Assembly (NCBI GenBank): GCA_964199315.1
Contig: OZ116703.1
Location: 5,766,001 to 5,830,000 of the forward strand
DNA length: 64,000 nucleotides
Direction: 5' to 3'
From: Orbicella franksi
Taxonomy: Eukaryota
Shown here piece after piece: positions 1-64,000 of this stretch (its first letter is position 1; every line of letters starts with the position of its first letter). Under the pieces are notes generated by a model that saw nothing but the letters and a program-made list of their open reading frames with translations, did not search any database and was not told the DNA's origin. The translations under genes and the position numbers were made by a program.

Positions 1-670
1 ATTGGGACATAATCTACTGGCTCGGTTAGAAATTAAAAGTAAGATTACAAGTAGTAGCGCAGCATAATGCCTACATTAGTCAATTTAGAAATGGCTATAG
101 AAATAAAAGACGAAATACTGCTTATCCGTGACTTCTTTGTTGGCAACCGTTTGTTTTAAGATCATATTTGATGGCCTTTCCGTTGCGTGACAACGACATT
201 CTAGGGGGATTCCCGCATAGTATGAGTACTTACATTTAACACCTTCACTTTTCGGTAGACTGCGCGCGGACCGTTTATGCGAGAAACAAAGGAAAAAGTA
301 GATGTCTAAGAGCAGGCTACTGCTAGAGTGGGCTGAATTATGAAGTTTACTGTTAATCAATCTGTGGCAATCAGCAGTAAACAGTCTATCAACAATGGGG
401 CATGTACAAAGTGGAGCTTGCGAAAATTGGATCGTGTCTACTAAAGACATCCGAGGTCGAGTGTCGATCGATAACCCTCGATCGACTCTCCACAAAGAAA
501 TTGCTGCAAGACAGAGCAAGACTGGAATAATTATTATTGAAACGTGTAGCGATTAGACGGTTATATTACTCTTTTGTATGAAAAACCTTCCCAAACACTA
601 ATTTACTTTCACTCGAAGCAATAATATTTGTCCTTGTAGTTCTGTAACACGAAACACCTCTCTTAAATAG

Positions 671-3181
671 GACTGAGAGTCTCTGTGCTTCTAACAACCT
701 TTTTGGCAGTTCTCGGCAAGGGCCTTCAAGCTATACCACTTGATGACACTACAATGAGAACAATTTTTATTAACTTGGGCCAGTTCCTTTGCATGGCTAC
801 CGGGACTGTGGCCCTTGGTGCTCCACCCCTGGTATCTGCAACATGGTTCCCTCCAAGTGAACGTACAACTGCGACTGCCATTGGCACATTGGTTGGATAT
901 TGTGGAATTGCTTCGGCCTTTGCGGTGGGACCTGCCATGGTATCCGGTGTTATTGCGCAAACCAATGTCAGCAATGCGCCAATTTCTAATAACACTCAAG
1001 ACCTAGCAAAACTGATAGATCAACAATTAATATGGTACACATATTTTCAACTTGCTTTATGTACAGTTGTATTTTTGTGTGCACTCGTTCACTTTCCTGC
1101 AAGGCCACCACTTCCTCCCAGTCTGACCTCTTCAGTACCTTGTAGAGTGAGCACCAAAGCTTCACTGAAAAAGGTTATGAAAAACCGCCAGTTCTTGTGG
1201 TTGACAACAATAAGGGCTCTAACATTTGGTGTTTATTATGGCTGGGTGTCCATGCTGGATGTTTTCCTGGAGAAGTTTCATGTGGATGCTGTCACTGCTG
1301 GATGGCTCGGCTGTTCAGCCATGTTAGCTGGAGTGGCCTCTGGGATAATAGTAGGCAGGTAATATTGAATTAATCTTCACAACCGTTACTGATTAAGTTA
1401 ATCGTACCATTAGAGTAAATGACTGAAGGGTTGGAGTCAGACTGATAATGAGTTGTTCTCGTGCACAAGATACTTCACTCCCAAATTTATACTAAGATGG
1501 CCCTAGGTTCCTTACGCAAGGCATGGTACCCTTCATGCTGTCCCCTAATACGTGCGTTCCTCTGGAATGATCCGAATCACCACTTGGATCATGGATTATC
1601 AAAGAAAGCGAATGGCCTGGAGTAGATGGATTCACGGTTCTTTTGATTCACCATGGTCCAAGTGATCGGCATGGATCATTAATCCTGACCCAGATCATTC
1701 CCAGGGAATGCAGCCAAAATAGAATAGTCCCAAGGCCACTTGGATCATGGCGCATGCCAGATCAGTGTGGATTCATTGGTTCCTTGGACTTGATCCAAGC
1801 AATCTTGGATCAGTGATCCTGATCCAGATCATTCCTAAGGAATACAGCCAAATTGGAATAGTCCCAAGGCCACTTGGATCATGGCGCACCAACGGAACCA
1901 ATGAATGCCCGATCAGTGTGGATTCATTAGTTCCTTTGACCTGATCCAAGTGATCTTAGATCATTGATCCTGATCCACATTATTCCCGAGGAATGCAGCC
2001 AAAATGGAATAGTCTCAGAACCACTTGGATCAGACTGCGTCGACGGAACCAATGAATGGCCGATCAGTGTGCACTCATTGGTTCCTTTGACTTGATCCAA
2101 GCGATCTGGGATCGCTGATCTTGATCCAGATCATCCCAGAGGAATGCACCCTGAATCGAACGATGCAGCTCGAGTTCTGACCGGGTTCATCATCATGTTG
2201 TGTTGTAAATGTTACTGAAGTGAATACTGGGGTTCATCCTCTGATGTATCGGCATCCCCTTGCCAGGGAGAAGTAGCAATGCCAGGGATGATGGCCACTG
2301 GGCTTGAATGCACAATTGTCTACTTCTCCTAACCCAGGTGTACAAGTGGGCACTGGTAAATCATGAAAGGGAGACCCTAATTCAGGGGGCTTAAAAACGC
2401 AGTTGCTATAAGGTAAGAAAAAACAACAACAGCAACAGCAACAAACAGTGGGAAGTATGGTGGCCTAATGGTTTATGACCCGGACATTTTACTCAAAGGT
2501 CTATATGCAAGCCCTGGGTTTGACCATTTAACTTATGCTCTTTGGCGAGATGCCTAACCCTTGCAGTGCCTCTCTGCACCAAGCGGTAAAATGTTATTGC
2601 TCGGGGAAATGCTGAGGGACCTGCGATGGAGAAGCATTTGTTTGAAACTAAGAATTACTACTAGCTACTTCACGAGAGACGTATCCAGAAGCCATATCTA
2701 AATCTCCCCAATCTGATTCCAAGGATTGGTCTTGACACCTTTGACACCTGCTTTCATTTACAGGTGTGCTGACTACGTCAAACACAGAACTAAACAGTTT
2801 GTGGTGCTCCTCATGGTTCTCTCAACAATATCTCAACTGGTTTTCAGTTTATCCTGTGCAGGAATCTTGCCATCCACCAAACCACTTCTTTATAGCTCCA
2901 TCATCTTTGGTGGTTTTTTCTTCAATGGCACATTGCCTCTGTTGTTCGAACTTGCAATGGAATGCGTCTATCCTGTTGGCGGTGGTATCGTTGGTGGTAT
3001 TGTGATAGAGGCGATGAGTGTGGTGTTATTGCTCTTCGACATAGCTTTCATGCTGCTACATTCTGATATCAAGGGAATGAACTGGGTGTTAACGTCAGTT
3101 TACGGAGTTGGTGTTATAGGCATGTTAATTTTTCGAGAAAAGTACACACGCCTTGATTTAGATACTCAGATTGAAACATAG
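671..3181 (+). CDS. SLC49A4: SLC49A4/DIRC2-like MFS transporter (FLVCR family), copy 1; 5'-partial, first coding exon lies upstream of the window
   Basis: Exons 671-1358 (ttaaatag|GA CTG AGA ... GGC AG|gtaata) and 2764-3181 (tttacag|G TGT GCT ... TAG) splice in frame. Peptides GLRVSVLLTTFL, APPLVSATWFPPSERTTATAIG, PPLPPS and PLLFELAMECVYPV are characteristic of the SLC49 family. Orthology versus paralogy is not resolved. Confidence 0.8.
1552..2151. mobile_element. MITE-like element with terminal inverted repeats and internal tandem palindromic subunits (GATCCAAG / CTTGGATC)
   Basis: Left end GTGCGTTCCTCTGGAATGATC versus right end GATCATCCCAGAGGAATGCAC(CC). The internal unit aatag-tcccaaggccacttggatcatggcgca recurs about every 135-150 bp. 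No ORF. Confidence 0.75.
2450..2637 (+). mobile_element. Degenerate tRNA-derived SINE (family A)
   Basis: Head ggtggcctaatggtt (A-box-like), core cttgcagtgcctctctgcaccaag, tail ctgcgatggagaagcat. Same family as 7836-8023, 19387-19605 and 61907-62160. Confidence 0.6.
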
Positions 3182-3649
3182 ATTCAGAATTTGACGCTTA
3201 TTGATGACACTTATCTGACCCCATGAAGTACAACATAAGTTCTTGAAAAACTTATGATTAATCTGTATTTTTTGTCAATCATTATGGTGCTGTGAGAATC
3301 AAGCCTTACTATATTCATTGGTCTCTAATTAAGTAACAAAGAGGTGCTGGTTTACTGAATATTACTTGTGAACAATGGAAGTTTTAAAAGTACAAATTGT
3401 CTGTTAATCATAACTTAAGGAAAATATATTTTGTGTAGACAAACATGAGACAGAGAATATACATTGTTCCATTGTTAATTATTCAATCAATCAATTAATT
3501 AATCGATAGTTGAAAATAGAATTTAAAGAAAGTAATTTTACTGAAGCAAAATAAATTTTGTAAGTAATGTATCAAACACGAAAGACCGTGTTTGACCACA
3601 TTTCTAAACACCAAGAAGCGAGTCGAAGAGATCACGCGTAGCGGAGTAT

Positions 3650-3962
3650 AGAAATGTAAATGTAAAAATGTAAATCTTATTTATCGTGGTGATTCCCAAA
3701 GCTATACAGGCACTAAGCGTAACTGGTTTACAGGCCTGCCACTGAAACAAAGGAATCAAATATTTCAAATAAACGTAACATAGTTAAAAATCCCAACTGG
3801 CAGGAGGCAGACCAGTTGGCTATTTACAAAGCGTGACTGAGGATTTGAACTCGGGACTACCGGGAAACAAATCCCGCTAGTGCCAGGGTGGAGGCCTTGA
3901 TTCCCGGACCTCCGGATTACAACAACCGCGCGCTAAACCACTCGGCCACGCTGCCTCCTTCC
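3650..3962 (-). mobile_element. Full-length tRNA-derived SINE (family B) with 5-bp target-site duplication
   Basis: On - it reads GGAGGCAGCGTGGCCGAGTGGTTTAGCGC...; tail is (ATTTAC)n-like; flanked by AGTAT at 3645-3649 and 3963-3967. It is absent from the paralogous site in duplicate 2 and closely matches 25442-25750. Confidence 0.85.
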
Positions 3963-5039
3963 AGTATTTTTTGACGAACTTCGAGGTGTTTGGAAATGCC
4001 GTCTTTCGTGTTTGATATATCTTCTCAATCAAAACTTAAACTAAGGAGAAGAAGGAGGAGTAAAATCGTAAAAATCTATGTTAATTAAGATCAGATATCC
4101 AAACACCGTCACGGCCGCTCGTCTCGGCATGATTTCCTTTGTTCAAATTTGATGAATCATTAAGGAGTTTGAGAATATTGGTTAACTCTCTCGTCGGCCA
4201 ACAAAGCAACCCTGCTATCGCTGTTGACCTCTGTTTGTTGTACTGCATAAGGGAGGAAATTAAAAACCCTTTGGGAGAGAAATCTCTGCCAGTAACTTGT
4301 TTGTTCCAGGAGACACAGAGAAACACCCATTTACAAATCACTGTTCTTCTGGCGAAATTGGCCTTTCATGACTCAAATGTCCATGTTCCAGAAGTTGTCT
4401 GAATAAACAATGACGTAAGCGCAACCTTGTTTGCAATAAAATTATATTTTTATTTTTTCTGATATCTATAAGTTTGCAGGGTCAAATTTAATTTGTTATT
4501 AATTGAATTAATAATGCTAATGAGGATGTACAAGAACACTGATGTAGAAAGGGATTGTCTAGTAAAAATGCATGTAACAAATGTATAACAAGATAGATAA
4601 TCAACCTTCCTGAAGGAACCAATTGCAAGTGTGGTCATTAAACTCAAAATTTCTGATAGAAAGAAATCTTTTCCCTGCTTTTTTGACAACCCAAATTGAT
4701 CAGTCTGGCCCAGGCGACAGACCGTGGAAAGCAATGAAAAAAGGGTTTAAAACTTCGTTAATTTTAATCTCAAGCGTAACCGGAGTCGGCGTAAAATTTT
4801 TGCTGTGGAAAAAAACGATTGAGCTTTATATGACGGCTAATTTCTGGTCCTGTTTTTCTTTGGAAATTTCCATGTATAGGTTGAATAAAAAGATATTCGT
4901 GTCATTGATACCTCAGCCAATGAATGAGAGGCAAAACTGTTTATAACATTTGTTATCGCTAGAGTTCCGGGTTCTCTAGTTCCCGCGTAGAGCTGCCATA
5001 GGTCGGGAAACGTGGTTTAGCGGTACAATATAACATATA

Positions 5040-5600
5040 GGTTTAGCAACTCTATTGACCGGTCAGAGCGTGCGTAGTATCTCAGTAATTTTATGACGGA
5101 AAATACACCACTCGTAAAATTCATACGAAACCACATCCAGGAATCAAGTGGGGTATTTTCCATATCCTCACTAGTGAAGATACCGATGATTTCACTAATA
5201 TCAAGTTTGTCTCTTAAATTGTCCTTAAATTCGCTGGTGTATCATCGGAACATCTTCAGGTCTTCCTTGAAAGTCTTCGGCAATCTTCGTCAATCTTCGG
5301 TAATCTTTGGAAATTTTCAGAAAATGTTCGGCAACGTTCGTGTGACCTTTGGACAAGTTTTGAAGAATCTTCGTGAATCTTCGGAAAGTAGTCGGAAATC
5401 TTCGGAAAATCGTCAAAAACGCCGTCAGTATGTCTATATATAATAAAAAGAACATTACACGTTAACTCGAAAATATGAATTTTATGTTCTCGTGGCAAGA
5501 ACAATATCTCACTCGTTCCCTGTGCTCACTCATGAGATGTGTTTCTTGCCACTCGAACATAAAATCATATCTTCTCGCCACTGTGTAATATCCTCTATTT
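5040..5600. repeat. Non-autonomous interspersed repeat with internal (ATCTTCGG)-like low-complexity array
   Basis: Repeated tcttcg/atcttc words at 5245-5410; ends with ccactgtgtaatatcctctat. ORFs here are low-complexity artefacts. Boundaries approximate. Confidence 0.5.
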
Positions 5601-7119
5601 ACAGTTTTATATAAAATACCCGTGACCTGCATGAGCCATGTGGTGTAATATAAGCTCCCCTATAAAGACTATAAAGAAACGAAGCATTTTTAGAGATTTG
5701 AAGACATTTTAAGAAGCAAACAGGTATAATATTCTTCTTTTCCTCCAGGATCGCGCCAAAGTATTTTTATCCTGCATTCACGCCGAGAGCCTGTTCGCAG
5801 GCTAGCCATTAAACGGCAAAGGTTTGTATAGCTTTGACAGGGCTATTACGGACCGTCAATGCCACCGCAATTATACCTGTAGCTACAGACAATCACATGC
5901 ACTGGTATTGTCGCGGATTTATAAGAATGAAGGAATCAAGAGAAAACTCTAGACTTTTGGGAAGCCAGTCTGAATACCCTTCACCCAGCACATCACCAAC
6001 GGTAGTGTCAACTGGAGTAGAATGCAAGGTTTACAAGACAAGATGGTATGTCTTGTTCGTATTCACGGCAGAGATCTTTATTTACAATCTGACATGGAAC
6101 GCATGGAGCCCGATTCAAGAGCCTTGCAAAGTTGCTTTCGGATGGACAGATTTTGACCTTCTTTTACTGTCTTCATGGGCTGCAATCGCTCTTCTTGCCA
6201 CCTCGTTGCCATTGATTTGGCTGATGGATTCAAAAGGTTGGTATTAACATCATCAATCATGCTCAACTTTAAGTTGGTAATTAGAAGTCACATCGTGTTG
6301 CCATTTCCATTGCATTTCTATTGAGGGCTCACGGCCAACAAGTTAGCATGGGTGTCATTTCGGCGTTTAATCGGAGCGCTAGCTATTTGGGTATAACTTT
6401 TTATATAAGAAATATATTTGATAAGAATATCCCGAATGTGGAGGCTCAAATTTTTAACTCAACTGTGTACAGTTCTTCCTTTCTCTCAAAGGAAAAACTA
6501 GGCAAAAAATAACAAAAATAGCACAAGCTGTATGCTTGATGCTAACAGCATACCTGGAGAAGTTATGCGCATCCCATCAGGCTTTATTTATCAATCTGGC
6601 TCCAAAATTATTTCAACGCCATCAAGACACCAAACACTTGTAATTACTAGTCCAATACATTCTAAAACGTGCAAGGCCACCAGTTCCTCTCAGTCTGACC
6701 TCTTCAATAGTTCATAGAATGAGCACCAAAGCTTCACTGAAAAAGGTTATGAAAAACCGCCAGTTCTTGTGCTTGACAACAATAAGGGCTCTAACATTTG
6801 GTGTTTATTATGGCTGGGTGTCCATGCTGGATGTTTTCCTGAAGAAGTTCCATGTGGATGCTGTCACTGCTGGATGGCTCGGCTGTTCATCCATGTTAGC
6901 TGGAGTGGCCTCTGGGATAATAGTAGGCAGGTAATATTGAATTAATCTTTACATCCGTTACTAAGTTAATCGTACCATTAGAGTAAATGACTGAAGGGTT
7001 GGAGACAGACTGATAATGAGCTGTTCTCGTGTACAAGATACTTCACTCCCAAATTTATACTAAGATGGCCCTAGGTTCCCTACGCAAGGCATGGTACCCT
7101 TCACGCTGAATCCTAATAC

Positions 7120-7569
7120 GTGCGTTCCTCAGGGATGATCTGAATCACCACTTGGATCATGGCGCATCAGAGATACCAAATGGCCTAGAATGATGAATTC
7201 ACGGTTCTTTTGATTCACTATAGTCCAAGTGATCCTGGTTCATTGGACCTAGCCCAGATCATTCCAAGGGAATGCAACCAAACCGGAACAGTCCCAAGAC
7301 CACTTGGATCATGGTGCGTCAAAGTAACCGAATAGCCCGATTCAGTGGTTACTTTGATTCGATCCAAGCGATCTTGGATCATTGATCCTGATCCAGATCA
7401 TTCCTAGGGAATTCAGCCAAAATGGAATAGTCCGAAGACCACTTGGATCACGGTGCATCAACGATACCAACGAATGCCCGATCAGTGTGCACTCATTGGT
7501 TGCTTTGACTTGATCCAAGCGATCTTGAATAATTGATCGTGATTCGGATCATCCCAGAGGAATGCACCC
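7120..7569. mobile_element. Paralogous copy of the 1552-2151 MITE, about 150 bp shorter
   Basis: Same TIRs (GTGCGTTCCTCAGGGATGATC / GATCATCCCAGAGGAATGCACCC) at the same intronic position. Confidence 0.75.
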
Positions 7570-7835
7570 TTAATGGAACGATGCAGCTCGAGTTCTGACC
7601 GGGTTCATGATTATGCTGTGTTGTGAGTTACTGAACTGAATGCTGGGGTTTATCCTCTGGTGTATTGCCATCCCCTTGCCAGGGAGGAGTAGCAATGACA
7701 GGGATGAGTGCTAGTCTGATGTGCAAGTGGGCACTGGTACACTCATGAAAGGGAGACATTAATTCAGGGGGGGGGGGGGGGCTAAAAACGCAGTTGCTAT
7801 AAGGTGAGAAAAAAACAACAACAACAACAAACAGT

Positions 7836-8023
7836 GGGAAGCATGGTGGCCTAATGGTTAATGACTCGGACATTGTATCCAGAGGTCTACATGCAAGCCC
7901 TGGGTTTGGTCATTTAACTTGTGCTCTTGGGCGAGATGCCCATCCCTTGCAGTGTCTCTCTGCACCAAGCGGTACAATGTGATTGCTCGGGGAAATGCTG
8001 AGGGACCTGCGATGGAGAAGCAT
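7836..8023 (+). mobile_element. Degenerate SINE family A (duplicate of 2450-2637)
   Basis: Colinear with 2450-2637. Confidence 0.6.
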
Positions 8024-8596
8024 TTGTTTGAAACTAAGAATTACTACTAGCTACTTCGCCAGAGACGTACCCAGAAGCCATATATCTGAATCTCCCCATT
8101 CTGATTACAAGGATTAGTCTAGACACCTTTGACACCTGCTTTCATTTATAGGTGTGTTGACTACGTCAAACACAGAACTAAACAGTTTGTGGTGCTCCTC
8201 TTGGCTCTGTCAACAATCTCCCAACTGGTTTTCAGTTTATCCTGTGCAGGAATCTTGCCATCCACCAAACCACTACTTTACAGCTCCATCATCTTTGGTG
8301 GTTTTTTCTTCAATGGCACATTGCCTCTGTTGTTCGAACTTGCAATGGAATGCGTCTATCCTGTTGGCGGTGGTATCGTTGGTGGTATTGTGATAGAGGC
8401 GATGAGTGTGGTGTTATTGCTTTTCGACATAGCTTTCATGCTGCCAAATTCTGATATCAAGGGAATGAACTGGGTGTTAACGTCAGTTTACGGAGTTGGT
8501 GTTATAGGTGTGTTAATCTTTCGAGAAAAGTACACACGCCTTGATTTAGACACTCAGATGAAAACATAGATCCAAAGTCAAATGCTTATTGATAAT

Positions 8597-8690
8597 TAAG
8601 CAATAGAGCACTTTTTTCGTGTTTACATACTCATCTAAACACACCTATTGACCAATGAGAGCGCGCGTAGTAACTCGGTTATTTTATAAT
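8597..8690. mobile_element. Short insertion specific to copy 2, flanked by ATAAT direct repeats
   Basis: Absent from copy 1 (near 3200). ATAAT at 8592-8596 and 8686-8690. Confidence 0.55.
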
Positions 8691-9111
8691 TACTTTTCTG
8701 ACCCTATGAAATGCAACTTAAGTTCTTGGAAAACTTGTGATTGATCTTATTTTTTTGTCAATCATTATGGTGCTGTGAGAACCAAGCCTTACTGTATTCA
8801 TTGGTCTCTAAGTAACAAAGAAGCGCTGGTTTACTGAATATTACTAATGGACAATAGAAGTTTTAAAAGTACAAATTGTCTGTTAATCATAACTTATGGA
8901 AAATATTTTGTGTGTGTAGACAAACATGAGACAGAGAATATACATTGTTCCGTTAATTAATTATTCAATCAATCAATCATTCAATCAATCAATTAATCAA
9001 TTAGTTGAAAATAGAATTTGAAGAAAGTAATTTACCGAAGTAATGCATCAAACACGAAAGATCGTGTTTGACCACATTTCTAAACACCGAGAAGCGAGTA
9101 GAAGAGATGAC

Positions 9112-9331
9112 TCTCTATTAAATCACATTCTTTTCCCACTTTTCCTTTTTATTTTATTCATTTTTTCTAACTTTCTTTTTTTCTATAATAGTAATAAAAG
9201 TTATAATAATAATGAATCATTTGTAACTATTGATAGACTGGCTCGCCTAGACTAGCATAGCTATCCGCGGGCCAGTCCAGCTGTAAAATGTAGATTTTAT
9301 TAAGAAATAAAATGATGATGATGATGATGAC
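9112..9331 (+). mobile_element. 5'-truncated LINE 3' end with (ATG)n tail
   Basis: Ends aaataaa(atg)n; GATGAC direct repeats at 9106-9111 and 9326-9331; absent from copy 1. Confidence 0.65.
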
Positions 9332-9617
9332 GTGTAGCGGAGCATTTTTGGCGAGGTGATTGGAAATGCGGTCAAACACATCTCAACCAAAACTTAAACT
9401 AAGGAGAAGACGGAGGAGTAAAATGGTAAAAATCTATGCTAATTGAGATCAGATATCCAAACACCGTCACGGCTGCTCGTCACGGCATGATTTCCTTTGT
9501 TTAAATTTGATGAATTATTAAGGAGGTTGGGACTATTGGTTAACGCTCTCGTCGGCCAACAAAGCAACCCTACTATCGCTGTTGACTTCGGCATAAAAGG
9601 AGGAAACTGAAAACCCT

Positions 9618-9796
9618 ACATACATAGATACACGCATACATACTTTATTGAACCTCCCCAATGGGGCTTTTCAGGAACAATAATAATTATAAAGTAATTA
9701 TTTACATAGTTATTTGAATTATTTACAAGATTAAAAAGAAAAAAAAACAAAACAAAAACAAAAACAAAATAACTACTCATCACTATATCTTTCCCT
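9618..9796 (-). mobile_element. 5'-truncated LINE 3' end with AATAAA and (GTAT)n tail
   Basis: Minus strand ends ccccattggggaggttcaataaagtatgtatgc...; CCCT repeated at both junctions; absent from copy 1 (near 4270). Confidence 0.6.
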
Positions 9797-10702
9797 CGAG
9801 GGAGAGATCTCTGCAAGTAAGCTCTTTGTTCCAAGAAGTACAGAGAAACACCCATTTACAAATCACTGTTGTTCTGGAGAAACTGGCCTTTCATGGCTCA
9901 AATGTCCATGTTCCAGACGTTTTCTGAATAAACAACGATGTAAGCGCAACCTTGTTTGCAATGAAATTATAGTTTTATTTTTTGTTGTATTTAGAAGTTT
10001 GCAGGATCAAATTTAATTTGTTATTAATTGAATTAATAATGCTAATGAGGATGTACAAGAACACCGATGTAAAAAGAGATTGTCTAATAAAAATGCATGT
10101 AACAAATGTATAACAATATAGATAATCAACATTCCCGAAGGAACCAAGTGTGGCATTAAAGGGCTTCTTAATTAGCCTCTTAACAGGCGACTTCTTCTCT
10201 TCTTACCTATCTGCTCCAGGCCAAGTGGCACCGTGAAGTTCTCTTATTGAGGTCTGTTTACCAATGTCCTTTTTCAACACCCCTGGGTTAACGATCTCAG
10301 GAATTCGACTCAAAATAATTTAGCAGGTGTATAAATGAAGTATCCTCCCTGCTCACAGACAAATGTCTCTCTTGACAAGTGCACATTACACTAAATTCTT
10401 CCCCCACTATGAACCATCTGAGTTTTGCTCTTTAAAAGTTCCATTCCAGTTATGTAGCTCTGCAGAAATACATCAAGTATTCCAAGTTGTTGCATGGTTT
10501 TAAAAGTTCACACGTGAATTTCCAGAATATATCCATACCCACCCCAAGAAGGGTTATTGAAAATTCCAAGGGGTGGGGGTCACAAAGGAGAAAACGTTTA
10601 AAGGAAAGTATGAACTATAACTGGAATTTCCATTATGTGAGGCCTGGTTACAAATGCTAACTGTTTTTTTCCTGACATGTTTTCCTTCTTACGATGTTTT
10701 CT

Positions 10703-10832
10703 CCCCGGGGTGGGAACTCCCATTGAAAAGGACGGGGTTGCTTGTCAGGAATTCTGAAAAAAAAAAAAAAGAAAAGCCCCAAGAAACACCAAGATCCTGT
10801 TTTGTAGGCGTTGTTCCGTTAACCCCCGGGGG
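10703..10832. mobile_element. MITE-like element with CCCCGGGG ends, immediately 3' of the C2CD5 stop codon
   Basis: CCCCGGGG at 10703-10710 and CCCCCGGGGG at 10823-10832; 130 bp; no ORF. Confidence 0.5.
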
Positions 10833-10843
10833 TTCTCACTTCC

Positions 10844-13800
10844 TTAGATTTCTGTCCCAAAGTAAGGATCATATCCTGTCATGGTGTGAGTAGACGTCTC
10901 TGAACTGGAGAGAGATCTCTGTCGCGTTAGTTGGATTGGAGTTTGAGTATTTGCTTCTGAGTAAGAAATAGTTCTTTTTCGCGGTGAACCTCGACCTGAA
11001 CTCTCGGAATTATCATCATCTTCGTAAAATACTTTGACAGCATCACCACTGATATTAAGCAGACACTGACCCTAGGAATAAGAAGAGTTCAAGGTTAATT
11101 TGCAAAAGTGGCATGAGCAAGAACATCTCTGTTTATGACTTGATACCTTATTTGAACTGAGACGTTTCGGTTTGAAAACGCATTTGCCCACAGTCCACAT
11201 TGAAACATCTTGAAAAAATTTACTTATTCAAAAACGCTGTACAGAATTGAGACATTTGAAAACCGATCCCTGTTGCATTAGCGTGGACAGTGAAAACGGA
11301 GGTTTTGGAATGCTGACATCACTTACAACACATGCGCCTGCGTAAGTGATGGTTGTGTTGATTTCTCGTAGTGCACCAGCGTTTTCAAGAAGGTTTAATG
11401 TACACAGGGAAAAATGCGGCATAAAAGGCAGCGTGGATGCAATTTGCTTTTGATAAGTTTTGAGCAGAAAATTCCTCATTTCCAAACGCATTTATGTGGA
11501 TGAGTCCTGAATGTGACTTACCTGGTGTTTATGAGGATTATCAAGCAGAACAATCTCATTTAACTGGTAAGAGACCAAGGCATTCCCTCCAATTGCTAAC
11601 ACATGAGCTCTAAGGATTGCTTGAGCTTCAGCCAAAAATGCTTGCATAAATACGTTTAAACCACCATTCTAAGAAAAAACAAATAACACACTTGATAGCT
11701 CAATCAACTAGGAAAAAAAACAACTACAATAAAAAATATAGATTAGAACTTATTATGTACGAGTTTTCCATACCTCACGAACTGTGTGGCTTTCCCGTAT
11801 TAAAAACAAGTTGATGTTGCCTAGGTAACTTTCAATCTGTGTATTTGGTAAGTACGACATTGATGTCACCTCAACAGCAGGGCGATATGGAACCTTAATT
11901 TAATGGAAAAACAAAACAGATATCTGATGAAGTGAGTAATATATGGAACATTAAATGTAGAAATAGCATGAACTCGGAAAAGTGATCCGATATCAAGATG
12001 GGTTTGCACCCACGACCCTCCGTGATCCATATAATGTCCATTATTTGGCTGTGTGACCGTGCACTGCTGTCCCAGTCAAAGACCCACATTTCACCCTTGC
12101 TCACCGTAGAGTCTCCAGCAGCTCAGTGGTTAGAGCGTCCGGCTAGATCACGGAGGGTTGTGGGTTCAAATCCCATCTGGAACTCGGATTTTTTTCCGAG
12201 TTGATGCTATTTTTACATTTAGATATCTGACAACGTAATTATATCCTCATTCTAAGTTAACAATTGAATCCACAAGATTGATCAAAACTTATTTCTCCTT
12301 GCAATATCAAGACACTGTTCAGCAATAAGGTAATGATAAAAAGGAAAATCATTTGCTATGGGACACTGCCTCGATGCACCATCAAATTCTTATAACTAAC
12401 ATAATAGAAACTTGTGTGGTCGTCCGAGTGAGGGTAGTTTTGAAAAGAACTGTTGTTTTTTTTTGACTGACGTTTCAACAACTTGAGCGGAAGTCATCTT
12501 CAGAGTCACGTGAATCGTGTTTGTCAGTCGATGGTGTTATAAGTCTGGTCCGGTTAAAGTGATTGGTCAGTTTAGCCGTAATGGTGTTGGCTGTAAGATT
12601 CGTGTAAAGTTTTTCAGCAGTCATTGGTCGGTTGTAGTAACATTCAATCCGTCTATTGTTAGTCAAATTACGTCGGTCCATTTCGGTTTGTTTCAAACCA
12701 TTTACTATGTTATAATAGAAACGAATGGCAATCACTAAGGAGAATTAATGTGCTTATAAATATTTCGAGCTTGGGACTGAAAGGGCAAGAACCATGCTTT
12801 ACAAATGAGTCATTTAGCATACCTTTGTTCTAACAGACAGCGGATGATCAAGGCATCTCTTAGGTTTTGATTCTGTAAAACAGATCAGCTCATGCTCAGC
12901 ACTCATCCAAAGTAAAGCCTAGTACTAGAAAATACCTTTTACAGTTTCCACAGTCAAATCTCCTATTAGAACACATTGGGTTCTGGTAAACCCTCAATAA
13001 TGTCATATTGTTCCAAGTAATTTTCTAAAAGCTTTATAGATATTATCACAATATACGTCAGACGAGAGTGCCTTGCTGAATAGCTTTCCCTTCTTTAAAA
13101 CAAAAGTTAAGTGTGACACCCCAACTTTCCGTCGTCACTTTTGTCATCCTTGTCAGAGTGTGGCTGTCCATGTGACAAGAATTTGTTTTGGTACAACAGT
13201 ATTCGACAAAGGTGTACATAGATAGCATGATTTGTCATATTACCTGACTCAGAGATTATATTTCCCTGTGAGGCATTATCACCAACCTCTTCAATGGGAA
13301 AAAGAAGGTCATCAGATTCCATGCCACTTTCAGAGTTGTGTGATACACGAGAATAAGCTGAAAAACCATAATGAATACCCAGTCACTAAAGACATTTATA
13401 GCATGCCATAGAAAATACAGCCAATCAGAATACAGGAAAGCCGTTGTATACTCGACGGTATTACACCCAATCTTCCCATCGTGCGCATATGCCCCGCACG
13501 TATGTCCCATTGATTGTGCTGGCCACTGTATTTTCTATGACATGGTATAAAATAGTTATGCAATGCTCTCTCGTGATATACCATGGAATATCCCACTTGC
13601 CACTTGTATTTTCTTGGTGTACCGAGAAAATACAAGTGAGTTGTGGGATATTCCATGGTACACAAGGAGAACGCGTTGCGTAACTGGTATGTAGTTACAA
13701 AACAGATGAAGAAAGCAATATTAGTATACTACGTTACAACCTAATATCAATTTCAAGATAGCTGAGACACTCTCTGCAAAAGTTATCACTGCCATTAAAA

Positions 13801-16800
13801 TTGCTTCTTGAGCAATACAGTGGAACCCCGATTTAACGATACCTCATATTAACGAACGTTTTGTCAAGATTTCATTGCATGTGGAAACTTTCCCTATCGT
13901 CCTTTTCAATGTTGTTTCTGTTAGGGTCATTAGCTAGTGATTACTTACATTTTATCTTGTACTAGATTCTTAAAACTGAGGAAGCAAACTGTCAAATTAG
14001 AAACCCAACTGCTTTGAAAGCAGAACAGCCTGTCCCAGCGCAGTTGAAAAGGGCTGCAAGGCACCCTACTTCTCTCTCTCTCTTCCAAACTGTACTTACA
14101 TCTGTCACAAAGATTTCTTTTGTTCTTGAGAGAACTTCCTTCTTCTACTTGCCTTTCCTCTATACAAAGTGCCACACCTGTTACGGCAACCTAAGAAATG
14201 ATTGCCAAAGAAATAGTCCTTGTTTACTCAGCGTTATCACCAGAGAGGTCTTCAATATCGTCCACACAAAATATAAAGTTCTTGAACTGATGGGAAAAAA
14301 GTTACCTGAATATTGTCATCTTCTGGTATTTCGATATCAAAGTGAATGTTTGAAAGGCAACAGGGAGACTTGCTGCGAAGCTTGAACCAGAAGCTCTGAA
14401 GTACCAACAAAGCAATTAACTTTTCAGTAAAATTAACAGACGTAGTTACATGTTCAGGAGAGTTGCATTTGGGCTGCATGTTTGTGGCACTATTTATACT
14501 TTTCCGAAATACTTGAATTGCAATATGTAAAAGAAAGAGCAACAAACACTTTCAAAAAACAACAAAAAACTAATGAACACCCCGTCAGTCACTCAGATGA
14601 AAAAGATGAATAGGCACACAGTCAGCGGTAAAAAAATCTCTGACTTGTTCAGAACAGGTCAATGGAGAGTTACTTTCCATGTGTAACATACTAGGCTCAC
14701 AGTATGTCAGGAGGGAGAGGAGACACTTACTAAGGCGTAGGATATGGACAAACACTTCAACAGGTGTGTTAAATATGACGAGGATGTACAGATGGAGAAA
14801 GAGTTGTCAATTAAAACACCTTACTTTGACTGTGTCTTCAAACAGCTTAGCAAACTGCTGATTTGTCCGTATGTCTTCATCACTAAGTGTTTTTCTCTGA
14901 ACTGCTGTTATCATCTGAAAGAAATTTGGCATTAATCTGCAATTAAATTATTATATAATATGTCAAATTATTCTCATATTTTGATTGGTCCTTAATTATG
15001 ATAACGTGGAGGACAGATGCATAGATAACATCATTAACATTTTTTTTTGTTTCTTTATTATATAAAATGAATAAAATGCTATGTGGAATCTATTTGTTAA
15101 ATTCTAAATGTTAAAAAGAATTGCTTCTCCCTAAAAAGCAGCAAATCTTGGACATACCTTCACTCCTGATTTAAGATTGATCACACCAGGAAGTGTCTCT
15201 GTGTTGCAGGAATAAAAACCTTTGAAGGTAGATAATAAACAAATGTTTTTAGAACATTTACATGATAACAACCTCAATGTTGGGAAATGATCTTGTCTAA
15301 TCAAACTCTAAATTTCCCAATACTATGTGCCTTAAGAGTTTCAGTGAAATGCTGTTTAACTATTTGCTGATTTATGTGCATGAAAAAAGGAAAAATATCC
15401 AAGACGAAACCTACTCCCACCCATGAAGAGTAAGAAAACTAATGGACATTTCATGTCACAGTGTGTGCTGTTGGCTCGTAATTATTACTAGGCCAAAAAA
15501 CGATTCCTTTCTGACCTTCAGGGGCTGGTTCATCAAGTAGAACGGCCACTACATCTTCATCTTTTTTGTCATCAACCTAAACGCAATGTTTATTTGCCTT
15601 CAGTTCTATGGAATCATCAAGTAACACATCCTGTGTTATAATAATGCTGCTTCAAAGAATGATGGACTTCACTTTAAAGCATGCACGATGACACACTAAT
15701 GTCCTATTACTTCTTTGGCCACGATAAAACTTTGCCATGTACATGGCATATTATTCTCTAGTATCTGCACTCTGCATTAGCAGACTATTTGTAAACCCAA
15801 GTTTCAACAAGTCCAGATAATTAGCACTATTAAGCCTTTCTCTCCTAAGAGTACCCTTACTCGTGTTTTAAAACCCCCAAAGTAGTAAAATGTTGAAAAT
15901 AAACAGTACACATAGCAATAATGCCCAGTACAACACAGCATAATAAATGGCATCAAAAGAACTTGGACCAAAAAGGGATAATTAGCTTTACCTCTACAAC
16001 ATATGCATCTTTTGGCCCTGTACACAAATCAAGGTCTGCCTTGGGACCTTCATCTTGTTCTAACTCAGGCATGATCACTGCTTGAACCTTCTGTGATGGA
16101 CTTGGTGGTGGCGTTCCCTTAGGAGTCTGCTGCAAATAGAAAACTACACTCAAACTTTAAATCTCACAAAAAGTGTTTTTGTATAACAAAATAGCACCCA
16201 ATTCTAACCTTAAACAAAATGCATGCAAATTGGCTCTAACCTGTAGAAAGTGCATGGAGAATGGTATAGGCCAAAAGGCACCATCATGGGTTTTGTACCT
16301 GACTCGCCAAGATGGTTTATATTTGCTTTGAATAGTTATTAACAGCATGTTATATTAATCTCGTATTCTTTTTTAAATGTTTTAAGAATATGTATAATTT
16401 AGACAGTTTGAACTTTGTATCGTTTCGAACTTGCAACAAGCCTTTGAGAAAGATTGATTATCTAACACTCAGTGTCCCGTTTAGTCGCACAGAATCTTCT
16501 AAGAACTCATATTTTATATGGGTTTGACGCTCATGGAATGAACTACTTCTTAACATCAGGGAGTCTAACACCTTGTCAGTCTTCCGCAAGAAATTGTTTG
16601 CTTATTTTTACGATAAGTTCAGCGCTAATTTTTTATTGTGATTATCTCATTTTTTAATACGAGTTTAGAGTAATTTTTAACTAGGTATACAATCATACAA
16701 TGATACATTAAGGCGGCTTATATTAAGGAATCTTGTATTCTGTTTTAAGCTGTCCTCAAATTCACTGGATTGACTTGTTCAATGTAATGTAATTTGGAAT

Positions 16801-19800
16801 TTTTATTAAAGATTAAAGATTAAAGAATTGTATTTCTTGCCACAAAGCTCAACAAACACAATTTGGCAATAAGCAAACATATTTGGATGAGGCCATATGA
16901 AACTGAATACAATAATGGGATAAACTGATCATGATATTGTAAAACTAAATGTAGATTCTTACTATAAGGACAGTATCTTTAAGTCTGAAGCTGGCTCTAT
17001 TCTTGTTGGTTGTCTCCAAAATTTGTTTCTGGATCTCAGCAAGTCGTTTATCTTCTTCAGCAGACAGGTTACGCTGTTAAGAGAAAAAAGCAGGGCTATG
17101 TAAATCCTGTCTTCTTTATGCTGCTAGGTCCCATGAGTGTTAACAGTGATGCAACATTTGAGTTATACAGGGAATAAAGTGGGAAATGTAACTTGGGGTT
17201 AGTGATGGTCAGCTAACATGTTTAAAACATACAGAATCTGTTTTGCAAGAATATTAGGAATTGATTGCTTTGTTCTTTTTGAAAATGAGTTTAAAACTAC
17301 TAATTAGTGACCACTTATTGCCCTCACTTACCCGTCCAGTGATCTTCAGTAATGGTGGTGCAGGCAACGGAGCCAGGAAAACTGCTGTGGATGACTGCAA
17401 AAAAGAGATGTACTTCATTACAAAAAGTAGCTAACAGAACAGCAGTTATAGCCCACAACACCACAGTAACACGGCAATGAGAATGACGGTGGCTCATCCA
17501 TCTGCTCCATCAAGAAGTGTAAGGAAACAGGCTTCAGACATACAACATACATTTTCTAGCTGCTACTAATTCCAACAACTTGATAACAATAGCAGTTCAT
17601 CAACATGTGCTTACATATGCATTATTTTTCACGTGAAGTTAGGACAATGTCAAATGTACAGTAGACAATATCATTAAAATACAAACAACCAAAACAGCTT
17701 ACTGCAGTTCCAACAATAAGGCTCTCTCCTACTGATATCTGAAGGTGAAGTCCAAAAAGTGCATTCATGCCCTTGACCTGTCAGGCCAAAAAAAAATTTT
17801 AAGAGACTTCTCGACTAATTGTGAGGTGCAACCAATAACAGCGTTGTTGTTCTTGGTGGAATCAAAACTTAGATCACTTTGAAATGGAAAACAGGAAATA
17901 AAGCGGTATGTCAACACTTGACCCTAGTGGAAGGCATTATAGCAGCTCTATGTTGGCCATGTGGGAATTTAGTCTTCATCAATTAGCTGATCAGGACTTA
18001 CCTGACAGTGGTAGATAGGGTAGCAAAGAATACTCATGGATTTCAGTGAACCACCAGAAGGATACAGAGAGGAAGATTAAGGCTTATTAAACTTAACTAA
18101 GAGTGAAGATGGACATAAATCTTGCAAACCACACCCTTTTCTCATAGACTAGTCCAGCTTACTATAGCTGACTTTTCCAAACTTACCTTTAATTTGTTTA
18201 ACAGTTGTTGGTGCAGTTCATATTCTAGAAATGGTAAGATCTGGAGAGAGATAAAAAGTGGGCCAAAATGAAATTCATAAAAAAGTAAGTATGAAATACA
18301 ATGCCGTGTGTTTTGTCAATTTAAAAAGGGGAAAACAGCTGCCTTTATGTTCTAATCAATTCCCACAACTAATATTAATATATGTCAGAGTGAACTAGCT
18401 TAGTACTAAGGGATTTGAGGTGTGAAACAGTGATTGTCATGCTCACAAATGACAAAACTAAATTAAATTCTAGGGTCTCATCTTTCACAAAACATTCAAA
18501 CAGGAATGAAAGAAAGTTCAATTACCAAATCACTAACTGCCAGAACATGTACTTACAGAACTAACAATATCAGCATTTGCTTCACCTTTCTCCTTCTTTT
18601 TGGTTCTACAAACCCTGTGATAAGACACATTAGTTACATACCTCAAATGTTGTAGAGTTGGAGAACTATAGTACACCTGTGTAAGTCTAAGTTTCTAGCT
18701 AGATATGTTAGTTGTGTCATTACCCCCCAACCTAGAGCTCTCCTAGGGGTGGGGTACAAGTCCAAACAAGTTTATATCTGAACACTGACACCAACAGCAA
18801 CAGTAACAACATTGACAATGCCAAAAGGTGGAGAGATTGCTCCATCACTTGACATGATGGGTTTAGGTATTCAATCACTAAATTCTTGCAGTATTTTGGA
18901 ACTCCTGGCTGGGAATTACTACCACTGTGGTTCTTAATAACAATTTTAATAATACTAATTTTATTACTTAAGTATATAGCGCAAAATTCATTAAAATATA
19001 TGATCTAATGCACTTTACAAACACTATAAAATAAAAAAATCATATCTATATGTAAAGCTAAGAAATCTTAAATAAATTAATCTAAGAAAAATATGCTTGC
19101 TTAAATAAGTGTGGTTTAAGTTCTCTCTTAGATAAGTCCAGAAGCCTCTATGAGGTGCATAACTTAAGAAATTCAAAATGAATACCGAGCCTGAAGAAGA
19201 CAGCCTGTACCAACAATGGGTGATTCAACAGGAGGTTCTATTGTAGCAAATATTACATCAGGAACTTTCTTATACCTGTTAACAAATGAAAAAACAAAGG
19301 AATCTACTTAAAATATTTAAAAATCAAATTCAATATTGAAGCTACTAGCCTTTAAGCAGGCAATGACACAAAAGGTCAGGCCTCAGCTCCAGTTTGCATA
19401 ACATGAAGCAGCTTGGAGTATTGTTACTCCCCCTAGGTGGGATGTTAGTCCATCGCAGATTACTCCCCAGTATTCTGTCAGGTTGCTCCAACAATTCACC
19501 AGTATCAATTTATACACTGGGGTGGAGAGAAGCAAAGTGAGGGTAAAGTGTCTTTCCCAAGAACACACCACAAGACCCCTGGCCAGGACTCGAACTAGAA
19601 CCTCTCAAACCATGAGGACCATAAGTCACAGGTCACACCTCACACGGATGCTTGACACATTGAATGAAACATGATAGGTACGATGAACAAAAATACTGAG
19701 CTCTCTTTTGACTATACCCTTCATGAACACTTACCGACAAACTTGACATTTTGAGAGTATAATAGGAAAAGGTAACTCTACATCAGAATAAGGAATGTGG

Positions 19801-22800
19801 CACACTGAACAACCAGGCACTGGAGACGTTGACAAGATCTCTTCACCAAGTGATGTTCTGTGAGTTCATTAAAAGGATACAAATAAATGGATTAACTTAA
19901 TTATCAATAAAGGCATTACCAATCATCTTGATTACAAGAGCTGTTGGTTAGAAGTTAATGCAAGTAATTCTGGAGGCACATCAACACTAGTTAATATTAT
20001 CACACTATTTCCTTTACTTACCCCTCCTGTTCAGTGACATCAATGGTGACTGGTTCAAGTGGATCTGTGTGACTTGGCAAAGCTGGTGGGAAACCCTGGC
20101 CTTTGTCCACAACAGGAGCTACAAGATGAATAAATCAGTACAAATTCCGTTGCTGATTCTCAGAGTGACTTATAACAACTGACAACACTGTTACAAAGAA
20201 GAGAGCCACAGTGCTGATGGTTAGCTAGTTGTAGTCTAGACTTGAAAAAGCTAACAATAACCACATGAAAAGCTGGGACAAAACTTACAGCATTCTACTG
20301 GTGTGTTTTTGACGTGTTCATGGAACATTATCGATGTTAGTTCAATCTATTGCAATGTCATAACACCCAGACAAATGTGTGATCTAGTGCAAATACATAC
20401 AAAGAATGCCATGGGAAATTCCACTGGGTTCTGTTGTGGCTGACTGCAGGTCTATACATGCTGCTGTCCCTGATGCCGACAGCACTATTAGCTCATCACT
20501 ATGAAGAACAACAATAGTATAAAAATATGTTTATTGTCTACTGTTACCATTGCAGGGTTGCCACCCACCACAACAAAAAAATCCCTGACTTTTCCCTGAC
20601 TTTTCACTGGCTGTAAAGCAATTTTTACTGATTGTGCAGGATAATTATTCTTGCCATGAATCAACAAAAATAAGGATGGCTCAGATAATTTCTAAACCAA
20701 AATTTCCTTGTGTATACGAAAACATCTAATAAAATAATTTGCCGCAACCTTACATGTAAGATAAAATTCCCTGACTTTTCACTGACTTTGAGCACGGATT
20801 TAGAAATTCCCTGACCTGACACAAAACTCCCCGACTTTTCCCTGACCTTGAATAAAATATAATTTTCCCTGACTTTTCCCTGACTATGGCAACCCTGCAT
20901 AGTAAGTAAAGAATCAAGAGGTGCAGCATGTAGTTCAAGTTATGGTATTTTGAGAAAGGTTGTTCCTTGTACAGAACTGTAAAAATGCATGCAAGAAGGC
21001 TGAACAGCACTACAGGTAGAGGACAGAAGAATCCAGGAATTCCACTTACATCACAGCTTCAATCGCTCATTGGTGAACTACCTGTAATACCTTGCAGCAT
21101 TGTTGTGCACAACAGTTGTGCATGTACAAGTGAGGCAAAATTGCCTACCATATGCTGGTGACTTCATAGTATCCTATTACTGCATGACAGCCAAGAGCTC
21201 TGGCATGAGAGCGGATCTCCATTCTCACTTCACTCCACCAGGCGTCTCGTGTTTCTGGCTCATCTGGTGTTAAAAAGAACAAGGCTGTACTCTAGAAGTG
21301 CCCAGGTGCCACAGGCAACTAAATTTTGCCTTAAGGTGACTGGAAAAACATAGTACTTTTTTCATATAAGATTAAGTGCTGGGCACCCAGGATTTCATGG
21401 TTAGGAACCTTTGGGCTCCTCGGAGTGCTTCCAAGACCACAACTTTGAAGAAGCAAGCAAGATTTATGACTTACGTGTAGTAAGTGAAATGGGTTACGAA
21501 CCAGACTAGACCTTCTTGAATACCTCATCAACTTACAGTTTTCATTATGGGTAACAGCTTTGTCTCAAATGCAAGGTGGCAAAAGAGGAATTTACTGGAC
21601 ATGGTGTGATGTAGCCATTGAACAAAACCTTGGCTATAGAGAAGAAATTGTGGTTGTTGATAATATAAAGTTATTGGCAATCACGATTTCTTTCCTAGAG
21701 TCATGTAGTACATCTTTGCCTATGTCTGAGGTCACAGAGCATTCTTGCATTTACAGTGCTCGAAAAAAGTGCCATCCAGTTATCCAGGACAGGTAGATTT
21801 TCCCAACGGGCAAGTAAGTTTTCATTCTCACTTGCATGATGGGCAAGGGCCCAGTTTAGTCATCTGCCAACTAAACAAAAAATAATTAACTAAGACTTGC
21901 TCAGGGCAAGCAAAATCTTGGAGCTGAATGTCCAAAGGGCAAGCTGGAATTCAAGTTTTTCTAAAGCCCTGATTTACCAGTAAGATAGGACTCTACCCTT
22001 AAGCCCTTCATACATGTAGATTTACTGAAAATGGTACTTTAAACAGTTCCAGACTATGGCACATAACAGAATGATCTTTCATTGGTTCATGTACCTGGGT
22101 GATTGATTTTATCCAGAAGTTTGACAGATCTTGCTGTTACAACACCGCCAATGTGTCTCAAAAAACCGGCTGGGAACTTTGTAATGGTAAAGAATGGAAA
22201 CTCCTGAAAGATGTAAAACAATCTGCTTGTCTCTAATTCATGAGTAGACTTACCTAGACATATGCTGATTACTTACAGTTTGACAATGGACATGGACACG
22301 AATACAGTTCTGTCTGGACAGGAGGCATTACTGATGGTTATTGCAAAGTTCAAGATTACCGGTAATACCAATTCATCAGTCATCTCCTTAGTAGGAGATT
22401 TTGTTGGCTTAAAGATCAGCATCTATTGCTATATTCTACTGGACATGAAAATCACACAATCCAGATTTTATAACTTCATGCTAACTATGGAAAATAGAGT
22501 TCAGGTAAGGCCTGATAAGCCCCCCAAGTAGCCAGACTAGAATCAAAAGTAATCACTATTAGAAGTTTGACATTTATTTACCAAGTCATCAACCATCTTC
22601 TGTTTCTGAGTGACCTGCCAAAGTCCCTTGGCCTTGGTGAAAGGGGTGCCACCAGCACTGCCACTGTTGCTATCTACCCCTGCACTAGTAGCCAGCACAG
22701 CCACACGGTCTGAATTAATATGACACAGGAAATATCAATTATAAAATTAAGTACTTTACATGGGCATACAGTAGATCTAAACTAATGAAAGCAGAATTGG

Positions 22801-25800
22801 ATAAAATAATAAAAATTATTACTGTTAAATACGAAATGAATGAGAATTTGTATTAAGTTATTGATAAATTAAATTTACAGTCTGCATAAATTTGAAGTCT
22901 GTGTGTGCTTGATTATATGCAGTTCAGTACATGTATGTTTTATCTTTAGTTATAATATAAAAACACAGAAAGACATTATTTTGTTGTTCCATGTACATGT
23001 ATGAAATTTATATTCACTCAAGAAAGTCAAATTCATTATTAAACTATAGTAACACATTCCAGTTATGTTGAGAAATGCAGAGAATGATTGCTTTCTCTGG
23101 CATTCTCTTGACTTATAAATATTCTCAAATCTCAGATGCATTTTAAGATGGTAAAAGCCATTTTATTTAGCTTTTGGCTTCTTTATTATTTTGTGAAATG
23201 TAGAGTAAAGAAGAAGTTACAGTATTTATGGCACAAGAGGGCGGGGCTGCCAAACTCCTGGGCATTTCAGGATATACCAACCACTGCAATACATTATTAG
23301 TGTCTACTTGGCAGAGGCTTCCTTATAGAGAGAGGTGTGAGTATTCCCATGGAATTTCATTTCTCCACCCTCCTAGCCCCTGCGCAGTCAACATACAAGG
23401 TCACAACAGCAAAAAAAGAGGCATCTTCAGGAGAGATAGAGAGAGAGGATATAATACAAGCCTTCAAATTTTCAAGAGAAAAAGGATAGTTAGGTCATAG
23501 AAACTACTGTAGACGTGATCTTTCTTTTCCTTACAATTGAGCAAATTTAAAGAACTGAACTACGCGAATTAAAACAATGTATGATGACGACGATGATGAT
23601 GATTAATTGTTTAATCCATGCTAACCTTTAGGTGGAGATTCTGAGCCTGGATCTGAATCAGATGATGAAACACGTCTTCGCGAAGCAGGTGCCATGACTT
23701 TACTGGATGGAACTGGCAAGTTTTGGAATGACTCTGGGAAGTTAAATCTAAAGGAGAACAGTTGTATAATTATGAATAGAGGCAGTATTTTGAGTTGTGT
23801 AGTAGTTTTTAATTTACGGTTGCATCCTATTAGATAATATCATGCAAGTCTGCTAGTGATCCGCGGGTCTGTAGTCTAAGTTTGCTGGACACCAACCTTT
23901 AGCATTATGTCCTCCACAATCGAGAGTAGCAACATTTCAATTTGCATTTTGAAACATGCTATAAAATGATTAATAGCTTGAACAATAAATTTAAAGTTTC
24001 ATATCATTTTTTAAGAAATCCTTTTATTCCAAGAAAATTGAAAAACATCAGCTCACCCAGATTCTGAGACATAGCTTCCAGGGCCCAGTTCCCCAGAGGA
24101 TGCCAGTGGATGAATTGGAGTGGATGGACGAGAGGTTCCTGCTGTAGTAAGAACACCACTGGCCAGAGTCACAGCAGTACCAATGCCTCGTACTACAATG
24201 CCATATTCACCCTCAAGGTCAAAGCACTGTCGATAACTAGTAAGAGCATTGGAAAGCAAAAAAGCAACCTCAGTGGTTACCAACTCAGCAAGGTTGTAAA
24301 TGTAAGTTCTTGATCAAGTGTGTGGTCATTATGACTGGATATTGGCTTTGAGACAAGATCAAGACAGAGTCAAGGTCCACAAACAAGCAAAAAAACAATG
24401 AGGCATTAAGAATTACTCTGCCATCTTGACAGAACATTAGCTTGGTCAACAGAGGATTTATTATGTAGGATACGCTTCAGCTTCAGAAAATTTTTTTTTG
24501 TGGGGCACAGTGCATAATCCTGAGGAGGCAAGACAGTACCATCTTGCCTGCTCTGGTAGCCAATCACAGCACAGGATTTGGTTCCTCTTGCTTGTTCACA
24601 AGAGCCAGACATACTAATAATAACTATTCAACAAATCAAAAACAGATAATTGAAGTACAGCTTCAGCAAGGTTGTGTCAACCTATCCAGCCCTACCCAAT
24701 AACTGCATTTCCTCCCGTCTCCAAAACTTTAAGACCAATCTTTCGCTGGAGTTCTCCTGTTTGGTGCAAAATGTGGAACAAGATAAATAAGGAAGCATCA
24801 CATATATAGGCATGCAATGCATGAAAAAAGCTTCAGTTACATAGTTTCATTCCATGAATACCATACTTATAGATGCTACGAGCCTCTAGCACGTCTAGAA
24901 AAACATTGTGCTCATTGTGTATGTCTTGAAGTCCTGTAAAACCACTAAGTACTACATAAACTCTTGATAATGCAGATAACATTCAAATATGCTCTAAATT
25001 TCCACCCTCAAATAGCTGTGTGCAAAAACTTGTCATTCTTACTTATTTCAGGATATGCTCTTCTCTATCGATAGTATGATTTTATTTATTATTAATTAAA
25101 ACATTTTTTAATGGAAAGTAGTTCACATGATCCCAGGCTTCAAAATTAGCAGCTATATTACAGATTTGTTGGAGGCAATTTAAAAGTAGCCTTAACAGTT
25201 TAGTTCTAAAGAAAAACAAAATACAGTAACTTATGATGTTAAGAACCTGAAAGTTTGGTAAAGAGTCTTTGACGTGCTTCATTAGAAGACCTTGGTGTTC
25301 TAATCTTGTCAATCCACTGGTATTCTGGATCATCATTAACAACCAGCTCCTCTACAAACCCATGAATGACAAGGGCTTTGAGGCCAAATGGGACAGAACA
25401 AGCTGAAATCATTGAAAGTTAACATTAATCTATAAAGACGTGGAGGCAGTGTGGCCAAATGGTTTAGGGCACTGGTGTTGTAATCTGGAGGTCCTGGGTT
25501 CAAGGCCTCCGCCCTGCCACAAGCGGGATTTGTTTCTCGCTTGTCACGAGTTCAAATCCTCGGTCACGCTTTGTAAATAGCCAACTGGTCTGTCTCCTGC
25601 CAGCTGGGATTTTTAACTATGTTATGTTTATTTGAAATGTTTGTTTCCTTTGGTTCAGTGGTATGCCTGTAAATTAGCTAAGCTTAGTACTTGTTTAATT
25701 TAGCTAAGTGCATGACCACTATAAATAAGATTTCCATTTCCATTTCCATTAAGACCTACTAGTAGATATAGTGCTACCTCAATAATCCGGTCACCAATGG

Positions 25801-28800
25801 GCCACAAAATTCTGGCTGTATTGTCGGGGTAGCCCTATTAAAGAGGTCCTTTAAATAAGAAAATTCATGACTGACCGAGCTTTTGTTCAGGCCAGAATAA
25901 AGTGGCCGTAATAACAAGGTGGATGTATTAATAGGTTGGCCGTAAGGCGGGGTTCTTCTGTATCACAATCATATTTTAGTTGTTACCAGGAAGTCAAAAA
26001 TGATTAAACATGTGGTAACCAAATTAGAATCTTGAATTTACTCTATTGCCATCAAACTGTGCCTAAAAATACAAGTAGGATTATTTCCAGCTACTGCAGA
26101 TTATTTCCACTCACTATAGAAGAACTGGACACCACAAGAACTCTGCCTAAACTTGTTTGAATCAACAAAAAAGTCCACTTTAACAGTGACCTTGACTTCA
26201 CCACGGATACCTGAAATTAGAACAAAACATCAGTTAACTATTAATATAACTTGCAAAATTGATGATAAAAACTTGCCTGACGGCTTAATAAAAGCTTGGG
26301 TGGTGAGCATGGTATAATAAGAACTGCCCAAAGGTGAAAAGAGACAGTAAATTCATTTGAAAAATTTAACCTAGATTGAAAAAAAAATTAACCTAGGTTG
26401 AAAACATAGTCATCTAAAATACATTTTAAACAGGAACCAGGCTTTTAGCCAGATGCCACTTATTAAAGAAAATTGTTTTATTTTTCATATGTTGCCCAGG
26501 GCTTATAAATTGTTCATTTGAGCAGACCCTATTGCACATTTTGGACAGCCACTTTTCAAATCCTGGCTAAAAGCCTGACAGGAACACAAAATTAATGACC
26601 TGGGTTAGGCAATTTTATGCAGTCTCGAAACTTGTTTCATTCCAAAACCTTTATATGTAGTTTTTACAATAAATTATTTCTTAACATACCATGCATTGTA
26701 TCATATATTGGAAACCATCCATCAATACTTCCAGGAGGATCTTGTGTCAGAAGAGGACCTAAACTAATGTTTACCTAGGAAATAATAACTACTTTAACCG
26801 AGAGTGAGGTCTTTACAGGAAAATCTCAAACCAAGATCTTGCCGTATTGACCGAGTGATAGCAAGGTCAATGTGGGAAGGCTGAGGTTTGAGATTTTCCC
26901 GTAAGGACTGAATGTTCGAGGTTAACAAGTTGTTTATTAAATATATTTTGGCTTTTTGCTTTGCTTTTGCACCCTGTAATTGGCCCATGGGCATTACGGG
27001 AGAATAATGCCCTAGAATTAGCCAATCAGAGCATGTGTTATATCAGCTACAAACGCAAGCCATATATCACAACATCATCTAAATCTATAGCATTATAGAG
27101 AAGCTCTTTGTACACATTGCAGACCTATGATGCTAAGTAATAACATGTCTTGATTAGATGTTTTTTCATTATTGCCCAGAAATCAATAAAAAATTTGACT
27201 TCCAGCAAGCATCAAAATTTAATTGCAGCTACCTAAGGAAAGTATAGCCAGCGAAACAGACGGATTTCTGAGAACAGACAACAAAAGCTAGAAATCGACC
27301 TGTGCTTGCATGCTAAGGAAGGAAGTGTCTTCAAGGCAACATCAAGGGTCCATCAAAAATACTACGGCATAGCAGGTGTTACAGGTTATGGCTGGTATTG
27401 ACAGCCCTGGTTTGTTTTTCCATAATCTTACCTTTCCAATAGCATCATGGGCTGTCACAGTGTCATAGTCCATAATTCTATTAATGATCAAACAAAAGAA
27501 CAAAATCTGTAAGTGGTGAGGGGCCAGAATGTCTATCAGAATAATTTGAAATATCTGACTTTTAGCCAAAGGTGAATTAAATTTTAAAAAAAGAATGACT
27601 AGAACTTTATAAAACTCCATTCATGGATGATGTAGGATATGTGAAGGTTTGTGGAATTTTACCTGATCTGTAGTGGTTCATCTTGGAGTTCCTCATCATC
27701 AGCCTGGCAAAGAAAATCAAGATATATGCAAACGTACCATAATTATAGTTATGGTATCCTTTGTTTAAACTCGATGAATTATTAATGACTTTGAGAAGGT
27801 TATATTAATATTAATTCATAAATCATACCTCAAACCTGAACCATTCAGAGTTCCAGAGAGGATTAAGTGATTTCTTGCATACATCTGTCTTGTATAATAC
27901 ATTACCAAGTCGAACCTGACAAAATCATTGAGCAGATTAAAAAACTGGCAGGAAATGAAATATATTTCACATGAATAGAAGAGCTGCAAGGAGCAATAAC
28001 TAAGTAACATCAAATAATTTATACACTCAGGCTTGGAATCACATGTACATTTAAAAGCTTAATATATAGATTTAGCCAAGCCTAAAAGCAGAGTTCCTGG
28101 GCCAGGTTGTTCAAAGCCTGATTAAGCTAACCTAGGATAAGCAACAATTTTCAATTGAGTCTTGTAACTTTGTGGTGAGGTTTTCTATATTTGTTTGCTC
28201 TTCTGTTTTGAGTTTGAAGAATTTCAAAATACACAAAACAAAAGTAGTGAAAAACATTTGCCTACAAGAAAAATTTATACTTCTTAACTTTTAATCCTGA
28301 GTTAGCATTAACTGGCTTCCGAACAACCCGACCCTGTTAACAACAAGTCAACCTGACATGAGCCTGTGATCCAATCAAAACCCAGCACTTGGTCAGCAGT
28401 CAACTTCAGAAAACCATGTGACCTTGATTAGCTCTAAAATTGAGCCCATGATATGGTCATGTGATACTGGTCAGTGAATACCTTGTTTTGACAGGTGTCA
28501 ATTGACTATAACATGGACGTAAGGAAGTTATAAACCAAGGCTCTTTCAACCTATTTGCTGGAGTATGGCTGCCAAGTTGGGCAGCTCTGCCATCACTGTT
28601 ATACATGAGCAATACCCCTAGCCATGATAACCATGAGAAAATCAATTCATGGGTTTTCTTTTCTTGACTATAAAAGTATGGTCAGTATGGGGCTCCGTTT
28701 GGCGGCCCGAAACTGAGCTCCACTAAAAATAAAAGGCCATGTCCTAAGCACTGCAAACAGGTCATCAAAACAAACCGAGACATAAAGAGGGGGTAAAAAT

Positions 28801-29217
28801 TCATTCCTTTATGATGTACATTTATATTATCCATAATGCATACACTTAAAGCGCCAGACATGCTTCAGCCATTTCATAAGCCCTTGTTTTCTAACAATTC
28901 AGTTCTTTATTTACCCTATAAAGGGCATTCACACACATTTTATACAGTAAAGTAATGAAAATAGTAAAATATTGAGAGATATGAAGCCGTAAAGAAATAA
29001 AATTCATATAGGACGGTGACCAAAGTAGCAAGAGCTTTCTGGTTAGCGCTCGCTATAGTCAAATAAATGGCAGCATAAAAAATTAATAATAACAAAACAA
29101 AAACCACAATGTTTATAAATTTCTGACCTCTGCAAAAGCATCCGCCAAGTCACTTGAGCGATCCATGACAGGAAGATCTCGAGCAGCCACAATCCGTACT
29201 TTAATCTTTGCTGGCAT
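10844..29217 (-). CDS. C2CD5: C2 domain-containing protein 5 (C2CD5/KIAA0528), 33 coding exons, about 1091 aa
   Basis: Exons traced with GT-AG and consistent phases: 29128-29217, 27829-27915, 27663-27703, 27432-27477, 26690-26774, 26115-26210, 25247-25402, 24696-24756, 24057-24236, 23626-23747, 22582-22709, 22095-22203, 21149-21263, 20401-20498, 20022-20118, 19735-19857, 19186-19275, 18557-18614, 18187-18240, 17703-17777, 17332-17394, 16963-17073, 15992-16129, 15516-15576, 15158-15219, 14825-14914, 14306-14395, 14100-14190, 13244-13357, 12823-12872, 11774-11893, 11522-11668, 10844-11071 (3276 nt). Peptides MPAKIKVRIVAARDLPVMDRSSDLADAF, GFVEELVVNDDPEYQWIDKIRTPR, YRQCFDLEGE, DEPETRDAWW and GQCLLNISGDAV match C2CD5 in order. 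Confidence 0.95.
11928..12220. mobile_element. Non-autonomous element with long inverted repeats containing a tRNA-like module, flanked by 10-bp direct repeats
   Basis: Inverted arms 11953-12027 and 12146-12220; tRNA-like A box AGCTCAGTGGTTAGAGC and B box GGTTCAAATCC at about 12120-12172; AGATATCTGA at 11918-11927 and 12221-12230. Confidence 0.7.
12412..12722. mobile_element. Retroelement remnant, Penelope-like terminal sequence
   Basis: Flanked by ATAATAGAAAC at 12401-12411 and 12712-12722 (11-bp TSD-like). Motif gtggtcgtccgagtgagggtagt...gactgacgtttc...agcggaagtcatcttcagagtc resembles Penelope-like termini from recall; a short related fragment lies at about 41940-41985. Confidence 0.55.
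13579..13660. repeat. Near-perfect hairpin, part of a larger interspersed repeat (about 13380-13690)
   Basis: TACCATGGAATATCCCAC...CACTTGTATTTTCTTGGT-gt-ACCGAGAAAATACAAGTG...GTGGGATATTCCATGGTA. Confidence 0.75.
16350..16825 (+). mobile_element. 5'-truncated CR1/L2-type LINE with decayed ORF2 C-terminus
   Basis: From 16456 it translates DYLTLSVPFSRTESSKNSYFIWV*RSWNELLLNIRESNTLSVFRKKLF, matching the SxF...WNxLP..IR.S.TL..FK C-terminal signature of CR1-clade ORF2; (ATTAAAG)3 tail at 16805-16825. 5' boundary approximate. Confidence 0.7.
19387..19605 (-). mobile_element. SINE family A, 5'-partial
   Basis: Minus strand reads ...gttcgagtcctggccagggg..gtgttcttgggaaagacactttaccctcac...ctgcgatggactaacatccc...gcttcatgttatgcaaactgg. 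Confidence 0.7.
20551..20899. mobile_element. MITE with TGCAGGGTTGCCA terminal inverted repeats and internal (TTCCCTGAC)n words
   Basis: TGCAGGGTTGCCA at 20551-20563 and TGGCAACCCTGCA at 20887-20899; no clear TSD seen. Confidence 0.75.
25442..25750 (+). mobile_element. Full-length SINE family B
   Basis: GGAGGCAGTGTGGCCAAATGGTTTAGGGC head and (ATTTCC)n tail; colinear with 3650-3962. Confidence 0.85.
26438..26577. mobile_element. 140-bp hAT-type MITE
   Basis: 15-bp TIR CAGGCTTTTAGCCAG / CTGGCTAAAAGCCTG and perfect 8-bp TSD ACAGGAAC (26430-26437 and 26578-26585); 8-bp TSDs are typical of hAT. Confidence 0.85.
26790..27065. repeat. Interspersed repeat with internal inverted repeat
   Basis: GGAAAATCTCAAACC at about 26818 versus GGTTTGAGATTTTCC at about 26885; boundaries approximate. 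Confidence 0.45.
28097..28336. mobile_element. MITE-like element (gggccaggttgttc...gaacaacccgaccc)
   Basis: Imperfect terminal inverted repeats; termini related to 30632-30782. Confidence 0.5.
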
Positions 29218-29586
29218 TTTTTTGAGAACACTGCACTGTACTGTTGTGTAAAATGTCAGATAATGATGAATTAATTAAAGGTTTTCACTTTGCAGACACC
29301 CCAACGCAGATCTTTTTCGGGCGCCACCTTTCTTGCAAAGCTACCAGAGCTTCAGTTAATATCATTGTTGCTTCTAGTTTACCAAATCTTGCACTTTCAA
29401 GGTTCTAAGGGCAGAAAGTCGCACTTCAATACAGCTGCAATAATTCGCGTCTGCCTCTCAAAATACACCAGGCGTTACAACTTCCCAGAAGTCCTTGTAA
29501 CCTAAGCACGTGTCGCTCCGCTGTAGTGGCCGCCATCTTGTTTTCGTTCAGCGTAGTAGTTTCCTCTCCGCGATAAATTTGACATT
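29218..29586. promoter_or_regulatory. Bidirectional promoter and 5'-UTR region shared by C2CD5 and CPSF6, with a YY1-type motif
   Basis: Divergent ATGs at 29217 (-) and 29587 (+); GCCGCCATCTTG at 29529-29540 matches the YY1 consensus; CpG-rich relative to flanking introns. Confidence 0.75.
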
Positions 29587-32500
29587 ATGGCTGGCGAAGG
29601 AGGCGTTGATATCGATTTGTACGCCACAGTGGATGAATTTGAGCCAGAGGTTGCTGGTCAGGTAAGATTTAGGGAAGGTTTCTCGCGTGGAGTTCTAAAA
29701 CGTGCACTAACTGAAAACGATAGAACACGCTGATCAAACGTCACTAGATAGGTTTGCGACATTAATCTCATATGCATGCATATTAGTTTGTCGTGTAAAT
29801 ACTTCTGTGAAGAGTACACGAGGAAGGCCATAATGTGTATTCTTTCGCAGGGTCCTTTAATTCAAAAATTATTATATTTAGGCTTTTTCCTGACCTCGTC
29901 GAAACATCAGCGTCACTGTTTGAGCTCACATACACAGAATTTTACCAAGCTTTATACGTTTAGCTTACAGCTAACGGTAGTACGTCATTTTAACTGAAAA
30001 GGCATGCTTTTTGATGTTGTCTTACCCAACGTCCACATTGAAAAGGTAATAAAAGCCAATAGGTTTCTTCACGAACTCAGAGTCTCGAGAAGATAGTTTT
30101 CGAAACTGCTCAGTGGTCTGAAATGGAAAGTCTGCAACCATTATATTACCCTTTCATCGTGGCCTCTCCATTTCTGGCAGCCATTTTATACATACAGCTT
30201 TACGTCGGTGATCTAGCTCTGACTGTTGCCTAAGCATTCCAAGAACTGGAGTTTGACCCAAACTAGATAGTCCAGGTCTCATAAAATGTCCAGAAATCCC
30301 AGAGAACTGTGAGTAGAGAAGTTCACAGTTCAGCAGTTGTGCATCATTATTTCCCCTGTACAATAGTTTGGAGACAAATACTCTGCTTTCTTTTTTAACG
30401 AAACTGAAGCAGTCTTGAAATTGTATTACTGTGGATGGAACCTTATTTTTTTAATTACATCCTTTTGAAAGTTACAGGTAATTAACCTAGCACATATGAA
30501 CCATTTTTTGTTAGCATCATATGACTGAAGGTTTGGACTTGTATGATGATGTGCTTACCACTTCAGGGCCGGTGGAAGATGAGGCATTGCAGTCACATGT
30601 ATGTATAAGGGATTTTGAAAAATTTACAACTCTGGCCTCAGTTGTTCAAAAAGTGCATAACGCTACCCACAGGAAAAATCACTATCCAGTGGATAACTGT
30701 TGACAAAACAAACCACGCTATCCACCAGATAGTGATTTATCCTGTGGATAGCATTACACACCTTTCAAACAATCCAGGCCTGTAGTATGTGTAAGACATC
30801 TACCTTCTAACATTGTCCTATGTTTTTGTTGTTGGCTTTCCTGGTTAGGTTTTATTTTCTATTCAAATTGTGTGCAGAAATGTTTATTAACATCACAACA
30901 AGCATAATTTTCAGTTTCTAACAAGAGAAAACATCCACAGGCACAGATTAAAATTCAGTCCTCTCCACACAGTCATTATCAGTTTCATGTCTGAATGTCA
31001 AAAACCAGTGTTCCAGAGAAAAGAGAGGTAGACCTTGGGTCAAAAACCTGACAAGGTCTGTGACCTGACTCAACAAAATTGATAGAATACCACTGAAGAT
31101 TTGATGAACCTTATCTCTATTAACCTGTTGGAATTTCTTACTTGCACCTTGCCATGAAAACATAACTGGAAGCCTGAAAATTGGTAACATGAGATGCTAT
31201 TTTTGTTATTTGGGTTGACCAGAATAGTTGAACCTGGTGTTGAAGTGGTTATGAGAAAAATTGCCCTCACTCATGGCGGTGACTGTAACGGCTGGCATCC
31301 AGCACAGTTCATGTTGACTTCTCAATTATAAAAGGTTCTTTCCTGAAAAAAGACAGAGCTTTTCTTAAAAATATTTTCTTCCTGTTATCAATCATTTCTT
31401 TTCATTGTGGTCCCTTCCCCCTCCCCCACCCCCCGCTCCGCAACAACAAACTAATACTCTCTAGTCAAAAACCTGAATCTCGTTTTGGTTGATTTTGAAT
31501 TTGAATCAAATGCAAAGATTTGCTAAACTTAATGAACAATCAAAACTCCAGGTCTGATGCCAATCTTAACTGTTAATAATTCACTACATTTTAGTATGAA
31601 GAGGATGTCACTGGTGTCATTCCACCAGATGCAGTCCAACCAGGTAAAATATCACATTACTGTAGGGAATCAATCTGAGATCACAACTGCTTGGTATAAT
31701 ATTATTGATCAGATAATAAATTGGCATTTCAAAGTAATGGTTTGTCCTGCAGATGAGTACGTTAATTGTTTCCTAACATCTAGTTGCATTATCAGCAAAA
31801 CTCTTCCCCTGTAACTTTTGTTCTACAGCACAGTCTTTCTATGTAATATTGTATTTAAGAAATTAAAAAACCATGTACTATGTTTCTGTTGAGTTAGAAA
31901 CACAAGTGGAAGTTTGGGAGAACGAGAAATGCTGTGGGAACAGGGACTGGCGGGCGAGTGTTAGCACACCCTTTTTGAGTTCTCCCAAACTATAACTCAA
32001 TAGAAACAAAAACATGTTTTCTTTTTTTTTTTTTTAGAAAATTCCACAACAAAACAAAGGAAACAACTTGTTTTCTTTGGTTGTCAAAATATAAATTCTC
32101 TTCGCTCATGCCATCATTATCTCTTTGCTCGTGCCATCATTACGTCAATAACTCTTGCTAGTTGTGTTTCTATCAAGTTATTTAAACACAATTTTAAACC
32201 AACCAGTGTGCATATTTTCTTTTGGGCTATTTTTGAAACATGATACAAATGTCTTTTTGTCAGGAGCATATGAATACAAATCTTATACAACAGTCCATCC
32301 TAAATCTGTGGCTGCACGATCTACACACACCTACTATGAAAGGAACAAAGGAAAGCCCCTTTACGTCGGCAACTTGACTTGGGTAGGTCTGAGTTTTGAT
32401 TCTTGCTGGCATACTGTTGTTATTAAGACATGATCAGTCATCAAAGTCATTCACTCAACTTAAGCAGGTGTGGAATAAAAGCCTGAAAAAATTTCAGTCT

Positions 32501-35500
32501 TCCTTCTGTTATGTAACAAGTGTTGAATTGGACTGCCTTGAAGAACTTTACAAATTTTTCAATGTTACTAAACAGAATAGTGATGATTTGACCAAAAATC
32601 AAGAAATACTACTCTGCAAGAAGCATATCACAGTCATTGTCATCATTGTCGCCATCATCATACTCATGATCAACAACATAAATGTTTTGTTGATATTGTC
32701 AATACTTGTCACAAAATGGGTTGCATAGGGCCTCACAAAGCTGCCAGAGCTGTAACAGCTGAGGGCTAAGGAATTTTAGCCTTCCTGTAAAATCACTGAC
32801 TGTAAGACAAAGTATTATTTTCCTTTCTTGTTTAGTGGACAAATGATCAAGAGCTGACAGAATTCTTGCAAGAGTGTGGTGTAACAGATCTGATAAATAT
32901 CAAGTTTTTTGAAAACAGAACCAATGGGCAATCTAAAGGGTGAGTTGGAATCACTTCAAGGTAGCTTTTATTCTAACTTGTACAGATTGTCATTAAATTT
33001 TGTTCTAGTTGAATTCAGTAGTACATAATGTAACAGCTTTTTAATATTTTTATGATGTCGTAGCCTATCAGTAGACAATTTCGCATGTTGACTTTTTGAT
33101 TTTCATTGCTCTGACAGAGATTAGATGTTGGACATTTTACAATTCTTTCCTAATCCTTGACAATCATCATTGTATATTCTTCTTTTTCTTTTTGATTTTC
33201 GCTACCATTTTAACTTTTAATTTTTTGTGAGGGCTACTTCCAATAACTGATTCAAAAACCGGGTTGGTTCCAAAATTTCCTAAAGTTAACAGCATATCCC
33301 ACATGACCCCTTCCAGACTTTACTTAGGTAAGTTTGAAAGACTTGATCTGGTGTGCCAAGAATTTTCCTTTATCTCCTTTTTCACAATGACATCATCTGC
33401 AAAAGCAGTTTGATAATACCATTACAATTTACAGCAGACATCAACAGATATTGTGACTGTCAAATCCATAAAGAAGGTGAATACAATTCCAAATAGTTGA
33501 CATTGTTATTGTCATGAACTCTGGACTGCTACCAAAGTAATCTCTTGGGTTGGGCTATTTTCCTGGGTGAATATTAAAGTGTTCTGCAGCCATTTTATGT
33601 GGGTTATTTTTGTAGTTTTTAAATGCCTCCTTTTTCATACTGCCAACCAAATATGCTTTGTTGGGTAGATTTTAAAAAGGTTCTGCAGCCAGATCTGTAC
33701 TCTGCAGGCAACATTTCCAAGCAATCACCTTCGATTGTTTACTGACTCTGTGTTACCTATACTCACAGCTCTTTCTGCTATTGAGTGACAATGGATAGCA
33801 GTGGGTTCTGGGCACGGGATGCAAGGAAGAATACAACAAACTTACAACAAAGAAATCTGTTAAACAACAGAGAAAAAAATCTCATTTGTGTTTGGTCGAT
33901 CTTTGTCAAAAAAAGTGTCTCGTGCAAATTTTGTAAGAAAGAAAAATATTTTGTGAAACATTTTGTAAAAGGAGACAGAAAAATATTACAGATAACTCTG
34001 TACCATAGTAAAACAATCACAAGAAAAATGAAAATAAATATTTTATTGCCCTTTATTTAAACAATAACTTTAATACAGAATTTGTAAAAATCTTTAAATT
34101 AAACTCAACTGTATTTTTGTTTATTTTGTACAGTAGAATGTTGTATATACTGGATAAATATTTAATTGAGATTAAATTATAGTAATTTATAAAAATATTT
34201 ATAACTAACTTGTTGAAAAGAAAGATACTATTGTATAGGCAGACTACTATTGTAAGTTATAGCATTATGTTTGACAGACAGTTTCCTGAGAACCAGAAAC
34301 TCTGGGCAGATGGAATTATATTTGGAAAGTGTATTGTAAATGTGTAGCTAGTGTTCTGATAAGAGATGAAACTGCTATTGTAAATAACTTGGCAACATTG
34401 TTCTCACATTATTTATTCAATGGTGAAAAATGGGCCTTCCATCCTTAAATTCTACTGTACGTAGGTTTCTCTCAACCATTTAAGATGCAACCAAAAAGGT
34501 TCCGCAAAAGTCAGTGCTCAGGCAGAAAGCAAGAACACTAATTAATTTGCAAAATTTTGTACAATTAAAAACATGCATCTTGTTATCTGCAATTTGTATG
34601 GGTAATCACATGATTACAAGTGCAATTTGGAATAATTAAGCACTAGTGAATTTTTTAAAGGCTAACAAAGTTGCATGAGCCTTGGCCAATTTACAAATAG
34701 TATTTGAAAAATTTACTAGTGCTTATTTATTCCAAATTGCAAGAGAATAATCGTATGATTATTTGTTAATAATGCACTTCAAACAAGATTATCTACACAT
34801 TGTTTCCTCAGTCAGGCAATGTGCATGGTATTCTCATACCTTTGAACATTTCTGAAAATATTTGCAAAACTTCCAAAAATGTTTGAAAGCCTTCAGCAAG
34901 CTTCAGATGATCTTCAGCACTCTTCAGAAATCATCGCAACTCTTCGCCAATCTTTGGAGATCTTTGGAAGGGTTAAGGTGATTGTGAGAGATGTTTGGGT
35001 GATATTTGTTGACATTCAGAAGGGTTCAGGTAATCCTAGGAAGTGCTCAGAGAGCAGCTAATTGTCTTTGTCTATCTTTGGAAGGCCTCTGGTGAACTTT
35101 GACCACCTTCAAAAAATGTAGGATGAGCATCGGTAGTCTTAGAGTGTCTCTGTATTAACTTCGGATATCTTCATTGTAATTTGCACTCTTGTTTCAAATT
35201 TGCACTGGTGTTACATGAAAACTGCACCCCTTTTTAGCCAATCAGAATCGAGCAATTTCTTCAAGTGCATTATTAAATTTGTAATGCACCAAGGTGTGAT
35301 TCATACATGTGCATGAAAATTGCATGTATGGATGTAAGAGGTGTTGCTGTAAGTACATGCAATTTACAGTCCTTGCAATGTTATATAAATGCAAAAGAAT
35401 GACAGCTTCAGTACTTGCAGGGTAAAAATCCAGCAACCTTTCTTAATCTGTGGCAGATGGCAACCTGTGGGTTGGTTTTCTTTGCAGTTTCACCTGGCCT

Positions 35501-38500
35501 CATATCAGTGGCAGTACAATACATGTTCCAAAAATAATTCCAGTGGCTTGTAGATTTTCTGGTTTTTACTACTGTACATGTATGTAACAGGAATATTATA
35601 CATGAGTGTATTAAGCTTCACAGCACGCTTTACCCTGTATGGTAATCTGCCTTCCTTGCAAAGAGAATAATCTTGTAAGATTTGGGGCTTGTTTCTGGTT
35701 GTAAATTAATGTGTATTTATGTAGTCTACTGTGGAAATAAATATTCTGCCATTACCAGTTTGATACTAACAGTTTGATGACTTAACCGTACCACGACTGT
35801 GTACTTTGAGAACAATTAGCGTGACAATGTGTGTGTTTCTTCGGTGGCCATCGATGTTAGGACAAACTCTGCTTTTTGACCGTTGCCAAATGTTTTAGGA
35901 TCTCTTTGATAAGTTGTGTCAGATCTTACACGTTTCATCACGCGTTGAGGCAATCAAATTTATCTTCTGGACTGTCTTTTTCGTGGGATTCATTTTTTAT
36001 CTCATATTCATTAATTTCTTTGTGGAACAAAGATGTGATCAGGAACGTTTCGTGACCGTAACATGTAAAGTAAAGCACACCAGTTCACAATTTAAGTTTT
36101 TTTGAGATCATAAAAATATCAGTGCATTTACCCCCAGAAGAAGATTCTTTGCGAAGCCCTCTTTTTAGAAATTATTTTGCAACATAGCTAGGGTGTGTTT
36201 GACAAGAACTGAGTTCATTATCAATCTCAATTGCTCCACTTTAAAGTAGCCATATTGTCTACAGATTTGGTTTGCTGTAACGAGGATTTGTTTTAAATTA
36301 TCTATAACTATACATTTTTGCACTTACCAAAAGGCTTGACAGCCGTTACATTTTGGGTTACTGACCAGTAAATGATATCTTGATTGCAAAGATTTCAACA
36401 TGGAAGATACTGTCATTGAATAATTTCACCATCTCTTGTATGGGTGTACAAGTACCTGTTGAATGTCTAAAATACAGACCTTTTTCAGTCAACTTTGTCA
36501 GTGCTTTTGACAACTACAAGAACAGGACTTTTGTTACAAGTGTGTTATAATATAAATCTACCAAGTGTACAATGTAATTGGGTATTTCAAAGAAAGCAGT
36601 TATTTGCCAGAGTGCTTGGTCCTTTCTATACAAGTGAGTATTGATATTGTGTTGGATACCATGAATGGTGCGTTAGTTTTTACATTGCCATATAAACAAA
36701 AAAAAAAAAATATTTCAAGTATGTTTGGCTCAACTTGTGTGACATTTAATAATTCAAGGTAGGTAGGCATTCCTCGAGAAAGAGGTCAATTCAGGCAGAT
36801 TTTTTGCAGCTCACATACACAAACTGGGAAATGCACAAAATCAAAGTCACCAATTTTGGAGCATGTAATAGATTGAGATATCTGCCTATGACCATTATTC
36901 CACAAATTACTGGCTACTGATAATTGTGTTTTATAATTGACTTTTTGACTTACTTCTTTTCATTTCTCAGCTTTGCAATGATCGAGCTTGGTTCTGACAC
37001 TTCAGTTCAACTTGTCACAGAAAAATTACCAAAAATGTAGGTATATCGATATTATTGCCAGCTGAAGAAGAAACTAATTAGATTATTGAACTTAAGCCCT
37101 TCAAATCTAGGGAGCTTGTGGTTTATCTTCCACCTGAATTATGGGCTGTCAGGGCCATAGCCAGAAAAAAATGTTATTATCCATGAAAATATCATGACTG
37201 AGGCATTGTCCACAGTTAAATTCTCTTCTTAGGTATTTAGGTGTTTATGATGACTATAAACAACAAAAATGAAAATAAAATAAAAATATGATCAAGGCAA
37301 GTGGCTCGGTTTGCCTGTCACTAGCCATGGCCCTGGCTGTGGCTTAATCGTACTGAGCCTTCTTGGGTCACATGTGCGATGGTGGCCTTTAAATGCTCAC
37401 ACTTATTTCAATCTTCTCTTACTTTTATATTGCATTTATTAGCTATAGCTTTCAAACTTTGCCCAAAATATCAAGTTATCTACATATTAGAGGAAAACAA
37501 ATGAATGCCAAATCTTGATGATAGTACACAGGGTACTGGAGGACTGTGGAGGACCCCCCAAGTTTTGTGACTTATTTTGCCTCCTTGTTTGACCAGTTTG
37601 TGGAGTGCCTTCTCTTGGATTCTGGTAACTAATAAAATTGTCTTGCATTGGTGTGCCATGACAGTTCAACAGGTCTATTTTCTGTTTTTATTCAGGGAGG
37701 TTCATGGACAATATCCAGTTGTGACACCAGCAACTAAACAGTACTTACAGCAGTTTGAAGCTCAGTCGAGGAAAAGTAAGATCAAGAATACAGCTAAATT
37801 TTTCAAAGTAGTATTTCTGCAAAATTTGGCTTGTCGACACCACAAAAGAGTTACTTAACCTCATCTTAGTTAGGGAAAACTGTATTTACAGTTACTTTCA
37901 ACACCAATTTGCATTACGTATGCAAATTTATGTGTTCAAAGTAAATGCAAACAAGGTTTTTCCTGGTCACAATGATGTTGATGTAGCAAAACTAAATTAA
38001 TTAGCTTAATATTAAAAGGCGCAAGACTTTCATCCTGCAAGCTTTAAGAAAACTCAACATAATTCAACATGTGATCTAATTGGTTGTACCTGTAATCTTC
38101 ACCCCTAATGAATAGAAGCATCCTTGTGTGCTCAGGATAAATTAATGCTTGAGTAATTTGAGGGCTGCGTTTTGAAGCCAAGAGAATACTAAGGCAAAGG
38201 CGAATATGACTTCAGTAATGATCATCCTATAATTTCCCCTAGAAATGTTGGAAATTAAGAGCTTGAAAAAACAAAAGTTGGTTATATGTAATGGAAATTA
38301 CTTCTAACCCCTCCCCCAACCCAAACTGTATACACTGAATAATCTGAAAATCTTTTTTTCTGTTAGAGCTATTAATAATTCTTCATATTGATGGTAATGG
38401 CCATTTAACCTTTAAACCTCAACTTTTGCAGATAATCCTGGCAGTATGGGAGGTTCACATGCAGAGCAAGATGGCCCAGGATTTCAACAAGGCGGCAGAG

Positions 38501-41500
38501 GGTTTGGTTACAACCGTGGAGGTTTCAGAGGGCGTGGTGGATTCCCTGTGCGCCCAGGAATGGGACGAGGGTTTGAGCATGGACCACCTCCAGGAGAGAT
38601 CCATGGACATGGGCGTGGAGGGCCCTGGATGGGTAAGGAGGGTCGCTGATATGTTGCAAGATCAATTTTTGTTTTTATGTCCTCCGAATGAAACTGCTCT
38701 GGCACTGGCCCTGTTTTGCAGACTCAGAGTGCCATTATGATAAGAATTTGTACCATTTTGATTGGAAGTTAGAAAAAGTACTCCCATTAGAGAGAGACCA
38801 TTTTGTTAATTTCCTTAAAGTTTTGGTTCTGATACCGGAAATGTAATCACAGGTTTTATTCAAGTTTACAACTTCACTTACAGTTCGCACTTCTCTCAGT
38901 AATTTTCTGCCCATGTTCCTTTGTCACGTGACACTCGCTCCCTAAGTTATCGCTCACCACTAACTTCATAACATAAGTGAGAAAGAAAAAAACTGTTTTT
39001 GCCTCGTATCAAGCTGCAAAATTTCCTGTAACTTTCCTGGGTGTGACTGTCATCACTGTATAGCAAGTCTGTGATCTATCTTTGTCTTGTTGTTTTGCAG
39101 GACCAGGCCATATGGGAATCCCAAGACATCCTGCTCCTGGAATGCCACCTTTCCATGGTGAACATCCTCCTGCATACTACCCAATGGCACTCCCTCCCCC
39201 TGGGGAGAAGCCACTTGGTCCAATACTACCTCAGGCACCACCGGTAAGAAAGCGAATTGAGATGTTGTCCAGTGACGTCCACGTTGTCCAGTGACATCAC
39301 TGTAATTATTGTTATTTGACAGAAGTTGCTGATTTGTGTTTGTCTTTTTCTAGCAACCCCCACCACCTGGAGCTGGTCCTATGCCAGATCACAGAGGACC
39401 AGGTATGTAGTTATGTTATTTATTGGTAACAGCATTCCCCTTGATTAAGAACTGCCCTTGAAGAAGCACTGCTCTTGTCTGCAAAGAGTTATACAAGTGC
39501 TGCATTTGAACAAGCCCTGCAACCCTTGACAACGTGCTGCTTGTTCAAAATACTTGAGTTCTATAGTAGCACTTACCAGTATTCAAAGAGGTTTGCGCCC
39601 CTATGCATCTACTTCAGGGGGGGAGGGGGGGGCAGGCTCTAGGCAAATGGACAGGCTGTGAGGATGGTTTTGTACACTTGGTTTGACCATCTAGGGAAAA
39701 GTTTATTTTTAAAGGAATTTTGGTTCAAAATGTTCTGCCTGGCTGTGAAAACCACTTGTCCTCCTGGTGAAAATGTTAGTGAATCCCCTGATCTACTTGA
39801 TTCTGATAATTTATGTTAAAAAGAGTGACCAGGACATTTTGATCGGAATATGAGTTGGTGATGCTATCACTTTGGATATAAATGATAGTTATCTCTTATT
39901 CAGAGAAGTTTTTCATTAAGATGTTAGTAAGCTGGATGCTATTGAATAAGCGCCACATAAAAACCTTAAAAGTTAGGGAGCCATGTGGTAATGTTTCAAG
40001 AAAATACACTTAAACTTGTTCTACTTGCCACAACCCAGTACAGCATAGATGTTTTGTTTTAAAGCTCTTATTGATTCTTTACAGGCATGGTTCCACCATT
40101 CCCCAAGGCTCCCGTTGCACCGCATGTGAACCCAGCATTTTTTCCAGAAGGGCCACCAGTAAGTTTTTTGGGAGTAAATTGAAACGGAACTTAAGAGTGA
40201 TGTATGATTTACCAGTTTAAAGAGAGATTCAAAGGCTACTCATTAACTTTGTAAACCATTACGTGACATGCAACAGTTGGAAAATGCATACCATTATAGT
40301 GAGATTTAAACTTAGAGGACATTATGACAATGTGGAAAGGCTCAAAAGAATTCAGACGTCAATTAAAGGGACCTGTTTTCTTTTTTTGTCAGCCAGAGAC
40401 ATTCCTTGCAGCTGGGGGTGCTGGCGTAAGTCGTCAAATGGACATGATGGCACAGTTTATGCCGAGACCAGGTACGAAGTACTCGGATTTGCATTTAATT
40501 TTCTGTTATTCGTTTTCTATTGTGAACTTGTCTTCCATTCGATCTTTCAGTCTCCTGATCTGTCCTCCTTTGTAAAATAACTGAGAAATAAAAAATTCCA
40601 TTCAGCACAAAAATATGCACAAATTATTTTTCCAGAGACGTTATCTGTTTTCAGAAGGGTATCGTTTTTGGGAAGTAAAGCAGGGCGGAAACTGCGGGGG
40701 AGTAAAGCTGGAGGGTAGCTGTGAACTTCACTAAACACAGATAATGTCTCTGGGAAAGTATTCTAAGATATCCCCACTTGGTCGGGGATATCAGAGATTA
40801 TAATCCATCAAATATTTCCTGCTCGCGTGCGATTTTCGAGCGATATTCCCCAATTTTCAAAACCGTGCGTGTTGCAAAAAAATTTTGAACGATAATAAAC
40901 ACAAAAGGCTCCATTTGGCGCGAAAATGTGCTCGGATATTTGTCTTGGGACATTATCTGCTCCTCAAAGCTCAAAGTTTTCCTCGAACTACGCTCTCAGA
41001 AAACTGTTCGCTCCCGAAACAGGTAATGTCCGCGGACAAAGATCCGAGCGTATTTGATTTCCGCGCCAAATAGAGGCTATTGTTTAAATATTCTGTCACG
41101 TGACGTGTTGAGCAATCACCAGTGCGAAAACTTTTTTGATGGATCGTAGTTACCTGTTTTTTGGCCTGAAGTTTTTCAACCTTGCCAAACCATCATTTTG
41201 AAAAGTTTCTGTTAAGTTACATGTACCGACATGATGTCAGATTATCGTCGTATTTTGTAGGTGATGATTTCAACGAGTCCATGAAGAGAAATCAGATGCT
41301 TGCTAGCAGCGCCATCAAACGAGCTATGTCGGATGCCAATGCTGGTAAGCTAGTATGCTGTCCCTTCCCCTGGAACAAAGCCCTAGTGCTGTTTTTAACT
41401 GGGTGTCGCAAGTAATCCAGAATTACTTTGGCATTGCTTTACTCCGCACTGTGATTGGTTATAAAAAAAAAAGCGCGTTATCTACTTGACCAATGAGAAA

Positions 41501-43289
41501 CAAAAGTAATTGCGACTTGGCTGCATGCGTTTTCCCGCGCTTGGAACCGGTTTCGTCGATTGGTCATTCGGGTTACACACAGTTAAATACTGCTCCATGA
41601 TGTAATGGGAATATTATCCTTTGGCCCTTAAGATGTTGAATTTCTTTTACAAAATTGGAATCGTCAATTGGATAAGTAACTTACTGAGTTAATAGAGGTG
41701 AATAAATGAAAGATCATATAGGTCAATCATGTCTTCATATTACTGTATGGGTACCGAGCGAGGTGCTGGGATTTAATTGTGCATTGCTTGTGAAATAGGC
41801 GACTACGAGAGTGGAATTGAAACATTGGTTGGAGCAATATCGCTTATTAAACAGTCACCAACAGCTGCGGAAGAACGATGCCAGGTAAGAACCTAAACGG
41901 TAAATGGTTTGAACCCAGGAGTATCAGTAGTTTGTATAGGGTGATCGTCTGGGTGAGAGTAGTTCTGAAAAAAATTGTTGTTTATTAAAAAATACAACGA
42001 TAATAACGACAACATTAACAGTCAATTAAAATAGGAGGTTTGTGAGGCAGACGCGAGCTTTCGGCTATCCGCTTTCCGCAATAGCTGGGGTCGTCATTAT
42101 AATAGTAAACTGGCGAAAACCATGTTACTGAGAAAGCCAGGCGGTAATGCAAAGTTTCAAGATCACATGACAGGATGTCAGAAGTTTGTTATACAGTATA
42201 GTCAAACTTCAATGAAGGGTCCACCCTCTGGGAATAGACAGGTAGCTGCTTGTTAAATTCCAGCCAGAAAGAAGCATCTGGTATAGTACAAACTCTGTTA
42301 TTTATGGTCTAACTTCTATTAAAGGTCAGGTAGCTGTTTGTTAGGTACCAGCTAGAAAAAAAGCATCGGGTGTGGTGGAAACTCCGTTATTTAAGTGCCA
42401 ACGAATACGCATGGGCGCTAGAGAGAACTGCACTAAACAGTGAAAGCTTTGGCGCGTGGTCTTGCTTTTCTTTGTGCGTAAAGGATGCGGTCGGTTTATG
42501 TGTACGCGTATTTTGTGTCAGGTGCTTGTTCAGTCGTTACAAGATTGTCTTCAAGGACTGGAGTTACAACTGCTAGAAAGAAGGTAAGTATCTTTTGTTA
42601 CTGTTCGTTTTTTACACGACCCCGCGAGCTTGGAGCTTAAAATATTATCGTGCGTAAATAAATGCCATCTATCTACCTATTCAAAAACGAAACAATTTGA
42701 TGGCTTTGTTGTCAGAAATTTCAAGTTTTCTTTTGTATCACCTTGGACGCTTTAAAAGTATCTACGTCACGGTTTGCGTATCTTGAAAAGTTAGCCCAAA
42801 TTTTTCAAGTTCATCGTTTGCAATCCTTGTTAATCTTCTCCATCCTTAACCATCCTTGTGCCTTTATGGTTTATTATAAACATTTTAGTGTTTTTCTATC
42901 TTAGTAAACAACTTTTTCAGTTTTCCTTCAATTTAAAGGTAATTTTATAAGTGATGAAAATGACTCAAAATGCCGTGACTGAGCTCCTTTAAAAAGTACG
43001 TATGGTTTGGAGAACTCCTAGTTTCACCAGTAACAGTGCAGTGCGTTTGTTTCTCAGTGCAGTCTTTGTTGCCCCTGAATTACGTTGTTTGACGATCGGT
43101 CAATTTTATTCCAGGTCGACGGGGAGTAAACATCATTTCAGCGACAAGGATGACTACGAAGGCGAGCCGAGAGAAAAACGACACAGACGAAGACGGTCAC
43201 GGTCAAGATCGCGTGACAGGAGCCGCAGGTCAAGATCACGCGAGAAGCGCTCGAGATCACGTGACCGAGATCGTCACCGCCGAAGATGA
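29587..43289 (+). CDS. CPSF6: Cleavage and polyadenylation specificity factor 6 (CFIm68; CPSF6/7 family), 16 coding exons, about 509 aa
   Basis: Exons 29587-29661, 30515-30598, 31595-31643, 32264-32382, 32836-32939, 36971-37036, 37696-37775, 38432-38632, 39101-39243, 39354-39402, 40085-40158, 40393-40471, 41261-41344, 41799-41884, 42522-42583, 43115-43289 (1530 nt, phases consistent). Motifs: LDLYDDV; RRM LYVGNLTWWT...IKFFENRTNGQSKGFA; Pro/Gly-rich; APHVNPAFF; GDYESGIETLVGAISLIKQS; VQSLQDCLQG; C-terminal RS/RD domain. Confidence 0.95.
30632..30782. mobile_element. MITE with internal (TATCCA / TGGATA) palindromic words
   Basis: ctggcctcagttgttcaaa ... ttcaaacaatccaggcctg termini; internal inverted repeats. 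Confidence 0.6.
35549..35841 (+). terminator. Candidate intronic polyadenylation site in CPSF6 intron 5 (UGUA cluster, AATAAA, GU-rich DSE)
   Basis: 10 TGTA at 35549-35723; AATAAA at 35736-35741; CA at 35756-35757; TGTGTGTGTTTCTT at 35828-35841. Confidence 0.55.
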
Positions 43290-43770
43290 AAAGCCCCGTG
43301 TGAAGAATGTTTTTTTAAAGTCGTCTAATGCTGTGGTCGAAACTACACTTTGTAACCCCATGCTGTATTCAGTCGTGTAAATTCTGCTCCCTTGTAAGAT
43401 AGTGTAGGCTCTGATCTTCGCCGGCGTTATATAGATTGTCACGCAACGCTCCTCGCCACAAGCAATGATTGGGGATAAACGTAGCGTGGCAACTCATGCG
43501 ATGGCTGCGAAGGAGATCGAATGATTCTCTGCCTTCTTTACGGCGCTCGTCTCGTTCACAAGCTGCCAAACTAGTGTTGTTTGACTGTTTTCCTTTTTGC
43601 TCCATTTCCGAAGTGGTTATAGCCTTTCGGATAGTTCTAGGAATTTGTTGCTAACCTCTAGAGTTGTAAATCACTTTTAAGAAACCCTTCAACGTGTCTC
43701 TATTTCTCTGTTTATATACCATTGGTTTCTGCACGAACTCTCCTTTTTTTTACCAGCCTTATATGAGGTT

Positions 43771-43776
43771 AATAAA
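43771..43776 (+). terminator. Probable CPSF6 3' poly(A) signal
   Basis: AATAAA about 480 nt after the stop codon; several TGTA upstream in the UTR; T/GT-rich sequence downstream. Confidence 0.5.
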
Positions 43777-44029
43777 GAAATGTAACTGATAAACAGAAGA
43801 GTTTTATTCTGTGTTCGCTTGAGATCTTGTCCGCCGATCGTTGGCACTGACCAAAAGATAAAATGTGTTAAGAGATCGTGTTAATCTCGCCTCGGGACTC
43901 GTGCGTTATCGTCAAACCGCCCGTACCGCAGACGAGATCTTCCGGCATTAATGAGGCCTTCTCTTGTCCCCAAGGGCCGTTATCAGTATTACCTCACTCA
44001 GTAAAAGGCGCGAAACAAGATAAGCGGAC

Positions 44030-44368
44030 TCACAACTAGCCGCAAGTTGAACTTGCGTAGAGACTTGAATGGGGGCCGAACGGACTCGTAAGTTTCCTCG
44101 CTAGTCGCAAAAACCTATTTCAAGGCTACATATCCTGCATTTCATTAGCTAACAGGTTTCTAAAACAACGAATGGACGTTACTCAACTTGCGTAGACTTT
44201 GGGTGGCGAAACGGTGAAAGACTTGCGTCGACTTGCGTGCAAATTTGATCTAGACTAGAGTGAGCGCAAGTCAACTCAAGCCCACCCAAGACCTGGCGAA
44301 ACGGAGTCGCAAGGAGGCCCAAGTTTTCAATTTTCGTCTACTTGCGAGTTCGTGTGGCCAGGACTTTA
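44030..44368. mobile_element. MITE-like repeat with many ACTTGCG / CGCAAGT inverted words
   Basis: Recurrent acttgcgt and cgcaagt words; ends tggccaggacttta. 5' boundary approximate. Confidence 0.55.
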
Positions 44369-45270
44369 GGTGGGAAAACGCAGATCGTGTCAAGTTCCCG
44401 AGTGCAGCAGCGAAGTCGTTGCCACGCTAAGAAGAGAGACGCAGGAAAGGAGTTAAGAGAAAGATCTGGGAACGAGTAGTTTTATTAATAGTTCCTTTGT
44501 GAGTTGCACCTGTCTCGTCGACAAACACAGAATCTTCTGAATGACAGTTGAAACAGATAAACAAAAGCGGCATGCTAATATGTGTAATAATAGCTTTTTG
44601 TCACTTAAATCTATAAAAACGAATTCAGTTTCATCGTGAGTTTTTCTAAGCCCCAAAATAAATCGATCATTTTCGATAGAGCTCAGCTTATTTATTCTAG
44701 CAACGATGAAAGCATTTTTCATGGAAGATCAAAGTAATAAACGTTTTCTTTTACGACATTTCCAGAGCAAACAAAGACATGCAAATGGCATAATGGTTCC
44801 GTCTTGTATATGACATTCAATTTCGAGCCAAGCTGTCAAAAGAAAACATATGGCTAAGAGGACGGCGATATTCAATGCTTGGAGAGTCCGTTTATTTGCG
44901 AAATAAGAAACAGTAAGTGGAACACGCTAACAAGGTGTTAGGCGATTTATGGGTGTGCAAATCGGTTGAGGACTTGTTCAGTGGGAAAAGCGGCTGTGAA
45001 TATTTACTTTTAGCGAGAAAAACCGGCAAGAGAGCTTATGACTTATTGATACTACCCGACTTGACTTCCTTTTAAATTTGAGTGGAATATTTAACGAGCA
45101 ACAATTATACGGTTGCTATCGTGTTGCTAAGCTAACAATTTTTCGCTTGAAGTCAAAACATACAGTGTAAGGTTTTGACTCGCGAAGTTTTAACGGGGAT
45201 TTTTTAAGGTAGCCGCGAAAAAAAAAACATTTCGGTGTCGGAAAACTTTGTTTGAATAAGCCGAGGCAAA

Positions 45271-48200
45271 ATGGCTTCGTCGATAATTGCTGGAGTAAAC
45301 GTCGAAGATATATCAAGACATTTAAATTGTTCTCTCTGTAGAAGGTTGATTCGTACACCGAGACTTTTGCCATGCTTACATTCATTTTGTCAAGTTTGTG
45401 TTCAAAACCTGGCTGAGAAACTCGCGCCGAACGAATTCCTGGCTTGCCCGCTGTGTAAAACAGACGCGAAGATTTCAAAGGAAGAAGTGGAAAACCTGCC
45501 GATAAATTTCTTTTTGGACAACATGCTTGATATTGCGTTGATAAATTCGAGCGACAGAGAACCTGTTCCTTGTTCGAACTGCGACTCGTTCAATTCAGCC
45601 GCGACTTCTCGATGCGTGGATTGTGGGGAGTTTCTTTGCGAGAATTGCTACAATGTCCACAAGAGAATTCGTCAGACCAAGGAACACAAGATTTTGACGA
45701 TTTCCGAGCTTCTTGCCAGTAAAACCGGGGAGGACTTACACAGACCAGCGTTTTGTAGAATCCATCACAGCGAACAATTGAAATATTACTGCGAAACGTG
45801 CAACGAGGCAGTTTGTAGAGATTGTGTTTTAATGGAACATCGTCAGCACAAATATGATTACATTAAAGATTCAAAAAAGATACAGAAACAGAAGGTCGTC
45901 GTCGAGAACCTGTTTAATCAATGCTCTGAGAATATTCCAGTGTTAGAAAAATCGATTAAGGAAATACAGGGAATTTCCGATACTCTTCGTGGAAGGTTAG
46001 CGGCAGTCAAGGCTGAAATCAGAGAAGCCACTTTAAAGCAGATAAAAGTTTTAAAGGAAAAAGAGAGGAAACTTCTGATGGAGGCGGACAGAATTCACAA
46101 CGGGAAAGCGACCATTTTGAGGCGGCAAAAAGACCAACTCGAGGAAGACTTCGCAAGGTTCAAAGCCGGTTGCGATTTTTCCGAGCAGGTTTTGAAGTAC
46201 GCGAATGAGGTCGAACTGCTCTCACTGAAAACACACATCACTGAAAGGCTAACAGAGTTGAACAGCACGGAACTTGACTGCCTTCCGCACGAAAACGCGG
46301 AATTAAAATACGAGGTGAACAGCAAAGAAGCCGAGGCTGTCGTCTCTCAGTCTCTGGGAAGTTTAAAAACAAGCGGTCCACATTTGGTGTTGGAAGATAT
46401 TGAGATACCGCCTTCCACGAATGGAAGTATGAGCGAGTCCGTGGAAGATTTCCGTGAAGAAGCGCCACTTTCCGTGGAAGTACGAGATCCCGGCGGAGTC
46501 CTTCTTCCTCCGGAGACAATCCACCAAGGTAAATTGTTGCTTATTGGTAAAGGAATATTAAAATTCATTTCAATTGATTTAATGCAATGTACCTCCCAAT
46601 ATCTATTTGAAGCATTCCCTCGGTAGTATACCTCCCAAAACGTAACCTGAGTGTTGTTTTCACCCATTTGAGTTTTCTCTCAAAATATTTTAATTGAAAT
46701 GGCCATATTTTGATATAACAGACCGTGCGTTATAGGTTCACTTAAGACGACTACTTTTTCAAAAATAAATTCTTCACATGTATTTTCACTTATGGAGAGA
46801 CTTCAGAAAATATCTTTAAAAAAATTAAGAATGGATAAACAGATTTCCAAAAGGAATGGTTTTGCATTGACTGACTGCGAACTTTAATTTGTGCCTTTGA
46901 TCATTTCCTTGCGACTTTCTACAGCTGTTATAAAAAAAAAAATTTAAATCAACAGTTGAAAGATTTAGTAACTATCATGTTAGTTTGCAAATAACCTTTT
47001 TGCGGCTTCTTTAAATGAACGAGAATTTTGATCTCTCTCCCACTAATTGTGAGAGAATTATCTTGATGGCTTATTCTGATTACGAGCCAAGATTTTGCCT
47101 GTACCACAGCAACCTCTAGATAATACACATATATTATGTGTTGTTCGCCGGGGTACCGTTCGTCTATTTACAATTCCACGTTTCATCAGGCTCGACCTTG
47201 TTTCTAAGTTGTTAATTCATAATAGGTCGAGTTTCTCAGAACCAGTCTTCAACGTGTTATAAGCATTTGCTTTTGATAAGACTTCACGCGTTAGCCTCAG
47301 TTGCAAGCTAGTTCCAGTCCAATACCGAGAAAACGAACTCATCACCAGTCTTCTTGTCAGTGTGTTGATGCTATGGAGAAATTGGATATCAATCTGTATC
47401 CTTTTTTCCTTTTTTGCAGCTGACGGACAGTCTTACACAATATATCATCCGTTCTTCAACGGCACCTTCTCGTTCGCTGTGTTCGTGCGTGGACAGGTTG
47501 TGGAGGGCTTTCCGCTGGACATAAACATCGGGGACATCAGGCCTCGTGTTCGAAGCGCCAAGAAAGCTATCGCGGGGAACGGGACCAAGTTTGGTAAATT
47601 AGGAGATCCCCAGGGTGTGGCAGTTAGTGAGGAGGGGAACGTGATCGTCAGCGACTCGCGTAATCATCGTCTTCAGGTGGGTAAACTTCTGTCGATCATT
47701 ACAAAAATTATCATAAATTGTAGGTGCGTAAATTAGGAGTGCGCACCTCTACTCTTACTCTTGGCTTTGATCTTTGGCCAGCATTTTTAGCAACAAAATT
47801 TTAAATTAAAAAGCTAAGCATTGCGGTAGTGATTGTTTTGTTTGTATTGGGCAATGCACAAATTGGATGTTGGATTTCTAACTTTTTACCAAGTTTTCTC
47901 AAACTTTTGAGACCTTAATAATTAAGGTATTTATTTTACAGCTAGACAGGTGTCACTGGATCTGTTCAGGAGATCTATCATCATTGCCGTTTTTATCTGT
48001 TTGTATAAAAGGTGTTTGACATGGATGGGAACTTTCGCTTCCGGTTTGGCTCGCCCGGAAGTCGAGATGGTCATTTCCAGTTTCCCAGCGGAGTTGCAGT
48101 GACCAGCGAGGGGAACATTGTTGTAGCGGACTCAATGAATAATAGAATCCAAGTAAGTCATCTACATAGAAAGTTTACCCAGGGTGACATTCAAAGGCAA

Positions 48201-49289
48201 TCCTAGTTGCTGGATAGACGGACTCTTAAGTCCGTTCCTCACAAGCGACACAAGCATAAGCATAAATAAGCATGAAAGAAGCCTTTGAACTAGTGAGGAC
48301 GGCCATAAGCATAAGAATATCAAAACCTTGCGTTCTTCTTAGGCTTGTCGCGTTTATGTCCAGTGGGGACATGTTGGCATAAGCATAAACACAAGCGAAA
48401 GACTTTCAACCAATCAGCGAGCGCTTTATGGTTATGCCAGCAATGTCCTCACTGGACATAACACCGACATAAGCATAAGAACACTTATGCTTATGCTTAT
48501 GTCGCAGCCGTCCTCACTAGTGCATCAGCTTCTTATACTTATACTTGCGTCGCAGGTAAGACCAGGATTTAGTTGCTGGACTGACGGACTGCGGACTGGC
48601 GGACTGATTAAAAAAAAGATCACATCCAAGGACAACTTTCCTATTACTGTGCGTAAATGACGTACTAACTGTACTGTAAGTGTTCTAATCAGTACTACTA
48701 TAAAATTATTTTGCAGATATTTACGAAAGATGGCAAGTTTATTAAGAAGTTTGGCAAAGGAAGTATGGAGGGAGAGCGCCTCTATCAGCCTTACGGTGTC
48801 GCCTTAGACACCCAGGGTCGTATCTTTGTTGTAGACCGAGGAAATGCTCGCGTTCTTGTGTTCAATCGGGAAGGTCAAATAATATTGACATTCGGTAGTC
48901 TTGGCGACGGAAAGGGCCAGTTCAATTGCCCATCAGGCGTAGCAGTGAACAGTAAGGGTCACGTGATTATCACTGACTTCGGAAACGATCGCGTTCAGGT
49001 GTTCAGCTCGAAAGGCGAGTTCCTGTTCAAGTTCGGAAAGAGCGGAAGGGGCGACGGCGAACTCAATTGGCCCACCGGAGTAACCACGGACGCTGACGAT
49101 CACATTATCGTGAGCGACTCGTACAATCATCGGATTCAGATGTTCAACGAAGACGGCTCGTTTCTGACACGATTTGGAAACGAAGGGAACAAGAGAGGGC
49201 AGTTTAAAAGACCCGAGGGAGTTGCTGTTACGAAGCAGGGAAATATCGTTGTTGCGGACTGGGGAAATGATAGAATACAGGTTTTCTGA
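45271..49289 (+). CDS. TRIM-NHL E3 ligase (RING, two B-boxes, coiled coil, short filamin-like segment, 6 NHL repeats); TRIM71/TRIM2/3-like, about 742 aa
   Basis: Exons 45271-46528, 47420-47676, 48012-48152, 48717-49289 splice in frame (2229 nt). RING CSLC...PCLHSFCQVC...CPLC; B-boxes CSNC...CVDCGEFLC..C...H and CRIH...YYCETC...CRDC....H; six P.GVAV....IVV.D..N.RIQVF repeats. Exact orthologue not identifiable. Confidence 0.9.
48227..48571. mobile_element. MITE with (GCATAA)n / (TTATGC)n subterminal arrays, in TRIM-NHL intron 3
   Basis: Left cctcacaagcgacacaagcataagcataa versus right cttatacttgcgtcgcagg; same family as 49786-50333. Confidence 0.7.
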
Positions 49290-49785
49290 AGCTTTCAACC
49301 TGAAGGAAGCTTGCAGATGCAGACCTTGGTGTTGTGACGGTGCTCAAGCCGACAGCTTGGCTAAGTAGCCAAAATTTCTGGATAGAACGTTGTAGTTTGC
49401 TCTCCAAAGTCGTCCAAATGTGTGCAAGAAATTAAATGAATCAGTTTATCGATGCGTTTACACAAGAAAGGAAGATTTACAACATCGTACACTTTAGATA
49501 CTTGACATCGCCTGTATGGGAGTGTATTTCATTAGAGATTTCATTTCTAATAAGTAATGGTGTTATGTTCAAAGCATACTGATCGATATCTATTCAGATA
49601 ACATTGTATTTTTACAAGGGTATTGCAGTGAGGACACTCGAACCGTGAACACTTGACATTTTTTGTGCGTTTTTTTAGTGACGAAAGAATGAAGGTTCTT
49701 CATATAAACGTGGGAGCAGGCTCAACTTTGAGTCACAAGCGCGAGCGAAGCGATCCGGCGCTCACTGCTCGCGCGTGTGCTCCCC

Positions 49786-50333
49786 AAGCCCAGTCCTCAC
49801 TTGCGACGCAAGCATAAGCATAAGAATGCAAGAGGCTTATATGCGCTGATGGGGACGGCTGTGCCATACATACATGTAAGCATAAGCATGAGAATATCAA
49901 ATTATGTTTATGCTTATGTCGCTATTGTGTCCAGTATGGACATGTTGGCATCAGTGCAAGCAAAAGACTCATCTAATCAAGCCCGGGCCTCACTTGCGAC
50001 GCAAACGTAAGCATAAGCACTGGCCTAAAAGAAGCTTATGCGCTAGTGAAGACGGCCGCGACATAAGCATAAGCATAAGAATATCAAAGTATGATTTTGC
50101 TTATACTTATGTCGCTATTATGTCCGGTGAGTACTTGGTTGGCATAAGCATAAGAGAAAGACTTTCAGCCAATCAGAGAGCACTTTATGCTTATGCCAAT
50201 TCTGTCCACACTGAACCGTGGTATAACACCAGCATAAGCAAAAGCAGAAGGCTTATACTCACTTACGGCCGTCTCCACTAGCACTTAAGGTTCTTGTGCT
50301 TATGCTTGTGTCGCAAGTGAGGATCCGGCTTTA
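49786..50333. mobile_element. (GCATAA)n MITE family, two left ends (49786, about 49978) and one right end
   Basis: aagcc..g.cctcacttgcgacgcaa(gc)ataag versus cttatgcttgtgtcgcaagtgaggatccggctt. Confidence 0.7.
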
Positions 50334-52923
50334 GTGTAAAAAACGTTAATCTTTTTAAAATTATATGAAGAACCTTTATAGTTCTATAGTCACCAAAAAA
50401 ATGTAGAAAAAAGCGTCAAGTGTTCATAGCTCGAGTGACCCTATTGTGTCAAAGAGAGATATCTCCTTAAAGATTGTATTAACAGTAATATTTTTAATAA
50501 TAATATTTAGTCAGAAAGCTCCCCTCACCGCAGTGGTTTTCTGGGAGGTCCTGGAATAAATTAATTAAAATTTCTAAAATAATTATTTAATAATTATTAC
50601 TAAATATGGTAAGATACTTAAACAATAAGATATTAAACAAAAAAGGTTTACTCTCCCCACCCCACCCCCAAAAAAATCATTGAAGGTCTAAAAGTGTTAA
50701 ATAGACATCTAGTGAGTTCCAACGCTTGACATTGTTTGTGTTAGATGAGAAAAAGTCCTTTTTTATTACTTATCAATGTCTTCTAGAGGGACCTTTCGTA
50801 ATTTAAGCTTCGAGTCCTTGGAAAGCTTATACCTCTCTTCGGAGATAGAGTTTATCTTTATCTCTCTTGGGAGATAAAGTTTTACCGCTTAATCCGTCAT
50901 CAGGAAAACATGTGACTGGGTAAAGAATCGCCAACTTTTTAAGATATTAATGTCTAATGCTCCATCTAGCACTCAAAACAGTTGGCGGTAAGTTACCTTA
51001 GCATTTCATCGCTTTTCACGAGGAAACTGCATGCAGGGCGACTAAAGGAGATAACAGGGAGGAGCCAGAGCCTTCTTATCATTTTCGCGTCGTTTATAAT
51101 TTTCTCATTACAGGCGTCTGAATGGGGCCTCAGGAATCTCAGTTATGAGTTAAATTTTCCGCGATTTCTCGGCTATCAACTAACATTTCAGCCTATCTCT
51201 CATTCATCAGTAAATATTGCAAATCTCAGACCCCAGCTAACCGATAAAATGGGTGTAACATCTCAGCTGAAAGATAAAAACTTGACGCCGCAGCTACCTG
51301 TCGTTTGAGTCGACATGGTCAAAGTTAACTCTGTGGAGTAGGGTGGGGATAAGAGGGGGGCGGAAGTAAGGTGTGACTTTTTTTCTTAAATGGTTGGGAG
51401 AAGCAAATAATAATTTCAACAATTTCGATAGAATCAATTATCCTGCCCCATACTCCCATTCTCAAGCTCTCTTCTCTACGCCCCACGCATCGAGGATGCC
51501 TCCCCGTTTCGATTGGCTCGGGCGTCTCGCTAAAAAAAGCTCTAGGGTATGAATAGACAGCAGTTTTAACTCTATTCTTGTCATTAAGACACAACGACAA
51601 GTTTTAAATTTCCATTCAAATTAGAAAAAAAAATTAAACCGAATGTTGCAAAGATGTCACGATAAGTGCTCAAGCTGACAATGAATGTTTCTTTGTTTTA
51701 AGCAAGCACGCGATATTTTGTGGACAAAGGATGAGTCGGCGCTGCGCAAACACCTTGAGTTTACACCCCGACAAAGAAGAGCAGTTAAACTGCGAGGATC
51801 AAAGAGGGATCAAAGCACTATATTATAGAAATAATGTTAACTACAAAAATTTCTAGGTGTAGCAATTGACTCGCGACATTTGCCGAGCCTACAGAGTTTG
51901 AACTGAAAACCAAACAATGACCTCTTCTTCAACGTTTTTTATTTGTATCTTTTTATGTCATTTTATACTTTTTTTTTTCAGTTTTCTGTTTGTTATATAT
52001 ATTGTATTGTCGAGATCAAACACTACGATCTCCTTGTACCTTTAAATGTGTGTGTAACTTGTAGTATCATACCAACGATTGTATAAGTTGATCGAGCCCA
52101 CTGACATGAAGTATATGATGATTTCTCCGATCGATATATTTTTATTATACAGAAAATGTCTTCCCGTCAAACCAAATAGAATGTAATTTGCGAAGATGGT
52201 TCAATAACTCCACTGAGTTGTTGGAAAGACTACTGAAAAATTCTGTCTTTCTAATCAGAATAAAGGGTGAAAAAAATTAACAGCGTGGATTAAACAGCAG
52301 TAGGTGCTAGTAGGAGCTTGCGATAGTAAGCGTTATTTTTCATATCTAAGATTGAAAGGTAGAGGGTTTTTTTTGTACCACTTAGAAACACGTCATGTAG
52401 ATTATCATGCAAGAGGTTAGAATGGCTTGTAGACCTATGTATGCAAATCAGTGCACTTGGAAGTCAAACCACAACAGGTCAATTTTGGGTTTAGGCCTAG
52501 ATTTAGCCGAAGGAAATTTTATATCAAAAAATGTACTGAGATAAAGCGTTTGACGTGAATTCTCGCTGATAAGAATCAGAGCCAGAGGCACAAAGTGGCT
52601 AGACGAGCCCAAAACGTCGCCGGTTTAATGGAAGTGCACGAAATTCAATTTACATTCCCTCAATGTGATCTACATATTGGGCGTTTCAGCTTATAAATAG
52701 CTAAGTTATTTTGTTTTCAATTTGCCTCCATGGGTTAAGCTCCCAGTTTTCATCTGCGTGTGTTTCCGAGATAGACCTTTTAGAGATTAAAAATGGCTAT
52801 TGTTGCGGAGAATTCCCACAGTGTTAATTCTTGTCTTTTTCTAAATAAAAAGGTGGTCTAAAACTGAATTATGCCTGGCCTGGCCAAGCGTTTTATCCGA
52901 CATTAATTATTCATGACGAGCTC

Positions 52924-52973
52924 TGACGTCATAAATATGAATAATTGACATGGACTACGGAACAATATGGCGG
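52924..52973 (+). promoter_or_regulatory. Proximal promoter of the 53133 gene: CRE palindrome and YY1-like motif
   Basis: TGACGTCA at 52924-52931; AATATGGCGG at 52964-52973; about 160-200 bp upstream of the ATG in a CpG-rich zone. Motif matches only. Confidence 0.45.
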
Positions 52974-53132
52974 ACGGCGAACCCATTCATTCTGTTTACC
53001 CGGCATGAACTGTCGCTTTAGGATAACAATCAAAGACCTATCCTGTTTCAGAGGCGTGTGTTTTGTTTCAAGACCGCCGCTTCATAACGCAATGAAACCC
53101 TGAATCAAACTGAAGGACGGGACGGTAGAAAC

Positions 53133-54848
53133 ATGGCTTCGAATGTCGAAGCGAACTGTCGCGGGAAGAATAACAACATTGGGTCAATGCGGCATGGCCT
53201 ATCTGGTGGACCAACAAGTCTTCCGATCACAGAGGGCGAAGTTTTGATTGAGAGTGAATTTCTGGAACTCAACAGCCAGCTCCACTACTCTAAGACGGTT
53301 CATATCTTATTGACGGACGAGTTTGTTTTCGTTAAAGAGATGAGGGACCGCAGAGATTCTGAAGCGCGTGTGCTTCAGTGCGAATCTGGCAAAATTGTAA
53401 CGAAATTTCGTCGCTCAGATGTAAGCGTCAAGGTGTGCGAGGGCTGCCCGTTTACTTTCAAAGCTAGATGGAACAAGGAGACATCATTGTGGAAAACGTA
53501 CGAGCTCTGTGGGAAAGAAGAAGTCTGGCCCAAATGGCTGCGGAGTTTCAATGTCGAAGAACCTCAAGGACGGTGCATGATTCCCTCTCACAGCATTTGT
53601 GAAATAGAGTGCGACTCCGACTCCGATGATGGTAGCGATGACAATGATGGCGAAGACGTTCAAATTCCCGAATGCTCTTTTCCTCTGAGCGTCGATCGAA
53701 CGATATCCATGTGGTCGATGTCAATGCTAAACCCGAGCAATGTCCGCAGACTAGCCATTACTCAACATCACCGACCTTCGGTTTCCAGGCTTTCTAGGCT
53801 AGTGAGCAATGGTTCGAGCGACGACGCACAGGATGTTTTAAACGCAGGATCCTTGTACCGATCGAACTCGCATCCTCGCGTATCTCTCGTGAAACCTTTT
53901 CGTTGTTCTTCGTTGCCACACGTTGGTGACCTGGAGAATGTTCGAGTAGATTCTGATCTAAAAAATCACGGATGTAGAACCAGGGGTGAAACTAGCGCAG
54001 ATGACTCAAATCACGCCCTGAGCTCAGAGGCGTTACTAGAACGAGAGGATACACCAAATACAACCTTAGCAACATTGCAGCAAAGGGTTGAAAACCTGCG
54101 AGCACATCCATCCAATCTTAATTTTGTGAGAAGGGGTAAAGGGGATGACCCACCATGGGATTCCCTGGCCACGCCCAGGTACCGCCGGAAACACTCCCTT
54201 AATGTGGCCCTGACCAATGAGGCCAATAGGATACCCATGCCATCAGACTCTGGCATAAGATTAGGTGCACACACCCCACTCTTTTACAGCAAGCAGGAGC
54301 AGGCACACGAGAACAAAATGACAAGTACAGTGCACGAGACCAACACACCAGAAACTTCACTCAGTCCAAACAAAACAAGCAAACTGTTGGCAAAGAGATC
54401 TGAATCCTTGCCTACTTCTCAAAAACCTGATCTATCACATGTCACTCGTCCAATCTTGGAGAGGGGAAGCAAGGAAGGCGTAGCAAGGCAACTAGACTTC
54501 AAAGATGACATGGCCGTGGATTTGAGTGACAGCAATCAGGCACCACGCAAAGACAAGATTAAGAGATTCTGGACAATCTTGTACAAGAAGCGACCAAAGT
54601 TAAGGGTGCCAATGGCACAATGTGATGATTCAGTTAGAGAAACTGACAATGATATTAGAAGTGCTGAGAGGAGTTCCTTAAATGTCTTGGATTCGGATAC
54701 TCCAAATGGAGTAAACGTTGCAGGAAATCGCCGTTGTGGCTTTAGTGATAGTTTTTCAGCTACACATGATAAAATATCAGGGATCCCATCAAGCAAGGAT
54801 AACCACAGGACAGTGCCAAGTCAAATGCAAAGCAAGCAAGGTAGGTGA
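53133..54848 (+). CDS. Uncharacterised protein, possible divergent N-terminal PH-like domain and long disordered Ser/Arg-rich tail; 3' end uncertain
   Basis: 571-codon ORF with strong start context (aacATGG). Possible phase-1 donor CAAG|gtaggt at 54840/54841, so the ORF may be a large first exon. Confidence 0.75.
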   Translation: MASNVEANCRGKNNNIGSMRHGLSGGPTSLPITEGEVLIESEFLELNSQLHYSKTVHILLTDEFVFVKEMRDRRDSEARVLQCESGKIVTKFRRSDVSVKVCEGCPFTFKARWNKETSLWKTYELCGKEEVWPKWLRSFNVEEPQGRCMIPSHSICEIECDSDSDDGSDDNDGEDVQIPECSFPLSVDRTISMWSMSMLNPSNVRRLAITQHHRPSVSRLSRLVSNGSSDDAQDVLNAGSLYRSNSHPRVSLVKPFRCSSLPHVGDLENVRVDSDLKNHGCRTRGETSADDSNHALSSEALLEREDTPNTTLATLQQRVENLRAHPSNLNFVRRGKGDDPPWDSLATPRYRRKHSLNVALTNEANRIPMPSDSGIRLGAHTPLFYSKQEQAHENKMTSTVHETNTPETSLSPNKTSKLLAKRSESLPTSQKPDLSHVTRPILERGSKEGVARQLDFKDDMAVDLSDSNQAPRKDKIKRFWTILYKKRPKLRVPMAQCDDSVRETDNDIRSAERSSLNVLDSDTPNGVNVAGNRRCGFSDSFSATHDKISGIPSSKDNHRTVPSQMQSKQGR

Positions 54849-57800
54849 AATTATAGGTGACTGATCAAGGTGTGGATTCTCTTTACATTCTTTGTAACCA
54901 TAATTTTTGAAGCATGAGGATTGTGAGAATTAGAGGTCCTGGTCATTTCTCTAAATGCTCAAAGAACATGCTACAGAAAGTATGGTACTATGGTAATCAT
55001 GAAAATTAATATATTGGTGAAGAAAGTGAAATGTAGTCTATAGTGAAAGACTTACTTGTCTGGTGCAAAGTCATTTCTACTAGAAAGAGTTATAAACATC
55101 ATGTGATTCAAAGGAAATTATCCCCTTTGCCCAACCCCTCAACCAGCCTAGGGCCAAGTGAAAATAACTTAAGTTACAATCTGAATACTGTCCCTGTAGC
55201 TGAACTTCTTGCTTCATAAAGACTTCTCAAACTAATTTAGTAATTCATCAAGTTTAAACAAAGAAATTTTAAAATTGTCACGGTGTTTGGATACATGTAT
55301 ATGATCTTAATTAGCATACATTTTTACAGTTTTATTTCTTCCTTTCCCTCAAAATTCATCAAAAATTTGCTGCTGCATGCCATATTTTCATCTTCCCTCG
55401 GCATTTGGAAATCATTTTTTTTCTTGATACTATAGGGATTATTAGAAGATTAATATTCTTTGCAAATTAGAAGGTTGTGCTCCTGATGATTAGACAATGT
55501 CTTGTCCAACTTGTCATACAAAGTCATTGTGTATTTGAACAGCACCTTAATTAATTAAGTTAACGCTTGACTGCTTGTAACAATTTGGACTGCTAATACT
55601 TGCAGCTTTTGTTATACTTACTCTGGGTTTGCAACCCAGCTGGTCATTTCCTGTTTTTGTCAACTAACAGAGAGTAGTAGGCATCAATAAAACAATACTG
55701 TCTTTCCTACATTAGCCTGACATTCTCATGACACTGTGTCAAAATGAACCTCATTTAAATTGCAAGGAGTTGCAAAGTCATCATTGATCAGCAGTGAAAT
55801 TGTTCTTGCTTTTTTTCTGTAGATTGTCTATCATTCTACTGAGGAGAATTCGATCTTCAATCACAGTGTTCTTTCTGAGATGATGAATAAAATTTTATGA
55901 GTCCATTCCCTTGTAGTGTACATGAACCTACCTTTTGAATTTTGTTTATAAAAGAAAAGACATTTTCACATACTGTACAAGTACATGTACACACAGTCCC
56001 CACTACAGTGTGTTTGCATAAATTATGGATTGAGTCTATAAAAGATATTTGAGAAACCAAGGATGAATCACTGCTAGAGTAACTTTTTTTCAGTATACTT
56101 CCTGCAAGCTGTGTAACTTAATAGCTTTTTTTTTTCATTTGTGGACAGTGAATACCCTAGTTTTCTTGTAAGAATGTGTGTGCTAAAATTCTCAGATAAC
56201 TACAGCTGAGGTATTGATCACATGTACGAAGGGAATTCATTATATTTGATTATTGCAATAAACAAATTATTTTGATTTCTTTCTCTTCCTTACAGTATTT
56301 CTAAAAGAAATAGAAAACATTCTCCATGTCCCTATCAGGTTACATATTATAGAGTCTCTTTGTGAAAGTTCCAAGGATTTTTTTTTTTAAAAAAAAAAAG
56401 CCTTGTAAACTCTCAACTTTATATGGGTTGTGTTCAGGACTACAGAATTTCATGTTCTGCTTAACTTTAATTTTGTGTTTGCTCCTGTATATAACTTAAT
56501 GGAAACTCAAAACTATTTCTTAAATTTTATTTTCTAATGGTGCAAAGTACTTTCTCTTGCCATTAAATTTCATTTTTGTGGTTGGATAGTTACATATAAA
56601 GTATTAGTTTCATGAAATTAATTTTTTTCTTTTACACAATGAAGAAACGCTTTTTGTGACCTTGCCATTATTTGAAGTTCAATTTTTAATTTTTATTAAA
56701 AAGTTAAACTAGATACTGTTAATCGCAATGTCTGTAACTGTGAAATTTTTTTAACTTTATTGAATTCTGATGCATTAAGTTAGTTTTTAGTCACAGCTTG
56801 GTGCCAAAAGCTGTCTTTGAGTCACTCCTATAAAATATTTTACTTTCCATGTTGGAGAGACTTCAAAAATGAAAATTTTACCCTTGATAATATTATTGAT
56901 AACTTGGTGCTCATGAAAAACAAGGGAAGCTTTAACAATTTTAGGGCAAGAAGTTGTAGTAAGTCGTAAATTTTTTTTCCTTTGTGAACTAATGTCTTAC
57001 ATGTATTTTTTACATTTTTAATAATTAACTATTTTTCTAATGTATGTAGTTCCTGTTTTGCACTGATTTGTTATTTTGAAAACCACTTAGCTTACCATGA
57101 TCAATCCATGTCCTGTTTTCATTTTGTTCTGATTAAAAGCATTCTATGTTATACTTTGTAATTTATTAAATTTTGTTCATGAATATGAAGTCCTTCTTAC
57201 GGTAGTCATGTTGAAAAGACATTTTGTAGATAACACATGATTTTCTGTGACAATAGACAGTCTTGCATTTAGAAAATTGATTGCACTCTCCAGCGCACGA
57301 ATTCAAATTTATTAAATTTCTTTTACTGGAGTCATTTAATCAGGATGACTGCTCAAAAGTTTCAATCTACACCAGCTTCAAGAGTTCTGTTACCTTCTTT
57401 AAGACAGTGGCCTAGAGAGATTTAGATTTTATAACCATTTCACAACGTTTTTCAGTTTATAGCAAGGCTATGAATTTTGTTGTGGTTGTCATTGAAGTTC
57501 ACATCAAGCAAATTTGTGTTTTGACCTGGGAAAAAACCTGAAGTCATTATTTACTGTTTAAACTGGTGCACTGTACCATTATTTGTTTGAAGCTACTAGT
57601 ATTCATATGTAAATTGCTGATGCAAAATTGTTGTCTACTTTTTAGTAACAGTGTTTCATAATAATGACAGTTTCATTTTATCCCCTCCATTCATAATCTC
57701 ACTGTGCATTCTAACTGTTAATTGATGAGATCTCAGTGTGTGACCATATTCAAAAAAATGCTACCTGTACATGAATGGAGACACAATCATTTCCAATAAT

Positions 57801-60800
57801 ATGCACCACACAAGGTGGTTCAAACTTTACATGCAAGTTTGTACTGTTGTGCATAAAACGTCACTGTGTGGTTGTTCAAATGAAAGATACTGAGCCATAC
57901 TTTCATCCAGCAATGTTTGTTTTTCCAATTTTAAAGGAGCTACGTCTCGGTTTGTGCATCCTGAAAAGTTTAGCCTGAATTGGTCAAGTCCCTTGTTTGT
58001 AATCTGTGATAATCTTCTCCATCCAGCTTACTCCGTAATTTATGGTTTATTATTATCACTTTGTTATTTTTCTACATGTATCTTAGTAAAGTTCTATTTT
58101 CAGGCTTCCTAGAGGTAATTTTGTACATGGCCAAACTAATTCAAAATATTGTGACTCCTTTAAGTTTTTGCAAAATGAAGTTTGAATTTGTTTTCTTTCT
58201 GTTTTGAACTTGACACTTCTTGTACTAGGAGTGAAAGGGTCGAGTATTTGTGCGTGTAATAAGAAATTGTTGAGAGTTTTTAGTTGCTACGTTTTTGCTT
58301 TACAACATCTTTAGCTTGGTATGTGCATATCCCTTTAACTATGTACAGTTTGCTGTTGACCAATCAAAGGTGCTTGTCTGGATTTAAGTCCAAATTTACG
58401 TGACAAGATATTGGAATTTTTGACATTTCTGTCAGTACTGGAATCCCAGATGCCTCCGGGAACGTGAGAAGTCTAGGTCTGAGGGGGCTTGTCAGAATGC
58501 CAATAATGATATCTTCGGGTATCTTGTTTTGTTGTTGAGGTTTTTATCTTCTGCTGATCAACAAAGCAGGAAGCAAGAACACATTCTGGGGGTTCTTTCC
58601 TTAAAAGCACAAGTGCCAATGAAGAGAAAATATTGGCTTTACTGAAGCTATTCATCTTGTCAAAACATTGTTCCACTGATCAGACTCAGTATTAGTGTTT
58701 TATTGTGTTTCAACAAATCAAAATTGAAACCAGGTTTAACAGAAGCAAAAGCTACCCAATTCCATTGTATGGATGAACATCAGGTCAGGTGTCAGTGTGA
58801 AATCAATGCTAAATGCATTAGCAGTAATACAAATACCAATTATATTAGGTCATGACATATCTTGTGAAATAAGGACAGCTAAACCCCTCAGGTTTCAAAT
58901 ATCACACATGGAGCGGATAGCACAGGCCTTTCTCCTAACATCTAAGAGGTGAACTTTCATAATTTTCACTCCTCGACCTAGTAACTTCTGGGAATGGTGT
59001 CTTTCTTGAATCAAGACTACATTGACTTTTTGATCCTCAAAATCAAGCAGTTGGGTATTTCAAACATGTGGTGTGGATCAAAGAAGTCTTATGTCCTCAA
59101 TCGATCCTGCACAGAGCTTTCACAATCCTCAGCAAAAGAAAGGAGAGGTTCAAACCCATTCTGTTTTTCCATACCCTTGTCTTATTTTAACCTACTGGAG
59201 AATGATTTCAAAGGTGAGGAATTTCATTGTTTCCTTTCCTCTTGTACAAATGTACTACATTGTTTCCAACTGATAGTGCTATGACCATGTCCGACCATGT
59301 TTTATACAAGAATGTGCAGAGCTTTGTGACAATAGTTAAGCTGGATTGAGGGATTTGCTTGTTGTGGGGTACATGTAAATACATGAGATAATGAGAAGAG
59401 TCTTGGATTTTTTTGATCTCCAGAATCATGTTATTTCACAAGAGTCACACATGCGTATGACTGACTGTAGCTCCCTGCTGTGGCAGACTAAGCTAGAGAA
59501 CTGTAGTTTAATATCATATTGACCCATTATTTATCATGCAGTGATGTTATGTTGCCTAAAGAAATATACCAAGACAAATATTGAAGAGTTATAAATATAA
59601 AATGTTGCTCGCACACAAATCACCAACTGGTACAAATGAAGTTACCTTTCTTCAGGTTGTCTGTGTTATTGTGTAAATGTTAAATTCCTCGGTAGATGTA
59701 GATAAACGTTTATTTTCATTTATTATTTATGTTTCTTCCCAAGGGAATAAATTGAATACATTTTTCATCTACCTGAATTCAAGCTTCACTGCAGATTAGC
59801 ATCTTAGAATTTGCATCTCAGTTACTCAGTTAAGAATTTGAACTTTCTTGTGACTTTATGTGAGTGTACATCTTTGGAATTTTTAAAAATAGGTAAAACT
59901 AAGGAACAGAAATTTGACTTTTTTTACAATGATGACCCAGATTTTCTGCCAGTTGAAATGATATAACTTACTTGAGATTGGGAATCTTTTTTTTTCTATG
60001 AGGCTGTACATAGTAATATTTTGATTCATGGTCTTAAAATTTGCCACATACTGGTAGGTTTGTGTACTAACATATGTCTATTTTGGGACTTTTAGCCTTG
60101 GTGGGTCTGTACAGGTCCGAAGTCTCATATGTACAGAATATATTACTGTATAAATAAACACAGTATTCCCCGACTAATTGACAATGTTGATAGATATGTT
60201 CCATCTTTGCCTTCACCCTTGAGTGCGATTCAGTGAATTCCAAGATGTTTCAACTTAATACTGTTTGAATTTAATAGATTCAAGCTTTGTTCGTAGCAGA
60301 AAAGAAATTTGAATAGTCAACAGTAAAGATTCGATGTACTGGTAGTTCATTTGATTTGGTTGTGGGGAGATCCAAAAATCATATATGCTAATACAGGAAG
60401 TTGGAATTCCTAGCCTGGGGTTTTCCTTCCCTTAAAGCACAGCAAGCTACCATTAAATAAATCTTTCAGTTCCTTTTAGCTCTGTTTAAGTATGAGCAAG
60501 ATATAGATGGAAGTAATTTAGAAACAGTGCTTACTACTGGTCAAAACAGCTATTCAGTCCTTACTCTCTTTCATCCATGTATTTTTAATGTTATTTTTGA
60601 GAATCATGGTGTTAAAACTTAGAATGGTGACTTCTTTACTTTGGTTACCAGTGTTTGCGTGACAGCATTGATTGATAAATGTGTTATTCTTGAAGAAATT
60701 TTCATTCACATTTTGTAGTTGGAAGTTGCAGCGGTTTCTTAGAGCACACATTTTGCCAAGATTCTCATCCTTAGTTTCAGTAGTAACACTTAAGCTTGTG

Positions 60801-61200
60801 GTAAATAAAGAGCTGTAACGTTTGTGAGACTAAAAAGGAAGTCAGAGTGTGCTTGGGGTTTATTTACTGTGACCCTTTCAGCTCAAGGCAGGATTTAAAA
60901 CTTCCTCAGGGCCCCAAACATAGCAACACAACGGCTTGTTATGGAGCGTAGATGGTGGTCCGGATGGATGTGTTTATACGCTGGGATATAATTTTTTAAG
61001 ATCATTTTTTTTTTTTTGTCAAAGATGGGTAAGGTCCTGTTTAGTGTTTAGAAGATTTTTTAATTATGTCACCATTTACTCACCATAACTGCATGCATAA
61101 CAAAGAATCAATGATGAAATAAGTTGTAATGCGTTATTGTTTATCGGCTGGGAATGGGATTGTCAGAAACATGCTATGAGTTTTAAACTCATAAAATATT

Positions 61201-61577
61201 TTGTTTTACAATCGATATATCCATTCGCTGTTGCTGAATCTGTATATACCTGTGAATTGAGAAATTTGTGTAATTGTTATTGAAAATTTAGTTTGTAAAC
61301 AAGTATCTCAGTAGAGCAAAATGTTCATGGCCTGTGTTGTGTTGAAGGTCTTGAATTTATCAGGCAAGAACACATTTTAGCAGTTTAGCTAACTTGTTTT
61401 GCAATCACTATATCCATTTGCTGGTGCTGAGTCTGTATATACCTGTGAACTGAGAGAATTGTGTAATAATTATTGAAAATTTAATTTGTAAACAAGTGTC
61501 ATGTTAGAGCAAAATGTTCATGGCATTTGTTGTGTCAAGGGTCTTGAATTTATCAGACAAGAACACATTTTAGCAGT
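61201..61577 (+). repeat. Two-copy tandem duplication, period 193 bp
   Basis: 61201-61384 aligns to 61394-61577 (tatatccatt...gaatttatcag.caagaacacattttagcagt). Confidence 0.85.
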
Positions 61578-61906
61578 CGAATTAAGTTGTTGAGCATTGT
61601 GAAGGAAGATTTATGTGAATTTGATTTTGGGGTTTCCATCCTCATACTGTTAGTATTACAAATATTCATATTTTGGTTGCATACTGAAGTATTTGCTTAT
61701 TCAATCTTTTATTTTGCATTTGTCTTAGAATTTTCTGGAGTTGATACCACTCCTATAGGAAGACCAAGTTTCTCTTACAGTGGTAAGATATTTTGAGGGC
61801 TTTGTTATAGCATTATGCATGAAATATGTAAAACCAATGCCTCTGTAAACCTGTTTGGAGGGGGGTAAGTTTTTTTGGCGGAAAGGTCTGTTTGATCAGT
61901 TATTTT

Positions 61907-62160
61907 GAGGTTCATGGCTAAAGGGCTAGTGCTGTGAACTCTGGATCCAGTGCTCTGTGTACATAGGCACTGTGCTGTGTTTTGGTCTTCGGCAAGATAC
62001 TAAGGTCTTCTCTGCCTTACATGTGTACGTCACACAGGAACACAACTAGGTGCCGAAGAATTGTTGAGGCCCCGACAGAATGCGAGTAGGAGCGGGGAAA
62101 AACCTGTAGTGGACTAGCATCCCTTCCAGGGGAGGTAGCAATACTCTTAGTTTCCTGTTA
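61907..62160 (+). mobile_element. Degenerate SINE family A
   Basis: Tail gtggactagcatcccttccaggggaggtagcaatactcttag matches the 19387-19605 copy. Confidence 0.6.
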
Positions 62161-64000
62161 TTGTGGTCAAGTTCTAAATGCCATTTTTTGAGCCATGCCC
62201 TCTCGCTAATTTTACAACCACGTTGTAAAGTTTCAACTGCAATTTTTCCTACATATTTAACCTGCCAAAAAAATGCTTTTGCCAAACTTAGCCCAAATGT
62301 TTCTTTCTCGCTTCTTTATTGGTGCATTCTTATCTCTCTCTCTCAATTTGCATTGTCTCTTCATTGTCTATATCTTCGTCCTTCCGCCGGAAACATTGTT
62401 GTTTGAAGATAACACTGCATTTTAGAGTTCTGGTTTTCCAATAATCTTGTTACAAATTCCCGTTAGATCCATATTGATGACTCAAGTGCACATGTGTTTT
62501 AGACCTTGAGCTTACTCGAGAACTTTCCTGCACCAGACATGACAACATTAATCATTCAGTTCTTAGCCGCAGGCTTAATGCATGACTGAGTTCTTAATAG
62601 TAATTATTCTAATTTATACATTAGAGCAACAAACGTCAACTTGTATGCCGTAAATCGATTCGCCGAAACCACTGGCATACACATTTAGCGTTTTCTCGAA
62701 CTTTCTGATACATACTCGTTCGAAAAGCCTGTAAAAGGAATCTTCGTTGTCGTTTATTGAGGCACCAGAAAGAAAGCATAAGTTTTTAGAAGTTTGGCTG
62801 AGTGTTGACTTAAGAAATCTGTAGATTTATACGTGATTCCTGTTGCCATTATTTTACTCGCCATTGTAAGTAGGAACGCCCTTGTTCCTAACGTAGTCTC
62901 GTCAAAATATTGTTCCTTCACTCATAACATAATACTTACGCGCCGTCAGTAGGATTTAAGTCTTTTTGTTCGGCGAATTGACGCATTCACCTTATTGACA
63001 TGAAAACAATCCGATATTTGTTTTTCGTGACTAAAGAAATTTCTAGTCGGATTAGATTATAGTCGGGGCAGCGACTTTTATGATTTGCTACCCACCTTTC
63101 GTCGCTTATGTTTAGTTCGCTACGAAGTGAACAGCAAGGACTTTGTAAAACTCAAGAACATCTCTTTCTTCAATGCATGTTCTGGTTGTGCCGGTTCCAC
63201 GGCACATAACTCTCCGTCATCGTAGTAAGTATATTTGTCAAATGTTTGGTCTCTTGAAACGTTTTTTTTTTTTTCATACAGCAATTATGTTTATTCTTGT
63301 TGAATTCAAATCAGGTATTAGTATCGAGACTTTCTTTTGGGGTTGTATTTCTAACTTTCGGAGCACAATTTTTTTTTTCGCTTTAAATGTGTCGTTTCGT
63401 GATCTTTTTACTAGAAATTTGCCGTGTTCCAACTCGCCTTTGCATTATTTTGCTTTGTACCCGTTGCAGCGAAAAACTGTTTTCAAGATTTTTCGCACTA
63501 AAATAAAAATTTTCACGAACCCAGCTTAGCGTGGAGCGAAATCACTGACATCGTTCCTCATTACAATATTGTAAATTTATCAAAAATCACGCGAATGTTT
63601 TGTAGAGCTTTCGGGCACGCAACCTTGTCACGCTCGAAAAGTGATGCATTTGACATAACGTGACACAGCTCTGCTCTCAGCTCGCAAAGCGCGTGACGTT
63701 TGCGTGGCAGCAAGCAATTAAGGTGTGAGAACTTTGTTTGGTCTTATTTGGACATCGCGTTGTTTTCCAATTTTTTATTAGTAATTTTGTGAAAACGCCG
63801 AGCGGTTCGTTGCTACATCAAACTACTCTAGCTACTTCTTGCGTGAAACAGCGTTGGGGACAAACGATGAAAATGTTTTGTTTCGTAGGTTATTTCAACC
63901 GAGGTATGTGGAGATAATCTTCTCACCGTTTGCAGTCATTTGCCGTAATTTTCTTTCGTGTGAAAATCTGGTTTTTAAGTCGGACAAAAATTTATCTCAT

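Follow-up and report, generated by a model that had tools for sequence, protein, structure and literature searches.

In animals, distal poly(A) sites are activated chiefly by CFIm, and changes in its dosage alter the length of 3'UTRs across the genome. CFIm25 binds UGUA and CFIm68 activates UGUA-containing sites; at CFIm-enhanced sites, multiple UGUA lie upstream of the hexamer, typically within about 40-100 nt or more. How the balance of CPSF6 (CFIm68) is kept is only partly known, with SRSF3-dependent splicing contributing in mouse. In mammalian Cpsf6, inclusion of exon 6 depends on SRSF3, an exon 5a gives rise to CFIm72, and protein level is controlled via non-productive isoforms (PMC7948361). 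NUDT21 (CFIm25) undergoes alternative polyadenylation in its 3'UTR and has been called an autoregulatory core subunit (PMC13399382). Two other 3'-end processing factors are described as controlled through intronic poly(A) sites. In vertebrate PCF11, a conserved site in intron 1 truncates the mRNA before the functional domains, which results in negative feedback (PMC11870849, PMC8904962). The intronic site of CstF-77 (CSTF3; su(f) in Drosophila) is conserved over large phylogenetic distances and its short isoform is unproductive (PMC8904962); modulation of this site by U1 snRNP has been reported (Luo et al., 2013, cited in PMC8904962). We found no published description in the literature of a CPSF6 alternative terminal exon of the kind considered below.

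The locus lies in a 64-kb stretch of Orbicella franksi DNA, here called the window. The gene was identified as CPSF6 by tblastn with the Acropora, Montipora, Nematostella, and Exaiptasia CPSF6 proteins, together with a hint from Pfam RSLD_CPSF6, and the poly(A) hexamers of its intron 5 precede the sequence coding for RNP1, the Pro-rich region, and the RS-like domain. An initial annotation had placed an alternative last exon in this intron at 35488-35841. A spliced exon, a stop codon, and conserved, UGUA-rich sequence bearing poly(A) signals are indeed present, but the acceptor position and the encoded tail had to be replaced. We put at about an even chance the reading that intron 5 of CPSF6 contains an ancient, UGUA-rich alternative terminal exon that produces an unproductive mRNA, with putative intronic cleavage and CFIm feedback.

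A splice from exon 5 (end 32939) to an acceptor at 33768/33769 is seen in two assembled RNA contigs, which come from two coral species. Both L011 (3299 nt, 98-99% identical to the window) and L009 (from the species of L012) read exon 4, exon 5, and then 33769 with no GT after exon 5, and the segment missing from them is bounded by GT (32940) and AG (33768). The sample types of the JGI contigs were inferred from their splice junctions. A constitutive exon is here spliced to an acceptor inside the downstream intron, as at an alternative last exon. The frame of the alternative isoform is GG/C TCT TTC TGC TAT TGA, so that SFCY and a stop (33782-33784) follow ...SKG and the product would be without RNP1, the Pro-rich region, and the RS-like domain; this junction supports the earlier proposal that the isoform is truncated just after SKG, before RNP1. 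The branch-point-like motif and the acceptor are identical in five coral sequences, and their flank (33738..33768) is 98.6% identical to L012 and 95.6% to L015. L011 continues to 36951 and L009 extends 277 nt beyond its AATAAA. This read-through may reflect pre-mRNA reads merged by the assembler, and the two contigs therefore prove the junction rather than the length of one molecule. In no read or contig did we see a poly(A) tail, or a 3' end, within 34050-34420 or around 35756.

Table 1. Features of CPSF6 intron 5 and the adjoining exons in the window (a slash marks a splice boundary).
Feature	Position	Strand	Basis
CPSF6 exon 5 (WTNDQELTEFLQECGVTDLINIKFFENRTNGQSKG), end ..AAAGG, donor AGG/GTGAGT	32836..32939	+	translation, tblastn
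Stretch of intron 5 spliced out of the alternative isoform (GT...AG); TGTA 6.0 per kb, equal to background	32940..33768	+	
Branch-point-like TTTACTGAC and acceptor GTTACCTATACTCACAG/ of the alternative exon	33738..33768	+	
Conserved core of the alternative exon; A/T-rich, 3'UTR-like, 13 TGTA	33769..34400	+	L011/L009 junction, alignment
Poly(A) hexamers of the core	AATAAA 34033, ATTAAA 34098, ATTAAA 34171	+	
Poorly conserved, repeat-rich middle segment	34401..35390	+	identity about 0.35 to L012
Inverted-repeat element inside the middle segment	34621-34741		
Second, moderately conserved block with the features of the initial annotation; candidate distal poly(A) site	35400..35800	+	motifs, alignment
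Acceptor-like TTTCTTTGCAG/	AG ends 35487	+	
TGTA cluster; AATAAA; CA; U/GU-rich stretch	35549-35723; 35736-35741; 35756; 35758-35785	+	
GU-rich run named in the initial annotation	35828..35841	+	conserved
Candidate 144-nt cassette exon, early in-frame TGA, donor CAA/GTGAGT	36490..36633	+	conservation
CPSF6 exon 6 (G/FAMIELGSDTSVQLVTEKLPKM, carries RNP1), skipped or never reached in the alternative isoform	36971..37036	+	

In a distant hexacoral, transcript L001 (Logan SRR31906495) carries exons 1-5 and then, across a junction at the same point, LGDYG and a stop. The stop is followed by a 951-nt tail with 29 TGTA, in which TGTA ranks first, and the contig ends 14 nt past an AATAAA that has 5 TGTA within 100 nt and 9 within 200 nt upstream.

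The initial annotation had instead joined exon 5 directly to 35488, giving a compact 270-nt last exon that would code for a 33-residue tail up to the TAA at 35585, with the mRNA cleaved past the AATAAA at 35736. All of its motif coordinates were confirmed on the sequence: the frame from exon 5 stays open past the AG at 35487 to TAA 35585-35587, TGTA occurs at all ten positions named (with an additional one at 35800), and a single AATAAA is followed by the CA and the GU-rich run. The acceptor-like TTTCTTTGCAG/TTTC is also conserved in L015 and nearly so in L012. Frame, stop, and a UGUA-rich poly(A) signal are thus in place for such an exon. The acceptor, however, which had been called strong, is only moderate (10/14 pyrimidines versus 13/14 at the real exon 5 and exon 6 acceptors), 12 other YAG sites in intron 5 score equally, and a 32-codon open frame is unremarkable in AT-rich sequence. 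At 70-85 nt beyond the predicted cleavage position, the GU-rich run is distant for a downstream element, and an insertion of about 190 nt right past the acceptor in L012 would alter the tail. The exact 32939/35488 junction had no match in a scan of the metagenome/metatranscriptome collection and is absent from all eight contigs that carry exon 5; two of these show 32939^33769, which gives SFCY in place of the longer tail, and L011 is colinear across 35487. A direct splice to 35488 is very improbable on this evidence. As the RNA-supported acceptor lies 1.7 kb upstream, 35488-35841 would be at most the distal end of a terminal exon of about 2 kb, or a putative separate exon.

Conservation along the intron is uneven. 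The roughly 630 nt after the 33769 acceptor (33769-34390) are 91% identical to L012 and L015, compared with 84-85% at third positions of the coding sequence; the 5' portion of the intron reaches 75-83%. An 89-codon ORF in the core is interrupted by a stop in L009 and L012 and by a 1-nt deletion in L011, and the constraint is therefore not protein-coding. Core conservation stops about 20 nt past an AATAAA found in L012, L015, L002, and L009 (at about 34383, where Orbicella franksi reads AAATAAC), which is what a 3' end would predict. The middle segment is swapped for other sequence in the L012 species; it also gave miRNA-like Rfam matches, all below threshold, and an 85-nt match to unrelated positions in Nematostella loci. 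The second block is 84-88% identical, about as conserved as synonymous sites, and its GTGGAAATAAATATTCT is invariant in four sequences. Within it, the AATAAA at 35736 lies at a local conservation peak, kept together with 17 invariant surrounding nt in L011, L015, and L012, and conservation falls after about 35800. The 36490..36633 segment forms a third block, with 92% identity to both L012 and L015 and no RNA support among the coral contigs. The intronic element is thus conserved, as are those of autoregulated 3'-processing-factor genes.

Very high non-coding conservation is also typical of poison exons in genes for RNA-binding proteins, and the core resembles them in this respect, which favours a reading in which the 33769 exon (perhaps with 35488-35674 and 36490-36633) is internal, carries a premature stop, and is spliced to exon 6, with NMD as the outcome. 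The poly(A) signals would then be unused and the TGTA excess partly a by-product of TGTAAG donor-like motifs. The stop does come six codons in, and conserved donor-like sequences occur at 33933 (TTT/GTAAGA), 34253 (ATT/GTAAGT), 35675 (CTT/GTAAGA), and 36634 (CAA/GTGAGT); the three GTAAG motifs among them could be donors of cassette exons. Moreover, mammalian Cpsf6 is already controlled by unproductive splicing (PMC7948361). Against this, three independent contigs (L011, L009, and L001) extend beyond the acceptor by hundreds to thousands of nt and none shows an onward splice, the sequence resembles a 3'UTR in its A/T-rich composition and has conserved AATAAA/ATTAAA, and only 5/33 TGTA belong to TGTAAG. 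The end of core conservation right after an AATAAA and the end of L001 close to its own also fit poorly with an internal exon, and we consider the poison cassette unlikely.

The density of TGTA is far above what chance would give: 10 in 175 nt is the maximum on both strands of the 64 kb, where the next best is 6 (Poisson P of about 1e-7 per scanned window, about 8e-5 allowing for all of them). Among the 233 AATAAA/ATTAAA hexamers of the 64 kb, the one at 35736 has 10 TGTA in the 200 nt upstream (5 of them within 100 nt), and the next best has 5, so that multiple UGUA precede this hexamer. The orthologous AATAAA has 9 in L011, 6 in L015, and 7 in L012, with 3-4 within 100 nt in the latter two. 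Across 33769-35760 there are 33 TGTA where the dinucleotide composition of the segment predicts 14.2, which puts TGTA first among the 256 4-mers. The richest 1993-nt stretch on the two strands of the 64 kb begins at 33860 and has 34, ahead of a runner-up with 20. On either side TGTA drops to background (6.0 and 6.6 per kb), and L012 and L015 show the same succession of background, enrichment, and background.

These figures bear on whether 35488-35841 is simply neutral intron, with a TGTA cluster that arose by chance or from low complexity and is unrelated to the upstream alternative exon. Three of the TGTA do fall within one TGTACATGTATGTA run. In the cross-species alignment, the AATAAA and 6-7 TGTA are kept in L015 and L012, but single TGTA are no better conserved than their surroundings (6/10 in L015 with 5.7 expected; 7/10 in L012 with 4.1 expected), and the block as a whole does not exceed synonymous sites. 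The cluster is nevertheless an extreme outlier, the 6-7 TGTA at the orthologous sites compare with about 1 expected, identity around the invariant AATAAA is above that of the flanking intron on both sides, and the enrichment stops at AATAAA 35736. We regard neutrality as highly unlikely and, on sequence grounds, the AATAAA at 35736 as likely to be the distal poly(A) site of the alternative exon.

The truncated mRNA could also be real while its UGUA serve other 3'UTR roles, such as stability, localisation, or binding of PUF-type or other proteins, or while the short protein is functional, in either case with no CFIm feedback. The Pumilio element, too, is built around UGUA, and high conservation over a long 3'UTR points to dense post-transcriptional regulation. 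However, UGUANAUA fits just 2 of the 33 TGTA in the window and 3 of the 29 in L001, a protein with half an RRM would be unlikely to fold, and the densest TGTA clusters lie no more than 200 nt upstream of an AATAAA in three lineages, which is where CFIm sites act. We consider this reading unlikely.

Under the terminal exon model, the isoform would end by cleavage and polyadenylation within intron 5, at candidate sites that comprise the core hexamers (34033-34171), an AATAAA near 34383 whose counterpart in this species has been lost, and the distal, UGUA-dense 35736, whose use would give an exon of about 2 kb. Given these roles of CFIm25 (UGUA binding) and CFIm68 (activation of such sites), abundant CFIm would be expected to favour definition of the terminal exon over splicing to exon 6; transcripts would be diverted into unproductive mRNA and the level of CPSF6 held down. 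Aligned locally to the coral region, intron 5 of Nematostella (L004) matches best at a near-identical acceptor, TTTACTGA..GTTACC-ATACTCACAG/ (score 38 versus a shuffled maximum of 34), and 10 TGTA lie in the 400 nt before an AATAAA at 4323, more than for any other of the 41 hexamers in the locus. We offer tentatively, as possible though less than probable, that CFIm68 dosage in hexacorals is under an ancient feedback that dates back at least to the divergence of stony corals from sea anemones: CFIm would recognise a UGUA-dense terminal exon in the intron interrupting its own RRM and end its own mRNA there. Separately, fish and human database proteins diverge directly after the same SKG junction, and a related device might therefore be wider in animals.

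Cnidarian introns do hold non-coding blocks conserved above synonymous sites. If the proposed feedback is real, CFIm68 would join PCF11 and CstF-77 among the few 3'-processing factors that restrain their own expression through premature polyadenylation, such loops would be older than bilaterians, and the sensor itself would contain the motif that the factor reads. Like NUDT21, coral CPSF6 would be a CFIm subunit mRNA that is a target of UGUA-dependent alternative polyadenylation, but in NUDT21 this involves tandem 3'UTR sites that leave the protein unchanged, whereas in coral CPSF6 the coding region is truncated. Mammalian Cpsf6 belongs to the same gene family and has transcripts diverted to non-productive isoforms, as proposed for the coral gene. 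Its events, however, lie downstream of the RRM (mouse exons 5-7) and consist of skipping or inclusion controlled by an SR protein, while the proposed coral terminal exon lies in the intron that splits the RRM at SKG/F; the positions are not homologous. With CstF-77, the coral gene shares a processing-factor identity, an intronic element conserved between distant lineages, and a short isoform that would be unproductive, and GUAAG-type, U1-like motifs overlap several of the conserved coral UGUA. The factor and the intron position differ, the strength of the CstF-77 site depends on CstF rather than on UGUA and CFIm, and the coral side is known from sequence and contigs. Finally, both PCF11 and coral CPSF6 are genes for core 3'-end-processing factors with a conserved intronic poly(A) signal before the functional domains, the coral site being a candidate. 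The PCF11 site, which is sensitive to PCF11 itself, belongs to an extended exon/intron 1; in coral CPSF6, an internal acceptor would define a separate terminal exon, and the presumed sensor of the putative feedback is UGUA, read by CFIm.

The plus strand of the window holds a CPSF6 gene whose exons match anthozoan CPSF6 proteins (tblastn), followed at 45256-49290 (+) by a neighbor encoding a RING/B-box/coiled-coil protein with NHL repeats (TRIM-NHL type). The initial annotation had proposed an alternative last exon at 35488-35841, within CPSF6 intron 5, and every intron motif it listed was found at its coordinate. The density of its TGTA cluster is a real outlier: 10 TGTA in 175 nt are the maximum of the 64 kb on both strands (runner-up, six), with a Poisson P of ~1e-7 per window and ~8e-5 window-wide, and the AATAAA at 35736 is preceded by 10 TGTA within 200 nt, whereas all other AATAAA or ATTAAA hexamers (233 in the window) have five or fewer. 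The acceptor at 35487, which had been called strong, is ordinary, with pyrimidines at 10 of 14 positions versus 13 of 14 at each of the true acceptors of exons 5 and 6, and 12 other YAG sites in intron 5 score equally well. A database look-up of the 54-aa ORF spanning this acceptor gave nothing.

RNA contigs placed the start of the exon elsewhere. A phmmer search with exon 5 returned protein P0001 (150 aa), encoded on Logan contig L001 (SRR31906495), and a scan of the JGI contig collection with a degenerate exon-5 pattern gave eight contigs, which were then compared to the window by BLAST and inspected. Contig L011 matches the window at 98-99% identity: 16 nt from the 3' end of exon 4 are followed by exon 5 and directly by 33769-36951. 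Contig L009 comes from another species, the one that also gave genomic contig L012, and shows the same arrangement of exon 4, exon 5, and 33769. The segment absent from both has GT at its 5' end (32940) and AG at its 3' end (33768), indicating that these are spliced RNAs, and their reading frame runs ...NGQSKG-SFCY-stop, with the TGA at 33782-33784. As reads across the junction and reads from pre-mRNA may be fused during assembly, what the contigs prove is the junction, not one molecule across 33769-36951. Recursive splicing at 33768 was rejected, as the AG is not followed by GT and no donor is regenerated. An exact scan of the JGI contigs for a junction of exon 5 to 35488 was empty, and none of the eight contigs with exon 5 has it; the canonical exon 5-exon 6 junction is likewise in no contig of this collection. 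The motifs and statistics of the initial annotation were confirmed and its interpretation was partly supported: it was right about the kind of feature but not about the anatomy, as the real exon is larger, with its start further upstream. Two JGI contigs from the sample series of L011 and L009 (L005 and L010) follow the genomic sequence unspliced through introns 1-4 and end 12-17 nt inside intron 5, as if the assembly graph forks at the end of exon 5, which fits several competing fates of this exon.

We aligned the window with genomic contigs of related corals: L012 (OMLO01001114.1), L015 (ENA ERZ27314233), L008, and L002, the last of which ends at 34729, before the TGTA cluster.

Features of the CPSF6 locus and their identity to two related-coral genomic contigs
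Feature	Coordinates	Strand	Length	Identity, L012	Identity, L015
CPSF6 exon 5	32836-32939	+			
CPSF6 exon 6	36971-37036	+			
CPSF6 intron 5		+	4031 nt		
CDS third positions				84%	85%
Intron 5, 5' part				75%	83%
Acceptor flank	33700-33768			99%	96%
Core block	33769-34390			91%	91%
Region of the TGTA cluster	35488-35760			84%	88%
Sequence past the cluster	35800-36450			77% (half alignable)	76%
Third block	36500-36640			92%	92%

Conservation of the core block, the start of the RNA-verified exon, stops ~20 nt past an AATAAA found in L012, L015, L002, and L009; this hexamer (~+615 from the acceptor) reads AAATAAC in the window and L011 owing to the deletion of one base. The following segment (34400-35390) is repeat-rich, and L012 has other sequence in its place. 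In the second block (35400-35800), GTGGAAATAAATATTCT around the AATAAA at 35736 is invariant. Six of the 10 TGTA are kept in L015, seven in L012, and five in both, no better than predicted by local identity; density is retained, with six (L015), seven (L012), and nine (L011) TGTA in the 200 nt upstream of the orthologous AATAAA.

Other origins for these blocks were considered and rejected. In the core block, an ORF of 89 codons (33791-34057) is cut by a stop at codon 18 in L009 and L012 and by a frameshift in L011, so protein coding does not account for the constraint; the ORF had no Pfam match, and its sole database look-alike was an ORF on a relative's genomic contig. Rfam searches of 29000-45000 (E<=1) for a structured RNA gave only sub-threshold miRNA-like matches on inverted-repeat, MITE-like elements (34621-34741 and 30659-30755, both strands). 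Both blocks are single-copy with orthologous matches only, excluding a repeat origin, although the middle segment does hold repeats. A piece of 85 nt near 35200-35285 aligns with unrelated positions in the Nematostella loci and is therefore probably a widespread repeat.

UGUA enrichment delimits one unit, from the acceptor at 33769 to the AATAAA at 35736. The stretch 33769-35760 contains 33 TGTA versus 14.2 expected from its own dinucleotides, the top of all 256 4-mers, while in the rest of intron 5 TGTA occurs at 6.0 per kb before the acceptor and 6.6 per kb after the signal (background, 5.7). The densest 1993-nt window of the 64 kb on both strands starts at 33860, with 34 TGTA (runner-up, 20), and the low-high-lower pattern recurs in L012 and L015. 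Pumilio elements were rejected, as only 2 of the 33 TGTA fit UGUANAUA. Further 3' ends may lie at separate TGTA clusters (51906-52118 and 9933-10113).

A similar arrangement was observed in more distant lineages. L001 is a spliced distant-hexacoral transcript comprising a 5'UTR and exons 1-5, with an N-terminus 62-68% identical to full-length CPSF6 of Acropora, Montipora, Nematostella, and Exaiptasia. Exactly at the end of exon 5 it continues without a GT, coding LGDYG-stop, into a 951-nt A/T-rich tail with 29 TGTA versus 10.2 expected (top 4-mer), and nine TGTA fall within 200 nt upstream of its last AATAAA, which lies 14 nt before the contig stops. No primary-sequence homology was found between this tail and the coral intron. 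When intron 5 of the Nematostella locus (L004, from P0276) was compared to coral 33601-34450, the best local alignment fell exactly on the RNA-verified acceptor (score 38 versus a maximum of 34 in 60 shuffles), both acceptors having TTTACTGA..GTTACC-ATACTCACAG up to the splice point (3852 in L004). In Nematostella the acceptor is soon followed by an in-frame stop, then by ten TGTA (3927-4296) and an AATAAA (4323) with the most upstream TGTA among the 41 hexamers of the locus. Together, the L001 transcript and these Nematostella features, the latter read from genomic sequence, suggest that the device arose before stony corals and sea anemones diverged. A CPSF6 intron further downstream in L004, before the C-terminal RSLD exons, has a second cluster (9795-10188, seven TGTA in 175 nt) without counterpart in the coral window.

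Truncated CPSF6 proteins of many animals, ending at or just after NGQSKG, were first taken as widespread alternative exons, a reading we rejected: in the two ENA contigs inspected (L013 and L014) a short intron is simply retained (donor G/GTAAG or G/GTAAT), and read-through of genomic sequence or retained introns into TGA or TAA accounts for most ORFs that end exactly at SKG. Two CPSF6 fragments, P0234 (human, 165 aa) and P0229 (Neogobius, 158 aa), diverge immediately past NGQSKG with residues that simple intron read-through does not explain, hinting that vertebrates may also carry an alternative exon in the RRM-splitting intron. Look-ups of a short fish CPSF6 isoform and of the Acropora and Montipora CPSF6 loci returned nothing.

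The main rival to a terminal exon is a poison cassette leading to NMD, built on conserved GTAAG/GTGAGT donor-like motifs that would bound a possible 144-nt cassette (36490-36633) and a possible exon at 35488-35674; L011, L009, and L001 all continue without an onward splice, which makes it less likely. The 36490-36633 segment, in the third conserved block (36500-36680, 92% identical to two other corals), resembles a cassette exon, with acceptor TTTTTCAG, conserved donor CAA/GTGAGT, and an in-frame TGA as the seventh codon past exon 5, and may be a poison exon in its own right. At three conserved TTGTAAG motifs (33933, 34253, and 35675), UGUA overlaps a 5'-splice-site-like GUAAG; these are possibly U1 snRNP sites near poly(A) signals, or real donors, and a splice from 34253 to the 35487 acceptor would cut out the non-conserved middle segment.

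The most economical model would be a terminal exon with several poly(A) sites, in which proximal sites would lie in the conserved core and the UGUA-dense AATAAA at 35736 would be a distal site, weighing more in the window species, which has lost the AATAAA ~+615 from the acceptor. Without RNP1 and everything downstream, the product of the alternative isoform should be unproductive. In the canonical 3'UTR (43290-43795), five TGTA lie directly past the stop codon and only one (43666) in the ~370 nt ahead of the AATAAA (~43772), such that the terminal site looks much less UGUA-dependent than the intronic one. CFIm25 binds UGUA and CFIm68 activates UGUA sites through FIP1 (summarized in PMC7948361, PMC8904962); from this, and by analogy with PCF11 and CstF-77 (PMC11870849, PMC8904962), we infer that CFIm would act on the UGUA-rich intronic site to produce negative feedback on CPSF6, making the alternative exon a plausible CFIm sensor.

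Full-text searches of open-access papers yielded no account of CPSF6 having an intronic terminal exon or being autoregulated through UGUA. Known control of mammalian Cpsf6 involves SRSF3-dependent inclusion of exon 6, and exon 5a (PMC7948361), events downstream of the RRM, in contrast to the coral exon in the RRM-splitting intron. At the CstF-77 intronic site, U1 snRNP sites are reported near the poly(A) signal, and the coral TTGTAAG motifs are possibly alike.
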